Origin: Promethearchaeota archaeon
GTDB taxonomy: Archaea; Asgardarchaeota; Lokiarchaeia; Sigyniarchaeales; SOKP01
Assembly (NCBI GenBank): GCA_048940925.1
Contig: JBHLOC010000027.1
Location: 8,884-72,883 of the forward strand
Length of the DNA stretch: 64,000 bases
Reading direction: 5' to 3'
The translations under genes were made by a program, and so were the position numbers. Shown piece by piece: positions 1 through 64,000 of this stretch. Numbering within the stretch: the first letter of the stretch is position 1; every line of letters begins with the position of its first letter. The notes under the pieces are model-generated. The model did no database searches and was not told the origin of the DNA. It saw nothing but the letters and a program-made list of their open reading frames with translations.

Positions 1-657
1 CGCTATATCAATATCTTCGGTACTTGCAATTCCTTTCATCAACATATTGACAGCTTCGTTGCATAAAACGTATATAAGTCTTGTTGTTATGAATCCTGGT
101 GAATCATTTACAGTTACCACAGTCTTATTTAGACTTTCAGAAAATTGTTTAGATATTTTCAAAACTTCATTAGAAGTATATTTTCCTTTAATTAACTCTA
201 TTAATTTCATCACAGAGGCAGGATTGAAGAAATGAATACCTACTATCCTCTCTTGGTATTTTGATTTTGATGCAATATCAGTAATACTCAATGACGATGT
301 ATTAGAAGCGAGAATTACCTTTCTGTCGCAAATTTCATCCAACTCAGAAAAGATTTGCTGTTTCAATGCCATGTCTTCAAATACAGCTTCTATAACAATT
401 TGTACGTCTTTTACAGCTTCTTTTATCTTCACAGTTAAATTAATTCTGGCTAGAATATTATCTGCTTCTTCTTTTGTTATTTTATTTTTAGCTACAAAAA
501 ATCGATTTAAATTGCTTTCAATCTTACTTCTCGCTTTTTGTAATATTTCTTTATTCACATCTACTAAGGTTACATTGTAATCCTGAGTTGCTACTAACTG
601 AGCAATTCCAGAACCCATTATTCCTGCTCCAATTACACATATGCTTTTAATTTCCAT
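1..657 (-). CDS. 3-hydroxyacyl-CoA (3-hydroxybutyryl-CoA) dehydrogenase, 3' end runs off the window
   Basis: Not in ORF track. Manual translation from ATG at 657 gives MEIKSICVIGAGIMGSGIAQ (Rossmann GxGxxG), then IEAVFED, ASNTSSLSI, GIHFFNPA and DSPGFI, all family motifs. Frame stays open to position 1. Confidence 0.93.
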   Translation of the reverse strand, partial: MEIKSICVIGAGIMGSGIAQLVATQDYNVTLVDVNKEILQKARSKIESNLNRFFVAKNKITKEEADNILARINLTVKIKEAVKDVQIVIEAVFEDMALKQQIFSELDEICDRKVILASNTSSLSITDIASKSKYQERIVGIHFFNPASVMKLIELIKGKYTSNEVLKISKQFSESLNKTVVTVNDSPGFITTRLIYVLCNEAVNMLMKGIASTEDIDIA

Positions 658-665
658 AAATCTCA

Positions 666-1454
666 CTACTTTCTAAATTGATTGAAATCAGCTTTACGTT
701 TTTCTAAAAAAGCATTCTTACCTTCCACTGCTTCATCCGTATCATAATAAAGTGATAAGCCCCCTACTCCCAGTTGTGTTACTCCTGATACACCATCAGT
801 CTCAGCCAGAAACGCATACTTGAGCATTTTCAAAGCTGTGGGACTCTTTTCTAATAATTCTGAGCACCAATTATTCACTTCATCATCTAATTTTTCAAAT
901 GGAACGACAGCATTTACAAGTCCCATTTCTAACGCTTGCTGGGCAGTATATCGACGACATAAATACCAAATCTCCTTTGCTCGTTTAATACCTACAGCAC
1001 GCATTAAGTCACCGGTTCCATACCCAGGATCAAAAGATCCAACTCGCGGTCCTGCCTGACCTAATTGGGCATGTTCTGCAGCAATACTAAGATCACAATT
1101 CACATGCCATACATGCCCTCCTCCAATTGCATAACCATTCACTCTGGCAATTACAGGTTTAGGTAACGTCCGGATTAAATAAGTTACCCGCTGCCAACCA
1201 ACCTCTAATGGTAATAAAAGTTCTCCTTCATACCCACCTTTCTGCCGAGTCGTTTGGTCACCCCCTGTACAAAAAGCTTTTTCCCCTATACCCGTAAATA
1301 CCACCACTCCGATTTCATTATCCCAACATTGGTTAAAGGCATCAATCAATTCATAAACAGCATCTAAATTGCATGCGTTATACCGTTCAGGACGATTTAT
1401 AGTTATACGAGCAACTCTATCTTTTTTTTCAAATATAATTTCTTTATAGTTCAT
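666..1454 (-). CDS. Crotonase-family enzyme of the MenB / BadI (2-ketocyclohexanecarboxyl-CoA hydrolase) subgroup
   Basis: AFCTGGDQ, GYAIGGGH, GQAGPRVGSFDPGYG, KRAKEIWYLCRRY and EAVEGKNAFLEKRK motifs; 8 nt from the dehydrogenase gene. Confidence 0.85.
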   Translation of the reverse strand: MNYKEIIFEKKDRVARITINRPERYNACNLDAVYELIDAFNQCWDNEIGVVVFTGIGEKAFCTGGDQTTRQKGGYEGELLLPLEVGWQRVTYLIRTLPKPVIARVNGYAIGGGHVWHVNCDLSIAAEHAQLGQAGPRVGSFDPGYGTGDLMRAVGIKRAKEIWYLCRRYTAQQALEMGLVNAVVPFEKLDDEVNNWCSELLEKSPTALKMLKYAFLAETDGVSGVTQLGVGGLSLYYDTDEAVEGKNAFLEKRKADFNQFRK

Positions 1455-1779
1455 TCTTAAATTTCACATGACTTTTTTATAATTTTATTGTCTATGATTT
1501 ATCATTTAAATTGATCTTAATATATTTCTTTTGGTAATTAAAGCTCAAAAAACTATGCATACAGAAAAATCTGATATTTCTACGTGAAATTTTTGTTTTA
1601 TAAATGTTGTGGCATACTGTCCGACACACATCTATAAATGAAAAAGTTATTTCTAACCTATGACAGAAGTTAAGAATGACCAAATGAAAGATGAATTAAA
1701 AAAGTTGTTATATGATAAATTAGACGTTAAGCTTGTAGCTGATACCTAGACTTTAATATAATAAGAACCAAAGTATATT

Positions 1780-2520
1780 ATGGATCCAATAAATGATGCT
1801 TATGGCCAAGAAATCTGGTCATACCTAAAAGGAAGAGAATCCTATGAAATTATTGAGAGAGATGACGGATTCATCGATATTTCAGGAGTTGTCCCCCCCG
1901 GTTACTTTAAGGATTATGAAGAATGGCCAACGTATCAAAAAATGGCAATCAAATACGTTAAAGGTCGAGTTTTAGATGTTGGAGCTGGTGCTGGAAGAGT
2001 TTCATTATATCTCCAGAAAAAGGGATTTGAAGTCCTAGCAATTGATAACTCTCCACTTGCGATCGAAGTCTGTAAGGAAAGGGGAGTGAAAAATACAAAA
2101 ATATTAGCGTTTAAAGATATAGACCAGTTAAACGAAGATATCTTCGATAGTATTGTGCTTTTTGGCAATAATTTTGGTCTTTTTGGCAATTTTCACGATG
2201 GAAAAGCCATTTTAAAAAAATTAAATTCCCTAACTAACAATAATTCAATAATAATAGCAGAAAGCAATGATCCATACAAAACCGCTGACCCTGTTCACTT
2301 AAATTATCAAGAACTTAAAAGAAAGGAAGGGAAGATGCCAGGACAAATAAAAATCAGAGCTCGTTTCAGAAATTATATCGGAAATTGGTTTGAATATTTG
2401 CTTGTATCTAAAGAAGAGATGACTGAATTTTTTAAAGGGACGGGATGGACCGTTCGAGAATTCATTGAATCAGAGAGTTCTCGTTATATTGGTATTATGG
2501 AGAAGGATACAATCTCTTAG
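1780..2520 (+). CDS. Class I SAM-dependent methyltransferase
   Basis: VLDVGAGAGR motif I, AIDNSP motif II, FDSIVLFGNNFG. Confidence 0.88.
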   Translation: MDPINDAYGQEIWSYLKGRESYEIIERDDGFIDISGVVPPGYFKDYEEWPTYQKMAIKYVKGRVLDVGAGAGRVSLYLQKKGFEVLAIDNSPLAIEVCKERGVKNTKILAFKDIDQLNEDIFDSIVLFGNNFGLFGNFHDGKAILKKLNSLTNNNSIIIAESNDPYKTADPVHLNYQELKRKEGKMPGQIKIRARFRNYIGNWFEYLLVSKEEMTEFFKGTGWTVREFIESESSRYIGIMEKDTIS

Positions 2521-2761
2521 TAAAATCAAAAAAAAAAGCAGGAAAGAACAACAATTGAGATAAACTTGAGTTCTCTAAATCTATTTTTTTTTTGCGAAAT
2601 GCAAACTCTAATAGTTCTTTTTCCAACCAGATTTTTTTCACTACTATACTTGTTTTACTTCAAAAAATTTCCCTTTATAAAAGGTATGTTTTTTATTTAT
2701 CACTATAATAGAGAAAATGGTGTTTCACGAATTTTAATGAGAAATTAAGTGGTTGATTTTA

Positions 2762-3493
2762 TTATTTTCGCATCAGAAAATAGTCTAGTTTACGCTTTGC
2801 TCTTTCTTGTTCTTTTATTGCTCTTTTCATCTTTCTCTCATGTTTTTTCAACAATTTTTCAATTTTTTCCTCTAATTTTTCCAATTCAGAATCTGCAGGA
2901 ACTAATTCTTTTGCATAACCCGATTGTTTTAATTTCACACGACAATAAGCAACAATATTTTTAACATCCCTTTGACTAATTTTTTTTCGACTCCCACTAA
3001 CTCTTTCTGATTTAGAAAGAGAGCTTTTTTTTAAAAGAAATTAAAGATCCTTGTCCTAAAGCACCCAATATTATTGTACCAACACCATGGACAAATTTTT
3101 CTCCTTTAGTTCTTGGTTTCCCGTGTGGATCAACACTCACCATTCTAATTCCTAATGATAACCTTTCTAAGTTTATTAGATTTTCAAAACCTTTGATGTT
3201 AATGAATTTATTATTGTTAAGATTTAATTCTTTTAAGTTTATTAAATTCTTTAATCCTTTAATTTCTGTTATTTTATTATTACTCAAATCTAACATTTCT
3301 AATTTAGTTAAATTATTAAACCTTCAATTTCATTAATCTGATTATTACTGAGATTTAAAACTTGTAGTTCTGTCAGCATTTCAATGTTCTTAATCTCACT
3401 GATATTTTTTATTCTTTTCCCTGAGAGATCAAGATTTAGAAGATCTACCTTAATTTTAGGGGTAAATTCCTTATTTCTATATATAACTGACAT
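2762..3493 (-). pseudogene. Leucine-rich repeat protein broken by two single-base indels (pseudogene or assembly error)
   Basis: ORFs 3308-3493 and 3012-3296 both carry LxxLxLSNNxI repeats and join if one base is added near 3316 (GL-x-NLTKLEMLDLSNN). A third frame from ~3035 to the TAA at 2762 reads KSERVSGSRKKISQRDVKNIVAYCRVKL followed by a coiled coil. Confidence 0.75.
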
Positions 3494-3649
3494 GGGTATT
3501 ATTTTATTTTTTCAGATAGCATTGTAGATATTAAAAAAGATATAGGATTTCTTAAAATAAAAAATATCTCAATTTTATCGGTTTTTTAAATAGCATTTGT
3601 TTTAATTAAATCGTATATTTTTTGTTGTTTTTCAGTATTTGTAGATTCT

Positions 3650-4177
3650 TTAAAAAATCATTTTCTGTTTAATCTCCTGAACCATATCATGTCCTTCTTC
3701 ATTAATTTCTGTGAGTAATTCTCTTAAAATCTCATTTATCGCCAATCCTCGTAATTCACATGAGATGTATAACAAAGAAAGGATTTGTTTAGCTAAAACT
3801 CGGATATTCTTAATATTATCAATTGGAATTCTAATACCTAGTGCTTTAAGATCTAATTGGGTTTCTTTTTCTTGTTGCCTTATTGCTATTAATATATCAT
3901 TTTTTCTTCCTTTCCATTCTTCAGTAATCGTCCTTAGAGACATGATATATCTCTTTGTAGGACTTCCTATTCCAATAATTTCTTTAGCAAAAGTGAGTGG
4001 TTCAGAATTCCTTAAAGCTTTTAGACCAAAAGTTCTATTGAGCCTATAATTTCTGTCTAATTTAGACTTCATTTTAGAAATTTCATTAGTTAATTGCTCA
4101 ATTTTAAGTGATAACTTTTCGAATTTCTCAAGAACTAAGTCTTCAACATTAGATTCATAATTACTCATATTGGACAC
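3650..4177 (-). CDS. Hypothetical protein; N-terminal coiled coil, possible PC4-like domain
   Basis: 175-aa ORF with heptad N-terminus. EEWKGRKNDILIAIRQ...GIRIP loosely resembles the PC4 pattern. Confidence 0.6.
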   Translation of the reverse strand: MSNMSNYESNVEDLVLEKFEKLSLKIEQLTNEISKMKSKLDRNYRLNRTFGLKALRNSEPLTFAKEIIGIGSPTKRYIMSLRTITEEWKGRKNDILIAIRQQEKETQLDLKALGIRIPIDNIKNIRVLAKQILSLLYISCELRGLAINEILRELLTEINEEGHDMVQEIKQKMIF

Positions 4178-4317
4178 TTTTCAAAAGTAAGTATGACACC
4201 ATTTGAATAATTCTCTAATAAAACTAATTATTAAAGTATTAATCTATGAGGAATTTTTAATTTATGAATAATAGAAAAAAATTATTGATTATTAAATATA
4301 GTGTGGATTTTAACAGT

Positions 4318-5571
4318 TTAGTCAAAATTGTCTTCATTCTCTTGTTTTATGGAAATGTCCTCAGGTTTTTCAACTTCTTGTGTTAAATTTGAGCTCTCAT
4401 CTTCTTCTCCAATAGTTTTTTTCTCACTAGATGGTTCCGTGGATAAAAGTTCTCTAACTTCAACCTTAACTTCTTCTTTTATACTTTTTTGATTTATTAC
4501 ATATTTACGTATCTCATAAATCCCTAACAAAATAAAAACCAAAACAAAAAAAGCAAAAACTGCGATATTTTTAACTAGATTAATCAAATCATTATTTAAT
4601 ATAGATAGAAAGTCACTGAAAGGGAATTGGAAAGCAGAAAAGAGATCATAAGGGAAGTTTGCAATAAATTCATATGCAACTTTTGAAAAGACTAACCAAA
4701 TAATTACTGTATCAAGACCGATGCGTTTAGACTTTTGGTTTAGGATTTCTGCTTTTGATCCCATTAAAGTACTGACAGAATAAAGAATAATAAATACATC
4801 TGCTAAGATCATGCCAATAGCTCCAATATTTCCCCAAAATGTGGACGTCCGTTCTTCTCCCGTTTGGAGACTATAATAACTTATAAAAATTTTTAATACT
4901 AAAAATAAGGTGTAAATGGATGTCAAAATAAAAAATATTCCAAGCCAGGCATTGAAAATTTTCTTGAATAGATAGAATATGCAGATTGCGGAAAATCCAA
5001 TAATTATGCCTCCAACAATGATATAGGCGATATTAAAGTATTGGGGAATTTCTATTGTGGTTATTGAAGTATAATCAATTAAAGATGGCCCTATAATAAA
5101 AAGATATAATAAGTATAAAGATAATGTTAATCCTCCAAAGAAAAATATAGTTCTTAAAATAGGTCTATAGGAGGGAAATCTATGTAACTTCATATCTACT
5201 TTTTTACCTGATAAATAACAAGCGTACAACATAAACCAAGATGTAAAAAAGAAATAAGAAATTACCGAAAAAGCAAATAAGACTACTAACACAATTGAGA
5301 TTAAAAGCATTATAGGTAAAGATATTAGTAAAAATAACAGTATTTTCCAAGTCTCATATTCAGTTATATCCTTTTTAGAAATTAAGGATAATAAAAATAA
5401 GAACATCAAGAATGTCAAAAACGGTAAAAAAATTATTATACCTATTATTGGAAATAAATTAGAACCAGGTAATTGAATAATAACAATCCCAATTAAGAGC
5501 CATATTACTAAAACTAAATATCGCCAATTCTCTTTTTTGCCTAATTTTTTTAAATTTTCTATAATTTCCAT
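4318..5571 (-). CDS. Multi-pass membrane protein with acidic C-terminal tail
   Basis: About 10 hydrophobic segments; E/D-rich tail. Confidence 0.75.
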   Translation of the reverse strand: MEIIENLKKLGKKENWRYLVLVIWLLIGIVIIQLPGSNLFPIIGIIIFLPFLTFLMFLFLLSLISKKDITEYETWKILLFLLISLPIMLLISIVLVVLFAFSVISYFFFTSWFMLYACYLSGKKVDMKLHRFPSYRPILRTIFFFGGLTLSLYLLYLFIIGPSLIDYTSITTIEIPQYFNIAYIIVGGIIIGFSAICIFYLFKKIFNAWLGIFFILTSIYTLFLVLKIFISYYSLQTGEERTSTFWGNIGAIGMILADVFIILYSVSTLMGSKAEILNQKSKRIGLDTVIIWLVFSKVAYEFIANFPYDLFSAFQFPFSDFLSILNNDLINLVKNIAVFAFFVLVFILLGIYEIRKYVINQKSIKEEVKVEVRELLSTEPSSEKKTIGEEDESSNLTQEVEKPEDISIKQENEDNFD

Positions 5572-5647
5572 AAAAAAATAGTCAAATAGGAAATATTTAA
5601 AGATTTCTTATATAAAGTTGAGTTTGTTAGAATAGATTTATTTAATA

Positions 5648-6454
5648 TTATTCTTCGAAAAAATCAACTAGAGTTTTTTGAGTCTTAAAATTTCGATAAG
5701 ATAAAGCCCACTTCTTTTTTAACTCGTTTACACTTTCAGGAGCCATACCTTGAAAATGATTATTCACAATTATAAAAATTTCATAAATTTTCGAAGATTT
5801 AATTAAAGTTTGAATATTTTGATCCAAATTTTCTAAAGCACTCTTTTGATCTCTTTGGATTCGGTTAAAAACTGTAAGTTCTCGATCTCCTATTAATCTT
5901 ATATAATAATACTTCTGATCTGGCATATAATAAGGTATTAGATTAGGCATATAAGTTGTACCAAGTATTATTTGTTCACTATTGATAAATTTAGAGAGAA
6001 TTTCAGGTTTAAACCAAGAGTTATCTCGTAATTCAATAATAATTTTATTTTTTAAGGGAAAAAATTTGATTAATGAACTTAATTTAAGTAAATGTTCTTT
6101 GCTAAATTTAAACCAAGGTGGAAATTGGATTAAAAATCCTAAGATTTTCTCATTTAATGGTTTGAATCTATGGAGAAATTCTGTAAGATATGAATCTAAA
6201 TCTGGGTCATTTAGATTATGTGAGATTTTCTGCCATACTTTCACAATAAAGCAGAAACTTTCTGGTACACGTTCATTCCAGGTTTTTACTATCTCTTGAG
6301 ATGGGAGGTTGTAAAATGAAGAGTTAATCTCAACAATTTCGAAATACTTTGAATAAAATTCTAAAAACTGAGATCTTTTTAATCTTTTTGGATAAAAAGA
6401 TCCTATCCAATCTTTATAATCCCATCCAGCAGTCCCAATTTTTATCTGAACCAT
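5648..6454 (-). CDS. DUF72 family protein
   Basis: IGTAGWDYKDW, VEINSSFYNLP, QFPPWF, IELRDNSW, YIRLIG and VNNHFQGMAP match the DUF72/YecE pattern. Confidence 0.9.
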   Translation of the reverse strand: MVQIKIGTAGWDYKDWIGSFYPKRLKRSQFLEFYSKYFEIVEINSSFYNLPSQEIVKTWNERVPESFCFIVKVWQKISHNLNDPDLDSYLTEFLHRFKPLNEKILGFLIQFPPWFKFSKEHLLKLSSLIKFFPLKNKIIIELRDNSWFKPEILSKFINSEQIILGTTYMPNLIPYYMPDQKYYYIRLIGDRELTVFNRIQRDQKSALENLDQNIQTLIKSSKIYEIFIIVNNHFQGMAPESVNELKKKWALSYRNFKTQKTLVDFFEE

Positions 6455-6630
6455 GAAAAAAGTAGTAGATTTTTCTTTTTATAGATATAGAATAATCTCT
6501 TTTCTAAAATAATTAGTTTTTATAAAATATTAATTATATTTGTTGTAAATAAATAAGAATAGGGAAATTAAAATGAATGAAGTTAATAATTAAGAAAAAT
6601 AATATTAATAAAGATATGGTGTGAGACATC

Positions 6631-7359
6631 GTGAGCATAGATTGGGCAAAAGCAGAAGAAAGACCTGAAAAGAAACTTTCTATAGAAGGGAGATTATTGT
6701 TAAAGCTTAGATCAAAAATTAATAATCTAGAACAAGAATTAAACCGAAAAAGAGAAGATTTAGAAAACTATAAGTACGATTTAGGAATAATCAAAGATAA
6801 ATTAGCAGGCAGAGAAAGGAGTTTAATGGAAATCACTCAAAAAAAATCCACAGCAAGAAAATCATTGGATAAAGTTAAAGAAGAAAAACTTTATACAGAT
6901 ATTGAGCTAGCTAAATTAAGAAAGAATAATTTTAATTTAGAAACTAAATATATGGAATCCATAGCAAAAATAGATACTCTTGAAAATCAATTGAATAATG
7001 CTGTTGAGAAATCTATGAAATTGGAGCAAGGAATCCTAAATAAGGATAAAACACTACAACAGAAGGAAGAAGAACTATTAAATAAGACAAAAGAACTTTT
7101 AAAAAAAGATGAAGAGATTCAAAATCTTAAAAATGATCTGAAATTCTGGGTAAATGAAGTAGATGTTCAAAAGAGCAAAGTACAAGAACAGATAACGATA
7201 ACAATTAATCAAATTGATAAATATAAAGATCTTAAAGATGAAATGTCAAGATATATTACTGCTCAAAAAATGTTAGATAAAATTGAAAAACTAATAGTAA
7301 TTAAAGGTTTTTTATCTGACAAAGAATTTGAACAACTCCTAAAAGAAAGGGAAGAATGA
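6631..7359 (+). CDS. Long coiled-coil protein (paralog 1)
   Basis: Continuous heptads between an SIDWAKAEE head and a KGFLSDKEFE tail. Confidence 0.8.
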   Translation: MSIDWAKAEERPEKKLSIEGRLLLKLRSKINNLEQELNRKREDLENYKYDLGIIKDKLAGRERSLMEITQKKSTARKSLDKVKEEKLYTDIELAKLRKNNFNLETKYMESIAKIDTLENQLNNAVEKSMKLEQGILNKDKTLQQKEEELLNKTKELLKKDEEIQNLKNDLKFWVNEVDVQKSKVQEQITITINQIDKYKDLKDEMSRYITAQKMLDKIEKLIVIKGFLSDKEFEQLLKEREE

Positions 7360-7500
7360 AAAATTAAATCTAAAGATAATTATTATTATTCTTTAGTTTG
7401 TAATCATTTTCATGCAAAATTTATAAATAATAGATTTTAAGAAAATAAATATAAGGATAAAATAATAAAAAAATTCATTAATAAATAAGGTGAAATAATA

Positions 7501-8202
7501 ATTTCTATAGATTGGGCAAAGGCAGAAGAAAAACCTGAAAAAAAATTACCTGTTATAGGTAAAAATTTATTAGAATTGAGATCTAAGATAAATAACTTAG
7601 AGAAACAATTAACTCAAAAAACTAAAGATTTAGAAAAAACATCAAGTGAATTAAAAACTACCAAGGAAAAATTACGCGAGGCGGAGAAAAAAGGATCAGA
7701 ATTATCTGAATATAAGAATTCTATGGAAAAAAGTTTTGAAAGGATTAAAGAAGAAAAATTATATGCTGATGCAGAAATTAATAAATTGCGAACATTAAAA
7801 ACAGAGTTAGACACTAAATTGTCTGAAGCTAATTCAAAAATTACTGAATTTGAAGATTTGGAGAGAGAGAGGAATAGTTTTAAAGCAAATTTAGAAAAAG
7901 AAAAAAATACTATTAAAGAGGAGTTAAATCAACGAGAAAATGAACTTGAAAGTTTAAAAAAAGAATTACAAACTACTATTTCAGATAACTACGTGGAAAT
8001 CGAAACACTTAAAGACGAAAAAGAGGCATTTATAAAAGAAATAAATGATCTAAAGGTAAAAATCGAATCACATGAAAAAACTATTTCAGAAGCAAAGGGG
8101 GCAGCACAACTTATGAATGAAATTAGAGATATTATGGTTCATAAAGGATTTCTTTCAGATAAAGAGTTTGAAGATTTATTAGAGAGATTAAAAATTGAAT
8201 GA
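7501..8202 (+). CDS. Long coiled-coil protein (paralog 2), probable ATT/ATA start
   Basis: ORF track starts at 7576, but the frame upstream reads (I)SIDWAKAEEKPEKK, homologous to paralog 1. In-frame TAA at 7486 and GGTGA Shine-Dalgarno at 7489-7493. Confidence 0.8.
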   Translation: MSIDWAKAEEKPEKKLPVIGKNLLELRSKINNLEKQLTQKTKDLEKTSSELKTTKEKLREAEKKGSELSEYKNSMEKSFERIKEEKLYADAEINKLRTLKTELDTKLSEANSKITEFEDLERERNSFKANLEKEKNTIKEELNQRENELESLKKELQTTISDNYVEIETLKDEKEAFIKEINDLKVKIESHEKTISEAKGAAQLMNEIRDIMVHKGFLSDKEFEDLLERLKIE

Positions 8203-8226
8203 AATTTGCTTTTTTAATTTTTACTG

Positions 8227-9321
8227 ATGGCAAAGCTAGTTTGGAATAACAAAAAAGACATAACCTTCAATTTAAGAAATCTAAAAAATAAATATTTCCA
8301 ATTTTTTGATAATCTGGGGATCCTTACAGATAATATTTATATAGAAAACAAATTTAAAGGAGCTTCCGATGATTGGAAAAATAAATTATTTTGGGCAGAC
8401 AATATAGAAGTTTTGTATTATTTGCTGAATTTTTTCGAAAATAAAATAGATTTGATTTATATTGATCCTCCTTTTTTTTCTGGAATTAATTATAAAATTG
8501 CCATTGAAGAAAAGGGCACAACTTATAATTCTATAGCATATTACGATCATTGGGATAATAATTTAGATTCTTATTTACAGATGTTATATGAAAGAATTGT
8601 TCTTTTTAAGAAATTATTATCAAAATCAGGGTTATTATTCATTCATTTAGATTGGCATGCAAGTCATTATATAAGATTAATTTTAGATGAAATTTTTGGA
8701 GAAAATAGATTTGTTAATAACATAATTTGGTATTACTATAATAAATATTCAGCTGGAAGAAAAAATCTTCCTCGCGCGCATGATAATATTCTAGTTTATT
8801 CAAAGTCTAATAATTACACATTTAACGAAATAAGAATACCTCGGAAAAAGCCTCGAAAACAATTGATGAGAGCTATGGTAAATGGTGTGTTAAAAAATGT
8901 GAAAGATGAGAATGGTCATGTTAAATATCGAATTGTAACTGATAAAAAAATGGATGATGTATGGAAAATTCCTTGTTTACAACCAGCCTCAAAGGAATTT
9001 ACTGGTTTTCCCACCCAGAAACACCATAAATTACTTGAAAGAATTATTAAATTAGGATCTAATGAAAATGATTTAATTGCTGATTTTTTTTGCGGTTCAG
9101 GAACAACTTTATTGGCAGCTGAAAAATTAAATCGCAAATGGATTGGATGTGATATATCTGAATATTCAATATATCTAACTAGAAGTAGAATTTTCAAATA
9201 TCAAGAAGAAAGTCAGAAGTTTCATCCGTTTGAAATTCTTACAAATTTTAACAAAACTAGAAGTAAAATTATCAAATCGGGATTTTTTCAAAAGGATCTT
9301 TCAATAAAAAGAAAGAAATAA
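8227..9321 (+). CDS. Site-specific amino-DNA methyltransferase (N6-A/N4-C, beta class), orphan
   Basis: IDLIYIDPPF (motif IV) precedes FPTQK and ADFFCGSGTT (motif I). No endonuclease next to it. Confidence 0.9.
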   Translation: MAKLVWNNKKDITFNLRNLKNKYFQFFDNLGILTDNIYIENKFKGASDDWKNKLFWADNIEVLYYLLNFFENKIDLIYIDPPFFSGINYKIAIEEKGTTYNSIAYYDHWDNNLDSYLQMLYERIVLFKKLLSKSGLLFIHLDWHASHYIRLILDEIFGENRFVNNIIWYYYNKYSAGRKNLPRAHDNILVYSKSNNYTFNEIRIPRKKPRKQLMRAMVNGVLKNVKDENGHVKYRIVTDKKMDDVWKIPCLQPASKEFTGFPTQKHHKLLERIIKLGSNENDLIADFFCGSGTTLLAAEKLNRKWIGCDISEYSIYLTRSRIFKYQEESQKFHPFEILTNFNKTRSKIIKSGFFQKDLSIKRKK

Positions 9322-9418
9322 ATTTTTAGATTTAAATTAATTCTTACTTTACAAAAGAGTGAAGATTTTTTTCTTTCTTTATCCTTTCTATTAAAATGAA
9401 GCTTAACGTGATAAAATA

Positions 9419-10966
9419 TTGACGATTTTGAAAATGAAAATTGGTGAAAAAATTAGAGATTGGAAAAAATCGTCAATTGAACGTCATGACCTTTATAACT
9501 TTGAATCAAAAATAGATTATACTTTAGAAATAACTAAAAAGAAAAATACATCATATATTCTTACTACGTATTTCTTTATTCCCAGTTCCCTACAGATAAA
9601 CAAAGATTCATACAGTAAAGAGCAATTTTTTTCCGATATCAACAATAAAATCAGGTTTAAAACTCCTAAAATGTCTATAGAGGAGATATTAAATGAACGA
9701 AATGAGTTCTCTCCAATGAACACAATCCTGAAGGCATTAAAAGACATTGAATATGAGAATTCGTATGCAAATTTCATAATAACAATACAAAGAGAATTAT
9801 GCTTGCTTGCAGATATAATAAAAGTTTCTTTAAGAGATCAGTACAATTACATTCAGAACAATTATGCTGAATTAGAAAAACAATATCACTTCCCAGATAT
9901 GATAAATTCTTATCTCGAATCAATAAAAAAACTACAAATGGGATTGGAATTGATAGGAAATAAAATTTTAATGTCCAAAGTTTCAATAAAGTTACGTGAG
10001 GCGTTTAAGTATGCAGAAGAGTATATTAGTTTGCAGATTGAAATGTGGCTTACAAGATTTCTAAAAAATTTTGAAGACAAACTTAATCAGGAGATTAAAA
10101 ATAGTATCATTGAGTTAATCGAAAAAGAGCTGGAACATCGTGAACATTTAAAGAGTTCATTAATTATTCGTGAAAATGTAAATAACGAAACTTTTTCTTA
10201 CCAAGAGGGGATTACGAAAAAATATGTGCAAAGTGTTTTATATTTAGAAAAAAAGAAAAAGGATCCAAGATCCCAATCATTAGAAATATTTTATTCGATA
10301 GCTGCTGGAGCTGCAATGTTTTTTTCATTATTTTTTGGTTTTTTAATCCTTTCGTTCTTTCCTCGGTATTCTATTCCTTTTATTATTGCTACTGTTGTAA
10401 TTTATATGCTAAAAGACAGGATTAAAGAAAATATTCGTGGAATTTCACAGAAAGCGGTAGGATCTCTATTCCCAGATCAGCGTATTGACATTATAGATGG
10501 ATTTAATAAAGAAAAGATTGGAAAAAGTAAAGAAATTGTTAATTTTAAAAGTAAAGATACAATTCCTCCAGAAATTTTAAAAATTCGAAGATCAAGCAAC
10601 ATTAGTTCGTTAGAAGAGCGAGGTAAACCAGAGGAGGTTATCGAATATGAGAAAAAAATAACTTTATTCAAAAAAAAGACTAACCAATTCCTTACAAGAA
10701 GAAAAGATATATCAGATGTCATTCGTTTTAATGTCAGAGATTTTATAAGATACGCTGACGACCCAATTCAATATTTTTCTAAATGGAATGCAGATAAAAA
10801 AATAATTGAAGATATTCCTGTTTCCAAAGTATATCATTTAAATCTTGTTTTAAAGTTAACAACATATAAAGGAAGAAAAGCAAGAAAAATTCGTTTCAAA
10901 AAGTTTAGAGTTATATTAGATCAAAAGGGGATTAAAAGAGTTTCAGAACCTGAATTTACTCTATAG
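9419..10966 (+). CDS. Hypothetical protein with a two-TM hairpin
   Basis: 515-aa ORF; YFFIPSSLQIN, IRFKTP, YSIAAGAAMFF...YMLKDRIKE look like conserved-family motifs; function unknown. Confidence 0.7.
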   Translation: MTILKMKIGEKIRDWKKSSIERHDLYNFESKIDYTLEITKKKNTSYILTTYFFIPSSLQINKDSYSKEQFFSDINNKIRFKTPKMSIEEILNERNEFSPMNTILKALKDIEYENSYANFIITIQRELCLLADIIKVSLRDQYNYIQNNYAELEKQYHFPDMINSYLESIKKLQMGLELIGNKILMSKVSIKLREAFKYAEEYISLQIEMWLTRFLKNFEDKLNQEIKNSIIELIEKELEHREHLKSSLIIRENVNNETFSYQEGITKKYVQSVLYLEKKKKDPRSQSLEIFYSIAAGAAMFFSLFFGFLILSFFPRYSIPFIIATVVIYMLKDRIKENIRGISQKAVGSLFPDQRIDIIDGFNKEKIGKSKEIVNFKSKDTIPPEILKIRRSSNISSLEERGKPEEVIEYEKKITLFKKKTNQFLTRRKDISDVIRFNVRDFIRYADDPIQYFSKWNADKKIIEDIPVSKVYHLNLVLKLTTYKGRKARKIRFKKFRVILDQKGIKRVSEPEFTL

Positions 10967-12388
10967 GAGAGTATGAACATTCCATCCTAAATAATTTGAA
11001 AGCGCTTCAATTATTATCTCTCCGACTTCATTTAGTGATGCTGCAATATGATGAGCAAAACCTTCTTTACATATTATCTTTAAAACCTCTTGTAGATTAG
11101 GGATTTCTATCACACCATATCCTCCAAAGGTCTCTAAATAATCATCAGTATAATTACCCTCAACTACGAAAGCCTTAATTTCTCCAAATAAATCATCAGT
11201 TTCCACTCGTAAAAGTGTACACGGTTGAGCTTTAATACGACCTTGAATTGCACCAAAACTTGCATCTCCTCCTTTAGAATCAGAAATAATTGGGTGAATA
11301 GTGATTCTTGTATCTTGAAAAAAAGATTTTGGTAAATTACTACAATGAAAGAGGACCATTTTATTAGGTTCTTCCCCATAATTATTATTCCAATCTAAAA
11401 TTGCTGAAGGTGTTTCAGAAGCAATTTGTAGTATTAACATACTTAATAATCCAGAAATATCGGCTTCACATGCCGCTGGAATAAGCCCTTCGCTAAATAT
11501 ACTCATAATAGCACATGGTACAATCCCTATGTTATCTTGTATTGAAGGCCAACATTGAAGAGCAAATCCATCTAAATCATTTACTTTTACCCAATTTTCA
11601 ATAACAACAGCTAATTTTGCCAACTTAAGAATGCTATTTTCTGGAAAGGAAGAGGTAGATGTATAATTCTTTATAAACTCAATCTTATCCTTTACTTTTG
11701 GATCATAATCATCTAACTGATTAATATATGCAAATATCTCTGATAAGTCTATAGATTCTATGCTTATTCCGTTGAATTCTAAAATTTTTTCACTATATCT
11801 TACCGTGTCAAAAGCATTTGGTCTAGTACCAATTTGACCTAACCTTGTATTTCGGAGTTTTTTCACAATTTTGCATACTTTCTCAAATCTCGTTAACTCT
11901 TCTTTAAAAATATCAGACTTTATAGGGCATGTGTGATATTTTGTTAAGGTAAATGGAATTCCATATTGATAAAGGACATTAGTTACAGATATTTTTCCAC
12001 AAAATGCATCTCTTCGATGGCTTCTGTCCATTTTATCAATTTCATCAGAAGAAGCATGAATTAACACAGGAACATTAATGCTTGATAATTTTAGTGTATT
12101 AGCGATTGCTTTTTCGTCACCAAAATTTGGTAAAATTACTAATATTCCGAAAATTTTATCCTTATTTGCTTTGAATAAGTTAGCACATTTCTTTGCATCC
12201 TGAAAACTTTCTACAACTCCATATTTGGTATCTTCTTCACTTATAATAACATAATCATAATTTAGCTCGTTTAAAACTTCGATTATAGCACTTCTTCCTT
12301 TTTTCGCGAGGTGATCGGGAAAAACATCTCTATTTCCGACAATTACACCAAATGTAACACTTTCAAAATATTTAGTAAGAAAAGCCAT
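10961..12388 (-). CDS. L-fucose/L-arabinose isomerase family protein
   Basis: NFGDE, RRDAFCGKIS, ACEADISG, LFHCSN and GFAHH motifs. Confidence 0.88.
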   Translation of the reverse strand: MAFLTKYFESVTFGVIVGNRDVFPDHLAKKGRSAIIEVLNELNYDYVIISEEDTKYGVVESFQDAKKCANLFKANKDKIFGILVILPNFGDEKAIANTLKLSSINVPVLIHASSDEIDKMDRSHRRDAFCGKISVTNVLYQYGIPFTLTKYHTCPIKSDIFKEELTRFEKVCKIVKKLRNTRLGQIGTRPNAFDTVRYSEKILEFNGISIESIDLSEIFAYINQLDDYDPKVKDKIEFIKNYTSTSSFPENSILKLAKLAVVIENWVKVNDLDGFALQCWPSIQDNIGIVPCAIMSIFSEGLIPAACEADISGLLSMLILQIASETPSAILDWNNNYGEEPNKMVLFHCSNLPKSFFQDTRITIHPIISDSKGGDASFGAIQGRIKAQPCTLLRVETDDLFGEIKAFVVEGNYTDDYLETFGGYGVIEIPNLQEVLKIICKEGFAHHIAASLNEVGEIIIEALSNYLGWNVHTLL

Positions 12389-12480
12389 TCTTTCTCTCCT
12401 AATTTATATTTTTAAAAAATTTAATTTTAATAAGTAAATTTAAGAATTTAAAACTAAAATATAAATATATTAATTACTCA

Positions 12481-13776
12481 ATGAATTTACCTAATAAATT
12501 TATTAGAAGATTTAAAGAGCTTTGGGAGTATAAAGTCTTTCGTTATACGTTAGTTGTTCAAATATTTTACTTTATACTTGCTATTGTATTATTTTTTGTG
12601 TATTATCATGAAAAGAATGACTTTCTTATATTTTATAATGTAGGAGATATATTTCTCCACGATATTGAGCATCTTTATGATCAAACAAACTATTTATGGG
12701 ATTTCAGATACTTTCCTTTATCAGCATTATTTTTTATACCATATAGCTTCTTAAATTATGAGTTAGCTTTCATAATCTTTAATTTATTCAATATAGTTCT
12801 TAATGTCTTGATTTGTATAATTCTTTATAAAATCATTATTAGAGTCCGAGGTTTCGATCATGAGGAGGATGATAAAAGGATTTTAAAATATTTATGCTTA
12901 TATTGCATGTGTTTTCCAAATCTTCTTAATTTTATTTTAGGACAAATAAATTTATACATCACTTTATTCATTCTGGTATCTCTATTTATTTTTCTCAAAT
13001 ATAACGAAATTAAATGGCAATTTATTGGAAGTTTAATATTAGGAATAAGTATAATTATAAAACCTACCACAATTTTCTTGATACCATTCTTAATTATTAT
13101 TAATTTTAATCGAGAGGAAAGAAAGCTAAAAATTGATCTTTCTAGAAGTGTTATAAGAATAATAGGAATCATTACACCAGTACTAATGAACATAATTTTC
13201 TTTCTATCGTATCCTAATTTATGGAATGGATTTTTAGCTACAAATTTTACAGGAACAAATCCAGTTGCTTTAAACTTTTCCTTTAGTATTACAAAATTAG
13301 TAATTAATTTTTGTTATTTTTATAACATTCCCTTTAATCAATTAGTTATATTGATTGTTGTCATGGTAATTTTTGGGGGATTAGGATTTGTAATTTTTGT
13401 ATTTAGAAAAAACGACGAAAATTCTATTATTTATGGTTATGCTTATGGGTTGATTATTATGCTCCTTGTATATTATGATTCTTGGTACCACCATCTATTA
13501 AATTTAATACCAGTTTTAGTGATTATCATATTTAATTCACCGAGACATTCTAAAGTTTCAATTATCACATCCAGGAGTGTGCTTTTTTTTCACTTTTTTG
13601 ATTTAATTTTTGTAGGAGTTTGGTATCTCGTATACCCCTTATTTCCATATAATTTTGGAAGCACTGTCTTTTTATTATTAACTTTTTATGGGATTAGTAA
13701 ATATTGTTTAAAAGAGAAAACATATAAAATAAATATCGGTAATAATTATTTCGGTGAAATAAAGAAAGATGAGTGA
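12481..13776 (+). CDS. GT-C fold glycosyltransferase, GT87/DUF2029-like (paralog 1)
   Basis: NDFLIFY, FRYFPLSA, LGQIN, SIIIKP and SWYHH motifs; many TM segments. Confidence 0.8.
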   Translation: MNLPNKFIRRFKELWEYKVFRYTLVVQIFYFILAIVLFFVYYHEKNDFLIFYNVGDIFLHDIEHLYDQTNYLWDFRYFPLSALFFIPYSFLNYELAFIIFNLFNIVLNVLICIILYKIIIRVRGFDHEEDDKRILKYLCLYCMCFPNLLNFILGQINLYITLFILVSLFIFLKYNEIKWQFIGSLILGISIIIKPTTIFLIPFLIIINFNREERKLKIDLSRSVIRIIGIITPVLMNIIFFLSYPNLWNGFLATNFTGTNPVALNFSFSITKLVINFCYFYNIPFNQLVILIVVMVIFGGLGFVIFVFRKNDENSIIYGYAYGLIIMLLVYYDSWYHHLLNLIPVLVIIIFNSPRHSKVSIITSRSVLFFHFFDLIFVGVWYLVYPLFPYNFGSTVFLLLTFYGISKYCLKEKTYKINIGNNYFGEIKKDE

Positions 13777-14530
13777 AAGATTAAGACTAAGATCTTTTTT
13801 ATTAAGTTTTTTAATTATAATAATTTTTATCTTAAGCATTATTTCAGATGGAACTGCTATTAATTATGGAGTTGGAGTTAAAAAAGAAGAAGAGTTAGTT
13901 TGGAATTGTAATGTGTGTAATAAAGACGAAATGAAAATACTTTTTGGTAATAATTGGGATAATTCAGGATTTTTCGAAGATTTAAATAGAGGATCAAAGA
14001 TGAAATGGAAAATAAAAAATATTGAAATTAATGATACTTATCTAGTTATTAAGGTTGAACTTTGGAAATGGAATAGTGAAAAAAATTGGGGGATTAAAGA
14101 TAGTAATTTTCAAATCATATACTTCATAAATCCAAAAACATATGTAAATGCATTAAATTTTTCTAACTATGCATTTTTAGTACCCTTTTTATTTCCCATA
14201 CCTGTAAGTGAATATCTTGGAAATTTAAAATTAAATGAATGGTATGATGTAGATAACAGAGTTCTAACTACTTTAAACGTAGAAATCACTAAAGATCAGA
14301 TATTGACAGATTATCCCACTAAAGATATTAAAATTATAGCAATATATAATGAACGGGGAATTCTCACTTCATATAAGCTTTATATAAAGGAAAATGTAGT
14401 TATAGTTGATATATCTTTTAATAAGTTACCCTATTTTGTAATACCAGCATTAGTTTGTCTAACAGTTTGTTTATCAACCGCAGTAATAATTTATATTTTA
14501 AAGAAGAAACAATCAATTAAAAAATATTAA
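13769..14530 (+). CDS. Membrane-anchored extracellular protein
   Basis: N-terminal signal-like helix, beta-rich body, C-terminal TM followed by KKK; overlaps the upstream gene by 8 nt. Confidence 0.7.
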   Translation: MSERLRLRSFLLSFLIIIIFILSIISDGTAINYGVGVKKEEELVWNCNVCNKDEMKILFGNNWDNSGFFEDLNRGSKMKWKIKNIEINDTYLVIKVELWKWNSEKNWGIKDSNFQIIYFINPKTYVNALNFSNYAFLVPFLFPIPVSEYLGNLKLNEWYDVDNRVLTTLNVEITKDQILTDYPTKDIKIIAIYNERGILTSYKLYIKENVVIVDISFNKLPYFVIPALVCLTVCLSTAVIIYILKKKQSIKKY

Positions 14531-14551
14531 TGAATTTACGGTAATTTCTAA

Positions 14552-15838
14552 ATGGAATTAAAAATAAAATTTAGAAATAAAATAGATAGATTAAAGGAAC
14601 TTTGGGAATATAAAATATTTAGGTATACGATAATACTTCATGGAATTTATTTTATAATTTCTTTAATCTTAACCTTAACAATTTTTAGGATTAAGAATGA
14701 TTTTCTAGTTTATTATACTGTAGGGAAAATATTTGTTACAGATATCAATGATCTTTATAATAGAGCAAATTATCTATGGCCTTTTCGTTATCTCCCTTTA
14801 TCTGCTGTGATTTTTATACCTTTTTATCTTCTTGGTTTTGATTTAGGATTTATAGTATTTAATATCTTTAATTTAGTTTTTAACATATTAATCAGCCTAA
14901 TTCTTTACAAATTAATTATTTTAATTCGAGGAGATGATCATGAAAAGAATGAAAAAAGGGTTATAACATATATTTGTATTTATTTCTTATCTTTGCCGCA
15001 GATTTTCAATTACATACTTGGTCAAATTAACCTTTATATCGTTTTCTTAATCCTGTTATCACTTTTTTTATATCTTAAACATGAGAATATTAAATGGCAA
15101 TTTATAGCAGGATTAATTTTAGGAATTACTATAATTATTAAACCAATTACTATTTTTATGACTCCTTTTCTAATTTTATTAAAATATGATTTTAAACGTA
15201 AAAAATTCATTTTTAACTTTCTACATACAATTTCACGATTAGGTGGTGTTATATTGCCTATATCTTTAAATTTGATTATTTTTCTATCACATCCTTCTTT
15301 ATTAGATGGATTCATTGATATAAATTTAGTAGGGGAAGATACTCTATATGTAAATCACTCATTTAGTTTAACAAAAATCATCCAAAACTTGTTATTTTTC
15401 ATTGGAATCCCAGAAACAAGTTTATTAAATTTGCAGATTTTGATTTTTATAGCTGTTTTAATGATTATAGGGGGATTAGGATTCGTTATTTACATTTTTC
15501 GAGGTCAAATATCAGATCCTTTAATATATGGATACACATTAGGTATTTTAATAATGCTTATCGCATATTTTGATTCTTGGGATCATCATCTTTTAATATT
15601 AACGCCATTCTTGATACTAATTATATTTAATCTGCCTCGAAATTCTGATATTACAAAAAGATTTATTAAACCAAGTTTTTTCTTCTTTAATTTTTTTGAC
15701 TTACTATTTATGGGAATAGCATATATTTGGTTTCATTTCAATTTTGAAAGTACGATATTTCTGTTATTAATATTTTATGGTATTTGTAAATTTTGTTTAT
15801 CTACAAGACATTTACTCAATAGAGATGATTTAGAATAG
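14552..15838 (+). CDS. GT-C fold glycosyltransferase, GT87/DUF2029-like (paralog 2)
   Basis: NDFLVYY, FRYLPLSA, LGQIN, IIIKP and SWDHH; colinear with paralog 1. Confidence 0.8.
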   Translation: MELKIKFRNKIDRLKELWEYKIFRYTIILHGIYFIISLILTLTIFRIKNDFLVYYTVGKIFVTDINDLYNRANYLWPFRYLPLSAVIFIPFYLLGFDLGFIVFNIFNLVFNILISLILYKLIILIRGDDHEKNEKRVITYICIYFLSLPQIFNYILGQINLYIVFLILLSLFLYLKHENIKWQFIAGLILGITIIIKPITIFMTPFLILLKYDFKRKKFIFNFLHTISRLGGVILPISLNLIIFLSHPSLLDGFIDINLVGEDTLYVNHSFSLTKIIQNLLFFIGIPETSLLNLQILIFIAVLMIIGGLGFVIYIFRGQISDPLIYGYTLGILIMLIAYFDSWDHHLLILTPFLILIIFNLPRNSDITKRFIKPSFFFFNFFDLLFMGIAYIWFHFNFESTIFLLLIFYGICKFCLSTRHLLNRDDLE

Positions 15839-16560
15839 AAATTATCCCCGCAATTGATATCAGTAGAGGAAAGTGCGTTCGTTTATTCAAAGGAAAAAAG
15901 GGGACTGAAAAGATCTATTATGAAAATCCACTTAATGCTGTGGATTTTTGGATAAATAAAGATGTTAAACGTTTACATTTTGTGGATTTAGATGGAGCAT
16001 GGGGTTCTAGTTTGAATAAAGAAATCATTAAAGAAATGATAAAAAGAGCATCAAATAGATTAAAAGTTCAAGTTGGGGGTGGTATTAGAAATTTGCAATC
16101 TGCAAAAGAACTTATTGAAATTGGTGCTGATCGAGTGATAGTTGGAACTATGGCAATAGAGCATCCGAAAATTATACAAAAATTAGCAAATGAATTAGGT
16201 TCTGAACGAATTGTAGTTGCATTGGATTATAAACGCGGAGGAATTGTAATTCATGGATGGACAGAACAAACAGATAAAGATCCATTTACATTTGGAAAAA
16301 AAATTGCAAATTTTGGGGCAGGATATATTCTTTTCTCTTCAATTGAAGCAGATGGTACCTTCACAGGTCCAGATTTTGTAAATATTAAAAAAATGATAAA
16401 TTCAGTAAATATTCCTATTTATGCTGCAGGAGGGATTCGAAACGAGAAAGACCTTATAAAATTACAGCAGATGGGTGTGTGGGGCGTCATCATTGGAAAA
16501 GCATTTTATGAACAAAAAATTCCATATTCAATATTAAAGAATTCTAAATATAATTGTTAA
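15835..16560 (+). CDS. hisA: ProFAR isomerase (HisA), probable ATA start
   Basis: LHFVDLDGA, QVGGGIR, DGTFTGPD, AAGGIR and IIGKAFYE. The conserved N-terminus EIIPAIDISRGKCVRL lies upstream of the called GTG (15940) and follows an ATA at 15835; in-frame TGA at 15826. Confidence 0.92.
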   Translation: MEIIPAIDISRGKCVRLFKGKKGTEKIYYENPLNAVDFWINKDVKRLHFVDLDGAWGSSLNKEIIKEMIKRASNRLKVQVGGGIRNLQSAKELIEIGADRVIVGTMAIEHPKIIQKLANELGSERIVVALDYKRGGIVIHGWTEQTDKDPFTFGKKIANFGAGYILFSSIEADGTFTGPDFVNIKKMINSVNIPIYAAGGIRNEKDLIKLQQMGVWGVIIGKAFYEQKIPYSILKNSKYNC

Positions 16561-16650
16561 AATAGATTTAAAATGGAATAAATATTAGATTTATCATTGG
16601 AATATTAAAATCCACATTTATTAGTAGACAATTATTTTAACTTTGAAGAA

Positions 16651-17388
16651 ATGATTCTAGATTTTTATCTTCCACCATTATTGGTCGTCTTTGTTCCCGC
16701 TTTTACTTTAGGCTTTCTTCATACTATTATTCCTTGCGAAGATAAAGCAATATTCATTTTTTGGTCGTTAGGAATTTCAAAAACGCCTCAAAAGAGTGTG
16801 TTTATATTAGTTCTTTATGGATTAGGTTTAATGACTGCTAATTTGACAATCGCAACTGGTACTGTTCTAATTAGTTTTATCCCTCAAATTTTTCTTCCAC
16901 ATATTATTCCTGAAGATCCTTTTGCTATAAATTTCTTTGGAGCGGTTACTTCTATGTTTGCTGGGGTAATTTTACTATTTTATATAACAAGAAGAGGGTA
17001 TATACCCCACTCAAAACAAAAAGATGAATTAGCACAGTTAAATTGGGAAAAAAAGAAAACTCCTTATCTTTTTGGCATTATAGCTGGATTTCCACCTTGT
17101 ATATTTGAACTACTAATCTATTCGTGGTGTTTACAATGGTCATTACAAGGTGGTTATGGATTTATAGATGGAATTTTCACAGTTTTTTATTTTTCGCTCG
17201 GAACATTCGTTGGACTTTTTCCTCTTGCTTTAGCAAAGCAAAGTACTTCTCAATTCATGAAATCCAGTGATAAAAAAAAAAAGAACCTAGTTTTAATTAT
17301 CATGATATTTATAGTTATTATATTCAATTTGATAGTCATGATATTAAGCTTTTTACAAATCCGTGTTTTTCCAGCAGTCCCATTTTAA
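16651..17388 (+). CDS. Membrane protein, DsbD_2 / NiCoT-like superfamily
   Basis: About 6 TM segments; LGFLHTIIPCED, GFPPCIFE and FSLGT motifs. Confidence 0.6.
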   Translation: MILDFYLPPLLVVFVPAFTLGFLHTIIPCEDKAIFIFWSLGISKTPQKSVFILVLYGLGLMTANLTIATGTVLISFIPQIFLPHIIPEDPFAINFFGAVTSMFAGVILLFYITRRGYIPHSKQKDELAQLNWEKKKTPYLFGIIAGFPPCIFELLIYSWCLQWSLQGGYGFIDGIFTVFYFSLGTFVGLFPLALAKQSTSQFMKSSDKKKKNLVLIIMIFIVIIFNLIVMILSFLQIRVFPAVPF

Positions 17389-17551
17389 GTATCTCAATAA
17401 AAAAAAAATATCGATTAAATAAAAAAATTAAATACTTTTTGATTATTCTCATTGATTGGAATGACCAAAAAAATTGGTCTATTAAAATTATTTAAGCTTT
17501 AATTTTTTTATAATTATATAGATTTCTAAAATTGCAACAGGAACTAAAATA

Positions 17552-19927
17552 ATGAAATGTTTATTCTGTGAAAGTCAAAATATCGATTATACTTGTGAAC
17601 GTTGTAAATCTAATTTTTGTATTAATCATATAGCTACAACAGAAATACATGAATGCAAAAAACATAACATTATCTATTCAAAAGCAAAAGCGCTAGAACG
17701 AAATTATAAATGTACTGTGATTGAGGATAGTGAGTGTCCTGAATGTAAGTCTATTTTAAGATTAGATAGATTATCTTCAGGTCAATATTTTTTAGAATGT
17801 ACTAATCCTCAATGTCCAGAATCATGGAACTCATATCTAAAAACTCCTGGTCTATTTTTTCCTTCAAAAGAAAAACTTGCAAGAGAAGCGATAAGATACA
17901 ATCTTATTAAAGGAAATAAATTTACGTTATGTGGTAAGAAATTAAAGCATATAATAGGAAAGGAAATTTGTCCTAAATGTTTCTTGGATTTATTACAGAG
18001 AGCTCCAATTACGAATTTCCAAACAATTATGAATTCCTTCAATTTATCAGCTCCACAAATGATCAAATTTATTAATAAATATATGGAAGAAGAACGTATC
18101 TATGGTATTATTGATCAAAAAACCCAGATGTTTTATTATATTTCTCCTGAAATTCGCGAAAAATTACTTTCAAAATTCCATGATGAGGGAATTATTAAAG
18201 TAGAAGATTTAGGAGTAATGCTTGATATGAGTTCTGAGGTTGCTCTCAAAATAATATATAAATTAATTAACCAATTTCAAATAAAAGGATCTTTTTCTCA
18301 AGATAAAAAAATCTATTATACTCAAAAGTATATAATGGATAGTTTGATCAAAGATATCAAGAAAAATGGAAGAGTTACATTAAAGCAGCTTGCTAATAAT
18401 TTCAATATCCCGAAAGAACTTATAAAATCTTTTTGCGTCAATTTAATGAGAGCTAAGGCAGTAAATGGTTATTTTGCAGATCGGGGCCATGAAATAATCA
18501 CTGCAGATCAAATTTTTAAAGAAATTAAAGCATATTCAAAAGAAATTGGCTTATTTGAACTGTCTAATCTTGCTGATAAATTAAAGATTGCTGTAGAATT
18601 AGCAAGAAAAAGTCTCCATGAGCTTATTAAAATAGGTACGATTAAAGGACTCTTCACTCAAAGAAGAGAATTCATGACATACAAACATATGGAAAAGAAA
18701 ATAAAAGAAATCGCTAGAGCGTATCGTACTATGCCTTTAAGAGAACTTTCTAATAGGTTAGGAGTCACTGAATCAAGTATTGAAGAAAATTTAGCCCAAA
18801 TCATTGCACGGGGCGACATTGATGGGTATATTGACATGTCTAAAAGACCCTCAACCTTTGTTGCGTATAGCGTACCGCTAGACTCAAAATCTCGGGAACA
18901 ACCTAAGGTTGATGAAAAAATAGATGAAGGACAGATTGAAGTTGTTCGTGATTATGATTTTATCGGTGGACAATTACACTATAAAGTAGCAGTTCGTAAT
19001 AATAGTAGTATGGCAATTAATTCAGTAAAAGTGATCCTAGATGTACCTTCTAGTTATAATGTCAAACAATCTTTAATTAATATACCCGTAATTGAAGCTA
19101 AGAATTCAAGAGGAGTTGATTTCTATTTAGAGCCAAAGGAATGTGGTATTTCTTCTATAGGTGGTGATGTAATCTACAAAACAGCTGAAGGTACAAAACA
19201 TACAACACATATAAGAAAAAAAGAAGTCCAAATTAAATGTCCCTTAGTTGTTTCTTGTCTATCAACTATTGAAGATATCCAGATTGCAATTCAGGATTTA
19301 CCAAATGATGCTCGAGCCTTTTTAGTCGCAGATATAGATCCACGATTAGCTTTCCGAGCAGCTGTCAGAACAATAAAACGTTTTGAGGTAAGTACGGTTA
19401 CTTCTCATGAAGGAAATGATTCTAAAGGAAAATATGAGGCAGAAAGTTGGCATTGTTCAGAGGCAAAAGTAGGTGGAGGGAGAATTATAACCCGAATTTA
19501 TGTTTCTGAAGCTAATCAATCATTAGAAGTTCGAATTTGGGCAGCTAATCCTGGACAGTTAACAGGATTCTTAGCGAAAGTAATTGAATTATTGTTTGAA
19601 GAGATTAATCTCATTAGAAAAATTAAATCAGAAGAAAGAGAAAAAACTATTGATGTAATGGCAATTACTCAAAATCTAGCAGAAATTTCTGATTATTGTA
19701 TGTTAAGATGGAAAGCCCAAAATATCCGTACTAAGCTACATGATACCTTTGTTCGAGTGAGAAAAATTATGGGAAACAATGAAGCCATTTTAGGACGGAT
19801 CGAATACTGGCTCACAGAATTAAATAAATATGGGAAAGATGAGAATATTAGCGAAGAGTTGGCAGACCGCTTAGTTAACGATATAGAGAATTTTAGGAGT
19901 GTAATTGCGAGATCTATTAAAATATAA
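17552..19927 (+). CDS. Multidomain protein: Zn fingers, tandem winged-helix (PCI/UFL1-like) repeats, appendage-like beta-sandwich plus platform domain, helical tail
   Basis: Several CxxC pairs in aa 1-143. About five ~60-aa repeats of the form GxxxLxxLAxxLxI...LIxxGxIxG. C-terminal YKVAVRNNS...VKVILDVP...FYLEP sandwich. Confidence 0.7.
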   Translation: MKCLFCESQNIDYTCERCKSNFCINHIATTEIHECKKHNIIYSKAKALERNYKCTVIEDSECPECKSILRLDRLSSGQYFLECTNPQCPESWNSYLKTPGLFFPSKEKLAREAIRYNLIKGNKFTLCGKKLKHIIGKEICPKCFLDLLQRAPITNFQTIMNSFNLSAPQMIKFINKYMEEERIYGIIDQKTQMFYYISPEIREKLLSKFHDEGIIKVEDLGVMLDMSSEVALKIIYKLINQFQIKGSFSQDKKIYYTQKYIMDSLIKDIKKNGRVTLKQLANNFNIPKELIKSFCVNLMRAKAVNGYFADRGHEIITADQIFKEIKAYSKEIGLFELSNLADKLKIAVELARKSLHELIKIGTIKGLFTQRREFMTYKHMEKKIKEIARAYRTMPLRELSNRLGVTESSIEENLAQIIARGDIDGYIDMSKRPSTFVAYSVPLDSKSREQPKVDEKIDEGQIEVVRDYDFIGGQLHYKVAVRNNSSMAINSVKVILDVPSSYNVKQSLINIPVIEAKNSRGVDFYLEPKECGISSIGGDVIYKTAEGTKHTTHIRKKEVQIKCPLVVSCLSTIEDIQIAIQDLPNDARAFLVADIDPRLAFRAAVRTIKRFEVSTVTSHEGNDSKGKYEAESWHCSEAKVGGGRIITRIYVSEANQSLEVRIWAANPGQLTGFLAKVIELLFEEINLIRKIKSEEREKTIDVMAITQNLAEISDYCMLRWKAQNIRTKLHDTFVRVRKIMGNNEAILGRIEYWLTELNKYGKDENISEELADRLVNDIENFRSVIARSIKI

Positions 19928-20008
19928 GCTTTTATTTCCCTTAAAAAAAAATTTATAAGTGTTTATATCTAATATTAATAGTAATAAGGAAATTATGGAT
20001 GGTGCTTT

Positions 20009-20422
20009 ATGCCTATAATATCGGTCTCTTTAAATGAGAGCCTTAAAAAGTTCATAAATAAATTGGTCTCGAAAAATAGATATGAAAACAAGTCAAAATT
20101 AATTCGAGACGCACTTCTGCGACTTATGTCGACAATGGATGTTTCTAGTCTTGAGATGTCCAGTGAAATTGCACCTATACCTAAAAATATTATAGGAAAT
20201 ATGATTATTGTTATTCCGAATGATTTTACGATTCAAAAAAAGTTAAATAAAATTGAAAATGAGTATAAGGATCAAATTGTAAGTAAGAATCAACACTACT
20301 TGGATAATAGTTTAACAATTTTCATGGTCTTCGAAGGAACACTCCAAGAATTTCAAAACCTTGTTGTCGAAGTAAACAGTATTGATGATATTAAGAATTT
20401 CAGATATTTAATTGTAAAATAA
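20009..20422 (+). CDS. Ribbon-helix-helix (CopG/NikR-like) regulator with ACT-like C-domain
   Basis: MPIISVSLNESL...YENKSKLIRDAL is an RHH signature. The Ni-binding His residues of NikR are not evident. Confidence 0.8.
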   Translation: MPIISVSLNESLKKFINKLVSKNRYENKSKLIRDALLRLMSTMDVSSLEMSSEIAPIPKNIIGNMIIVIPNDFTIQKKLNKIENEYKDQIVSKNQHYLDNSLTIFMVFEGTLQEFQNLVVEVNSIDDIKNFRYLIVK

Positions 20423-20505
20423 TTAATTTTTCTCTTATTTTTAGTATAATATTAAATTTTCATCTTTATATTTGAGTGCTTTTTAGAATTGTGTGTGTTA
20501 AAATT

Positions 20506-20868
20506 ATGGGAAAAAATAAATATGGAAAGGGATACCAAAAAAAAGATAAATCATCAACAAATAAGGGTTTTGGAAAAGAAGGAGCGCCGATTCGTGCTGG
20601 AAAGATAAAAGCTAGTCACATTTTGGTAGATAAATTTACCCGAGCTCAAGAGATATATGAAGATTTAAAAGCAGGTGAAGATTTTTCTAAACTTGCTCAA
20701 CAATATTCTAATTGTCCCAGTAAGAAAAGAGGAGGAAATCTAGGTGAATTCTCTAAAGGTGATATGGTACCTGAATTTTGGAATGCTTCTATAAAATTAA
20801 AAATTGGAGAAATTTCTCACCCGGTTAAAACTCAATTTGGATATCATATAATTAAACGGACGGGATAA
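20506..20868 (+). CDS. Parvulin-type peptidyl-prolyl isomerase
   Basis: IKASHILV, FSKLAQQYSNCPS, GGNLGEF, MVPEF and VKTQFGYHII. ATG at 20506 preferred over GTG at 20476. Confidence 0.93.
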   Translation: MGKNKYGKGYQKKDKSSTNKGFGKEGAPIRAGKIKASHILVDKFTRAQEIYEDLKAGEDFSKLAQQYSNCPSKKRGGNLGEFSKGDMVPEFWNASIKLKIGEISHPVKTQFGYHIIKRTG

Positions 20869-20876
20869 GAGAAGAA

Positions 20877-21007
20877 TAGCCCAGCACGGATTTTCGGTAA
20901 ACGAGATATTCATTATTTTTTCGAACCGTGGTCCAGGGGTATCTCCAAAATCTTAGATAGCCAGACTTATCAGGGCCCCCGATGATTGACCTCTACACCA
21001 CTGGGCT
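20877..21007 (-). tRNA. tRNA-Gln(CTG) with two 29-nt introns (37/38 at 20941-20969; 59/60 at 20891-20919)
   Basis: Acceptor AGCCCAG/CTGGGCT-A, D arm GTGTAGAGGTCAATCAT, anticodon stem GGGGG/CCCCT, T stem CACGG/CCGTG. Removing both introns gives 73 nt. Confidence 0.88.
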
Positions 21008-21119
21008 TTATATGATTATTTATAATTTGATAAATCTAAAAAACTTTCTCAATTTTTTAAGTTCAAATCTATATTTCATAAGTAAATTTAAATAAATATA
21101 TTTCTTTTTGAAAAATCAA

Positions 21120-22238
21120 ATGATATCCATGAATGAAAATAGAAATACAGACGTAAAACTTTTTGGATTTAAATTAAATCAAATCTCTTCTGTAATTCTT
21201 TTTATTCTATCTTTAACTTCTTTAATAGGTTATGTACCAACAATATATAGATATATACTAGATTTAATTCGGATATTACCAATAAATCCATTAGATGATT
21301 TGATAATTCTTTTAGTTGGTTTTATTTTTTTAGTGATTCCTTTTGCAATTTTATTTTATACATTAGTTTCTTGTTTGAAATGGAGGAAATATCATATGAG
21401 TAAGGGAATTAATGGAATAAAATGGTTTGGCTTTGAAATGAATAAAACTTCTGCAACTATTCTTTTATTAATATCATTAATAGGAGTAATTGGTTTTCTA
21501 GGTGGAATCTATGTATTAATTTACATTATTGTACATACTTGGAATAGATTCTTGGATTTTTCTAGATTATTTTATTCTTTCATCCCCCTTATATTAAATT
21601 TAATTGAAACAATCATCCTCGTCATGATTTATATATATACAATGCAGAGATGCTTAAGAATAAAGAGAAAAATTGAAAAAGATGATAAGATTACCATGAG
21701 TAGAAATAGAAATGAAGTAAAATATTTTAGATTTAAATTAAACCAGATCTCTGTAATAATTCTTTTTATTCTCGCTTTGATAGCGGTTATAAATTTGATG
21801 TATCCAATATTTTCCTCAATTTTGAATTTTAGACTTGCTATAATTCCAGTTGGTATTTTAATATTAAATTTAATGAGTTTCGTCTCGCTATTGATTTTTT
21901 TAATAATTTATATTTACACATTAGTTTCTTGTTTGAAATGGAGGAAATATCATATGAGTGAAGGAATTAACGGAATAAAATGGTTTGGCTTTGAAATGAA
22001 TAAAACCTCTGCAACCGTTCTTTTATTAATATCACTAATAGGATTTATTAGTTTTCTAGGTGGAATCTATGGACTAATTAATAACATCATATTTTCTTTT
22101 AAAATATACGACAATCTGTATCAAATATTTGACTATCTCAAATTTACCATAGTAAGTTTAATTGGAGATGTAATTACTTTACTTATTTACATTTATACAA
22201 TTCGAAGATGTTTAAAAGTAAGAATCTTGATGAAATAA
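21120..22238 (+). CDS. Membrane protein made of four ~90-aa two-TM repeats
   Basis: Each unit has a F[GR]F(K/E)(L/M)N motif and ends YT...CL(K/R). ORF track starts at TTG 21108; ATG at 21120 or 21129 is more likely. Confidence 0.75.
   Translation: MISMNENRNTDVKLFGFKLNQISSVILFILSLTSLIGYVPTIYRYILDLIRILPINPLDDLIILLVGFIFLVIPFAILFYTLVSCLKWRKYHMSKGINGIKWFGFEMNKTSATILLLISLIGVIGFLGGIYVLIYIIVHTWNRFLDFSRLFYSFIPLILNLIETIILVMIYIYTMQRCLRIKRKIEKDDKITMSRNRNEVKYFRFKLNQISVIILFILALIAVINLMYPIFSSILNFRLAIIPVGILILNLMSFVSLLIFLIIYIYTLVSCLKWRKYHMSEGINGIKWFGFEMNKTSATVLLLISLIGFISFLGGIYGLINNIIFSFKIYDNLYQIFDYLKFTIVSLIGDVITLLIYIYTIRRCLKVRILMK
21361..22045 (+). repeat. Intragenic direct repeat, ~125 bp near-identical, 558 bp apart
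   Basis: cattagtttcttgtttgaaatggaggaaatatcatatgagt...ggaataaaatggtttggctttgaaatgaataaaac occurs at 21361 and at 21919. Confidence 0.9.
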
Positions 22239-22286
22239 TTTTATACTTAGCATGAGGAAATATTTTCTAATTTCAAAACTTGGATA

Positions 22287-22359
22287 AAAGATATAGCGGA
22301 ATAAATTCACTATCTAGGGATTCAGAGTTCAATATTCTTGACTCCTATCCTACCAGGCT
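22287..22359 (-). pseudogene. Decayed intronless tRNA-Gln(CTG)-like pseudogene
   Basis: Reverse strand reads AGCCTGG TA GGAT AGGAGTCAA GAAT A TTGAA CT-CTG-AA TCCCT..., with broken stems. Its upstream flank matches the flank of the intact tRNA-Gln. Confidence 0.6.
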
Positions 22360-22535
22360 TTATATGATTTTTTAGTTTTTATAATTCGAACTCTCTAAAA
22401 AATTTTGCTTAATTTTTTTATTTTAATATTTTTGTGAATTAATCACTTTTAGACTTCATAAAAATAAGTTCTATAAGTTTTAACTTTTTTTGTCAAATAA
22501 GATAAATTTTTATAAAGTAAAGACTATTTATCTTC

Positions 22536-22709
22536 TTGGATTACACATACATCTTTTATGGAGGATATAAAAAGAACATATCAGTTTAAAAAACTATTTT
22601 TTTAAACCCCGTGAGATTTGCGGCTACACGCCGTATTTCGGGAAACTGGAAAAAAACCCCGTGTAAAAACTGAAAAACTTTTAAAATTAATCCTCCTAGT
22701 GTAATCCAA
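22536..22709 (+). ncRNA. Candidate structured non-coding RNA (~170 nt), family unknown
   Basis: Nested inverted repeats TTGGATTACAC/GTGTAATCCAA, GGAGGAT/ATCCTCC, TCAGTTT/AAACTGA and a GC-rich apical hairpin. TATA-like TTTATAAA at 22509-22516. Confidence 0.5.
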
Positions 22710-22804
22710 CCTTATCCATATTATAATCATGTGATATAGGGATAACTCTTCCTCTTAGAAAAAGAAGTTAAGATTTTCTCATACTTAAAAAAAGATTAAT
22801 ACTC

Positions 22805-23728
22805 TTATACCTTCTCACTTCTTTCTTGTCTTCTCTTTTGTCTCTCTCGTATTCTTTGTAATCGCGGACTTGGCCCTTTTGGTAAACCAATAAAAGGATC
22901 GATAGGGACTTCAGAATTTCGGTGAAATTTGTAAAAATCATTATCAGGGTAAAGTGTGTCATTTAACATTACAAGGTTTTTCATGTGCCCAAAATAGCTT
23001 TGGGCTTTCTTTAATGGCATTTTATACTCATTTTCATTGAAGAATATGTTATAATCTAGATCTAAATATTCTATGTTTGTTAAGTTTTCTAGATTTTCGA
23101 TTAAACTGATTTTATTTTCATAAAGATATAAGCGTCTTAATTGATGTAAATTATCTAAACCTTCAATTTTTTCAATCTGGTTATTTTGTAAATGTAATTC
23201 CTTTAGTTTATCGAATTGTTCTAAACCTTCAATTTTAGGTATCATATTATCTATGAGAATAAGAGTTTCTAAATTTTTCAAACCTTTAAAATTAGGAATT
23301 CTTCTTAATAGAACTCCAGATAGCCCAAGAGTTTTTAACAGTTTAAAAGGAGCATAATCACTATTTTTAAAAGAAAATTGATATGATCCTCTAGCCAATA
23401 AGGTAAATGTGAAGGATCTTAGTCGAGATAAATAGTGAACACAGCTAAGATTTTTAAATCTACAATTAATTAAATGAAGAGCAGTAATGGTTTGTGGAAT
23501 TGGATTGTTCACTACAAAATTTTCTAAATCAAAATGATATAACACAATTGTGTTTAATGGAAGCGAGGTAGTAAATCCCGTTAGAAATACTCTATCATAA
23601 TCATCAGGATTACCAGGATTTTGGATGACAAGTGTATTGTGTTCTAGGAATATTTTATCGTGATGAATTTCTCCATCTTCATAAATATATTTACAATGTA
23701 TATAATCATTATTTCGAATATTTGTCAT
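22805..23728 (-). CDS. Leucine-rich repeat protein (SDS22/internalin-like repeats)
   Basis: LETLILIDNMIPKIEGL, LKELHLQNNQIEKIEGL, LRRLYLYENKISLIENL. Confidence 0.88.
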   Translation of the reverse strand: MTNIRNNDYIHCKYIYEDGEIHHDKIFLEHNTLVIQNPGNPDDYDRVFLTGFTTSLPLNTIVLYHFDLENFVVNNPIPQTITALHLINCRFKNLSCVHYLSRLRSFTFTLLARGSYQFSFKNSDYAPFKLLKTLGLSGVLLRRIPNFKGLKNLETLILIDNMIPKIEGLEQFDKLKELHLQNNQIEKIEGLDNLHQLRRLYLYENKISLIENLENLTNIEYLDLDYNIFFNENEYKMPLKKAQSYFGHMKNLVMLNDTLYPDNDFYKFHRNSEVPIDPFIGLPKGPSPRLQRIRERQKRRQERSEKV

Positions 23729-23763
23729 AAAAATTTCTCACCATTCATAAATTAGTATTATGT

Positions 23764-24148
23764 TTAAGGAAATAAATCTGGTCGTCCTTCCTCGATCTGG
23801 AATTTTCTACTGGCTTCATAGCATTCCATACAGTACCATTTTTTTAAAACGGGATTATATGTCATGTCTTTATCAATTTTCATACATACAGGACAAAAAA
23901 TTATGGATGCATTAAAAGCGTAGCTCAACTCATTTTGTTTGGATGCTAATTTTTGTACTTCTTTATGCATTTTATGATATTCTGGATGATTTTTATTCCA
24001 AAAATTAGATGATTTTTGTATAATACCTTGTTGATCTAGCAAATCATTTATTACAGAGGATTCTGCTAAATTAAGCACTTCCCGTAAAACCATTCCTAAT
24101 TCTTTGTAATTGCGGATTCCTGATTCTTATTGTTCGTTTCTTTTTCAA
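23764..24148 (-). CDS. Small Zn-finger protein (CxxC...CxxC), probably frameshifted near 24087
   Basis: CPVC...WYCMEC in ORF 23764-24093. An upstream TTG (24148) with a GGGAG SD gives MKKKRTIRIRNPQLQRIRNG, which joins LREVLNLA if one T is removed from GGTTTTACGG. Confidence 0.6.
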
Positions 24149-24569
24149 TTTAAACTCCCAAACTAATCATTTTCTTGTAATATATAAAAAAATAAATATT
24201 CAAGCATGGTGAGACTTTCAACTTTCTCTAACATTATAATTTAATTTGCTTCTTAAATTGTGGAAAGATTTTATATAGCATGTCGAAATCAGTCTGACAT
24301 GAGAAAAATACTGAATATTTTTGCTGTTTAGTTATAAACATAAACCTAGTATTTAAAAAACTTGGAAATAGGATTAAGGTTAAAGTATTTAGAGGATAAC
24401 TCAGTTTTATGGAATAGATGTTCTATAATGGCAGGCATGTAAAAATGAGAAAACTTGAATTAGTCGAAAAGTTCTAGAATTATTAGTACATGTTTTAATT
24501 TATAATAATGTAAGATTTCAAAATTCTAAAAAAAATAAGAAAGGAAATAAAATTATTGTATTTTTTAAG

Positions 24570-26567
24570 TTAGATTACTTTTCCTACTCGATTCTTTTTA
24601 CGCAATATAATTATAGCCACAGAGGTCAATCCTATTCCGGCTGCTGTTATTATGACTGCAATAATAGTTATAGTAATGAGAGGAACTCCTTCAGCTCGTT
24701 TTCCTGTTTGTTTTCCCAATATCTCAGGATCTACGGCGAGATATGTTTCAAACAGTTTATCTTCGTATCCAAAGGCAGAAACCATCATTTTTAAGAGGAT
24801 TGGATTGTCTCCAGGTGCTACGGTTATTGGTTTTAAGGATACAGAATATAAGCCATTCCCAAGTTTAACAACATTTTCAGACACATCTGAATCATTCCAC
24901 CATATCTGAAATGTTGCATTGATAATTCCCTGACCAATCTCACTTTGGACTGTAAATGTGACGATAAATTCTGTAGATGTAAAAGACTGATCAATAATAT
25001 CTACATACAATAGATTATATGGAACATCTTTTATGACAACTACTTCTTCAAATCCTATATTATCAGCTTGATCAATAGCGTAAAATCTGAGAGTCACATA
25101 ACCATTTGGTATGGTATCCCATAGGGTTTGATTTATTATTCCAGATAATTTCATAAAAGTTATATTAGTCTTACCTCCATCTATCGTATACCAATTTTTG
25201 TCTAAATTTAATTCTTCGACGGATATTGCATAAACAGGAGCAAGTTCTCCGAACACAAAATTATTAATGGGAGAATTGATCTCTATTACTGGGACTTGAA
25301 GATCTTTAAGAATAGTAACTTCAGCACAACTGAAATTACCAATAGTATTATTGACATAGAATTTTATCGATACAAATCCCTCTTCAAGCGTATCCCACTC
25401 AGTTTGGTTTATTATTCCATAAGATCCCTCAAATGTATAATTAGTAAGACCATTATCTAAGGTGTACCATGAAGTGTTGAAAATTGGGAAGTTTATTGAG
25501 ACATTGAAACTTGGAGCCATCGATCCAAAAACATCACCTGGATTAGGTGAATTTATTATAATAATATGTGGTCCATCATTCCAGATTGGATAATTATCTT
25601 GTCCAACCATAAAAGTATAGGGAGAATCACCAATACCATCGTCATCCACGTCAATGCCCTCATAATCATCCCAATAATTCCCTATAGAGCCATTATCCCA
25701 ATTATTTTGATTAAATGCTAGATCTTCTGCATTAATCGCATTTCCAGTAAAGTTATTTCTATAAAAAAGATTATTATTGCAATCATTAGTGTCTATATAT
25801 ACACCCCTATTACTATTAGTGATATTATTTTGAATGAATTTATTGGAATCACAATCAGAATCTAAGTCTATTCCTATTTGAGTGTTGCCATTTATATTAT
25901 TTCTTAAAATCGTGTTCGAATTGCAATTGTTCATTAAGATAATCCCCATATCTTGATATGATGTGCCATAATTACTTGCTATGTTTTCTGAGAGGATATT
26001 AATAGAACAGTCTGCCCATAAATATATTCCACCAAAGTTATTATTATTTACTGTATTTTTATAAATAGTATTATTTACGCAAGTGAGTAATAATAATATA
26101 CCATTTTCTCCATTGTTTGAACAATTGTTATTTACCAAGGTTCCATTATTCGTATTTTCTAATTTGATTCCCGCATCCTGTTGAGCACTCGCCGCATTGT
26201 AAACCGTGCAATTTCTAATAATAAAATAATCAGTTTTGGAATTTGCTATATAGATTCCACTTCCTGTAGGAGAACTACTTGCATCAATAGTAATATTTTC
26301 AATGATATAGGGATTGCTCCATGTACCATTACCACTGCACCATTCAAAATTTAATGCTGTATATGACCAATTATTAGGAATACTACCATCAACATGGATA
26401 AAAGATTCGGAATAACCACCAGAATTTTTCGGGTTTTTTATTTTAATCTCGTCGAGAACGTCATAGGTCTCAAGATCCATACTTAAATTAACACTACTAA
26501 TAAGCGAAAATGCTAAACTTATCCCCAAGAATATAATAATTCCTTTTGTTTTGCTAAATTTTCTCAT
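24570..26567 (-). CDS. Cell-surface protein: NosD/CASH right-handed beta-helix, Ig-like repeats, C-terminal TM anchor
   Basis: Signal peptide, GNGTWSNPYIIEN, Asn-rich GIxL repeats, GNYWDDY...DDDGIGDSPY, two I.INSP...WYT(L/I)D repeats, TM followed by RKKNR. Confidence 0.85.
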   Translation of the reverse strand: MRKFSKTKGIIIFLGISLAFSLISSVNLSMDLETYDVLDEIKIKNPKNSGGYSESFIHVDGSIPNNWSYTALNFEWCSGNGTWSNPYIIENITIDASSSPTGSGIYIANSKTDYFIIRNCTVYNAASAQQDAGIKLENTNNGTLVNNNCSNNGENGILLLLTCVNNTIYKNTVNNNNFGGIYLWADCSINILSENIASNYGTSYQDMGIILMNNCNSNTILRNNINGNTQIGIDLDSDCDSNKFIQNNITNSNRGVYIDTNDCNNNLFYRNNFTGNAINAEDLAFNQNNWDNGSIGNYWDDYEGIDVDDDGIGDSPYTFMVGQDNYPIWNDGPHIIIINSPNPGDVFGSMAPSFNVSINFPIFNTSWYTLDNGLTNYTFEGSYGIINQTEWDTLEEGFVSIKFYVNNTIGNFSCAEVTILKDLQVPVIEINSPINNFVFGELAPVYAISVEELNLDKNWYTIDGGKTNITFMKLSGIINQTLWDTIPNGYVTLRFYAIDQADNIGFEEVVVIKDVPYNLLYVDIIDQSFTSTEFIVTFTVQSEIGQGIINATFQIWWNDSDVSENVVKLGNGLYSVSLKPITVAPGDNPILLKMMVSAFGYEDKLFETYLAVDPEILGKQTGKRAEGVPLITITIIAVIITAAGIGLTSVAIIILRKKNRVGKVI

Positions 26568-26748
26568 TCTATTTCACCCAAAATTTATTGAATTATATAG
26601 AAAAATGACTTTTATGTATTTAATGATTGTGTATTCTATACATGTATCTAACACTCTTACATTTTTGTTCAAAAATCTTTGATTTTTTATAATAAAAGAT
26701 AAGCTATTTTATTTAGGGGTGAATAAAGAATATACTGATAAAATAGAA

Positions 26749-27960
26749 TTAGGTAGACTTGCTAAATTTGTCATATATTTCAGAAAAATACTTATCAGAC
26801 ATTCCTGCTATATAATCACGAGCGATAAGTGGTAGATTATTTTTTTCTTTTAAGGGTAAATAATATGTGGAATAATTCACATCATCAATATATTCAATGT
26901 GGTCTTTAAAAATAGGAGAATTATAATTATTTTCTTCTAAATCAATTAAACTTTTTTCAAAGATTAGCTCAAATTTTTCGTGTAATTTGTCTATAAATGT
27001 TCTCTGAGATGAATTTTTTTTACGTAAATTCCTTCTAGTATAAATCTTTTCATAATTAAATGCTTTCAATTCCTTTAAAGCTTGGAAAATTTCATCATTA
27101 TATCCAATTACATCATTATCTATACTGAAATTTAATAAATCTGTAATTAGTGAATTAATAATTTTAGGATTTGTGTCTCCAAGCAGTTTTTTACATGGTT
27201 CAGGGATATCATTCCTGCTGATTAACTTTAATAATATAGCATCTTCAATATCTCTTCCAATGTAAGCAATAGTATCTGAAAATCTTACTACAATTCCTTC
27301 ATAGGACATTGGAATTCTCTTAATTTTGTTGTATTTTAAACTATCTTCATATTCTTTAAAATGATCTTTCCAAGTTTTCCCATTTCTCTTAATTGGTTCC
27401 AACTTTCGTTCATTTACCTCACCGTCATGGCAAAGAATCCCATCGAGAACTTGTAAAGTTAAGTTAAGTCCTTTTGCAGGTTTATTGGGAAATTTTCTTT
27501 CAAGGTACGATAACCAACGTATAGCTTGCCCATTATGGCAAAAAGTTCCCATTTTATATTTCTTACTTATATCATTAAGTATTTCTTCACCTAAATGTCC
27601 ATAGGGAGCATGTCCAACATCGTGTCCAAGGGCAATTGCTTCTATTAGATCAGTGTTTAATCTTAAAACATGTCCTATCTGTCTACTAATTCTTGATACT
27701 AATATCACATGTAAGGATCTATGCGTTATATTAGCGTTATTTATTTCAAAGAAAACTTGTGTCTTATCTATATAGCGGGAATAAGCCTTTGAATGGACAA
27801 TTCGATCAACATCTCTAAAGAAAGGGGGCCGGATATCCTCATTATCTTCGTTATCCTCAAAGTTATATCTAATAGCTTCTGAGTCTAATATTCCAAGTGG
27901 GCCAATATTATCATCCCACCCCATTCGTGTTCTTAATAAATCAATAGTTTTTTTATCCAT
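26749..27960 (-). CDS. HD-domain dGTP triphosphohydrolase-like protein
   Basis: RDVDRIVHSKAYSR..DKTQVF, HRSLH, ALGHDVGHAPYGHLGE and DYIAGMSD. Confidence 0.9.
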   Translation of the reverse strand: MDKKTIDLLRTRMGWDDNIGPLGILDSEAIRYNFEDNEDNEDIRPPFFRDVDRIVHSKAYSRYIDKTQVFFEINNANITHRSLHVILVSRISRQIGHVLRLNTDLIEAIALGHDVGHAPYGHLGEEILNDISKKYKMGTFCHNGQAIRWLSYLERKFPNKPAKGLNLTLQVLDGILCHDGEVNERKLEPIKRNGKTWKDHFKEYEDSLKYNKIKRIPMSYEGIVVRFSDTIAYIGRDIEDAILLKLISRNDIPEPCKKLLGDTNPKIINSLITDLLNFSIDNDVIGYNDEIFQALKELKAFNYEKIYTRRNLRKKNSSQRTFIDKLHEKFELIFEKSLIDLEENNYNSPIFKDHIEYIDDVNYSTYYLPLKEKNNLPLIARDYIAGMSDKYFSEIYDKFSKST

Positions 27961-28042
27961 TGTTTATTTCATATAAAATCGATTAGTATCTAGTTTAAAA
28001 AATCAAATGATTACTATAAATTTTTGTCAATTTTGCAGACAT

Positions 28043-28990
28043 CTAACCAAATTTTATATCGATTGCATTATGAGGACATGATTCCTTACACTTGAGACAC
28101 AAATTACACTCACCACGCCCAGTAAAAAACTCAAATGGTTCATCCAGGATTCTTATTTGTTTTGGACATACTCTTTCACATATACCGCATTCAGTTCTAC
28201 CCACACACCTTACGGGACTACGTGTGAGTTTTAAAAATGAGTAATCACTTATCGCAGATGCGACTGCTCCAAATGGACAAAAATATCTACAATAAACCCG
28301 AGGATACCATAATGATAGAACTATGAGAATTAGATAAAAAAAGAATATAAAAAATACGAGAAAATTAGAGAATATTGGTGCTATACTACCAGTTTTTATC
28401 ATTTCTTTAATCATATTGGGGAAAAATACAAAAATATATTCAGATAAAGAAAAATAACCTAAGGGTTTTTCTCCTAAATCTCCTATATTATTTCTATAAT
28501 CAAAATAAAAATTGAAATTAGTTGTTCTTGTGACTCCTAGAGGAATTACAATTATGATAAGAATAGTTACTAAAACATATTTTATTTTTAATAAAGAATT
28601 ATGAGTGCTGGTTTTAATTTTTTTCTTTTTGGTTGGTACCGCAATGCACAAATCTTGAATAGTTCCTATTGGACATACCCATCCACAAAAAAATCTATTA
28701 GAAAATAGGATTATCAATATTAGAACACCTATAAGAAAAAATGGAATTATACCCTCTGTAATAAAGAAGAAGATGTACTCCAACATTCCTGCTCCAGTCG
28801 AAAAAGGATTTCTTGGTGAATTTAGAACAGGAAGTATTTTAACGAGTCCCTCAAAACTTAATAAATTAATAGTAAATATCAATTCTAAAAATACATAGTT
28901 AATCACGATAAATGCAATAATTTGAACAGAATGCCTTAGTATTGTTGTCGATCGATTTTTAATCTTTTCACTTAAACCTTTAATATTCAA
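28043..28990 (-). CDS. Membrane 4Fe-4S binding protein (NapH/MauN family)
   Basis: RFFCGWVCPIG, YCRYFCPFG and two C-terminal ferredoxin Cys clusters. Confidence 0.9.
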   Translation of the reverse strand: MNIKGLSEKIKNRSTTILRHSVQIIAFIVINYVFLELIFTINLLSFEGLVKILPVLNSPRNPFSTGAGMLEYIFFFITEGIIPFFLIGVLILIILFSNRFFCGWVCPIGTIQDLCIAVPTKKKKIKTSTHNSLLKIKYVLVTILIIIVIPLGVTRTTNFNFYFDYRNNIGDLGEKPLGYFSLSEYIFVFFPNMIKEMIKTGSIAPIFSNFLVFFIFFFYLILIVLSLWYPRVYCRYFCPFGAVASAISDYSFLKLTRSPVRCVGRTECGICERVCPKQIRILDEPFEFFTGRGECNLCLKCKESCPHNAIDIKFG

Positions 28991-29125
28991 AAACTACCAC
29001 ATACTGCTATTTTAAAAAGATTAATTAATACTGTTTAAAAAAATTAATTTTTGTCTTAAAAGAATGAGAAAAAATCTTTTATATAAAAAAAATCTATTTG
29101 AACTATTTCATTTATCTCAATGATA

Positions 29126-30241
29126 TTAGTATTTTTCTTCAATAAATTCTTCCAATTTAAGCAATCCTTGATCCATATTCATTCTGCCAAACCCTATTCT
29201 AAAATGTTTATCCCCATAATCATACTTAGAACTTGGCATCAGCAAAATGCTTTTTTTTCGCAATAATTCTAAACAAAAGTCATCAATACTTTCATCCGTC
29301 AATATTCTGGGGAATGCTATTGAACTTGCTTTTGGTTTTATCCATTTGAATAGGTTCTTAAATTTATTAAAGAAATACTCCAGAATTTTGAGGTTCTTCT
29401 CAATAATTTTTAAGTTTCTCTGTAAAATGAATTTTTTATTCCTTAATGCTAAGATTGCAAAGAATTCACTTAGAGCACTATTACAAATTGTTGTATAATT
29501 CTTGAAAGAAGCTAACTTATTATATAATAATTTATCTTTAGTAGCAATCCACCCAATTCTTAAACCTGCTAGTCCAAATGCTTTAGACATTACTCCCAAA
29601 GATATGGCTTTTGAATAACAATCAGAAGCATTTGAAAGTCTGTCACTTTTATCATATTCTAATAACCGATATACCTCATCTGAGAAAACATGAATATTAT
29701 TCTTCTTTGCTATATCTAATATTGCATCCATCTTTTTTTGTGACATTAAATAGCCAGTTGGATTATGAGGACAATTTATTATTATTGCCTTGGTATTCTT
29801 TTTGATAGTTTCTTCTAAAAAGCTAATATCAAGTTCCCAAAAATTTTCATCGGTCATCATCCATTTTGTAACTTCACAACCAATAGCAGAAGCCACTTCA
29901 AAAAGAGATTGATAAGCTGGATATTGTACGATTATATGGTCTCCCTTATCTAATTGAACATTCATAAAGATAAAAATTGCTTCTTCTGCTCCAGAAAATA
30001 TAATAACATCATCAGGGAGGATATTTGTGTATAAATTTGAAATTTCATTTCTTAAAATAGGATCACCAAGGGATTCACTATACCCCAGTCTTTTTTGTTT
30101 TAATTCCTCTATTGAATTATCCTCTAAGGTTAATAATTCATTTACACTAAAAGACTCACAATCCGAGGAACAGAGCAAATACTTAACTTTAAATTCATAC
30201 TTAGCAAAATATTCTTCTAATTTAAATTCCTTGATCTTCAT
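29126..30241 (-). CDS. PLP-dependent aminotransferase class I/II
   Basis: NCPHNPTG, FSDEVYR and MSKAFGLAGLRIGW (PLP lysine). Confidence 0.92.
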   Translation of the reverse strand: MKIKEFKLEEYFAKYEFKVKYLLCSSDCESFSVNELLTLEDNSIEELKQKRLGYSESLGDPILRNEISNLYTNILPDDVIIFSGAEEAIFIFMNVQLDKGDHIIVQYPAYQSLFEVASAIGCEVTKWMMTDENFWELDISFLEETIKKNTKAIIINCPHNPTGYLMSQKKMDAILDIAKKNNIHVFSDEVYRLLEYDKSDRLSNASDCYSKAISLGVMSKAFGLAGLRIGWIATKDKLLYNKLASFKNYTTICNSALSEFFAILALRNKKFILQRNLKIIEKNLKILEYFFNKFKNLFKWIKPKASSIAFPRILTDESIDDFCLELLRKKSILLMPSSKYDYGDKHFRIGFGRMNMDQGLLKLEEFIEEKY

Positions 30242-30361
30242 TTAATAGAAGTAATAAAATTGATAGGATTTAAAGTTAGACTATTTTAATTATTTAATTG
30301 AATGTTAGTATTTGCGTCAAGAAAATTTATTCGATTTAGAAAAACAAGAAGAAATAAATAA

Positions 30362-32272
30362 TTATTTAAGTAAAACAGTTTCTAAATTCTTAGGAGCTGA
30401 GGTAGACTTTCGTAATTTTTTATGGATCATTGTGGATAAACTTATAGCTTTCGACTCCTCTCCATGACATACAAGAACTTTTTTCGGTCTGGGTTGAATT
30501 CTTCTTAAGAATTGAGAAATTTGACTACGAGATGAATGTCCACTAAAACCTTCAAGCGTGAAGACTTTTAAATTAATCTTTATGAGCTGAGTACGCCCCT
30601 TGGCATCTACATACGTAAACTCACGAAATCCCCTTTGTATCCTAGAACCTAATGTACCACTAACTTGATAAGACACAAATATTAATGAGTTTTTAGAGTC
30701 ATTAGCTAATTCTTTAAGATATTGAACTGAAGGTCCACCGATTAACATACCACTTGTAGCTAAAATTATACATGGACCTCCTTTAACAATATCTAATCGT
30801 TCTTCTTGAGCTGATACAGTTTCAAAATAATCACTTAAAAATGGGTTCTTTCCTTGGTGTAAAATTTTCTCCCTTAAATCACTACTGAGGAAATCTGGGT
30901 TCGCAGTATGGATAGCAGTTGCTTCACTAATTAATCCATCAATAAAAATTGGAACTTTATCAATAAGTCCTTTTGATATATATTCTTCTAAGACGATAAG
31001 TAATTCTTGAGCACGCCCCACAGCTAGAACAGGAATCAGAACTTTTCCATCCCTTTTTAAAGTTGAATTCAAAATTTGTTTGAGTTCTCTTTCAGATTCT
31101 TGTCTACTAGGTATACGATCTTGTGGACCACCATAAGTAGATTCAATTAATAGACTTTCTACTCTAGGGAATTTGACAGCTGCTTTTTCTAATAATCTAG
31201 TTTTTTGGAATTTGAAATCTCCTGTGTATACAAAATTATAATCTCCTTTCCCAAAATGCAAGTGAACCATTGAAGAACCTAAAATATGTCCTGAATTATG
31301 AAGAGTTAATTTAATATCTGGAGCAATATCAGTAACTTTACCCCATGAGAGAGGAATTGTGTGAAGAACAGTTTGTTTAACATCTCTTTTAGAATAAGGT
31401 GAAGGATTTCCTTCTTTTTCACAGATTTGAATAAAATCTAATTGTAACATGGTTGATAGATTTCTCGTGGGCAATGTACTATAAACTGGTCCACGATATC
31501 CATATTTATAAAGGAATGGTACAAGTCCACAATGATCTAAGTGTGCATGTGAAATAACTACTGCATCAAGATCACGTATCGAAAATTCAGGAATATCAAA
31601 AAATGGGAATTTATCATTTGGATTTCCAACATTTAATCCTACATCTAATAAGAGATTACTATCTCTAGTTTGGACTAATACACAGGATCTTCCTACTTCT
31701 CGGAAACCTCCCATAGCAGTTAATCTTATATTCAGATCTTTAAATAGAGCAGGTCTATGTATTCTTTTACCTATATCTAATAAGATATCTTTCTGGGTTT
31801 GTCGTTCCTTTTTCAACATTCCTCTAATTAATTGAATAGTTCTTGATGTTAGTGGAGGTGTTCTAATAGTTTTTGGTTGCCAAAAAGTATTAGTTCTAAT
31901 TTCCTTTAAATTAACACCTTTTTTGCCAATAACTAACCCCGGTTTTCCAGATTCAATTATAACTTCCCCTCTGGTATGATCAAATTCAATAGCAGTTATT
32001 TCTGCTTCTTCATTGACTAAATTTCTTATATATTCTTCTGTTTCTGCGGGATCCTTCCTTCTATCTACATTCCAGCGAAAAACAACACGCTTTCGCATAG
32101 TTTTAGCTAGATCCTTAAGAACAGTTGAGCTTTCAATTGCTTCAACATCAGAATTTTCAGAATATACTGCAATTTCTGGCCCTTCAAATTCAATTTTTTT
32201 GACTTTTATCTCTGATGGAAGATTTTCTATAATTTCGCTTTTTATTCTTTGTAATTCTCCTTCAAAACTCAT
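30362..32272 (-). CDS. fttA: Archaeal beta-CASP ribonuclease aCPSF1 / transcription termination factor FttA
   Basis: Two N-terminal KH domains (EFEGPE, KPGLVIGKKG), SHAHLDH, GHILGS, ESTYG, AVGRAQE and GFSGHS. Confidence 0.95.
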   Translation of the reverse strand: MSFEGELQRIKSEIIENLPSEIKVKKIEFEGPEIAVYSENSDVEAIESSTVLKDLAKTMRKRVVFRWNVDRRKDPAETEEYIRNLVNEEAEITAIEFDHTRGEVIIESGKPGLVIGKKGVNLKEIRTNTFWQPKTIRTPPLTSRTIQLIRGMLKKERQTQKDILLDIGKRIHRPALFKDLNIRLTAMGGFREVGRSCVLVQTRDSNLLLDVGLNVGNPNDKFPFFDIPEFSIRDLDAVVISHAHLDHCGLVPFLYKYGYRGPVYSTLPTRNLSTMLQLDFIQICEKEGNPSPYSKRDVKQTVLHTIPLSWGKVTDIAPDIKLTLHNSGHILGSSMVHLHFGKGDYNFVYTGDFKFQKTRLLEKAAVKFPRVESLLIESTYGGPQDRIPSRQESERELKQILNSTLKRDGKVLIPVLAVGRAQELLIVLEEYISKGLIDKVPIFIDGLISEATAIHTANPDFLSSDLREKILHQGKNPFLSDYFETVSAQEERLDIVKGGPCIILATSGMLIGGPSVQYLKELANDSKNSLIFVSYQVSGTLGSRIQRGFREFTYVDAKGRTQLIKINLKVFTLEGFSGHSSRSQISQFLRRIQPRPKKVLVCHGEESKAISLSTMIHKKLRKSTSAPKNLETVLLK

Positions 32273-32828
32273 AAATCTTCATCAAACAAGTTAATTACAA
32301 TTTTACTTCAAATTATATTTATTTTTTTAAATTGTAGAATTTAGAAGATGATACTTTAATCTCCTAAATTATATTCTAATTTATTAAACTGATTTCTTGA
32401 ACTACTTATTAATACTACGTAAAAATTCATATATGTATCGTATAGTTTTAATTACTTGTAAATGCTATTTTTGAATAAATAGAATAACAATCTCTTACAA
32501 TATGATTTGCTAATAGAAGAGAATCGTTTTTAGAATAAATCTTTCTAAATTTCTAAGATAATTATATATTGCTCAAATAAAAAGTTAACGATTTGATTGT
32601 ATAAACTGTTTACTTCTACTTTATTCATACTTCCTCACTCCTCAATAAAATAATTATGCTTATTATTTTCTATTTGCTTTATTTTTTCTAGAGAGGATAC
32701 TTGATTGTCTTATAGAAACTTAAAAATCTTAGAAAAAAATAGCCATAGTACTTTTTTTAAACTATTTCTTTTCGATAATACTTCATTAATAAGATATCTT
32801 TTTTTGAAAGAAAAACCTAAAATTTACT

Positions 32829-33461
32829 ATGGGAAAACTAAAAATAGGAGCAATTGCCTCAGGATCTGGCTCTAATTTCGAGAGTATTGCAAATGCTTGC
32901 GAAACAGGAATTCTAAAAAATAAAGCAACAGTAGAAGTGCTAATTTGTAATAAAGCTGGAGCATTTTGTATAGAACGGGCTAAAAATCATAACATTCCAT
33001 TTGTTTTAATTGAATCTGATAAACATAATGGAACAAGAGAGGAATTTGACCAAAGAATGATAAATATACTAAATAAATATGGGTGTGAACTTATTGTTCT
33101 TGTTGGTTATATGCGTTTTGTTAGTGAAATGTTCGTTAACCATTTTAAGGGGAATATCATGAATATTCACCCAGCTCTACTCCCTAGCTTTAAAGGGATG
33201 CATGCTCATGAAGATGCTTTAGCATATGGTGTTAAAGTCTCTGGAGTAACTGTTCATTTTGTAGATCCCTTTGAAGATCATGGGCCAATCATTATTCAAA
33301 AATGTGTACCTGTCTATGATTCGGACACCAAAGAAACTTTAGGTCCTCGAATTTTAAAGTGGGAACATAAAGCGTTCCCAAAAGCTATAGAACTCTTCTG
33401 TGATGGGAAATTACATATTGATGGGAGAATAGTTAAGATTAATGGAGAAGTTAAATTATGA
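32829..33461 (+). CDS. purN: Phosphoribosylglycinamide formyltransferase
   Basis: ASGSGSNF, GYMRF, NIHPALLPSFKG, GVTVHFVD and DHGPII. Confidence 0.95.
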   Translation: MGKLKIGAIASGSGSNFESIANACETGILKNKATVEVLICNKAGAFCIERAKNHNIPFVLIESDKHNGTREEFDQRMINILNKYGCELIVLVGYMRFVSEMFVNHFKGNIMNIHPALLPSFKGMHAHEDALAYGVKVSGVTVHFVDPFEDHGPIIIQKCVPVYDSDTKETLGPRILKWEHKAFPKAIELFCDGKLHIDGRIVKINGEVKL

Positions 33462-33480
33462 TCTATATTATAATATCTTA

Positions 33481-33575
33481 GGGAAATGATTTTATTGAAA
33501 GCTCTGACCCCACTGAAATCTCCAGAGAATTGCTGATTAATGAAGAAGATCTTGAGTTTTGAAAAATCATTTCCC
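33481..33575. other. Intergenic stem-loop element closed by a perfect 13-bp inverted repeat
   Basis: GGGAAATGATTTT (33481-33493) pairs with AAAATCATTTCCC (33563-33575); inner AAAGCTC/GAGTTTT. Confidence 0.55.
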
Positions 33576-33663
33576 ACTTACTTTTTCTAGGTTTAAATAC
33601 TAAAATTTTAATCAAAGAAATTATAATCCTACATAAATATTGACTGATCATTAGTAATGATTT

Positions 33664-35856
33664 ATGCCCCAAAGAAGAAAAGAAATCTCAGAGATCCTAA
33701 ACTTGATGGGAGACACTGCTAAAGTGAGATGTACGGCTTTGGTTGGTCATATTGACCATGGTAAGACCACCTTATCTGATTCTCTCCTCAGTGAAGCGGG
33801 TTTCTTATCTCCAGATTTAGCAGGTGAGGCTAGAGCTTTAGATTTTCTTGAAGAAGAGCAACAACGTGGTATCACTATGAAATCAGCAAATATATCACTT
33901 TATTATGAAAAATCTCTCGAGGAACATGAGCCATTCCTTATAAATTTAGTAGATACACCGGGTCATTTGGATTTTAGTGGAAAAGTCACTCGCGCATTAA
34001 GATTGGTTGATGGGGTTGTTGTAGTAGTAGATGCTGTTGAGGAAGTAATCACGCAATCTGAAACTGTTATTAAGCAAGCCTTACAAGAGGGAGTGAAACC
34101 TGTTTTATTTATAAATAAGGTTGATCGCTTAATCAGAGAATTAAAGCTTACTGATGAAGAGATAAGAGAAAAATATGTGAGAATAATTAAAGCATTTAAC
34201 ACTTTAATCGAAAGATATGCAGATCCCCCTTTCAATAAAAGATGGAAAGTTTCACCATTAGCTGGAAATGTTGCCTTTGGCTCAGCTCTTCATAAATGGG
34301 GTTTTACATTAAAAATATTAGAAAAAAGCAAATTAAAATTCAAGGACATTAGAGAAAGATATAATAAAGATACTTACACCAAAGAAAGTTACGTTGATTT
34401 AGCAATATACTTTCCAATTCATAAGGCAATTTTGGAAATGGTTGTTGATCATTTACCAAATCCAATAGAAGCGCAAAGATATAGAATAGAAAAAATTTGG
34501 GATGGTAATATCAATTCTGATTTAGGTCAAACTATGATTACTTGTAACCCGAATGGTCCATTAATAGTATGTTTAAGTAAAGTGCAGGTTGATAAACATG
34601 GATTAGTCGCAACAGGGAGAATCTTTTCAGGAAGTTGTGAGAAAAAAAATGAAATCTTTTTGATAAATGAAAATCAGTATGATAGAATTCAACGAATTGC
34701 CATTTTCATGGGGCAAAGAAGGGAACAAGTGGAAAAAATCCCTGTTGGGAATATTATAGCTATTGAAGGGCTTAAAAAAATTAAAAGCGGTGAAACCATA
34801 ATAGAGAGTCAAAGTATTGATGGTATGGTACCCTTTGAAAGTGTAAAATATGTTACAACCCCAGTTGTTACTGTTTCAATTGAACCTGAATATCTGAGGG
34901 ATCTCGACCGGATGAAACAATTAATTGAAAATCTACTAATCGAAGACCCTAATTTGAAATTTGAAATCAATGAAGAATCTGGTGAATTTTTATTAAGTGG
35001 AGTTGGACCTCTTCATCTTGAAGTGACTGCAGATGAAATTAGAAAAAGAGGTGTAGAAGTTTTCATCTCTGAACCCAGAGCTGTGTTCAAAGAATCATGT
35101 CGCTACAAATCTTCTTTGATTTCAATAGAATCTCCTAATGGTAGGGGATTTTTAAAATTGAGAATTGAAAGACTTGATGATAAGACAATAAGATTTTTTC
35201 GAACAATTGATTATCATACAGTAAAGCCTCTTAGTAAATTAAAAGAAGTCCTAAATGAAAAAACAAATTTAACAGATGAGGAAATTGAGAATTTCTGGCA
35301 ATGTGATGAAGATCAAAATATTCTGATCTATAAAGGAGATTTTAAACTAGATAAGTTTTACAAGAATACAATTTTAGAGATAATTGAAAAAATTCATTTA
35401 AGCGGTCCTTTATGTGGTGAAAAACTGACAGAAATCAAATTTATCATTTCTGAGTTAATAATTGAAAATATTGATGAAGAATCCGCCTTCTCGGAATTAT
35501 CAACAATGTTCTATAATGCTGTTAAAAAAGGATTACACGAAGCTGAATTGATATTGATGCAACCAATTTATCACACTATTATTCAACTTCCACCAGAATT
35601 CATTAAAGTGATAACCAGTTTACCTCCCAAACATTCTGCCAAAATAAAAAGTATAGATCAAGAAAAGGAATATCAAGCTATTATAGAATTATTATTACCT
35701 GTAAGAAATTCAGTTAAATTCGCTGAAGATATTAGATCAGCGACCTCAGGAAAGGCATTTTGGCAAAATGAGTTTTATGCATTTATGGAAGTTCCAGAAC
35801 ATCAATCAAAAAATTTAATTAAAGAGTTAAGATTTGTGAAAGGAATTTCATGGTAA
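33664..35856 (+). CDS. Elongation factor 2 paralog (aEF-2p type), lacking the diphthamide HRG motif
   Basis: GHIDHGKTT, RGITM, DTPGH, NKVD and GPLHLEV present. Domain IV reads ENIDEESAFSE where canonical EF-2 has HEDxxHRGPAQ. Confidence 0.88.
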   Translation: MPQRRKEISEILNLMGDTAKVRCTALVGHIDHGKTTLSDSLLSEAGFLSPDLAGEARALDFLEEEQQRGITMKSANISLYYEKSLEEHEPFLINLVDTPGHLDFSGKVTRALRLVDGVVVVVDAVEEVITQSETVIKQALQEGVKPVLFINKVDRLIRELKLTDEEIREKYVRIIKAFNTLIERYADPPFNKRWKVSPLAGNVAFGSALHKWGFTLKILEKSKLKFKDIRERYNKDTYTKESYVDLAIYFPIHKAILEMVVDHLPNPIEAQRYRIEKIWDGNINSDLGQTMITCNPNGPLIVCLSKVQVDKHGLVATGRIFSGSCEKKNEIFLINENQYDRIQRIAIFMGQRREQVEKIPVGNIIAIEGLKKIKSGETIIESQSIDGMVPFESVKYVTTPVVTVSIEPEYLRDLDRMKQLIENLLIEDPNLKFEINEESGEFLLSGVGPLHLEVTADEIRKRGVEVFISEPRAVFKESCRYKSSLISIESPNGRGFLKLRIERLDDKTIRFFRTIDYHTVKPLSKLKEVLNEKTNLTDEEIENFWQCDEDQNILIYKGDFKLDKFYKNTILEIIEKIHLSGPLCGEKLTEIKFIISELIIENIDEESAFSELSTMFYNAVKKGLHEAELILMQPIYHTIIQLPPEFIKVITSLPPKHSAKIKSIDQEKEYQAIIELLLPVRNSVKFAEDIRSATSGKAFWQNEFYAFMEVPEHQSKNLIKELRFVKGISW

Positions 35857-35877
35857 ATTTAAAAAGAGCGTTATTTG

Positions 35878-37263
35878 CTATTTGCTATTTTTGATAAATT
35901 TAATCATTTCCTCTGAAATTTGATAGTTGGAAAGTACTAAATCTGCATATCCTTTCTCAGCAGCGAATTTAGGCATAGCATAAAGAATACTCGTTTGTTC
36001 AGATTCTGCGATTGTTTTTCCACCAACCTTTTTAATAGCATGTAATCCCTCAACGCCATCAGATCCCATTCCTGTTAGTAAAATTCCCAAACATCGATTC
36101 TTATAGAGTTTTGCTGCCGAAAAAAACAGGACATCAATAGAAGGCATACAAAAATTAACAGGTGAACCTTTTTTTAATTTAATACAAGGTGTTTTCTTTT
36201 CAACTGAAACTTCCATATGCTTTTCTCCTGGAGCAATGTAACCTATTCCTGATTTAAGTATTTCTCCATGATTAGATACCTTAATCTTTAATTTACATTC
36301 TAAATCTAAATTTTCAGCGAAAGCATCTGTAAAATGAGAAGATAAGTGTTGCACTACTAAGATTGGAGCTGAAAAATCACTAGGAATATCTTTAAGAATA
36401 GTTGTAATTGTTCTAGGACCACCCACACTGGCACCGATAACGATTATATTTGATATTAAGTTAACATTATTGTCGGAGGTAAATTCAGCAAAATTAGTTG
36501 ATGTTAATTTGTGATCAGGAATTAAAGAGGTTGTTTTTAATGAACCTATATTCTCTAAAGTTGAGATTTTTTCAATATTATTTGGTATCGAGATAAGTTC
36601 TTGAGCTTTTTTTCGATTTAAGTTCGATTTCCATTTTGAAATAGCATCTAATTTTGGTAAATTACCTTTTTTAGATTTTTCATTGAAAAATTCCTTTGGT
36701 TTTGCTTTAAAAGTAAAATTATATTCATTTATCTTGTCAACTTCCTCAATAGGTTTTAATCGATTAAGATATTGACCAAAGTCAAAGATTTCATTAACAA
36801 TTTCTTGTCTAATAGTAGTTTTTTTAGTTAAAGACTTTTTCTCTTTCCTAAAAATTCTTTTTATCTGTGATTGTGAAGCTAACAGAACCTTAGCAAGTAG
36901 CTCTTTTCGAAATCGTGGTAAATCTTTTGCTCCAATGCCTCCTGGTTTAATAATATAATCAAATGCTCCCATTAACAATGCTTGAACAGAAGAATCCAAG
37001 TTTTTTGGACTTATTGCTGAAAGTATAATTGTAGGCGTTGGATGGTCTTTCATAATAATTTTAAAAGCATCTAACCCATTCATCTTGGGCATAACTAAAT
37101 CCAAAACTAAGACATCTGGTCTGTGTATTCTAATTAAATTAATAGTTTCTTTCCCATCTTTAGCAAAATCTACATTATTAATGAATTCATTTTTCTTGAG
37201 AATATCTGAGATACTCTTTCTTAAAAAAGCTGAATCATCGGCCACAAGAACATCAATATTCAA
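35878..37263 (-). CDS. cheB: Chemotaxis methylesterase CheB with long linker
   Basis: Receiver domain (ADDS, LDLVMP, KP) plus esterase triad motifs GASVGG, VQHL and TGMGSDG. Confidence 0.93.
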   Translation of the reverse strand: MNIDVLVADDSAFLRKSISDILKKNEFINNVDFAKDGKETINLIRIHRPDVLVLDLVMPKMNGLDAFKIIMKDHPTPTIILSAISPKNLDSSVQALLMGAFDYIIKPGGIGAKDLPRFRKELLAKVLLASQSQIKRIFRKEKKSLTKKTTIRQEIVNEIFDFGQYLNRLKPIEEVDKINEYNFTFKAKPKEFFNEKSKKGNLPKLDAISKWKSNLNRKKAQELISIPNNIEKISTLENIGSLKTTSLIPDHKLTSTNFAEFTSDNNVNLISNIIVIGASVGGPRTITTILKDIPSDFSAPILVVQHLSSHFTDAFAENLDLECKLKIKVSNHGEILKSGIGYIAPGEKHMEVSVEKKTPCIKLKKGSPVNFCMPSIDVLFFSAAKLYKNRCLGILLTGMGSDGVEGLHAIKKVGGKTIAESEQTSILYAMPKFAAEKGYADLVLSNYQISEEMIKFIKNSK

Positions 37264-37337
37264 TTAAGTCTCCCTTAAAACCATAATTAATTAATCCAAT
37301 AAATAGTAGTGTAATGAAATTTATATCTTTCTTAAAG

Positions 37338-38288
37338 CTAAAATAAACTTGAAATAAGAAAAGTAAATAATTCATCAATTCCCTGTCCAGTGAGGGCAGA
37401 TGTTTCAAAAAAGGGAATATTATATTGTTTTGCTAAGTTTTGAGCTTTTAATTTAAAATTTCCGCGACTTTCAGCTAGATCTATTTTATTTCCTACAAGA
37501 ACATGCGGAATAATTTTATTTCCTAAATATGATTGTGATTCTTCAAACCAATCAGGTATTTTTTTTATGGTATCTATATTTGAATAATCAAATAACAATA
37601 AAACAGCATTTGAATATTCATAGTAAAATCGTCGAATTTTGGCAAAATTCTTTAAACCACCTAAATCAAATAGGTATAATTTTAAATTGTAATCCTTTGA
37701 GATTTTTAATTTTTTCTCGAAAATTGTAATGCCAATAGTGGGGCTATAGATCTCGTTAAAAACACCCTTACAATACATCTCAGTTAACGTACTTTTACCT
37801 ACTGTTTCAGATCCTAAAATTGTGATTGTTTTTACAATACTTTCATTAAATCTTCCGTTAGTTAAGATTAATTTTCCTTTTTCATTTAATTTTGGAATTT
37901 TCATTGCTGTCTCAATATTATTTAAGATAAATGATATTTTCTGAGCAGTAATATAGACATATGGTATATATTTTTCAATATTTGAATAATGGTCTGCGAT
38001 TAAGACAAAAATAGCAGGTGTTCTTCTACCCAGTTCCATATAAAAAAGTTGAAATTCATTAGTATCAAATGTTCCACTCCCAAACGAGGTTTCTGCATAC
38101 CTCTTAATCTTACTTATAGTTTGTTCTAAAATAGCCATAATAGCTCCAATTAATTCTTCATCAAATGCTTTTGTCGATTGACGCGCTATAATTAAACCGT
38201 CTAAATCTACAACTAAAGCTGCTAACAAATCTTGAATTTCATCTAACAAATTACCTAATAAATCTTCCAAAACTGTTAATTTAGACAT
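37338..38288 (-). CDS. Roadblock/LC7 (MglB-like) domain fused to a Rab/Ras-like small GTPase
   Basis: N-terminal LAALVVDLDGLIIA roadblock pattern. G1 GSETVGKST, G2 PTIG, G3 DLGG, G4 NKID, G5 TSAL. Confidence 0.9.
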   Translation of the reverse strand: MSKLTVLEDLLGNLLDEIQDLLAALVVDLDGLIIARQSTKAFDEELIGAIMAILEQTISKIKRYAETSFGSGTFDTNEFQLFYMELGRRTPAIFVLIADHYSNIEKYIPYVYITAQKISFILNNIETAMKIPKLNEKGKLILTNGRFNESIVKTITILGSETVGKSTLTEMYCKGVFNEIYSPTIGITIFEKKLKISKDYNLKLYLFDLGGLKNFAKIRRFYYEYSNAVLLLFDYSNIDTIKKIPDWFEESQSYLGNKIIPHVLVGNKIDLAESRGNFKLKAQNLAKQYNIPFFETSALTGQGIDELFTFLISSLF

Positions 38289-38364
38289 TTTTAATATTTT
38301 TTATTTCTCTTCTGTAAATTCTTATTATTTTGATATTATCTCTTAAAATTTATACCTAAGATTA

Positions 38365-39048
38365 TTATAAATTCATACTGTATTTAATATTTAGAATTTC
38401 AAATAAATTCTTTAATAGATTCAAATTTGGTATAAGACAAATTACCCCGTTTAGTTTTATTTCTTTAACTTCCAACATTGTCTTAATTATTATAGAATAA
38501 TCAGAAATTTGAGAATATTTCGCTATAATGTAGTTTAGCATGGCATTTACATTATCAAGTGCAATCTGTGGAAAGGTGGGAATCAATTTAGTCGATAGTA
38601 AATCAGCTAAACTATTTGAATAATGACCAGCTAAAATACTTCCTATTTCTTTTATGATGCTGTGAGAAAATTCATCTAAATCGCTAAGTAGTTTTATTTT
38701 GTCAGCTGATAATTTTTCATATACCGTTAAATTATTTATTAAATTAATTATTGAATCCTTAGAGTAAACCTGAACTATTGTTAATTGAGATTCTTCATTA
38801 ATATTTGAGATTATTCCAAATACATTATTTTTTTTGTTATTAAACAACTCAGGGATTTCCCAAAATGGAATGATATTTACTGATGTTAAAGATACTTCAA
38901 CATTGTTATCTAGTAATTTTGAAAGAGCTGTAATAGCATGCCCCGAACCTATATTTCCTAGCTCTTTTAATAAATCAAGTTGCTCTGGAGTTAGTTCTAC
39001 ATCTACATAATTCTTTATATCATTTTTATTTTTTCTCATTTTTCTCAT
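38365..39048 (-). CDS. cheC: CheY-P phosphatase CheC
   Basis: DLLKELGNIGSGHAITALS and EIGSILAGHY motifs. Confidence 0.9.
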   Translation of the reverse strand: MRKMRKNKNDIKNYVDVELTPEQLDLLKELGNIGSGHAITALSKLLDNNVEVSLTSVNIIPFWEIPELFNNKKNNVFGIISNINEESQLTIVQVYSKDSIINLINNLTVYEKLSADKIKLLSDLDEFSHSIIKEIGSILAGHYSNSLADLLSTKLIPTFPQIALDNVNAMLNYIIAKYSQISDYSIIIKTMLEVKEIKLNGVICLIPNLNLLKNLFEILNIKYSMNL

Positions 39049-39064
39049 TTTTTAGAAATTTTTA

Positions 39065-39604
39065 TTAAAGTTTTTTAAACTCACTTTCTCCGCTTGATCT
39101 TACTAAAACGGAATAATTATGTGTGTTAAATATAATTACTCTTCCAGAGGAGCCACCTAAATCTTCATTTACAATTTTAATATCTGATTTTTTTAATTCT
39201 CTTTTTACGACTTCAATATTATTAGTGCCAATTATATTCTCATCTAAATCGAAAATTTTAGACCCTCCAACGATAATTGCTCTTATATTTTCAATTTTAG
39301 CTCCATGTGAAATCAGTTCATTCTTTAATAATTGTACTGACAGATCAGCATATTTATGAGGATAGTTTATTTTTTTCTTCGTATCTGCTTTTGGGAGTAA
39401 AATATGAGACATAGCACCGACTTTATTATTCTTATCATACAGGATAAGAGCAATACAAGAACCTAATCCGTAAATTGAAATTTTAATATGCACATTAGAT
39501 GATTTGTATTTACTATTGACTAGTGCATAGTGGCCTATTGGAAGGATAATTACACCATCTCTTCCAGTTTTTTCTATACGGCCAATTTGTTCTTCTTCAC
39601 TCAC
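39065..39604 (-). CDS. cheD: Chemoreceptor glutamine deamidase CheD
   Basis: GLGSCIA, SHILLP, KYAD, GGSKIF, IGTNN and EDLGGSSGR. Confidence 0.95.
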   Translation of the reverse strand: MSEEEQIGRIEKTGRDGVIILPIGHYALVNSKYKSSNVHIKISIYGLGSCIALILYDKNNKVGAMSHILLPKADTKKKINYPHKYADLSVQLLKNELISHGAKIENIRAIIVGGSKIFDLDENIIGTNNIEVVKRELKKSDIKIVNEDLGGSSGRVIIFNTHNYSVLVRSSGESEFKKL

Positions 39605-39630
39605 TTTTTAATATTCCTTTTCATAAATTA

Positions 39631-40770
39631 TTAATTATTCGTGTTTATTGTAAACTTAGAACTAAATTTCATCATATAATCTTTAATTTTATAATTGGGA
39701 CATACTATTTGGGCAGCTCCTCTTTTTATTGCCGCTTTAGGCATACCATATACTACACAAGTTTGTTCTGCTTCAGCAATAGTTTTTCCTCCTTCATTTT
39801 TGATAGATTCAAGACCTGCAGCACCATCATCCCCCAATCCAGTTAAAAGGATCCCCAAAACTTGCTTTTTACATGTTTCTGCGGCTGACAAGAATAAAAT
39901 ATCAACAGATGGCATACAGAAATTGACTGGTTCTCCTTTAAATATTTTAATATGTGGAGTATTGTTTCTCACAATTATTTTCATATGTTTTCCTCCAGGA
40001 CTAAGATACGCTTTTCCAGGAATAATTTCTTCACCATTAACTGGTATTTTTACTTCGATCTTGCAAATATTATTTAATGATTTTGCAAGTTCTTTCATGA
40101 AAAAAGAATTTAAATGTTGAACAATAAGTATTGGGCAAGGAAAGTCTTTAGGTATATCTTTTAGAATTGATTTTAGCGTTCGAGGTCCACCAGTACTAGT
40201 TCCTATTACTATAATATTAAGTTTGATTTTAGGTATTGATGGCTTACTTAAAACAGTTGATTTTGCTGAATCCAATGATACGCTAATCCTACTTGGATGA
40301 TGAGTTGATTGTATTTCTGATTGAAGATCTACTGATTTTTTTATTAAATCTGTACGCTTTTCATATGTTTTTTTAATTTTAGCCGCATATAAAATACTTG
40401 AAATTAGTTTTTTTTTAAACTTCGGAAATTCTTCTTTCCAATATCCCTGTGGTTTTAAGATAAAATCGAATGCTCCTAAAAGTAGAGCTTGAACAGAATC
40501 ATCTAACGATCGAGGATTAAGTCCTGTAAATACAATTGTCGGAACGGGGTAATGTTCCGACAGAAATTTAAGGACAGAGATCCCATCAACTTCCGGCATT
40601 ATAAGATCTAATAAAAGTACATCAGGATTATGTTTCCCAATTTTTTGAATTGCCTCTCGTCCATTTCGTGCAGTATCAACCACTTCGATATTTTGGTGAG
40701 ATGAGATCATTTCTGTTATTACTTTTCTTTGATAACTAGAATCTTCAGCAAGTATCACCTTAATTAACAT
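39631..40770 (-). CDS. cheB: Chemotaxis methylesterase CheB
   Basis: Receiver domain (AEDS, LDLIMP) plus GTSTGGP, VQHL, PSVD, TGLGDDG and VYGMPK. Confidence 0.95.
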   Translation of the reverse strand: MLIKVILAEDSSYQRKVITEMISSHQNIEVVDTARNGREAIQKIGKHNPDVLLLDLIMPEVDGISVLKFLSEHYPVPTIVFTGLNPRSLDDSVQALLLGAFDFILKPQGYWKEEFPKFKKKLISSILYAAKIKKTYEKRTDLIKKSVDLQSEIQSTHHPSRISVSLDSAKSTVLSKPSIPKIKLNIIVIGTSTGGPRTLKSILKDIPKDFPCPILIVQHLNSFFMKELAKSLNNICKIEVKIPVNGEEIIPGKAYLSPGGKHMKIIVRNNTPHIKIFKGEPVNFCMPSVDILFLSAAETCKKQVLGILLTGLGDDGAAGLESIKNEGGKTIAEAEQTCVVYGMPKAAIKRGAAQIVCPNYKIKDYMMKFSSKFTINTNN

Positions 40771-40782
40771 TAGAATTTCACC

Positions 40783-41847
40783 TTATCCTGTCTTTAGATA
40801 GATTTGATTCCGAGAATCAATTAATTTTAAAGATTTATGAGTATTAAATATAGATTCTGTTTTACCTAATATTAGCAAACCTCCAGTTGCTAACTCTTTT
40901 TCGATGATTTCTAAAAATCTAATTCGTGCTTTTCGGCTAATATAAATTAGGAGATATCTACAAAAGATAATATCATATTTTATGGATTTCTTGTGACCTT
41001 TTGTAAGATCTTCTTCTATAAATTCAACATAATTTTTAATCTTGTTACTAACTGAAAATTTATCTCGAAAATATCCGTGGATTTTAGTAAAATAATTAAG
41101 TATAAACAAATTTGAAACTTCATTTAAAGCACTTTCATTATATATACCTATATTTGCTCTATTAAGTGCATCCTTATCTATATCTGAAGCAATAATTTTA
41201 AATTGGGGTAAATAAGATATTTGTCTTTTTAAGTTATCTAAAACCATTGCTATTGAAAACGGTTCTTCACCAGATGCACAGGGACATGACCAAATATGTA
41301 TAATATTATTAGAATCTGATTGTGTCCATACTTTTCTATAAATTGATGTTTTTTTGATAAATGATAAAGCTAGCTGAGAATTTGAAAATTTTATGTGTCT
41401 ATATTTATCATCGTTTATTGATGTATTTTTATATAAAACTTCTGTTTCTATTTTGTTGTTAGTTTTTCTTTTTGAATTCGGCTCCATATCACTTATTATA
41501 GCTTTTCTATCAAGATTTAAAGTTTTTAAGAAGAAGTTTTCAAATTGTTTAAATACTTCCCAATTTCTAAAGAAACAAGAATAATTAATATTAAAACTAT
41601 CTAGAAATTTTTGAATTTCTAAGGGATTATCTTTTATATAATAATAATATGAATGAAGCGTGGAACAGTTAACACGGATCATTCGAGCTTTTATTCTACG
41701 CTTAACAAAGTTATCACGATAATATCCAAAATCCAAATTTGTTTCATGACTTAGAAAATCAAGTAAAAGATTATAATAGTCTTCATCAAATGTAATATTT
41801 TCAATCCTTATCACATGAAACACTTTATTTTTCGAGAATTTTTTCAA
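40783..41847 (-). CDS. cheR: Chemotaxis methyltransferase CheR with internal insertion
   Basis: INYSCFFRN, IWSCPCASGEEPFSIAM, ASDID, DIIFCRYLLIY and LILGKTES. Confidence 0.93.
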   Translation of the reverse strand: MKKFSKNKVFHVIRIENITFDEDYYNLLLDFLSHETNLDFGYYRDNFVKRRIKARMIRVNCSTLHSYYYYIKDNPLEIQKFLDSFNINYSCFFRNWEVFKQFENFFLKTLNLDRKAIISDMEPNSKRKTNNKIETEVLYKNTSINDDKYRHIKFSNSQLALSFIKKTSIYRKVWTQSDSNNIIHIWSCPCASGEEPFSIAMVLDNLKRQISYLPQFKIIASDIDKDALNRANIGIYNESALNEVSNLFILNYFTKIHGYFRDKFSVSNKIKNYVEFIEEDLTKGHKKSIKYDIIFCRYLLIYISRKARIRFLEIIEKELATGGLLILGKTESIFNTHKSLKLIDSRNQIYLKTG

Positions 41848-42379
41848 TTTCAGTAAAGCGTTGTTGAATATGGTCCATAGTGTATTTAATATGTTGCTGC
41901 ATTTCCTTAATTTCCGATAAAATTTTTTTTATTTGAGATTTCTGTATTTTTGCTAAAAATCTTTCTCCTACAAGAGAAGATATTTGATGAGTTTTATCTA
42001 TTGTTACACTTGGGATTTTGACTTCTGAAATTTCAGTCTGAGTTATATTATTTCTAGATTCTCCTGGATAACTCAAGTGAAATCTATTTTCTTTTATTTC
42101 TTGAAAAATAATATTAAATTCAGAGGGTTCAATTCCTTGTTTAATAACTTCATATTTAAAATTATAGAATTTTTTTTTAGTTTTTAGCTTTCCTGCCCAA
42201 TTCGCGGCCATATAACGGTGAAATAAACGTGAGTTACTACCCGACCAAATCCAGATTAATTTGAAGTCCTTATCAATAATTAAATAAACTCCATTAGGTT
42301 CAAACATCTTTTCAGGTTTCCCCTTTATTGTTTCGCCATCTACTTTAAAAATGTATTCAAAATACTCACTTTTTAACAT
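41825..42379 (-). CDS. Single gelsolin-repeat protein with C-terminal coiled coil
   Basis: FEPNGVYLIID...IWIWSGSNS...AANWA...VIKQGIEPSEF matches the gelsolin repeat consensus (L.s.dvfilD....iyvW.G..s...v.qG.Ep.eF). Confidence 0.8.
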   Translation of the reverse strand: MLKSEYFEYIFKVDGETIKGKPEKMFEPNGVYLIIDKDFKLIWIWSGSNSRLFHRYMAANWAGKLKTKKKFYNFKYEVIKQGIEPSEFNIIFQEIKENRFHLSYPGESRNNITQTEISEVKIPSVTIDKTHQISSLVGERFLAKIQKSQIKKILSEIKEMQQHIKYTMDHIQQRFTEIEKILEK

Positions 42380-42473
42380 TTTTTAAATTTTAACCTCTAT
42401 TCGATGTCTTTAATAACCTTTAGAATCTAAAAAAGTACTCATAGTAGAAAAGTTTTGAATTTCGCAAAAAAAA

Positions 42474-44432
42474 TTAAGAGTAAAATTTTAAAAGTGCATC
42501 AAGTAATTCTTGTAGGGTATTAAGATTTGGAATGAATAAGAATGTTCCTTGAACTTTAATATCAGTGATAATTACGTTTGTGGTGATTACTAGCGATAAT
42601 TTTCTAAGCAATCCAATTTCTTCTTTTAATATGCTAAATAATTGCTGTCCAGTATCAACTGACATGTCTGGAGGCTCTGTCATAAGCCGTATTCCAAGTA
42701 GATCACCTATAGCACTAACATAATGACTTCCGAGAATATGTCCTAATTCGGAAAGAGCACTTCTATAAAGTTCTGGATAATCATCAGCTTTATCAATTTT
42801 CTTCCTCAAATCGATCTTCTTTTTATCTTTATCATCAACTATTATTGATGTAATATCAATTGAATCTTTTACATTGAATATCGTAAGTACTGTAGCTCTT
42901 GTTTTCCCAATAACGTTACTCCATGCGACTAATAATTTTTCATTCTTTTTACTTATCTTTTGAGCATATTCATCTAATTCAACCATCTCTACTGATGGTA
43001 TATTTATATCAACTCTTTTATTAATCATCTGAGCTAATGCATTTGCTGCGTTTCCAGCTCCAATATTTCCAACTTCTTGTAAGGCATCTCTTTGAAGTTC
43101 CGTAAGCACTATTGAACTAACATCTAATTTATCAGCTGATTTCTCAGACTTATCTTCCATAAATGCTATTTCATGATGAATACCCAATTTATTGAAAAAA
43201 GATTTTAATGTTTCAAGGTCTGGTATAAAGAAGAAGAAACCTTGCAATTGTAATTCAGAGACTTTTATAGACGTTTTAATTATTATCATATATTCAGCTA
43301 ATGATTTTAATTCTTGAGATAGAAATTCCCCTAATTCTGCAGTATTACTCATAGCAAATTCTGGTATATCAATCATAATTTTTGTCCCTAATAAATCTGC
43401 TAAAGCAGAAGCATAATGCCCTGCCATTATGTTTCCCATTTCTGTTATTGTTGAAATAGCAAATTCATCAAGGTCCTTTTTAGACTTAACTTTATTAGGA
43501 TCTATTTTTGATTGATTTCCTGCTAACGTTGCTATTAGATTCATTAAGGGTTTCATTTCAAAAATATTGAGAATAGTAGATTGGGAAGGTTTGTCTATAT
43601 GACAAAAAATACCGCATACTCGTTCATTAGAATTCCCAAATTGCATTGATAATTTATTTAGAGATACAATTCCAACATCAGTTAAGGTCACATCTATTTT
43701 TTTCTTTATGAGTCGAGATAGTGCTGTAACTGCATTTCCAGTTCCAATATTTCCAATCTCTTGAAGTATATCTTTTTGATCATCAGTTAAGACAATTTTT
43801 TTCTCGGAAGTTGAAGTTTTCTTCTTGGTAATTTTCACTTTTTTAGGTGTAATAACAGTTGATTCTATGTCATGAATCACTTGTTTTTTAGGTATCACTT
43901 TTGGGCGTTCCAGAATCTTAGGTTTTAGAATATTTTTCTCTACTTGTATTTCGAAAGATTTAATATAGGGTTGGATTAAAGCATCTAAATCTAGCAAGAT
44001 AAGTGGTTCGTCTTGAAATATCCCTGTTAGTTTTATAAATTTAAAATCTATGTTTGTTTTTACAATCGTTCCTTGTGCTTTAAAAATTGAAATTGGAAAC
44101 TCTCTCACACCAATTACAGAATCAACTAATAAAGCAATTTTTAAATTTTCCCATTCTAAGAGTAGAATACGTGATTTTTCATCTAAAGCATATTCTATAT
44201 CATTACTATAAATATTGTGTTTAAGTGAGATAATTGAATAAATATCTCCTCTGATATTTATAATCCCTACAATTGATTTATCTGCTAACGGTACTGGAAC
44301 TATTTTTTCTCCAGGTACAAAAATCTCTTTAACCTTTTCAACCTCAATAAGATATTTTTCATCTTGTACCTGTATTATAACAGTTGATATATTTTCTTCA
44401 AATTCTATTTTTTCATATTCACTATTTAACAT
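42474..44432 (-). CDS. CheW-CheC-CheC fusion protein
   Basis: N-terminal CheW (VPVPLA..SIVGIINIRG, LLVDSVIGV), then two CheC domains (EIGNIGTG/EMGNIMAG and EVGNIGAG/ELGHILGS). Confidence 0.9.
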   Translation of the reverse strand: MLNSEYEKIEFEENISTVIIQVQDEKYLIEVEKVKEIFVPGEKIVPVPLADKSIVGIINIRGDIYSIISLKHNIYSNDIEYALDEKSRILLLEWENLKIALLVDSVIGVREFPISIFKAQGTIVKTNIDFKFIKLTGIFQDEPLILLDLDALIQPYIKSFEIQVEKNILKPKILERPKVIPKKQVIHDIESTVITPKKVKITKKKTSTSEKKIVLTDDQKDILQEIGNIGTGNAVTALSRLIKKKIDVTLTDVGIVSLNKLSMQFGNSNERVCGIFCHIDKPSQSTILNIFEMKPLMNLIATLAGNQSKIDPNKVKSKKDLDEFAISTITEMGNIMAGHYASALADLLGTKIMIDIPEFAMSNTAELGEFLSQELKSLAEYMIIIKTSIKVSELQLQGFFFFIPDLETLKSFFNKLGIHHEIAFMEDKSEKSADKLDVSSIVLTELQRDALQEVGNIGAGNAANALAQMINKRVDINIPSVEMVELDEYAQKISKKNEKLLVAWSNVIGKTRATVLTIFNVKDSIDITSIIVDDKDKKKIDLRKKIDKADDYPELYRSALSELGHILGSHYVSAIGDLLGIRLMTEPPDMSVDTGQQLFSILKEEIGLLRKLSLVITTNVIITDIKVQGTFLFIPNLNTLQELLDALLKFYS

Positions 44433-44468
44433 TATAATATCCTCTGTTTAACTCATTACAAAATTTTT

Positions 44469-45308
44469 TTATTTTATCATTATACCTTTCCAAATTAATT
44501 CTACATCAGTTTCATCTTCAGTTGCTCCAATAAAGAAATCTGATTGTTTAAAGATTAATATTTGTCCTCCATTTGAATACTTGTAGACATAGTTTAGTAA
44601 ATCATCCATACTTGTATAATTAAATCCTGCAAGTTTTAATTCTGAATTATCTACAATTATTAGATCTTCTTTATTAAAAACGCGATTTTCTTCTATCCAT
44701 TCAATCCATAATTCTGGAGTTATTTCAGTGTTAATTATCTTATAACTTTCATCTAATGGTATATTTCGAAAAGATTTATTAGCAGCTATTATAATCCTAT
44801 GTGGTATAGTATTCTGTTTTTTTGCGAATTCTGCCATATCTTTTAATGATTGATTAAAATTATCTAATTCGAGAGTATCATGACAAGAAATGAAAATTGT
44901 TTCATTTTCTTCAGTTTCTAGTATAAAATCAAAAAATTTAGCAGAATTGTTATTTTGGTTTACCTTCATAGATTTAATAGTTATACCTAAATAATATTTA
45001 ATATATTGATAAAATCGCCATTTAACAGCTAATCTATGATTTATTTCTCTACTAATAAATATCTGGAACAATGTTTTTAGGTCAATTTCATTTAATTTTG
45101 ATATATCCGCCAATTTACCTTTATCTTTGCCAATTTCGAGAAATTTATCATTGGTAGTTGATTTTGAGTTTTTAACAGGTTTCGTTTTAATTTCATCTAA
45201 GAATTTGTTTAATTCATTATAAGTGAATTGTGGCAAGATTTGATCAACCAAATATGAAACATACTTCTTCGATTTATCATCCAACGTTTCAAAAAACTGT
45301 AAATTCAT
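44469..45308 (-). CDS. Hypothetical protein, possible degenerate PD-(D/E)XK-like fold
   Basis: 279-aa soluble ORF inside the che operon. FDFILETEENETIFISC resembles a restriction-endonuclease core without the catalytic Lys. Confidence 0.55.
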   Translation of the reverse strand: MNLQFFETLDDKSKKYVSYLVDQILPQFTYNELNKFLDEIKTKPVKNSKSTTNDKFLEIGKDKGKLADISKLNEIDLKTLFQIFISREINHRLAVKWRFYQYIKYYLGITIKSMKVNQNNNSAKFFDFILETEENETIFISCHDTLELDNFNQSLKDMAEFAKKQNTIPHRIIIAANKSFRNIPLDESYKIINTEITPELWIEWIEENRVFNKEDLIIVDNSELKLAGFNYTSMDDLLNYVYKYSNGGQILIFKQSDFFIGATEDETDVELIWKGIMIK

Positions 45309-45363
45309 TCTATTTCCTCCTATAATTTTTCTTTTTTCGATTTAATTATAATTTTGTTCTGAA

Positions 45364-47379
45364 TTATCCAATAAAAAAGGATTCTAACTCTGAATATTTT
45401 ACATCTTTTCCGGTAATATTTTTTAGATAATACATTACTTCCTTTTCTTGAAAGGGTAATAAAGTTTCAATTGTGAAGAATATTTTACGTTCTCCAGATT
45501 TATCTGCTTTGCTTAACTTATGATCGATATTTGAAGAGACAAGTTCAAATGAGTCTGGGAAAGAATCAGTTAAATCAACATTATTAAGTTTAATATTTGA
45601 ACCATTTCTTGCAGTAATATAAATTGCAAATTCATTGCTAGTCCTCCCTGGAAATATTTCCTTTCCAATCATTAGCTTACGACGTTTATGAGTAATTTTT
45701 AGTTTAGAGGCATCTTTCATATCTAAATTGGTGGTAATTATATAATACTCATTAGATTTTACATCTAAATATTTAGGATAATATGTCTGAACATCCAATG
45801 GAAATTTATAATCTTTATTGGGATCAGGAGTAATAGCGTTAAGTGAATATCGGACCTCTAAAAAGTCATCAACATTTATCAATGATTTACTATTATAATT
45901 CTTCAAATTAACTCTTAGTTCTAAAAGATGTTCACTAGATGGATCAATATCATCTGGATTAACATTTATTATAAAGTCTTCAAATTTTACTTCTCCTGAA
46001 GAATTAAATAATTTGTATTTTGAAATCTCTTTTGAAGGCAAAAAATCTTCCGGTATTCTCTCTTGGACAATTATTCCTTTTACCGGAACTGCACCCATGT
46101 TCTTTATTACAATTTTTACATCAATTTCAGATTGCTCATATGATTTTACCTCTTTCTCTGAAAGTTCCTTTTTTATTAAAACACTTACGGTTCTAAAGAG
46201 AGTATCATCAAAATGAGCAGTAATCAAACAGTTTTTTTCAACCTTATAATCTACAGAATATTCTACTTTCCTTGAAAATGAAGGCTCTTTTTCATCTACA
46301 TAATCAAATTTTTGTGTTATATAATTTTCTTGGGGATGAATTATCAATTTTTCACCAGAACCATTAAAATTCAAGCTTAATAGAGTATTTTTCTTATTCT
46401 TATCTAAAATTAAAATTGATTTCATTATCATCTTAAAATCACTATGATTTTCAAAATAGAGAGAGCAATCCCAATGATTAGGAGAGTGATCTTTCTCCAT
46501 TTTTTTTATTGCATGCAATGCATGAGAATATGCTGAAAAGCGTTCAATTTCTACTTCAGATAAAGTTTGATTCTTCAAATTAAATGATAATTCAATTTTC
46601 CCTGTTCTTATATTCTCTCTCTTTTTTGGAAAAATCTTGCTTATTATTGATATTTCTCTTTTTTCTCCAGGATTCAAATTATTAATAGAACATTCAACTG
46701 TGTTGCTTGTAATAATAAAATCCTTATTATCATTACCCTCAAATTCTAAATCATAAAGATATTTAGAAATATACTTTTTTAGGGTTATGTTTTCTAAAAA
46801 TGACGTTGAAACATTTTCTACAAAAATTGAGAACTTAATCTTATTTTCTTTACCAAGTAAAAGAATTTGATGTTTTTGATTTCCATCATTAATAAAGAGA
46901 GATCCATCTGGGCTATCTCCAAATGATTTAATATCCTCATTTAAGTTCTCAATATTTTCCTCTATTTTTATTAAATCAGGGAGCATTTCTGAATTTACCA
47001 TTTCATATTTCAAAATTTTATTTGAATTTGGTTCAAAGATACCTAAGTTTACATCTTTTTCTGAGTTTTTATCATCAAATTGTGTGCCTGAAAATTGTAA
47101 AAATGCATCCCAAATTCTATCTTTAAGTGAATTATTATAAATTATTATGTTACCATATCCAGTTATAGAAGATCTCTTCTTATCATATTGATATTTATAT
47201 TCTAAAAATTCTTCATTAGCAATCAATATTTCTGAGATTGAGCTTATTACATTTTTTCCTATTTTTAAATCTCTTTTACTAGTTTCTATTACTTTTCCTG
47301 TTTCCCTTATTGGCATACCAAGGAAATTGACTCCAATTTCAGTTTTTAACTCATCTTGGTTAACTTTTTTAAAACCCAT
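45364..47379 (-). CDS. Cytosolic multi-beta-sandwich protein (Ig-like/DUF11- or mu-homology-like domains)
   Basis: No signal peptide or TM. Repeated patterns such as IVIKNMG..VKGIIVQERIPEDF and ITARNGS...VDLTDSFPDSF. Confidence 0.6.
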   Translation of the reverse strand: MGFKKVNQDELKTEIGVNFLGMPIRETGKVIETSKRDLKIGKNVISSISEILIANEEFLEYKYQYDKKRSSITGYGNIIIYNNSLKDRIWDAFLQFSGTQFDDKNSEKDVNLGIFEPNSNKILKYEMVNSEMLPDLIKIEENIENLNEDIKSFGDSPDGSLFINDGNQKHQILLLGKENKIKFSIFVENVSTSFLENITLKKYISKYLYDLEFEGNDNKDFIITSNTVECSINNLNPGEKREISIISKIFPKKRENIRTGKIELSFNLKNQTLSEVEIERFSAYSHALHAIKKMEKDHSPNHWDCSLYFENHSDFKMIMKSILILDKNKKNTLLSLNFNGSGEKLIIHPQENYITQKFDYVDEKEPSFSRKVEYSVDYKVEKNCLITAHFDDTLFRTVSVLIKKELSEKEVKSYEQSEIDVKIVIKNMGAVPVKGIIVQERIPEDFLPSKEISKYKLFNSSGEVKFEDFIINVNPDDIDPSSEHLLELRVNLKNYNSKSLINVDDFLEVRYSLNAITPDPNKDYKFPLDVQTYYPKYLDVKSNEYYIITTNLDMKDASKLKITHKRRKLMIGKEIFPGRTSNEFAIYITARNGSNIKLNNVDLTDSFPDSFELVSSNIDHKLSKADKSGERKIFFTIETLLPFQEKEVMYYLKNITGKDVKYSELESFFIG

Positions 47380-47448
47380 TTCAATTTTCCTCCAAATTTT
47401 ATTTAAACAGCAAATTTTTTCTTATTTTTAAAAAATATTTAATTAACT

Positions 47449-49485
47449 TTATTGTGAAATTTCACCTTCTAGTAATTGTTTTGATATGATATTGAGCACA
47501 TCAAGGATCAAACAAATTTCACCAGAACCAGTGATAGCAGATCCTAAAATATTTCGAGAATCTGAATAGCTTGATTTAAATGGTTTAACTACTAAGTCTA
47601 GTTGTTGAAGTTGTTTATCTGCTACTAAAACTGCCGAATTCTCATTATCTTTTTGACACCATACAGCAACTTTCTTATATGAATTAGTTTCATTTATATC
47701 AACCATTTGTAAGTGTTGATCCAAATGAATAAGAGGGAGTAATTTTGAATTAATTTTGTAATATTGTATCCCTTCATTGTATTCGACTAAATTTGGATTG
47801 AAAAAGTATATTTGCTTGATATTTTCAATGGGTATAGCAAATAAATCTTCTGAAATTTGAAGTAATTGAGCTCTCAAAATAGCCCTTGTAAATGGAACAA
47901 TCAATGTAAATTTAGTCCCAACGTCTTTTTGTGAGGTGATGAGTAAATCTCCTCCTAATTCTTTTATTTTTTCAGCAACAATAGCTAATCCTATCCCTCT
48001 ACCTGATATAATATCAGCATCTGAGAGAGTCGAAAAACCAGACATTAGTATATATTTATTCAATTCATCCGGTGTTAGCTCTTCGATTTGATTAGCGTCA
48101 AAATATCTCTTATTACGGATTTTTTGTTTTATTTTATCATAATTTATACCTGCACCATCATCTTCTATCTCTATGTGAATAGAACCTGCTTTCCTATATG
48201 TTTTTATTCTTAAAATTCCAAGTTCATTTTTACCTTTCCTTTTCCTTTCTTCTGGTGTTTCTATCCCATGGTAAATAGCATTTCTAATAAGATGAACTAA
48301 CGGGGAATTTAATTCCTCTAATATTTTTCTATCAATTTCAACATTAGTGCCTTGTAGAACTAATTTAATTTGTTTACCTGTTTCATTCGCAACATCTCGT
48401 ACAAATCGTTTATATTTTCTAAATGTAGATTCTACACGCACTAATTTTAATCTAAATAGTATTTCTTGAATGTCGAGATAGGGTTTATCCATTTTATCAA
48501 AAAGTCTACCAATAACGCGATCTTGTTTTTCTTTTAATAATTGACTAATTTGATTTTTTAATATTACCAGTTCTCCAAAATAATTCATTAATTCCTCTAA
48601 ATATTCAATATTAACTTTTACACTTGTTATTTTAGTCCCATCCTCAGAATAGTCTTCAACTATTTGAGAGACCCTCTCTACTTCTTCATCGATTAAATCT
48701 TCCTCAAAATCTTGCTCTTTATCCCATTTCTCTTTTAGATTGTTAATTGTGCTTTTAAATTCCTCAGGATTTAAAATTGTAATCACAATACTTTCAATTT
48801 CTAATATTTCATCTAAAATATGTGATATTTGTTGTTTTTGTTGGTCACTAATAAAATATATCTCGAATTCATTCTTCAAAATTGCTCTCTCTAATGATTC
48901 TGGGGCAGGAGTTGTCCAACAAATCTTACCCCTCTCATTTAATGCCCTAAAAATAATAAACAATCTTACTTTCTTAAATACACAAGTTTCCTCCAATCGA
49001 ATATAAATTTTATATGGTTTGTTTTGTCTATTACTGAGAATTTCTGTAATTTCTTCAAGAGTTATTGGTTTAATAAATGTAATATCATAACTATCTGTAT
49101 CAAAACTCTCAAAACTCCTTTTTATCTCTTCTAAAAATTTAGTGTCAATATCTTTTAAATCTCCTTTTTTGACCTTCTTTAAAACATTTTTAAGGACATC
49201 AAGACTCTCAAATAACATATCTATAAAGTCAGTTCGTTTTCCAATTGAAACTTTATTGTCTTTCGCATTTTCTAAAAAAGATTCAAAATGATGACAGAAC
49301 TTTGATAAATTTTCAAAACCCGCCATAGCAGTAAGACCTTTTAGAGTATGGAATGTGAAAAAAAGTTCCTGAATTGGTTTAGGATTTTCCGTATTTTCTT
49401 CTAATTTAAGAATTTCATCCTCAGTTTTTTGAATAAGATCCTCTGCTTCACTAATAAAAAGCTTAATATCGTCATATGAGGCCAT
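47449..49485 (-). CDS. cheA: Chemotaxis histidine kinase CheA
   Basis: HPt FHTLKG, P2 domain, ELMNYFGELV dimerisation region, HLIRNAIYHGIE, EDDGAG, GFST, SGRGIG and C-terminal CheW-like P5. Confidence 0.96.
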   Translation of the reverse strand: MASYDDIKLFISEAEDLIQKTEDEILKLEENTENPKPIQELFFTFHTLKGLTAMAGFENLSKFCHHFESFLENAKDNKVSIGKRTDFIDMLFESLDVLKNVLKKVKKGDLKDIDTKFLEEIKRSFESFDTDSYDITFIKPITLEEITEILSNRQNKPYKIYIRLEETCVFKKVRLFIIFRALNERGKICWTTPAPESLERAILKNEFEIYFISDQQKQQISHILDEILEIESIVITILNPEEFKSTINNLKEKWDKEQDFEEDLIDEEVERVSQIVEDYSEDGTKITSVKVNIEYLEELMNYFGELVILKNQISQLLKEKQDRVIGRLFDKMDKPYLDIQEILFRLKLVRVESTFRKYKRFVRDVANETGKQIKLVLQGTNVEIDRKILEELNSPLVHLIRNAIYHGIETPEERKRKGKNELGILRIKTYRKAGSIHIEIEDDGAGINYDKIKQKIRNKRYFDANQIEELTPDELNKYILMSGFSTLSDADIISGRGIGLAIVAEKIKELGGDLLITSQKDVGTKFTLIVPFTRAILRAQLLQISEDLFAIPIENIKQIYFFNPNLVEYNEGIQYYKINSKLLPLIHLDQHLQMVDINETNSYKKVAVWCQKDNENSAVLVADKQLQQLDLVVKPFKSSYSDSRNILGSAITGSGEICLILDVLNIISKQLLEGEISQ

Positions 49486-49512
49486 AAAATCACCATAATG
49501 TTTAGTTTATGA

Positions 49513-49908
49513 TTATTTCTTATCGATTTTTTTATTTTTCAGTATGCGATCCATGACCTCTAAAATTTGTTCAGTCTTGAAGGGTTTTTGAATAAAATCT
49601 TTTGCCCCTTTTTTCGCTGCTTCAAGCACTAAAGCTTCTTGTCCTAAGGCTGATACCACAACTATCAAAGCTTTAGGATTAATCTTTAGAATCTCTTCTG
49701 TCGCCTCAATACCGCCTTTTTTAGGCATAACCAAATCCATAGTAACTAAATCTGGGTTTAGTTTCTTGTATAAAGATATTGCTTCGACACCGTTTGAAGC
49801 TTCACCAATTATTTCGACCTTCTCGACTTTACTTATAATATTTTTAAGCATATTTCTTGTGAAGGCTGCATCGTCAACTATAAGGACACGTTTCTTTTCA
49901 TTTGTCAT
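49513..49908 (-). CDS. cheY: Chemotaxis response regulator CheY
   Basis: VLIVDDAAF, TMDLVMP, SALGQ and FIQKPF (Bacillus/archaeal F1-type pattern). Confidence 0.95.
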   Translation of the reverse strand: MTNEKKRVLIVDDAAFTRNMLKNIISKVEKVEIIGEASNGVEAISLYKKLNPDLVTMDLVMPKKGGIEATEEILKINPKALIVVVSALGQEALVLEAAKKGAKDFIQKPFKTEQILEVMDRILKNKKIDKK

Positions 49909-49975
49909 ATTTTCAACTCCAATTTGTTTTTGTTTAAAATTTTTTAATATTTTTTTTTATTTTTTAGATTTAATT

Positions 49976-50509
49976 TTATGTTAGAGATGACATTTCTTGT
50001 TGAATTTTAAATTTTTCAACCTCACTCAATACTTTGCTTAAATCAAGCATAATTTTGGGTCGATCTTCGAAGTTTATAATACCTTTGATATATTCCATAG
50101 CAACACTAGTCTGAAAGATAGGACTTAAATCAACAATTTCATTCGCATCAATGTGATCTATATTCATAATACGATCCACATAAAATCCGACTAAAGTATT
50201 CTCAACTTTTAGAATTATTATAAATTTCTTACTTGCACTAAATACTTCTTCTGAAGAGGATTTTTTTGCGCTATACAAAACATATTCATTCAAGTCCAAT
50301 TTCTTTTTTAAATTGACTACATGAATGATTTCTCCTCTGTAATTATAGATCCCATCTATATAATCTAAACTTTTAGGCAATTTTCGTATTTGTCCCGCTT
50401 GTATTATTTCTTTTACATCAACAAGGTCAATTACAAATTGTTCCCATCCAATTTGGAATATAATTATAGAAATTTGATTTCTATCTTTGAAATCTTTGCC
50501 TTGAATCAT
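49976..50509 (-). CDS. cheW: Chemotaxis coupling protein CheW
   Basis: VKEII, LPKSLDYIDGIYNYRGEIIHVVNL, GFYVD and YIKGI. Confidence 0.92.
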   Translation of the reverse strand: MIQGKDFKDRNQISIIIFQIGWEQFVIDLVDVKEIIQAGQIRKLPKSLDYIDGIYNYRGEIIHVVNLKKKLDLNEYVLYSAKKSSSEEVFSASKKFIIILKVENTLVGFYVDRIMNIDHIDANEIVDLSPIFQTSVAMEYIKGIINFEDRPKIMLDLSKVLSEVEKFKIQQEMSSLT

Positions 50510-50528
50510 ATTCTACATACCCTTTTTC

Positions 50529-51350
50529 TTATATTATAAAATATTGGTTAATTATTTCTTCAAAATTAGAAAATGGTGTTATATCACCATTGAAATTTTT
50601 TAAAAGATCTTTATAACTGAATAAAAATTCATCTGCTAAGAGATACATATATCTTTGAATTAAAAAATTCATTTTTTCCACTAAGAAAGCAAATATCACA
50701 TGGTTTTTAGTAATAACATAGAATTGTTGATTTCCAAAATTAATTTCTTTGAGTTTTGCCCCAGTTTCTTCCCCAATGATCGTATTCGAGAATGATAATA
50801 AGGCAGAGATAAACCCTCCGATATGTACCTCATGATCCTGTATATTTGAACGCTTTTTATTTATCATTGAAACAAATGGACTCCCTGTGGACCCAATAAT
50901 AAAAATAGCAATAACTCCCTCTGTTTTAGGTATCTCAATTGCCGAATTAAATTCATATATTATATTATTTAGTGATTCATGGGATTGAAATTTCTTGTTT
51001 ATATCTTTTGATAAGAAATATAATTGTGAGAAATTTACTGAATTTTCTTTTTTTTCCATATAAATTATAACTAATATATCATGATTAGAATGTTCAAAAT
51101 AATGAAGGAAGATTGTCATATCATTGAGAGGAATTATTGAGTTTCCTTGTTTTTTGGATATTATCTCTTTCTTATAAAGTTCCATAATATTCTGAACCAA
51201 TGGAATACCTATTCCTTTCTGAAAAAGTACTTTGAAACTTTCATTAATATTATTTTCTGAAATCCTAACCAAACCTATGCCCAAAATTTGCATTAATCTG
51301 GTGTTTTCTTTAGAATTATGAAAGTTTTCCATAATCATCATTAACTTCAT
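50529..51350 (-). CDS. Longin-domain protein
   Basis: C-terminal IFII...G.P...IGGFISALLSFS...LKEINFG...F...Y...L.NFNGDITPF..F is the typical Asgard longin pattern. Confidence 0.75.
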   Translation of the reverse strand: MKLMMIMENFHNSKENTRLMQILGIGLVRISENNINESFKVLFQKGIGIPLVQNIMELYKKEIISKKQGNSIIPLNDMTIFLHYFEHSNHDILVIIYMEKKENSVNFSQLYFLSKDINKKFQSHESLNNIIYEFNSAIEIPKTEGVIAIFIIGSTGSPFVSMINKKRSNIQDHEVHIGGFISALLSFSNTIIGEETGAKLKEINFGNQQFYVITKNHVIFAFLVEKMNFLIQRYMYLLADEFLFSYKDLLKNFNGDITPFSNFEEIINQYFII

Positions 51351-51413
51351 GCCTAAATTTGTTTAATCTTCTAATTTTTTTCATGTTTAGTTTTTTTGTT
51401 CAACTGTTCAATA

Positions 51414-51572
51414 TTTGTATGTAAAAGTTTTACTTATTGTGATTTTTTTGTATCATTATGCATAATGAACTAAAAAAGTTATAATAGATTCCTTATTTAA
51501 ATCTTTTTGTTGTAAAACTATTTTGTGCTTTTGATTGTTTTATTTTATTTGATGTCATAATTTATATACAAA
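51414..51572. promoter_or_regulatory. Candidate palindromic operator sites in the divergent promoter of the che operon
   Basis: Perfect 16-bp palindrome TCATTATGCATAATGA (51453-51468). TTTGTATGTAAA (51414) and TTTATATACAAA (51561) resemble the perfect TTTGTATACAAA at 52602. Confidence 0.35.
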
Positions 51573-51697
51573 CAAAAAAATTACATATTTAGATCATTTG
51601 AACACAAAAAGTGATCTTCAAAAAACAAGTTAAATAAGAGTTATATGCAAAAACTTAAGGCTATAGAATTAAATCATAATTACCATTTTAGCTAACT

Positions 51698-52378
51698 GTG
51701 GAAGAAATTTTGACTTTTCCAAATAAAATAATTTCAAATGCTGACCATAATTTTAAAGAAATTATAGTTTATTGTCCTAAATGTAAAATTAGTAAGAATT
51801 TGAATATACCCATTAAAATCATTAATCAAAGTAAACAACTAACTATAATTTCAATACCTTCAAGATTAAATTGTGAGCATAGTTTTCAAGCTTTTATTGA
51901 TAAAAACTTCAAGGTTAGAGGTTATCAATTAGTAGATTTTGAATTTTCAAAAATAGAACTCTATGAAAGCACTTCAGATATTTTGGATAGGAAAAAATAC
52001 GAAAAAAATGAAGCAACCGAATTCACATCTATGTCAATTTTTCAGGAAATTATAAAACTTCTTAGAAATTGTGTTGATGATAAGGAAGTAGTTGGTAGCG
52101 GCATATTCACCCTAGAAGGAAAAGTACTATATTCTTCATTGCCACAAACTACTTTATTTAATACAATTCGAGAATTCGAAGTAAGAAGTGAGAGAAACTT
52201 AGTTAGTGTTAAAAAAATGTATCTTGAACTTGAGAATGCTGAAAAATTTATTTCCAAATTTATGGAAATTAAGGGAGCAAAATTTAATTTAGTGTTAATG
52301 TTCTCTTTTCGCACCAAATTTGGAATGGGAAATTTACACTTGCGTGATTTATTAAGAAATATAGAAGCTTTAAATTGA
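51698..52378 (+). CDS. Zn-ribbon plus roadblock/profilin-like domain protein
   Basis: CPKC...CEHSFQAFIDKNFKVRGYQ N-terminal domain; C-terminal VVGSGIFTLEGKVLYSSLP. Confidence 0.65.
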   Translation: MEEILTFPNKIISNADHNFKEIIVYCPKCKISKNLNIPIKIINQSKQLTIISIPSRLNCEHSFQAFIDKNFKVRGYQLVDFEFSKIELYESTSDILDRKKYEKNEATEFTSMSIFQEIIKLLRNCVDDKEVVGSGIFTLEGKVLYSSLPQTTLFNTIREFEVRSERNLVSVKKMYLELENAEKFISKFMEIKGAKFNLVLMFSFRTKFGMGNLHLRDLLRNIEALN

Positions 52379-52709
52379 ATCATATTAGATACTAAAAATA
52401 TAAGAAGTTAAAATCTTGATTCTAAAAAAGTAATATTCACCTTTTTTTTTATCAAAAATAGATCATCTCTACTTTTGTCTCCTAAATTAACTATATCATT
52501 CAAAAATTTTTTACATTTAACTACTAAAAAGAAGTCTCAAAATGATAAAAAATTTGCCATTTTTGCCACAAAAATATTTTCAAAAAATTTCTTAGAATAT
52601 ATTTGTATACAAATTTAGCATTGCAAAAATAAAAACGAAAGGGTTAAATAAGTAAAAATTAATTATTATTCAACCATAATACTTTACATAATTTAAAAAG
52701 AAAGCAAAA

Positions 52710-52967
52710 ATGTCAACCATAGATGATAAAATAAATAAAAAAATTCACTTGGTTAAATATATTTTGAAAGATGTATATGAAATTTTAGCATTACTTCAAC
52801 CATTATTTGACCGCATGCTTGAAATGGAAGAAAGCAAATATTATATAAAAAATGGTGTTTTTAATAAAGCAGCAACTTTATTTGGTGAAATTTCAATTTT
52901 ATGCAAAGAAATAGAAGATGATTCTCTTCCACTCAGTATTTTTCCAGAAGATTTCTCTTTTCAATAA
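52710..52967 (+). CDS. Small helical hypothetical protein
   Basis: 85-aa ATG-started ORF with natural composition in otherwise non-coding DNA. Confidence 0.6.
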   Translation: MSTIDDKINKKIHLVKYILKDVYEILALLQPLFDRMLEMEESKYYIKNGVFNKAATLFGEISILCKEIEDDSLPLSIFPEDFSFQ

Positions 52968-52978
52968 TAATTTAAAAG

Positions 52979-53049
52979 TGCGCCCGCCGGGAATTGAACC
53001 CGGGTCCTCGGAATGGGAATCCGAGATTCTACCCCTATACTACGAGCGC
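52979..53049 (-). tRNA. tRNA-Gly(CCC), intronless
   Basis: GCGCTCG/CGGGCGC-A acceptor, CTCGGA-TTCCCAT-TCCGAG anticodon arm, GGTTCAATTCC T loop; 71 nt. Confidence 0.96.
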
Positions 53050-53435
53050 GCTAAAACTTACGAGATCTACTAGTTAATTACATATAAGTATAATTAGAAT
53101 TATTACTTAAAATTTTTTGAATTATTTCCTATCATTTATTCATATCATAGTACAATATGTTATTTAATTAGAATTAAATCTATATAAGCTATGTTATTTA
53201 TAACTCATGTGATATAGAAGTCCAATCCTGGAAATTGTTAAGACTTTTTCTTTATTGGAATATTTCTGATCAACTTTTATATTAAAGCTACTAAAATAAT
53301 AAATTGAAAATTTTGTAAGTTTTTATACCTATATGTTTTTTTAAGCCTTACTTCTTTTCTTTATTATGATTTTGTTTCCGAATAGATCCATACATTACTA
53401 CTAAATTTCTTAATTCATACTAAAAAGGTTTTGAA

Positions 53436-54086
53436 ATGGAAAATTCAACTAATATTGTAAGAAAATCATCGCAGCACATTTCTTTTGGGACATATGGATT
53501 ACTGTCTATGCTATTTGGCGGTTTAGGCGATCTAATTGCCTATTTATTGTACCCTGGCTACGATTTTAGGCGAAGAGCAGTAAGTTCATTGTGTCTTGGA
53601 CCCGGATGGCTATTTTTTCAAGTAGGAACAGTATTATCTGGTCTATTTGCACTTCTATTTTTAATAAACCTTGAAAAAACATTTAATGACAAGGAAATTA
53701 ATGAGAGACTAAGAAAATATGCTAAATTTTCAGGGACAATTTCGTGTATGAGTTTTATCATTTTAGGTGTTTTTTGTGGCTCAAATGTCATTATAGCATA
53801 TATCCATGGTATTAATGCAGTGATTAGTTGGATCACTGGTTTGGGTTATATTACCCTTTTTAATATTTTATTCTTGAAATCCCCAAAATATTCAAAATTT
53901 GTAGCATATGGTGGATTTATTGTTACTTTAACTATGTCACTATTGTTAATTACTTTTCTTTTGTCTCTGTCATCCACTTTTAGATTTCTGATTAAGATAT
54001 TAGCAGAACTCGAATGGTTGAATACAATAGCATTAATATTTTGGTATTTTCTCGTATCAACTTATATTATTTATAAAGCGATTTAA
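53436..54086 (+). CDS. DUF998-like membrane protein
   Basis: YPGYDF...VSSL, conserved His (IHGINA) and LEW near the C-terminus; about 5 TM. Confidence 0.7.
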   Translation: MENSTNIVRKSSQHISFGTYGLLSMLFGGLGDLIAYLLYPGYDFRRRAVSSLCLGPGWLFFQVGTVLSGLFALLFLINLEKTFNDKEINERLRKYAKFSGTISCMSFIILGVFCGSNVIIAYIHGINAVISWITGLGYITLFNILFLKSPKYSKFVAYGGFIVTLTMSLLLITFLLSLSSTFRFLIKILAELEWLNTIALIFWYFLVSTYIIYKAI

Positions 54087-54172
54087 TATTATAATTCAGT
54101 TCTACTTATCCTATAATATTTTATATCTCAATACAATAATTTTTATAAAGTATAAAAAGTAGACAAAATATT

Positions 54173-54859
54173 ATGGTAAAAATAAATGAATTCTTTGATA
54201 AACTATTTGATTTCTTACCCGGATATATTTATGGTTTGTTATGTTTTATAATAGGATTAACAGGAGATCTGTTAGCGCTTATAATATCTGGACTAGCTGG
54301 TGATTATGTAATGTGGGAGAAATCTATAAGTATTTTAGGACATAGATCGGGAGGAATATTTTTAAGAGGAGGATTAATTATTTCTTATTTATTTTCGATT
54401 CCTTTTATAGTATATATAGGCAGAATCGTCAAACATGAAGATGTTAATGAAGATTTAAGAAGGCTTGCTGTCACAACAGGTATTATTTCATCAATAACTG
54501 CTATACTTACAGGTACTTTTTCAGGTGTTAATGAATTTATTAGCATGCTTCATGGTTTCTTTGCTCTCTTCAGCTGGATGGGGGGAGCAATCTTTTGTGC
54601 ACTTTTTAGTATAGTTATGTTAAAAAACCCTAATTTTTCAAAACGGGTGTCAGTTATAGGATTTATTGTAGCAGGGATCTTTTTTACTTATTTAATTCCA
54701 TTTTTTATCACAAATTTTTGTAATTACTATACTAATATATGCTATTCTTTTGGTAGAAAAGTCTACATAATAATGCCTACGTACGAGTGGATAGTAATTT
54801 TTTCTATATCATTTTGGTATTTATTTTATGCCAGCTATTTACGATATAAAAAAATTTAA
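54173..54859 (+). CDS. DUF998-like membrane protein (tandem paralog)
   Basis: SISILG, LHGFFA and YEW...FWY; same layout as the upstream gene. Confidence 0.7.
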   Translation: MVKINEFFDKLFDFLPGYIYGLLCFIIGLTGDLLALIISGLAGDYVMWEKSISILGHRSGGIFLRGGLIISYLFSIPFIVYIGRIVKHEDVNEDLRRLAVTTGIISSITAILTGTFSGVNEFISMLHGFFALFSWMGGAIFCALFSIVMLKNPNFSKRVSVIGFIVAGIFFTYLIPFFITNFCNYYTNICYSFGRKVYIIMPTYEWIVIFSISFWYLFYASYLRYKKI

Positions 54860-54909
54860 TTTAAAGTTTATAAATAAAATTTATCAAATTGCTATGAGTT
54901 GTAAATATC

Positions 54910-55587
54910 ATGGTAGAAATAAAGTATGAAAAAGAAATTAAAATCAAAGAAAAAGATGCATTAATAATTGTTGATATGCAAAATGATTTTATACCTGGAG
55001 GTTCGTTGGCCGTAGAAGAAGGAGATTTAATAATTAATGATATTAATGATACTGCAGAAAAATTTAAAAAGGCTAGTGCGAAAATTGTTTTTACACAAGA
55101 CTGGCATCCACAAAATCACCTTTCTTTTGCAAGTAATCATCCTGAAAAAAATCCTGGTGATGAATTTATGTCTGAAGATGGGTCAATTGGACCCGTATTA
55201 TGGCCCGATCATTGTGTCCAAGAGTCTCAAGGAGCGGAATTTCATAAAAATTTAAAACTTAATTTAGCAGATAAAATAATTCAGAAAGGTATGAACCCGA
55301 ATGTTGATAGTTACTCAGGTTTCCAAGATAATGATAAGAAATCTGAAACAGGTTTAAGAGAATATTTAAATTCATATGGAATAAAAAGAATTTTCATATG
55401 TGGTTTAGCATTAGATTATTGTTGTTATTTTACTGCTATAGATGGATTTGATTTTGGATATGATGTTTATTTTTTAGTCGATTTGACTCGTGGTGTTGAT
55501 TTACCAGAAGGAAATGTGAAGAAAGCTATAGAAAGTATGAAGCAAAAAGGGATTAAATTTGCACACTTTAAAAAGAGTTTTAAATAA
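54910..55587 (+). CDS. pncA: Nicotinamidase/pyrazinamidase
   Basis: VDMQNDFIPGGSL, TQDWHP..H.SF, WPDHCV, KG...DSYSGF and GLALDYC. Confidence 0.95.
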   Translation: MVEIKYEKEIKIKEKDALIIVDMQNDFIPGGSLAVEEGDLIINDINDTAEKFKKASAKIVFTQDWHPQNHLSFASNHPEKNPGDEFMSEDGSIGPVLWPDHCVQESQGAEFHKNLKLNLADKIIQKGMNPNVDSYSGFQDNDKKSETGLREYLNSYGIKRIFICGLALDYCCYFTAIDGFDFGYDVYFLVDLTRGVDLPEGNVKKAIESMKQKGIKFAHFKKSFK

Positions 55588-55622
55588 AAAGAGTTTTTTT
55601 TAACCTTTCTTTTATTTAATCA

Positions 55623-56105
55623 ATGGAAAAAAAATTCCCATTTAAATCAATTTTAGTCGTTTGTAGTGTCAACACTGCCAGGAGTCGAATGGCAGAAGGT
55701 TTTTTAAAAGATTATTTTAAGAAACATGAATGGGATGTTAAAGTAAAATCAGGTGGTATTTCTTCGCATGCCAGAGATGGAATGTTAATCTCTATGGATG
55801 CTAGATTGGTTATGGAAGAGATAGGAATTACCCTATCGAAAAGTGCGTTATCTATTGATTTAAAAAAACACCCTGAGGTAATAGAAGATGCTGATTTGAT
55901 TTTAACATTAACAAGTAAACATAAAGCTGAATTCCTTAACTTTTTTAATATAAATAGCAAAAAGATTTTAACAATCAAGGAGTTTGCTGGAGAAAAAGGA
56001 GATATAGCAGACCCCAGCATGAAAGAGATTGAAGGTTTTAGGAAAGCACGTAATGATATCATTGATAGTTTAATAAAAGGCTTAAAAAAGTATTCTTTAA
56101 AATGA
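55623..56105 (+). CDS. Low-molecular-weight protein phosphatase / ArsC-fold protein
   Basis: P-loop VCSVNTARSRMAE (CX5R), ADLILTL and DIADP. Confidence 0.88.
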   Translation: MEKKFPFKSILVVCSVNTARSRMAEGFLKDYFKKHEWDVKVKSGGISSHARDGMLISMDARLVMEEIGITLSKSALSIDLKKHPEVIEDADLILTLTSKHKAEFLNFFNINSKKILTIKEFAGEKGDIADPSMKEIEGFRKARNDIIDSLIKGLKKYSLK

Positions 56106-56947
56106 TTGAGTATATTTTTATTGCTTTCCTGCAAGGTCTTTTTGAATGGTTGCCAATTTCATCTTCTGGACAAGTTATGATTGTTTCAACTAATTTTTTT
56201 GGAATATCTCCTGAAAATGCATTTAGTCTTGCTATATGGTTACACTTAGGGACTACACTTGCTGTGATTTTAAAGTTTAGAGATGATTTCATAAAAATCG
56301 TTAAAAGTCTTGTTCCTAAAGCCTCTAATATAAGTGAAAATGATATAAAGAAAAGAAATTGGATAATTTATGCTACCTTAGGTACTGCAATTACTGCTTT
56401 ACCGCTATATTTTGTGTTTAAGATAATTATTACTGAAACTTTTACCGCTTTTCAAGGAGATATGATAACTCTTATTATTTCAGGATTGTTAATGTTGACT
56501 GGAATTATCTTACTTAAAACAAGAAAAGCTTTTGGAAAAAATACGATTGAGAGTGTTCCACAAACCTTTATTTCGAAAGATAGTTTCATTTCTGGTCTTG
56601 TTCAGGGAGTTTCGATTCTACCTGGTATTTCTCGTTCGGGCGTTACTGTTTCAACAATTCTTTTTGAAAAATATAATCAAGATGATGCGTTACGTTTAAG
56701 CTTTCTGATGTCTGTACCTGCTGCTATTGCATCTATCATCGTTGATATAATTTTTGGGGAGGGATCAATTCTGGGATCCCTAAATTTTTTCACAATTATT
56801 ATCACTACATTAACTAGCTTTATAGTAGGTTATTTAACGATCGAAATTTTGTTAAAGGTAGCCCAGAATATTGAATTCGGTTACTTCTGTATAATTTATG
56901 GAGTAATTGCTTTTGCGATTATAATACCATTTATAATTTTCTCTTAA
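56102..56947 (+). CDS. uppP: Undecaprenyl/polyprenyl-diphosphate phosphatase (BacA family)
   Basis: QGLFEWLPISSSG, LHLGT, PGISRSGVT and SFLMSVPA. Confidence 0.93.
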   Translation: MIEYIFIAFLQGLFEWLPISSSGQVMIVSTNFFGISPENAFSLAIWLHLGTTLAVILKFRDDFIKIVKSLVPKASNISENDIKKRNWIIYATLGTAITALPLYFVFKIIITETFTAFQGDMITLIISGLLMLTGIILLKTRKAFGKNTIESVPQTFISKDSFISGLVQGVSILPGISRSGVTVSTILFEKYNQDDALRLSFLMSVPAAIASIIVDIIFGEGSILGSLNFFTIIITTLTSFIVGYLTIEILLKVAQNIEFGYFCIIYGVIAFAIIIPFIIFS

Positions 56948-57846
56948 TGTGTTAGAATATAATTCATAATAAATTCTTGTAACGCATATTCTATATTTGG
57001 AATCCCTTTAAAACTTGGGAAATCATTTAAATCAATAAGATAATATTTATCTTGATCCAGAGGTCGTACTAAATCAAATCCAAAAATTTTAAGATTTAGT
57101 TCTTTAGATAATATTTTTGATAGCTCTTTGATATCTTCTGAAATCTCAAATTCTTCCCTTTCAATCAAACCTACATCAATATTTTCTGGTTTTTCTCTTA
57201 AATAAATATAGAGAGGATTTTCTCTTTTAATACCAAATACTTTATCACCAATTACATAAATTTTTCGCTCAACACCATCACATTCAATAAACTCTTGAAC
57301 ATATACATTATAGTATAAGAATTGTTTATATCTTTCACAGAATGTATCTATTTCTTCAATTTGTTGAACCAAGAAATTAAATCTGTTATATTTGTCATGC
57401 TGATAATGGCTTTTAATAACTATAGGTAATTTAGGTAAAGCCCACTTCTTAAATTGTTTCACATCTGATAAAGAATAATTCCATGATTTTGGCAATAGAA
57501 ATTTTCTTAGACTTTCCGCACAAGCTCCTAATGCTTTCCTTAGCGCATAATCAAGAGCGATCTTATTCTTACACATTAATATTGTGTCAATATTATGGAG
57601 TGTAGGTATATTATGGAGCTTAGCAAAGTGTAATAAATCAATAGAACATTCATTTCTAACTTTTACGATCAATAAATCAGCTTTTTTAAATGAATCTTCC
57701 ATATCTGAAAGACAAAAGAATTCTTTTGTAGGATCATGCAATATTAATTCAAAATCTTTTATCTGGGTTAATTGTTTAATAAGCTTTTTTATAATTTCAT
57801 GATCCAATTGTGCAGAAAAAACTATTCTCTTAACCATATTACTCAA
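56944..57846 (-). CDS. ATP-grasp kinase, ITPK1 (inositol 1,3,4-trisphosphate 5/6-kinase)-like
   Basis: PIVIKS, VQEFI..DG..RKIYVIGD and LNLKIFGFDLV...YYLIDLNDFPSF resemble ITPK1 (FG.D....IDINYFPGY); adjacent to ino1. Confidence 0.75.
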   Translation of the reverse strand: MSNMVKRIVFSAQLDHEIIKKLIKQLTQIKDFELILHDPTKEFFCLSDMEDSFKKADLLIVKVRNECSIDLLHFAKLHNIPTLHNIDTILMCKNKIALDYALRKALGACAESLRKFLLPKSWNYSLSDVKQFKKWALPKLPIVIKSHYQHDKYNRFNFLVQQIEEIDTFCERYKQFLYYNVYVQEFIECDGVERKIYVIGDKVFGIKRENPLYIYLREKPENIDVGLIEREEFEISEDIKELSKILSKELNLKIFGFDLVRPLDQDKYYLIDLNDFPSFKGIPNIEYALQEFIMNYILTH

Positions 57847-58107
57847 TTACAAAACGCTTAATGTACATAAAATTACTGATATATAGTTGATCCACTATAT
57901 ATAGTTTTAGATAGATGTAAGAAAAATATAATGATAATATTTTATTCCTCCATAATTTTTCTCCTTTAAAGTTATTCTTTTAATGCTTAAAATCTTAAAA
58001 ATTAGTATCAATATCGTAAGATAATATTATATATAGATATAGTGAAAGAAAAACCATAATTAATTTTAAAATGATTTAAATAATATCATTTTCTATAACT
58101 CACTATC

Positions 58108-59202
58108 ATGGCATCAAAAATTAATGTATGCCTTATTGGAGTGGGGGATGTTGCAAGTGCTCTTGTTCAAGGTGTTGAAAATTATAAAAAATATCCCGAT
58201 AAAATTATTGGTTTACTACCAGAAATTACCCAATATACGGTTAATGATATAAATTTTGTCTTAGGTTTTGAAGTTAATTCAAATAAAGTTGGAAAAGATC
58301 TTAGTGAAGCGATATTTGTCGAGCCAAATTGTAATATGAAATTATTTATTCCGGATTTTTTAGATGCTCCAGTGATTAAAGGTCCAATTTTAGATGGTTT
58401 AAACAGTAATATAAAACACATTATACCTGTTTCAGAGGAACAGAAACCTGTTGACGTTAGTAAAGAAATGAGAGAGAGAAAAGTAGATGTTGCAGTCATA
58501 CTACTTCCTACAGGGGCACATAAAGCAGTAAAGTATTATGCAATGGCTGCACTCGATGCTGGTGTGTGTGTTGTATGTGGGATGCCTTCTTATGTAGCAA
58601 AAGATCCTGAAATTGTAAAAAAAGCTGAAGAACTTAACCTTTCGTTGATAGGGGATGATGTTAAATCCCAAATAGGAGCAACTATAATTCATCGCTCTTT
58701 AGCAAACTTATTTCCGATGCGTGGTGCAATATTAGATAGGACTATTCAACTTGATTGGGGGGGATGTAGTGACTTTTGTAATCTCTTAACTCCTAAGTCT
58801 GATGGTGAATTAGTCTATGAAGAAGGAAAACGTCAATCTAAAACAGATGCTGTTATTGCTAATCTGCAAAATAAGGATACTGTTGAATGCCAAATTTCTG
58901 CTGTGGATTACATTCCATTTTTAAAAAATCAAAAGGAAGCATATATGCGACTTGAAGGTCGAATTTTCGGTGGTGCTCCTGTGAGAATAGATATTACAAT
59001 GTTTGTAGAAGATGGAAATGATTCTGCTGGGATTATTGCTGATTGTATAAGGATTTCGAAGATTGCCAAAGATAGAAAAATAGGTGGAATTTTGCAATCT
59101 GCCTGCTCATTCTTCATGAAACATCCACCAGCAACTCAAATAGATGATTATATTGCCAAAAAGTATCTTTTAGAATTTATTGAAAATAAAAGAGAAAGAT
59201 AG
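58108..59202 (+). CDS. ino1: myo-inositol-1(3)-phosphate synthase
   Basis: IGVGDVASALVQG, LPTGA, IGDDVKSQIGATIIHR, QLDWGG.SDF.NL, KRQSKT and SAGII.D. Confidence 0.93.
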   Translation: MASKINVCLIGVGDVASALVQGVENYKKYPDKIIGLLPEITQYTVNDINFVLGFEVNSNKVGKDLSEAIFVEPNCNMKLFIPDFLDAPVIKGPILDGLNSNIKHIIPVSEEQKPVDVSKEMRERKVDVAVILLPTGAHKAVKYYAMAALDAGVCVVCGMPSYVAKDPEIVKKAEELNLSLIGDDVKSQIGATIIHRSLANLFPMRGAILDRTIQLDWGGCSDFCNLLTPKSDGELVYEEGKRQSKTDAVIANLQNKDTVECQISAVDYIPFLKNQKEAYMRLEGRIFGGAPVRIDITMFVEDGNDSAGIIADCIRISKIAKDRKIGGILQSACSFFMKHPPATQIDDYIAKKYLLEFIENKRER

Positions 59203-59244
59203 GTTGAAGAAAAGAGATATATATAATATTCATCTTTTCAGTTA

Positions 59245-60159
59245 TTATCCTCTTATTTTTGCAGGTGTTTTTAATGCTTGTTGTTGTAGAATTAATTGAT
59301 TGTAAATGTGATCGCTTATTAATGATATTGCTTCTGGGATACTTCTGAAACTTGGAAAATCATTAATATCTACGATATATGGAATTCTGTTTTTTGTTAA
59401 TATATAATCAATGCCAAATATGGACATCCCCATTTTTCTTCCTAATCGTAAAATTCTTCTCTTCAATTGCTTTTCTATTGGCACACGAATATGAATTAAT
59501 TCCAATGGAGAGAGATCCTGATCTGGTTGTAAACGATTATGTGAGGTTATAGAGACAGCCCATCTTCCAATAATATATACTTTATACATAATGTCAAATT
59601 TTCCCAAATATTCTTGGAAAAATAACTCATTTTCATTGAAATTTTTAGTTAATTCCCTAAATTGAATTTGATTCTTCGCAATACCAATTATTCTTTCATT
59701 CTTAGGTAGATCTTCGATATTATGTTTATCTAATTTAATTATAATATTACTCCCACTACAACACGCGTCATATGCTTCTTTTAATGAATAATAAGAACGA
59801 GGTATGTTTAACTTTCTACATTTTTGCTCAACTAATCTAAAAGTTTCTTTTCTGCTTTCACATGTTCTGACAGCAGCTATATCATTAAGTTGAGGAATAC
59901 GGGGTGCAAATTCGTCAATTGCTCTGTAAATTTCAGAATTAGATTCTTCAGATAATAGTTTTATAATAATAAATGAGATAGGGTACTTTTTTAATTGTTT
60001 TTTAAGATATTTCGTACTAAAAGAATTACTTCCTTTTTTTAGTAGATTTATTATTGAGATATTATAATTTTTATTACAAAATTTCTTAATATTATCAAGA
60101 GCTTCAAGATCTCGGTTACAAATAGATCCAATGTAGATTCTGTTAAGCTTTTGTGACAC
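59245..60159 (-). CDS. ATP-grasp kinase, ITPK1-like (paralog 2)
   Basis: FQEYL...MYKVYIIG and MGMSIFGIDY...IVDINDFPSF. Confidence 0.72.
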   Translation of the reverse strand: MSQKLNRIYIGSICNRDLEALDNIKKFCNKNYNISIINLLKKGSNSFSTKYLKKQLKKYPISFIIIKLLSEESNSEIYRAIDEFAPRIPQLNDIAAVRTCESRKETFRLVEQKCRKLNIPRSYYSLKEAYDACCSGSNIIIKLDKHNIEDLPKNERIIGIAKNQIQFRELTKNFNENELFFQEYLGKFDIMYKVYIIGRWAVSITSHNRLQPDQDLSPLELIHIRVPIEKQLKRRILRLGRKMGMSIFGIDYILTKNRIPYIVDINDFPSFRSIPEAISLISDHIYNQLILQQQALKTPAKIRG

Positions 60160-60366
60160 TCAACAAACCCTATTTATTTTGGTAATTTATAGCGATTATG
60201 GTATATAAATATATTGATTCTAAATCATGCTATACAATTATGGAATAATAGAAAATTAATAGTCTATTAATTAAAAACTTCAAAAATATCGATTATTAAT
60301 TGTATTTAAATTAAATAATTTTTTTTTATTAAATATTATAGTTAAAGAGGTTTTAAGGTAAATTTT

Positions 60367-61188
60367 TTGAAAACAAAAATAGGTTTAATTATCGATAATT
60401 ACCATTTAAGTTATAAAGTAAAAGAATTCTTAAAATATTTAAAATCTATAGCAGAGGTTAAAATATTTATTGAAGAATCGTTCCTATTAAGTAGTTCTGA
60501 ATTATTTTTTGATGATGATATATTTTTTGTCAAAGGAAAAGGGACATTGATTTTAGGTTTAATAAAATTAATTGAGGAACAGACTTCTATTCCTGTAATA
60601 AACTCTTATAAGGGAATTTGGTTAACAATTAATCGATTTTTAAGTAGTACTTACTTAAGAAAAGGGGGTATTCCTGTACCAGATTTTTCAATAATACCAG
60701 ATGGAGAATCACCTCCATTTAATAACTATATAATTAAAAATATTATTGATCAAAAAAATTATGCGTTTAAACCTATTGTAAATCAAAAAAATAGTCATTT
60801 AAGAGTAGCTGATATGAGGGCATTAGATGAGGTTGATGGAAAGGAGATTAAATATCATTTTCTTTACTATCAGAAATTCATTAAAAGTAAATGGGAATAT
60901 AAAATATATGGGATTGGAGAAGATGTATATTTCTATAAACAGTTACCAATTCTAATTAATCCTAATAAAATGGAATCTCGACAAGAAATAAAGGAAATTC
61001 CTGAGTTAAAAGAATATTGTCTTAAAGCAATGGAAATTATGAATTTAAAAGTAACTTCTCTTGATTTTTTAAAATCAGATGATAGCGAATTTTATTTAAC
61101 CGATATAAATAATGCTCCTAATTTTAATTATATAAAAGATGGACATAAAATTGTTGCAGATTTTCTTATAGAACAAGCAAAAAAATGA
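60367..61188 (+). CDS. ATP-grasp protein (ITPK1/RimK-like, paralog 3)
   Basis: IPVINS, YQKFI...EYKIYGIG and SLDFL...YLTDINNAPNF. Confidence 0.7.
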   Translation: MKTKIGLIIDNYHLSYKVKEFLKYLKSIAEVKIFIEESFLLSSSELFFDDDIFFVKGKGTLILGLIKLIEEQTSIPVINSYKGIWLTINRFLSSTYLRKGGIPVPDFSIIPDGESPPFNNYIIKNIIDQKNYAFKPIVNQKNSHLRVADMRALDEVDGKEIKYHFLYYQKFIKSKWEYKIYGIGEDVYFYKQLPILINPNKMESRQEIKEIPELKEYCLKAMEIMNLKVTSLDFLKSDDSEFYLTDINNAPNFNYIKDGHKIVADFLIEQAKK

Positions 61189-61202
61189 AAAAGTTGTAGA
61201 AA

Positions 61203-61994
61203 ATGAATATTGGAATTTTATCAAAAAGAACTCATATGCTAACAGGAAAATTAAAACAATGGCTTGAAGATCAAGGCCATAAAGTATCAATTTTTACTGC
61301 TTCTAATTTACATATAAATAGAATACTTTTAGAGAATGATTTTTACATACTAAAATCAAAATCACTATTCTTCCTCTATGCTGGTTATTTTCTTGAAAAT
61401 AATGATATTCCTGTAATTCCTGATACTCACACTTCTTTCATGCAAAAAAATAGAATTGAGGCTCATTATTTATTAAAAAAAGCAGGTTTAATTGTACCTG
61501 ATATCTATTTAGGGACATATGACACCTTTCAATCTCAACTTCAATCAAAAAATTTACCTCTCATTTTAAAACCGATAATGGGTTCTGGAAGTAGAGGGAT
61601 AAAATTAATCAATTCAATTGATGATCTAAATAATGAAGGTGATAAAATACTTTATTTAGAGCATTTTATAGAAGGAATTCATTATACTGTATATTTCATA
61701 GGTGATGAAATTTGTACTTTAATTAAACCTCCTTTATCTAATGAACATATCGATATGGATAAAATAGAGACTCCAAATGACATTAAAAAAATAATAAAAA
61801 AATGGTTGATATATTTAAATGGAAAGGCTTTATTCGGACATTTAGATATGGTTAGAGAATATACTAGTAATAAATTATATGTAATTGACCCTGGTTCTTT
61901 TCCTGAATTTACAAACTGGAAAAATCCCAGTTCTCCAGTTGAAAAAATTTGTAACTTAATTTTAAAACAAGTTAGAAAATTCCGTAATTCTTAA
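61203..61994 (+). CDS. ATP-grasp protein (RimK-like, paralog 4, divergent)
   Basis: PLILKPIMGSGSRGI, YLEHFIEG and FGHLDM...YVIDPGSFPEF. Confidence 0.7.
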   Translation: MNIGILSKRTHMLTGKLKQWLEDQGHKVSIFTASNLHINRILLENDFYILKSKSLFFLYAGYFLENNDIPVIPDTHTSFMQKNRIEAHYLLKKAGLIVPDIYLGTYDTFQSQLQSKNLPLILKPIMGSGSRGIKLINSIDDLNNEGDKILYLEHFIEGIHYTVYFIGDEICTLIKPPLSNEHIDMDKIETPNDIKKIIKKWLIYLNGKALFGHLDMVREYTSNKLYVIDPGSFPEFTNWKNPSSPVEKICNLILKQVRKFRNS

Positions 61995-62023
61995 TAGTTA
62001 TCATTTATAGAAATATCTAAACG

Positions 62024-62992
62024 ATGAGCGAACAAAAGGAGTTACTTCAATCGAAAATATATGGAGAGAAACAAAAGGTAAGATTATATAAGATTAAACA
62101 CTTTATTTTTGATTTTGGAGGAGTCTTAATTGAAAAAACATTTGTATTAAAGAACATGCTTGATATGCTCGAAGCAGATTTAAATATAAAAATTCCTCGA
62201 ATGGAGAATTCATATATCAGAAAGCTTAAACGTAGTTTAAGTTCGGGAAGAATTACTTCTCAAGAATTTTTAGATAAAATATTTGAGAAATATTATTACC
62301 CCTTCCAAAAAGATGATGGAGCATTACCACCTAAAAAGGTAAATACTGCATATTATGAAGAATTATGGTTTGATCTATATTCACAAGTCACAGACATATC
62401 CTCAGACATGGCAGAAATAATAGAGCGGTTGCATAAGGCTGATTATACAGTAAGTTTGATGTCAAATACACACGATATACATGCTAAATCAAATCTATTA
62501 AGAGGCTTTTATGATATATTTGATCATGTTTTTTTATCAAACGAAATTGGTTTGATTAAACCGGATATGGATAAATACAAATATGTTATTAATAAATTAG
62601 ATACAAAACCAAAAAAATGTATTTTTATTGATGATAAAATAAAAAATTTAGTTCCTGCTAGAGAATTAGGAATTATAGTAATAAGATTTGAATCATTTAA
62701 AAAGTTTAAAGAACAATTAAATGAATTAGGAATCGAAAATATTAGTAAAGATCTTCGACATGTAATAAAAAAGAAGTATAAAAAATATAAAAAAACTAAA
62801 AAACAATATAAAAAAGCTAAAAAGGAATATAAAAAAGCAAAAAAGGAATATTTAAAGAAGAAAGGCAAATCTTTAAAAAGAAGATTGAATTATCAACGAA
62901 AGCGTGCTCAATATCGTAAGAAAAAGGCTGAATATAAAAAAGAGAAAAAACATAAAAAAGAAAAACTAATTACAAAATTAGAGATTACTTGA
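62024..62992 (+). CDS. HAD-superfamily phosphatase with Lys/Tyr-rich C-terminal extension
   Basis: FDFGGVL (motif I), MSNT (II), KPD (III), FIDD (IV); tail of YKKAKKE-type repeats. Confidence 0.88.
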   Translation: MSEQKELLQSKIYGEKQKVRLYKIKHFIFDFGGVLIEKTFVLKNMLDMLEADLNIKIPRMENSYIRKLKRSLSSGRITSQEFLDKIFEKYYYPFQKDDGALPPKKVNTAYYEELWFDLYSQVTDISSDMAEIIERLHKADYTVSLMSNTHDIHAKSNLLRGFYDIFDHVFLSNEIGLIKPDMDKYKYVINKLDTKPKKCIFIDDKIKNLVPARELGIIVIRFESFKKFKEQLNELGIENISKDLRHVIKKKYKKYKKTKKQYKKAKKEYKKAKKEYLKKKGKSLKRRLNYQRKRAQYRKKKAEYKKEKKHKKEKLITKLEIT

Positions 62993-63055
62993 ATTTGGGA
63001 AGTTTTTTAATAAACTTGTTATTGAGGAAGAATTACAAAAATAAAATTTTTAAGA

Positions 63056-64000
63056 TTAATCTCCATTAATTTCCTTCTTTTCTTCTTCTGTTTCTTTTTG
63101 TTTATTATATTCTTCTATTTTTTGTTTTACTGATTCTGAAGGAGCTGTTGGCAAGGGCATTTTTTCATATATTTCTATAAATTTAATATCATTTATTTCA
63201 TCACCCATATGGGTTTGAAGGTCCATTGCAAGTCCAAATTTAACATATGTTAAATTTTGAAAAAGGAACATTTTCGGAATAGTGATTTCAAGTGTTTTTT
63301 CTTTCTTAATATAATTTATTTTAAAATCTGGAATATTTTCTTTTGGAATTCCCTTATTAATCATAAAATATTCTACTTTTTCACCGAAATCTTCTATTTT
63401 ATCAATAATTTCAATATTATAATCTAATGATTGTCCTGCTAATGGATGATTATAATCAACAATGACTCTACCTTGTAAAACATTGGTCACTACACCACGC
63501 TGTCCTTTCTTATTTACAAAATCTTGACCAAGTTCAGGTGGTTTACCTTCATTTAATTTTCGAAATTTTGCAATTCCAATCCTTTCAATCTTTTGAGGAT
63601 CACGTTTCCCAAATGCTTTATTGGGAGGGATTCTAACTGATTTTTTTTCAAGAAAATTCATTTCTTTTATGGTTTCAGTGAGCCCCTCATTTAAAAAACC
63701 ATTTTTGCCAACAATGACGAAATCAGGAGCATAAAATCCCTGATTGGCTTTTTCTTCATCGTAAATTCCTGCTTTCTTTGCATCTTCTTCGGATGACACT
63801 CTAAAAATTCTACCTTTCTGTGTCCGACCTGTTATTTTCACCAGCACGAAATCTCCCTCTTCAACTTTTTTACCCTGTAATAATGCCTTCTTTTCTTTTA
63901 GTTTCTTAAGTTCTTCTTCATCTTTTTTCGCTTCTTCTTCCACTTCAGTTAATTCAGATATACCTTTACCTACTTCAGCTGAAGGTTTGCCTTTTAAATC
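63056..64000 (-). CDS. Long-type archaeal FKBP peptidyl-prolyl isomerase (SlyD-like), 5' end outside the window
   Basis: GDFVLV, IPPNKAFGKRDP and VDYNHPLAGQSL. Frame stays open from 63943 to the window end. Confidence 0.9.
   Translation of the reverse strand, partial: DLKGKPSAEVGKGISELTEVEEEAKKDEEELKKLKEKKALLQGKKVEEGDFVLVKITGRTQKGRIFRVSSEEDAKKAGIYDEEKANQGFYAPDFVIVGKNGFLNEGLTETIKEMNFLEKKSVRIPPNKAFGKRDPQKIERIGIAKFRKLNEGKPPELGQDFVNKKGQRGVVTNVLQGRVIVDYNHPLAGQSLDYNIEIIDKIEDFGEKVEYFMINKGIPKENIPDFKINYIKKEKTLEITIPKMFLFQNLTYVKFGLAMDLQTHMGDEINDIKFIEIYEKMPLPTAPSESVKQKIEEYNKQKETEEEKKEINGD

Follow-up and report, generated by a model that had tools for sequence, protein, structure and literature searches.

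The window analysed here is a stretch of 64,000 nt, and its positions 35878-51350 are filled by 14 co-oriented open reading frames, all on the minus strand, which together make up a full Che set and five non-Che genes. The intergenic gaps are 12-94 nt long, with a possible overlap of at most 23 nt between the gelsolin gene and cheR that is set by the choice of the cheR start. The original prediction of 14 consecutive minus-strand genes with gaps under 100 nt was recovered over exactly this interval, no gap exceeding 94 nt, and the Che identities that it had assigned were borne out by Pfam. The genes are listed below from the head of the operon, followed by a divergent neighbour.

50529..51350, minus strand: tandem longin/roadblock-fold protein, 273 aa, first gene of the operon (AF2 model and Foldseek)
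49976..50509, minus strand: CheW (PF01584, E 3e-25)
49513..49908, minus strand: CheY, single REC domain (PF00072, E 7e-26)
47449..49485, minus strand: CheA, domains P1-P5 (Pfam Hpt, P2, H-kinase_dim, HATPase_c and CheW)
45364..47379, minus strand: predicted cytoplasmic DUF11 (CLIPPER) multi-beta-sandwich protein, 671 aa (DUF11, E 8.5e-9)
44469..45308, minus strand: che-cluster-specific orphan protein, 279 aa, with a putative PD-(D/E)xK nuclease-like core (AF2 model; no Pfam match)
42474..44432, minus strand: CheW-CheC-CheC fusion, 652 aa (CheW, E 4e-21; CheC, E 2e-40 in three stretches; CheX)
41825..42379, minus strand: protein of 184 aa, one gelsolin domain and a conserved helical tail at the C terminus (ortholog profile against PDB)
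40783..41847, minus strand: CheR (Pfam CheR_N and CheR)
39631..40770, minus strand: CheB, REC and methylesterase (Pfam)
39065..39604, minus strand: CheD (Pfam)
38365..39048, minus strand: CheC (Pfam)
37338..38288, minus strand: roadblock-Ras fusion GTPase, 316 aa (Ras, E 1e-33; Robl_LC7, E 0.0023)
35878..37263, minus strand: second CheB, with a linker of about 165 aa between REC and methylesterase (Pfam)
51698..52378, plus strand: Zn-ribbon protein, 226 aa, with a predicted alpha/beta C-terminal domain, divergently transcribed (CPxC...CxH motif; alignment)

The operon is the sole che cluster in the genome of this Lokiarchaeia-type archaeon (Promethearchaeota): its CheA is the only one encoded, and every CheW-domain match in the genome falls within the cluster. 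The two-component core is complete, comprising CheA with P1-P5, CheW and a canonical CheY, in which Asp12, Asp13, Asp58 and Lys108 are invariant among the nine sequences compared, of which seven carry Ser and two Thr at position 86. By Pfam, CheY is the only stand-alone REC protein among the operon products, and CheA carries no REC domain. The adaptation set follows the Bacillus/archaeal style, with CheR, two CheB, CheD and CheC; three relatives (L040, L044 and L046) retain no more than a remnant of CheR, and the CheW-CheC-CheC gene directly follows the orphan gene in all cluster variants examined. Four multi-pass membrane MCPs (MCPsignal) are encoded on other contigs, none in the window, and they presumably feed the operon-encoded pathway.

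The window had also been said to hold no cheF, archaellin or receptor gene, which proved correct, and the check was extended to the whole genome, a 4.8-Mb MAG of 90 contigs that is 100% complete by marker genes with 8.4% contamination. Profile searches of this genome did not find CheF (PF04283), archaellin (PF01917), FlaD/E (PF04659) or the T2SSF platform (PF00482), while control genomes gave matches for CheF and the archaellum; the filament search covered archaellin, FlaD/E and T2SSF, and one 725-aa T2SSE-like ATPase is encoded on another contig (C23). Neither CheF nor an archaellum was found in 37 related CheA-positive genomes, and among 68 CheA-positive Asgard genomes CheF gave no match and archaellin was present in one, which lies outside this family. 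The original prediction had been staked on the lack of an archaellum with CheF and on conservation of the inserted genes among relatives, and it held on both points. Plain Asgard che clusters without the extra genes likewise lack CheF and archaellin, so that the absence of an archaellum does not single out the extra genes as the output.

Through a comparison of 121 genomes of the same family, of which 38 are CheA-positive and 83 CheA-negative, it was found that the inserted genes are kept in order and co-inherited with cheA. The same che gene order recurs in seven genera at identities of only 40-75%, which places the layout far from chance, and presence is patchy within genera (19/41 genomes in g1, 2/41 in g4 and 4/10 in g6), which points to genes gained or lost together more than once. 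Only the 38 CheA-positive genomes have orthologs of the gelsolin (34 genomes), orphan (36), beta-sandwich (38) and GTPase (25) genes. The genetic linkage of the extra genes to the che genes is real, and no published description of it was found in the literature searched. The che clusters of more distant Promethearchaeota keep the DUF11, orphan and CheW-CheC-CheC genes, always together and placed after cheA or cheD, and often add a Sybindin-like longin gene (L115 and L083) or a pair of Rag-like GTPases (L079). Among the extras, conservation reaches furthest for the DUF11 protein and the 279-aa orphan, and not for those of eukaryote-like kind. Plain che clusters that lack these additions are found in other Asgard lineages.

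As for the five non-Che genes, three kept the labels first given to them (gelsolin domain, longin and roadblock-GTPase), and the beta-sandwich label rests on the DUF11 match. That match suggests a multi-beta-sandwich protein of 671 aa, predicted to be cytoplasmic, as no signal peptide or TM segment was found in it. Its orthologs are present in all 38 CheA-positive genomes and in no CheA-negative family genome. Two ubiquitous paralogs of about 720 aa, 22-26% identical, match the mu-homology family PF00928 just under the cut-off, and che-independent paralogs of both the longin and the beta-sandwich proteins occur in nearly every genome. The gene of one beta-sandwich paralog adjoins a BBSome-like propeller gene. 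The 279-aa orphan has neither a Pfam match nor paralogs, is present in 36/38 CheA-positive and 0/83 CheA-negative genomes, and belongs to a family of only 59 clusters among 1.84 billion representatives. With its AF2 model (pLDDT 91), all top VIA matches are nuclease-fold proteins, though at Z of only 5-7.6, and matches elsewhere are weak (Foldseek E 7e-3 or weaker; Atlas TM 0.38-0.44). A conserved (D/E)xK on the third strand was not found in the 38-sequence alignment, where only Asp127 is conserved, and these low-scoring structural matches suggest a nuclease-like domain devoid of the canonical (D/E)xK.

The gelsolin gene gives a weak Pfam match (E 0.0087, below the cut-off), and its identity was confirmed through the ortholog profile, which matches in PDB the Asgard ProGel 7c2f_B (E 1.4e-6), 7whf_G (7e-5), 7c2h_G (1.5e-4) and villin (4e-3), as well as 2DGel. 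The Asgard gelsolins ProGel, 1DGel and 2DGel were reportedly described by Akil and others in 2020 and 2022. The operon protein resembles them in its single gelsolin-homology domain, with 7c2f_B as the best solved match, but it differs from these and from the L. ossiferum gelsolins by a C-terminal helical, coiled-coil-like tail that is conserved in the ortholog alignment, and by forming an orthologous group of its own, confined to che clusters. Orthologs are present in 34/38 CheA-positive and 0/83 CheA-negative genomes, and in all four CheA-positive genomes without one the place of the missing gene coincides with a contig end. Judging by homology, the protein may bind actin.

The protein at the head of the operon has no match in Pfam, and its longin fold, as initially proposed, was recognised in an AF2 model (pLDDT 84, pTM 0.79) with two beta-beta-alpha-beta-beta-beta-alpha domains at residues 24-122 and 146-270. 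Foldseek matched this model to Mon1-Ccz1, AP2 sigma, AP2 mu-N, TRAPP, LAMTOR and Roadblock/LC7, with E values of about 2e-4 to 2e-3 and a probability of 0.94-1.0 for most matches. The tandem longin/roadblock folds are shared with multi-longin GEF platforms (Mon1-Ccz1, Fuzzy-Inturned and BLOC-3), whereas platforms of the Mon1-Ccz1 type have three longin domains against the two modelled here, and there is no sequence similarity. The protein is a member of a multi-copy family present in 113/121 family genomes; of seven genera checked, six have its gene beside cheW, with no copy in the examined locus of the seventh (g72, L069), and in one genome (G255) cheW to cheB2 are absent while the longin gene and the divergent neighbour remain.

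In the GTPase, the Ras part of the original assignment is strong (E 1e-33), and the N-terminal roadblock part rests on a weak Robl_LC7 match (E 0.0023, below the cut-off). Fusions of roadblock or longin domains to GTPases have been described for Asgard archaea (PMC10933270), and the operon protein resembles them as a small GTPase with a putative N-terminal roadblock domain. The same study reports that Asgard GTPase genes generally do not form operons with those for roadblock or longin proteins; in the present case the GTPase and longin genes do share an operon, and a che operon at that. The motifs are GSExVGKS, DLGGL, NKID and ETSA; the catalytic Gln is missing from DLGGL in every ortholog, and no CaaX motif was found. 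At 45% identity or more, orthologs of about 320 aa occur in 25/38 CheA-positive and in no CheA-negative genomes. The gene is absent from the cluster of G228, truncated in that of G207 and missing from the examined g7 clusters.

The archaeal F1-type system of Halobacterium and Haloferax comprises CheA/W/Y/R/B/C/D, the CheF adaptor and the archaellum switch ArlCDE. The operon has the same core and adaptation proteins, including a P2-containing CheA, CheC, CheD and a single-domain CheY with a canonical phosphorylation pocket, and its MCPs are likewise encoded elsewhere. It differs in lacking CheF, archaellin and FlaD/E, and in its second CheB and the additional DUF11, orphan, CheW-CheC-CheC, gelsolin, roadblock-Ras and tandem-longin genes. 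By analogy, Frz-MglA/MglB of Myxococcus xanthus offers the closest model for how the operon might work: in each case a che-type pathway goes with a GTPase of the Ras superfamily and a roadblock-fold partner, here a putative one, in a cell that moves, or would move, over surfaces with no flagellar output. In the Frz system, FrzE is a CheA-REC fusion, FrzZ a dual-REC protein and FrzCD cytoplasmic. The early comparison with Frz-MglAB stands as an analogy of function and not as homology: the layout is not homologous, and a FrzE-type fusion, FrzZ, FrzX and a cytoplasmic FrzCD are all missing here. Moreover, the putative roadblock domain and the GTPase form one protein, the GTPase is Ras/Rab-like and has no catalytic Gln, the operon includes a gelsolin gene, and motility would be actin-based.

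In L. ossiferum, chemoreceptor arrays have been observed (PMC9834061); its gelsolins co-precipitate with Lokiactin, and the crawling of Lokiarchaeum depends on Lokiactin and proceeds on Lokiactin-driven protrusions (PMC13716822). Neither study names an output of the che system, and chemotaxis is unmentioned in the latter. The present genome encodes five actin-family genes. In the proposed mechanism, the CheC-like domains of the CheW-CheC-CheC fusion, with the beta-sandwich and orphan proteins, would read CheY-P at the receptor array; the signal would reach the gelsolin protein, for local action on Lokiactin, or the roadblock-Ras switch, for which the longin protein would provide a GEF/GAP platform, or both; and the outcome would be biased growth of protrusions or cell polarity, and with it slow actin-based crawling as in Lokiarchaeum. 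The whole chain, from the reading of CheY-P to biased crawling, is put forward tentatively, as the preferred one of the explanations weighed. Control of actin or polarity by the operon is a reading that stands on three things, domain identity, gene linkage and the published Lokiactin-dependent crawling (PMC13716822), and ranges from tentative to doubtful. That CheY-P, via operon partners, controls the che-specific gelsolin and/or roadblock-Ras protein and so steers Lokiactin protrusions, amounting to prokaryotic chemotactic crawling, appears rather doubtful. The gelsolin-like, double-longin, roadblock-Ras and two orphan gene products are unproven candidates for linking chemical sensing to actin-based crawling.

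Alternatively, the accessory proteins may help to build or position a chemoreceptor array peculiar to Asgard archaea, forming a baseplate, tethering a phosphatase and perhaps anchoring the array to actin via gelsolin, with the true output elsewhere or unknown. Such a role, possible if somewhat unlikely, would fit the CheW domain, which is an array component by nature, and the DUF11, orphan and CheW-CheC-CheC genes, which in every variant lie between cheA or cheD and the CheW fusion. It also agrees with a split cluster (G324) in which cheA keeps the beta-sandwich and orphan genes, and the gelsolin gene remains with the CheW fusion and adaptation genes; yet it leaves the recurring small GTPase and longin genes unexplained, a gelsolin domain would be odd as a simple anchor, and no array structure has displayed extra density. 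Among bacterial che-like systems, many serve alternative cellular functions, and a non-motility output through the longin/roadblock-GTPase module (membrane trafficking or remodelling, adhesion, or syntrophic cell-cell contacts) would accord with the likeness of the tandem-longin fold to Rab and Rag GEF platforms, with the embedded roadblock-Ras gene and the Rag-like pair in L079, and with the near-threshold mu-homology (adaptor) matches of the beta-sandwich paralogs, one of them beside the BBSome-like propeller gene. It is considered unlikely, since gelsolin is the most tightly co-inherited of the eukaryote-like accessory genes, the GTPase is dispensable in several clusters, and the operon encodes no membrane-trafficking machinery.

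A conventional surface filament, either a divergent archaellum or a type IV pilus, might have been missed by Pfam or left unassembled, the accessory genes being peripheral; the fragmented and partly contaminated MAG, the lone T2SSE-like ATPase, the limited set of filament families searched and the joint presence of arlI, arlJ and cheA in some Promethearchaeota (PMC13747009) would speak for it. Its probability is nevertheless low, given the missing archaellin, FlaD/E, CheF and T2SSF set against matches in control genomes, the same lack of archaellin and CheF in the 37 relatives, and the lack of any report of archaella in cultured Lokiarchaeum (PMC9834061, PMC13716822). Gelsolin, longin and GTPase paralogs abound in Asgard genomes, and non-Che genes might by chance have come to lie beside a pathway to which they have no functional link, but this is highly improbable, and it has been all but refuted by phyletic distribution and synteny, namely strict ortholog-level co-occurrence (0/83 CheA-negative genomes) and a gene order fixed across seven genera despite the low identities.

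If the proposed steering of Lokiactin protrusions is true, the link between a prokaryotic sensory pathway and cytoskeletal regulators of eukaryote type would predate eukaryogenesis. The proteins that go only where the che genes go form a short, concrete list (a gelsolin, a roadblock-Ras GTPase, a DUF11 protein and an orphan, one of each), which makes the question of steering open to experiment. Should the actin link fail, the DUF11, orphan and CheW-CheC-CheC genes would still mark an undescribed, Asgard-specific chemosensory class. The divergently transcribed Zn-ribbon gene, which gives a weak CpXC match, is also kept beside the che cluster, at its head in g1 and at either end in g7 (head in two genomes, tail in two others).

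The operon lies in the window (C86:8884-72883), part of a 4.82-Mb genome of 90 contigs (completeness 100, contamination 8.4; G+C about 28%). The original prediction of 14 consecutive minus-strand genes with gaps below 100 nt was confirmed: 14 ORFs occupy 35878-51350, separated by 12-94 nt, in the order longin, cheW, cheY, cheA, beta-sandwich, orphan, cheW-cheC-cheC, gelsolin, cheR, cheB, cheD, cheC, GTPase and cheB2. The cluster is delimited as follows.

Boundaries of the che cluster
33664-35856, plus strand: aEF-2, the downstream boundary
51698-52378, plus strand, divergently transcribed: 226-aa gene on the upstream side, behind a 347-bp spacer

By using Pfam, CheW and CheY genes were recognised in the operon, together with a CheA carrying Hpt, P2, dimerisation, ATPase and CheW-like domains, a 652-aa CheW-CheC-CheC fusion, CheR, CheB, CheD, CheC, and a second REC-CheB with a linker of about 165 aa. 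CheY keeps Asp12, Asp13, Asp58 and Lys108, and its position 86 is Ser, replaced by Thr in two of nine sequences. TM-like segments and signal peptides are absent from all 14 proteins, and the three CheW-domain matches of the whole genome all fall inside this cluster. The signalling core is complete and probably functional.

CheA orthologs (>50% identity) are confined to the window's own family, in which a sample of 121 genomes was searched. Such an ortholog is present in 38 of them (genera g1, 19/41; g7, 6/6; g5, 5/7; g6, 4/10; g4, 2/41; plus g71 and g72), and orthologs of four accessory genes occur within those 38 only.

Occurrence of accessory genes in CheA-positive and CheA-negative genomes of the family
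Gelsolin (E < 1e-25): 34 genomes; 34/38 CheA-positive, 0/83 CheA-negative
279-aa orphan: 36 genomes; 36/38 CheA-positive, 0/83 CheA-negative, with no paralogs at all
Beta-sandwich: 38 genomes; 38/38 CheA-positive, 0/83 CheA-negative
Roadblock-Ras (~320 aa): 25 genomes; 25/38 CheA-positive, 0/83 CheA-negative at >=45% identity

In all four CheA-positive genomes with no gelsolin match, the che contig stops before the gelsolin position. A longer paralog of the GTPase is widespread. Because members of the longin protein's multi-copy family occur in 113 of the 121 genomes, its position beside cheW is its only informative feature. The patchy pattern within genera requires several joint gains or losses, though related genomes are not independent.

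The order longin-CheW-CheY-CheA-beta-sandwich-orphan-CheW-CheC-CheC-gelsolin is kept in seven genera at 40-75% identity, with a single gap in g72 (no tandem-longin copy in the fetched locus, L069). In most of these clusters the adaptation genes and the GTPase come after the gelsolin. Several variants were found. In the one-contig genome G324, the cluster is split into two parts 1.08 Mb apart (L062 and L063; C1, 0.356 Mb and 1.44 Mb), the first holding CheY-CheA-beta-sandwich-orphan and just a remnant of cheW, and the second CheW-CheC-CheC-gelsolin-CheR-CheB-CheD-CheC-GTPase-CheB. Genome G316 has the GTPase directly 3' of the gelsolin gene, no adaptation gene separating the two, and the clusters of two genomes lack the GTPase or carry a truncated form. 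In G255 (L064, C52:30000-49900), the longin gene is 66 bp away from aEF-2; everything from cheW to cheB2 is missing, yet longin and its divergent Zn-ribbon neighbour are retained; this empty site is a natural presence/absence polymorphism of a 14.6-kb cassette. In three genomes of one genus, cheR is missing or survives as about 55 N-terminal codons (L040:11742-11900, L044, L046:8196-8369), whereas cheB and cheD are intact, which suggests that part of the genus is losing methylation-based adaptation.

The 184-aa protein scores below the Pfam Gelsolin cut-off (E 0.0087). A profile of 11 orthologs matches solved Asgard gelsolins (7c2f_B, E 1.4e-6; 7whf_G; 7c2h_G), villin and CapG, and the alignment shows a conserved C-terminal helical tail. 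The own genome has at least four further gelsolin-domain genes; its actin-family genes number five. In the 316-aa protein, a weak Roadblock/LC7 match precedes the Ras-family G domain (E 1e-33). In its orthologs G1, G4 and G5 are intact, CaaX is absent, and the DxxGQ position of Ras reads DLGG(L/A/I/K) or DLSGL in 7/7.

All 134 database relatives of the 273-aa first gene are annotated as hypothetical, and Pfam gave no significant match for any member of the longin, orphan or divergent-gene alignments. PDB sequences searched with the longin, orphan and beta-sandwich profiles yielded one insignificant match (9rhp_A, E 0.15). The AF2 model of the 273-aa protein (41 sequences; pLDDT 84, pTM 0.79) has two beta-beta-alpha-beta-beta-beta-alpha domains, for which Foldseek retrieved Mon1-Ccz1, Fuzzy-Inturned, AP2 sigma, AP2 mu-N, TRAPP, LAMTOR, dynein LC7 and Asgard roadblock structures (E 2e-4 to 2e-3; probability 0.94-1.0 for most matches). 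Because of this model and these matches, the longin label is right at the level of fold, the protein being a predicted tandem longin/roadblock protein. In one relative, the third codon of the longin ORF, counted from the aligned start, is an in-frame TAA (L038:17747-17755), and the real start is therefore a few codons downstream. A roadblock reading of the divergent 226-aa Zn-ribbon protein is a lead; comparison of the shallow longin, divergent-gene and roadblock-Ras alignments by hhalign detected no relation.

The 671-aa beta-sandwich protein contains a DUF11 domain (now named CLIPPER) and is a member of a large family of archaeal DUF11 proteins 590-970 aa long. Nearly every genome of the window's family has two che-independent paralogs of about 720 aa (22-26% identity), located as follows in the own genome, G000.

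Che-independent beta-sandwich paralogs
L113:7903-10077 (G000:C57)
L114:6248-8359 (G000:C14)

Both approach the adaptor mu-homology family PF00928 (E 3.9e-7 and 8.6e-5, just under the cut-off), and a mu-homology reading of the 671-aa protein is a lead; a phmmer search of a paralog against PDB gave no match. The C57 paralog adjoins a gene for a 578-aa BBS7/BBS2-like beta-propeller (L113:5949-7685). The che-linked gene encodes 970-1065 aa in L068, L069, L070 and L051 (g71, g72, g5) and in G330, with an additional ~1.8 kb at the N-terminal end that cannot be aligned with residues 1 to ~170 of the 671-aa protein. Distant DUF11 variants (757-1043 aa) give weak coiled-coil-type matches in the extra N-terminal region.

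The family of the 279-aa orphan comprises just 59 clusters in 1.84 billion representative proteins. Its predicted structure (pLDDT 91, pTM 0.89) has as top VIA-align matches Card1, the LlaBIII nuclease domain, NucS and R.BspD6I (Z 5-7.6), all of the PD-(D/E)xK nuclease fold; Foldseek, weakly, and the Atlas shape search pointed to the same fold, and the ESM Atlas feature search gave Mrr-like leads, sub-threshold only. The (D/E)xK motif is not conserved across the family, Asp127 being the only conserved acidic motif residue, and the orphan is probably a non-catalytic interaction module.

With the narrow orphan alignment as query, 29 related loci were found; a wide profile, searched without a positive control, had no match outside the family, in 31 Asgard genomes that have CheA. 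Distant homologs (~20-25% identity) all lie within che clusters of other Promethearchaeota MAGs, laid out as MCP, CheW, CheY, (CheB), CheA, CheD, DUF11 (757-1043 aa), orphan homolog and CheW-CheC-CheC, then CheR or CheC. This che class thus has its deepest signature in the DUF11, orphan and CheW-CheC-CheC genes, which these distant clusters keep. Genes for longin proteins and small GTPases turn up repeatedly around that signature: a Sybindin-like longin gene lies 3' of cheR in L115 and L083 (E 1.3e-6 and 3.5e-4), and two Gtr1/RagA-type GTPases follow the che genes in L079, whose CheY barely differs from that of G094 (sister family, same order). The gelsolin gene was added at the level of the family; a 193-aa gene of L079 showed no relation to the gelsolin profile by hhalign.

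The lack of a flagellar output extends to the whole own genome, where neither CheF nor archaellin was found. CheF (PF04283), archaellin (PF01917), FlaD/E (PF04659) and the type IV platform (PF00482) were unmatched there and matched in control genomes. A missed filament as the output is unlikely. One lone T2SSE-like ATPase of 725 aa is present (L058:550-2727, G000:C23), and neither a T2SSF platform nor archaellin was detected. A second T2SSE match, considered as a pilus ATPase, was rejected as a PIN-ATPase. Four MCPs were found, all outside the cluster.

MCPs of the own genome
L075:7305-8132
L076:6941-7735
L077:7318-8430
L077:10911-12038

They measure 264-375 aa, with 2-5 TM-like segments directly before the signalling domain and neither a ligand-binding (periplasmic) nor a HAMP domain, and may represent membrane-embedded sensing.

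CheC-like domains bind CheY-P in CheC and FliY. In the cluster, such domains would be tethered to the array via the CheW domain, with the beta-sandwich and orphan proteins; the signal would then pass to the gelsolin protein and/or the roadblock-Ras switch, for which the tandem-longin protein could be a GEF/GAP-type platform. From the observed signalling core, the co-inherited accessory genes and the absence of a known motor, we tentatively infer that the pathway might act on the cytoskeleton or polarity, as first proposed. Co-occurrence at ortholog level, and the return of longin and GTPase genes in distant variants, raise the probability of this reading somewhat, though it stays well under one half. 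Close behind stands the alternative that the accessory proteins form an array scaffold. Also close behind is a non-motility output. Among 68 CheA-positive Asgard genomes, CheF occurs in none and archaellin in one, so the lack of an archaellum is general to Asgard che systems rather than particular to this cluster type, which weakens the case for regarding the inserted genes as necessarily the replacement output. Pure coincidence is unlikely beside accessory genes found in none of the 83 CheA-negative genomes.

Published work reports che genes together with putative arrays for L. ossiferum, and che genes for 27 of 97 Asgard MAGs; it names no output, and its supplementary tables give no che gene order (PMC9834061). 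In the searched literature, we found no description of che linkage with gelsolin or GTPase genes in Asgard archaea. Crawling was described as Lokiactin-dependent, with gelsolin-Lokiactin co-precipitation, five gelsolins being enriched, and no mention of chemotaxis (PMC13716822). Roadblock-GTPase fusions are known, and GTPases of Asgard archaea were said not to share operons with roadblock or longin genes (PMC10933270).

Outside the che cluster, a second ORF of ~550-580 aa occurs in L071 (G304:C145), L072 (G301:C39), G186:C290 and G302:C44. Its similarity to CheA is limited to the Hpt-P2 part (37-43% identity over residues 1-270), and in G304 it is present without a full CheA.

What the first reader, a model, noticed from the sequence alone, without database searches (positions are those of the whole stretch)
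37338..38288. Roadblock-small GTPase fusion with a natural Q61L-type substitution inside the che operon
Seen: G3 reads DLGGL where Ras/Rab-like GTPases have DxxGQ; the other G boxes are intact and there is no C-terminal prenylation Cys. Established: Gln-to-Leu at this position is the classic hydrolysis-defective, GTP-locked change, and roadblock proteins act as GAP (MglB) or scaffold (Rag/Ragulator). Inference: either a GTP-locked scaffold or a GTPase that depends on an external catalytic residue, possibly controlled by the che pathway.
Basis: partly seen in the sequence, partly recalled or inferred. Interest (0 to 1): 0.72.

Follow-up and report, generated by a model that had tools for sequence, protein, structure and literature searches.

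The report
Glutamine-less roadblock-GTPase in Asgard che operon
This Asgard archaeal gene fuses a roadblock domain to a Rab-like GTP switch whose whole clade lacks the usual catalytic glutamine, and it sits in a chemotaxis gene cluster with no known motor adaptor, so it may be a signalling output or accessory part.

Summary
The minus-strand ORF at 37338-38288 encodes a 316-aa protein with an N-terminal roadblock domain and a C-terminal Rab-like G domain. G1, G2, G4 and G5 are intact. G3 reads DLGGL, and Leu212 aligns with the Rab/Ras catalytic Gln.

It is not an error or a recent mutation. None of 120 close homologues has Gln. On a tree, a 74-member Gln-less clade is separated by a fully supported branch from Gln-bearing roadblock-GTPases. 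The Ras-Gly12 position is usually Glu or Asp in this clade.

The short form is tied to che genes. It occurs in 34 of 161 Lokiarchaeia-class genomes, 33 of which have CheW, and 24 carry it within 17 kb of CheW. It usually lies just upstream of a long-linker second CheB. It is dispensable: three sister operons have lost it, and one keeps a 53-residue relic. The genome has four MCP genes but no detectable CheF or archaellin.

Best reading: a nucleotide-binding switch with crippled intrinsic hydrolysis, serving as an accessory or output module of this che system. Whether it is GTP-locked or needs a trans catalytic residue is unresolved.

This scan had already found orthologues on other genomes, with similar conclusions. 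I found no paper describing the che link.

The parts
37338..38288 (-). Whole ORF: roadblock-GTPase fusion, 316 aa plus stop (P0001)
   Evidence: AF2 model: pLDDT 90.5, pTM 0.88.
37923..38288 (-). Roadblock/LC7 domain, residues 1-122, with alpha-beta-beta-alpha-beta-beta-beta-alpha order
   Evidence: Secondary structure of the AF2 model. A profile of this region hits solved Roadblock/LC7 proteins: 9jue_D at 3.8e-6, CvnB 3leq at 7e-5, and 7yh1, 7f8f and 7f8m. The single-sequence Pfam hit is below the cut-off.
38052..38096 (-). Roadblock loop, residues 65-79 (consensus ETSFGSGTFDTNEF), conserved only in the Gln-less clade
   Evidence: Column counts, 74 versus 21 sequences: T67 in 64/74, G70 in 72/74, G72 in 73/74, N77 in 62/74, F79 in 67/74. 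These positions are variable in the Gln-bearing relatives.
37842..37922 (-). Inter-domain linker, residues 123-149, with Pro132 invariant in the clade (74/74)
37341..37841 (-). Rab-like small GTPase domain, residues 150-316
   Evidence: Pfam Ras 1.1e-33. PDB sequence hits to Rab39B/23/30/21 at about 1e-24. Foldseek Rab33B 3.6e-15. VIA Rab3C Z 26.9, rmsd 1.6 over 167 residues.
37791..37814 (-). P-loop GSETVGKS (159-166), with Glu161 at the Ras Gly12 position
   Evidence: G159, G164 and K165 are invariant. Position 161 is E in 45 and D in 11 of 74 clade members. It is G/A/S/P in the Gln-bearing relatives.
37737..37739 (-). Switch I Thr184 (G2)
   Evidence: T in 74/74 clade members.
37653..37667 (-). 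G3 / switch II start, DLGGL (208-212). Leu212 (TTA, 37653-37655) replaces the catalytic Gln.
37479..37490 (-). G4 NKID (267-270)
   Evidence: N267 in 73/74; K268 and D270 invariant.
37392..37403 (-). G5 TSAL (296-299)
   Evidence: S297 in 74/74 and A298 in 68/74.
35878..37263 (-). Downstream partner gene: second CheB (REC + CheB methylesterase, 461 aa) with a linker about 85 residues longer than CheB2's
   Evidence: Pfam and comparison with CheB2. It lies directly downstream of the GTPase in L001-L006, L008, L020 and L021.
38365..39048 (-). Upstream neighbour CheC (227 aa)
   Evidence: same position in L001-L003.
39065..51350 (-). Rest of the che cluster. In transcription order: tandem-longin-like 273 aa, CheW, CheY, CheA, DUF11/Ig-like 671 aa, 279-aa unknown, CheW-CheC-CheC, gelsolin-like 184 aa, CheR, CheB2, CheD.
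   Evidence: AF2 and Foldseek of the 273-aa protein.

Best explanation
The gene encodes a two-domain signalling protein. An N-terminal roadblock domain, probably a dimerisation and platform module, is fused to a Rab-like G domain.

The G domain still binds guanine nucleotide and Mg2+ and still senses the gamma-phosphate, because G1, Thr184, Asp208/Gly211, NKxD and SA are invariant or nearly so. It has lost the cis catalytic Gln (Leu212) and carries Glu at the Ras-Gly12 position. Intrinsic hydrolysis and classical arginine-finger GAP catalysis are therefore expected to be very poor (inferred). The protein would sit mostly GTP-bound unless a partner supplies the catalytic residue in trans, as RapGAP does for Rap or TBC GAPs do for Rabs (inferred).

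It belongs to a Lokiarchaeia-class clade that is an ancestral but dispensable accessory gene of a CheF-less, archaellum-less chemosensory cluster (shown by synteny and co-occurrence). I propose that it acts as an output or localisation switch of that pathway. It would be coupled to the long-linker CheB or other REC proteins, in the way the Frz chemosensory system acts on the MglA/MglB polarity module in Myxococcus (inferred by analogy).
For: Identity and motifs.

The Gln loss is fixed and clade-wide. None of 120 homologues has Gln. Every full-length relative at 34% identity or more lacks Gln, while more distant roadblock-GTPases mostly have DxxGQ. On the tree, 74 of 74 non-Gln sequences lie on one side of a branch with 100% SH-aLRT support.

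The nucleotide-binding residues are invariant and switch II is highly conserved (F215, K217, R219, Y223). In its own genome only this gene and one paralogue, among about 95 small-GTPase ORFs, are roadblock-GTPases with Leu at this site.

The che link. The operon position is the same in L001-L003. The GTPase + long CheB pair persists where the rest of the cluster is 14 kb away (L020, L021) or absent from the 10-kb flanks read (L004-L006, L008). In another lineage the gene follows the gelsolin-like gene and precedes a REC-PAS-kinase-REC gene (L007).

Across 161 class genomes, 33 of 34 with the short form have CheW, and the exception is 69% complete. Within genera g12 (2 of 42) and g13 (5 of 7), exactly the CheW-positive genomes carry the short form.

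The genome has four MCP genes but no match to CheF or archaellin, at 100% marker completeness.

Precedents: Gln-less Group 1 Rup GTPases in signalling operons, and conservons in which a GTPase is the output (PMC4316618).
Against: There is no biochemical evidence. Nucleotide state, hydrolysis rate, dimerisation and partners are all inferred.

The gene is dispensable. Syntenic operons in G207, G184 and G191 lack it, and G207 keeps a 53-residue relic. 21 CheW-positive genomes have no short-form orthologue; G138, a 6.0-Mb single-contig genome, is one of them. It therefore cannot be the sole or obligatory output.

No clade-specific polar residue that could replace Gln was found in the G domain. No candidate trans-GAP co-varies with it, since the longin-like gene and the 226-aa gene are present with or without it. 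A close paralogue subfamily of about 440 aa, also Gln-less, is not che-linked. MglB-type GAP action needs the GTPase's own Gln and Arg, which are absent here, so the analogy to MglAB covers the wiring, not the catalysis.
Confidence: 0.55

Rival explanations
1. Constitutively GTP-bound scaffold. The protein never cycles. It binds GTP as a structural cofactor, as kappaB-Ras or Rnd proteins do, and is controlled by expression, phosphorylation or partner binding rather than by hydrolysis.
For: Both positions whose substitution blocks hydrolysis in Ras are changed clade-wide: Gly12 to Glu/Asp and Gln61 to Leu/Ile. No replacement catalytic residue was found in the G domain. kappaB-Ras1 is among the structural matches (9qu1_F, Z 19.6). 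That it naturally carries Leu at this site is from my own knowledge.
Against: Thr184, Gly211 and switch II are under very strong constraint. That fits a conformational switch at least as well as a static cofactor site, although locked GTPases also keep these residues. Sequence alone cannot decide.
Confidence: 0.3
2. Dimerisation-activated GTPase. Roadblock-mediated homo- or heterodimerisation brings two G domains together, or brings the conserved roadblock loop 65-79 (T67, S71, N77) to the active site, so that catalysis occurs in cis or in the dimer without a separate GAP.
For: A roadblock loop motif (ETSFGSGTFDTNEF) became fixed in the same clade that lost Gln. The pTM of 0.88 implies a confidently packed two-domain model. 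Fusion-chain matches extend from residue 66-70 into the G domain: Rab27a-Slp2a 7opp, and the GAP/GEF fusions 5jcp, 3lvr and 6bbq. This hints that the C-terminal half of the roadblock domain lies on the switch face.
Against: Model coordinates could not be inspected with these tools, so no distance from the loop to the active site is known. The fusion-chain matches are indirect. Asn77 is Asp or Glu in 12 of 74 members.
Confidence: 0.12
3. Cation-dependent HAS-GTPase mechanism. Like MnmE, FeoB or Era, it carries a hydrophobic residue at the Gln site and hydrolyses GTP efficiently using K+ and other elements.
For: Hydrophobic Leu/Ile/Val/Phe at the Gln position in most members. This is the defining feature of HAS-GTPases (own knowledge).
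Against: The P-loop Asn that coordinates K+ in those enzymes (GxxNxGKS, own knowledge) is absent. Here position 162 is A/K/S/Q/T. The fold and best sequence matches are Rab/Ras, not the TrmE-Era-EngA-YihA-septin class.
Confidence: 0.04
4. Artefact or decay: a sequencing error, a pseudogene, or a hitch-hiking gene unrelated to chemosensing.
For: The gene has been lost from some operons.
Against: The frame is intact and there are about 120 full-length homologues at 47-78% identity with invariant G motifs. The Leu codon is two changes from Gln. Che linkage is conserved across at least nine genera and three operon arrangements.
Confidence: 0.01

Closest known systems
Asgard roadblock-GTPase ('RB-GTPase') fusion architectures catalogued in Prometheoarchaeum MK-D1 (Tran et al. 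2024, PMC10933270)
   Same: The domain order is the same: roadblock at the N-terminus and a small GTPase at the C-terminus. That paper lists RB-GTPase, GTPase-RB and longin-GTPase-RB designs. Solved Asgard roadblock proteins (7yh1, 7f8f, 7f8m) match the roadblock profile.
   Different: The paper has no occurrence of 'chemotaxis', and the passages found for 'Gln' and 'catalytic' do not concern a Gln-less clade. The MK-D1-like family (f3) genomes searched here have only the Gln-bearing paralogues, with best E about 1e-42 to 1e-50.
MglA/MglB polarity module under the Frz chemosensory system (Myxococcus xanthus, Thermus thermophilus)
   Same: A Ras-like GTPase works with a roadblock protein and is wired to a che-type pathway through response regulators (PMC3441718; PMC4316618).
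   Different: MglA and MglB are separate proteins, and mglA does not lie next to the genes of its response-regulator and Frz partners. MglB acts by positioning MglA's own Gln and Arg finger. Here Gln is absent, and no conserved Arg is seen in switch I or the linker. MglA ranks low among structural matches (5ymx, Z 18.0, against Rab3C at 26.9).
Rag/Gtr GTPases
   Same: A G domain is covalently fused to a roadblock domain that serves as a dimerisation platform. They are regulated by longin/roadblock complexes.
   Different: The order is reversed (G then roadblock in Rags). Rags keep the catalytic Gln. The Gtr1_RagA Pfam model does not hit this protein. RagD and the Lokiarchaeal RagA-like protein 8yl2 score lower than Rabs (Z 18.9-19.8).
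Actinobacterial conservons (CvnA-D) and Group 1 Rup GTPases (Wuichet and Sogaard-Andersen 2014, PMC4316618)
   Same: Both are operons that join sensor and two-component parts, a roadblock protein and a small GTPase proposed to be the output. Group 1 Rup GTPases lack the G3 Gln, and that paper speculates it is supplied in trans. CvnB (3leq) matches the roadblock profile at 7e-5.
   Different: They are bacterial, their proteins are separate, and they use histidine-kinase input, not CheA/MCP input. Here the G domain is Rab-like, not MglA/Rup-like.
Naturally Gln-less eukaryotic small GTPases (Rap with RapGAP Asn thumb, kappaB-Ras, Rnd/RhoE)
   Same: A Ras-fold switch with a non-Gln residue at the position-61 equivalent, which is either GTP-locked or dependent on a trans catalytic residue (own knowledge). 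kappaB-Ras1 is a structural match.
   Different: No orthology is implied. These proteins have no roadblock fusion and no chemosensory context.

Membership tests
Ras-superfamily small GTPase (Rab-like) | G1 P-loop GxxxxGK[ST] | tested here: met
   GSETVGKS; G159, G164 and K165 are invariant in 95 sequences.
Ras-superfamily small GTPase (Rab-like) | G2 switch I Thr, G3 DxxG, G4 NKxD, G5 SAx | tested here: met
   T184 74/74, D208 72/74, G211 73/74, N267 73/74, K268 and D270 invariant, S297 74/74.
Ras-superfamily small GTPase (Rab-like) | Catalytic Gln after DxxG (Ras Q61) | tested here: not met
   Leu212 aligns to the Rab Gln. None of 120 homologues has Gln.
Ras-superfamily small GTPase (Rab-like) | G-domain fold | tested here: met
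   Rab3C Z 26.9, rmsd 1.6 over 167 residues; Rab33B Foldseek E 3.6e-15.
Rab family proper | C-terminal prenylation Cys; Rab-family motifs such as WDTAGQ and YYRGA | tested here: not met
   The C-terminus is ...ISSLF with no Cys. Trp is replaced by F/L/Y at 207, and YYxGA by YYxYS in the clade. The Gln-bearing relatives keep W and GA.
Roadblock/LC7 (MglB-like) domain | alpha-beta-beta-alpha-beta-beta-beta(-alpha) fold | tested here: met
   AF2 elements H3-17, E21-28, E33-38, H44-63, E71-75, E79-86, E92-99, H104-122, with pLDDT about 84-94 except 72 in block 61-70.
Roadblock/LC7 (MglB-like) domain | Sequence-profile match to known Roadblock proteins | tested here: met
   The A2 profile hits 9jue_D at 3.8e-6, 3leq at 7e-5 and 7yh1 at 2e-4. 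The single-sequence Pfam hit is only 18.1 bits against a 23-bit cut-off.
MglA/MglB GTPase-GAP module | Intrinsic Gln and Arg finger in the GTPase, which the roadblock GAP positions | tested here: not met
   There is no Gln at 212. No Arg is conserved in switch I (176-190) or in the linker.
Rag/Gtr GTPases | N-terminal G domain followed by a C-terminal roadblock domain; Gtr1_RagA signature | tested here: not met
   The order is reversed. There is no Gtr1_RagA hit for this protein.
HAS-GTPases, cation-dependent subclass | Hydrophobic residue in place of the catalytic Gln | tested here: met
   L 50, I 10, V 2 of 74 at position 212.
HAS-GTPases, cation-dependent subclass | P-loop Asn (GxxNxGKS) for K+ coordination | tested here: not met
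   Position 162 is A/K/S/Q in the clade and T here.
Accessory gene of the Lokiarchaeia-type che cluster | Conserved co-location and co-occurrence with che genes | tested here: met
   33 of 34 genomes with the short form have CheW, and 24 carry it on the same contig within 17 kb. Loci L001-L008, L020 and L021.
Accessory gene of the Lokiarchaeia-type che cluster | Physical or functional interaction with Che proteins | not testable with these tools
   This needs pull-downs, multimer models or genetics.

The most novel reading that the evidence does not exclude
In these archaellum-less Lokiarchaeia, the bacterial-type chemoreceptor/CheA pathway signals through this Gln-less roadblock-GTPase to the actin cytoskeleton or membrane protrusions. 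It would act together with the operon's tandem-longin-like and gelsolin-like proteins. That would be a prokaryotic version of the eukaryotic 'receptor to small GTPase to actin' logic of directed cell behaviour.
Probability: 0.2. Interest if true: 0.9.

Novelty: new variant of a known kind. Interest (0 to 1): 0.64.

Why it matters
Asgard genomes hold dozens of small GTPases (about 95 ORFs in this genome), and almost none has an assigned pathway. This clade has one: a che cluster that lacks the only known archaeal link to motility (CheF and the archaellum).

A related Lokiarchaeon, 'Ca. L. ossiferum', has been shown to build putative chemoreceptor arrays (PMC9834061). The che cluster examined in G138, a 6.0-Mb single-contig genome of family f3 that I guess (not checked) to be L. 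ossiferum, is of a different type and has no short-form gene.

If the GTPase is an output or localisation switch, it gives a concrete and testable entry point into two questions. The first is what chemosensing controls in cells that move or reshape by actin-filled protrusions. The second is how GTPase/roadblock/longin regulation worked before eukaryotes.

The fixed loss of both the Gly12-type and Gln61-type residues also makes it a natural test case for non-canonical GTP hydrolysis in a Rab-like fold.

Tried and rejected
- **Sequencing error or pseudogene:** rejected.
- **REC fusions in longer relatives:** the N-terminal extensions of the roughly 480-aa relatives gave weak Longin hits in two of six (P0138, P0092) and no REC hit. 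The roughly 430-aa forms carry an unannotated C-terminal extension.
- **184-aa operon protein as the detached longin of those fusions:** BLASTP found no similarity.
- **Long CheB 'insert' as a domain:** it is about 85 residues longer than CheB2's linker, Lys-rich and variable in length, so it is probably a linker.
- **226-aa protein as a roadblock protein:** hhalign probability 0.3, so inconclusive. Pfam and the Atlas give no family.
- **Roadblock profile against the 273-aa protein:** hhalign probability 3, inconclusive. Its fold was then predicted instead.
- **Co-loss of cheR with the GTPase:** the in-operon cheR is missing in the three loci that lost the GTPase. But CheR-domain genes are common elsewhere, including in G207 and G191 and in che-less genomes, so no conclusion can be drawn.
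- **Che status of the genomes behind L004, L006, L007 and L008:** those genomes are not held.
- **Literature:** searches for Asgard with chemotaxis, GTPase and CheB, with gelsolin and CheA, and for LokiRagO found no paper describing this link.

Full report
**Observation.**
The minus-strand ORF at 37338-38288 encodes 316 residues. Pfam finds a Ras-family domain at 156-314 (E 1.1e-33) and a sub-threshold Robl_LC7 match at 12-54. The G boxes are:
- G1 GSETVGKS
- G2 Thr184
- G3 DLGGL
- G4 NKID
- G5 TSAL

The protein ends ...ISSLF, with no Cys. HMMER alignments to solved Rab39B, Rab23 and Rab30 put FDLGGL opposite WDTAGQ. Leu212 (TTA, window 37653-37655) therefore occupies the catalytic Gln position. 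The neighbours are CheC upstream and a REC-CheB downstream, inside a 14-gene co-oriented che cluster.

**Structure.**
An AlphaFold2 model built on 95 homologues is confident (pLDDT 90.5, pTM 0.88). Residues 3-122 form alpha-beta-beta-alpha-beta-beta-beta-alpha, the roadblock order. A profile of this region hits solved Roadblock/LC7 proteins, including Asgard ones and Streptomyces CvnB. Residues 150-316 superpose best on Rabs:
- Rab3C, Z 26.9, rmsd 1.6
- Rab33B, Foldseek E 3.6e-15

MglA, Rag and Roc score lower. Some matches to GTPase-effector or GTPase-GAP fusion chains extend back to residue 66-70. This is a weak hint that the C-terminal half of the roadblock domain lies on the switch face. 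I could not inspect the coordinates.

**Is the Leu conserved?**
Yes. None of 120 homologues at 47-78% identity has Gln. L and I dominate, with some S, A, V, F, T and K. These homologues carry NCBI names such as Promethearchaeota, Lokiarchaeia, Thor-, Hod- and Hermodarchaeota.

An exhaustive search of 1.8 billion representatives gave the same picture. Every full-length roadblock-GTPase at 34% identity or more lacks Gln, whereas more distant ones mostly read DxxGQ. A maximum-likelihood tree puts 74 non-Gln sequences on one side of a branch with 100% SH-aLRT support. The other side holds 19 Gln and 2 non-Gln sequences. The loss therefore happened once, at the base of the clade, and has been kept.

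The same clade shifted the P-loop. Glu or Asp occupies the Ras-Gly12 position in 56 of 74 members, where the Gln-bearing relatives have small residues. The residues for nucleotide binding, Mg2+ binding and gamma-phosphate sensing are invariant or nearly so, and switch II is strongly conserved. The protein is therefore a constrained nucleotide-binding switch, not a decayed one.

No new conserved polar residue appears in the G domain. The clade-specific conserved positions lie mostly in the roadblock domain, notably the loop ETSFGSGTFDTNEF at 65-79. In the window's own genome about 95 small-GTPase ORFs were found, and 62 have Gln. Only this gene and one 453-aa paralogue (DLSSLK) are roadblock-GTPases with Leu.

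**Genomic context.**
Four arrangements were seen:
- L001-L003 have the same order, CheC, GTPase, long CheB.
- L004-L006 and L008 show no other che gene within the 10-kb flanks read, but the GTPase is still followed directly by a long REC-CheB of 466-541 aa.
- In L020 and L021 that pair lies about 14 kb from the rest of the cluster.
- In L007, and by position in G273, the GTPase lies at the CheW-CheC end of the cluster. In L007 it follows the gelsolin-like gene and precedes a REC-PAS-kinase-REC gene and a Rag-like GTPase.

Across the 161 genomes of the class, 34 have a short-form orthologue (E of 1e-76 or better, frames of about 320-340 aa). Of these, 33 have CheW, and the exception is 69% complete. 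In 24 genomes the GTPase and CheW lie on one contig within 17 kb. In genus g12 only 2 of 42 genomes have CheW, and those same two have the short form. In g13 the same five of seven have both. Kin are not independent, so I give no statistic.

The link is one-way. 21 CheW-positive genomes lack the short form. One of them is G138, a 6.0-Mb single-contig genome (possibly L. ossiferum; this is my guess, not checked), whose cluster is of another type. Three sister operons (G207, G184, G191) keep the synteny but have lost the gene. G207 retains a relic of its first 53 residues (58% identity, E 7e-16). A Gln-less paralogue subfamily of about 440 aa is not che-linked.

**The pathway around it.**
The genome is 100% complete by markers. 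It has four MCP-signal genes elsewhere but no match to CheF or archaellin. The cluster's first gene (273 aa) folds as two tandem beta-beta-alpha-beta-beta-beta-alpha units (pLDDT 81). It matches multi-longin GEF subunits (Mon1-Ccz1, Fuzzy-Inturned, BLOC-3) and single LAMTOR/roadblock chains at modest E-values. It also matches dCache and PAS chains, so the assignment is 'longin/roadblock-like', not firm.

That gene and the divergent 226-aa gene are present with or without the GTPase. They are constants of the cluster, not GTPase-specific partners. The second CheB differs from the first mainly by a Lys-rich linker about 85 residues longer.

**Mechanism.**
Shown:
- a fused roadblock plus Rab-like switch;
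- intact nucleotide-binding residues;
- fixed absence of the cis Gln and a fixed acidic residue at the Gly12 position;
- conserved but dispensable membership of a CheF-less che cluster.

Inferred:
- intrinsic hydrolysis and arginine-finger GAP catalysis are crippled;
- the protein is GTP-bound by default, or is switched off by a partner that supplies the catalytic residue;
- the roadblock domain dimerises or docks it;
- it works as an accessory output or localisation switch of the che pathway.

The Frz to MglA/MglB circuit, conservons, and Gln-less Group 1 Rup GTPases in signalling operons are precedents for the wiring (PMC3441718; PMC4316618). MglB-style catalysis cannot apply, because it relies on the GTPase's own Gln and Arg. 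The cation-dependent HAS-GTPase mechanism is unlikely, because the P-loop Asn is missing.

**Novelty.**
Roadblock-GTPase fusions in Asgard archaea are known (PMC10933270). Che genes and putative chemoreceptor arrays in Lokiarchaeia are also known (PMC9834061). I found no paper that links the two or describes this Gln-less clade.

Earlier notes of this scan describe the same operon and orthologues on other genomes, and reached similar conclusions. I re-derived the main points independently and added the following:
- the relic in G207;
- the class-wide contingency table of the short form against CheW;
- the change at the Gly12 position;
- the clade-specific roadblock loop;
- the non-che paralogue subfamily;
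- the test showing that the proposed partners do not co-vary with the gene.

Noticed in passing
window 50529-51350 (-): The first gene of the che cluster (273 aa, no Pfam hit) is predicted to be two tandem longin/roadblock-like domains (pLDDT 81, pTM 0.80). Foldseek matches Mon1-Ccz1, Fuzzy-Inturned, BLOC-3 and LAMTOR chains, but also dCache/PAS chains. It precedes CheW in 12 of the 13 upstream regions read (none was found in G128's L032), whether or not the GTPase is present.
   Followed up: partly
window 51698-52378 (+): A 226-aa protein with an N-terminal CxxC...CxH motif and no family assignment. It is a conserved, divergently oriented neighbour of the che cluster in at least eight other genomes. 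In L026 (8187-8868) it is split into two frames, which suggests a frameshift.
   Followed up: partly
L009:12650-12808 (G207): A relic of the roadblock-GTPase gene (first 53 residues, 58% identity) lies in the 281-nt gap between cheC and the long cheB. This is direct evidence of secondary loss. The in-operon cheR is also missing in this locus, in L010 and in L013 (a 68-aa fragment).
   Followed up: yes
G000:C30:99938-101299 (L019:2939-4300): An own-genome paralogue (453 aa, 48% identical) reads DLSSLK. It has lost the Gln and also the second Gly of DxxG, and it carries a C-terminal extension of about 120 aa. Its neighbours are a TPP enzyme and a radical-SAM gene, not che genes.
   Followed up: partly
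whole genome G000 (e.g. C40:70787-71329, C41:45790-46335, several on C11): 19 of about 95 small-GTPase ORFs have Glu at the catalytic Gln position (DFxGE), often with GKxD or SKxD in place of NKxD. This is a second, larger Gln-less family in the same genome.
   Followed up: no
L007:10980-14498: In one lineage the che-linked GTPase is followed by a REC-PAS-HisKA-HATPase-REC hybrid kinase (821 aa) and a Rag-like GTPase (307 aa, Gtr1_RagA 1.4e-24).
   Followed up: partly
class-wide, e.g. G224:C12:13730-14305, G274:C167:1147-1713: CheR-domain proteins of 700-1300 aa (large fusions) are common in Lokiarchaeia genomes, including those without CheW (74 of 161 genomes have CheR, against 54 with CheW).
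   Followed up: no
L001 / G400:C1: In one complete 3.3-Mb genome the cluster is split. CheW-CheC through the long CheB lie at 1.44 Mb. The only other CheW-domain match, in a 694-aa frame whose size fits CheA, lies at 0.36 Mb.
   Followed up: no
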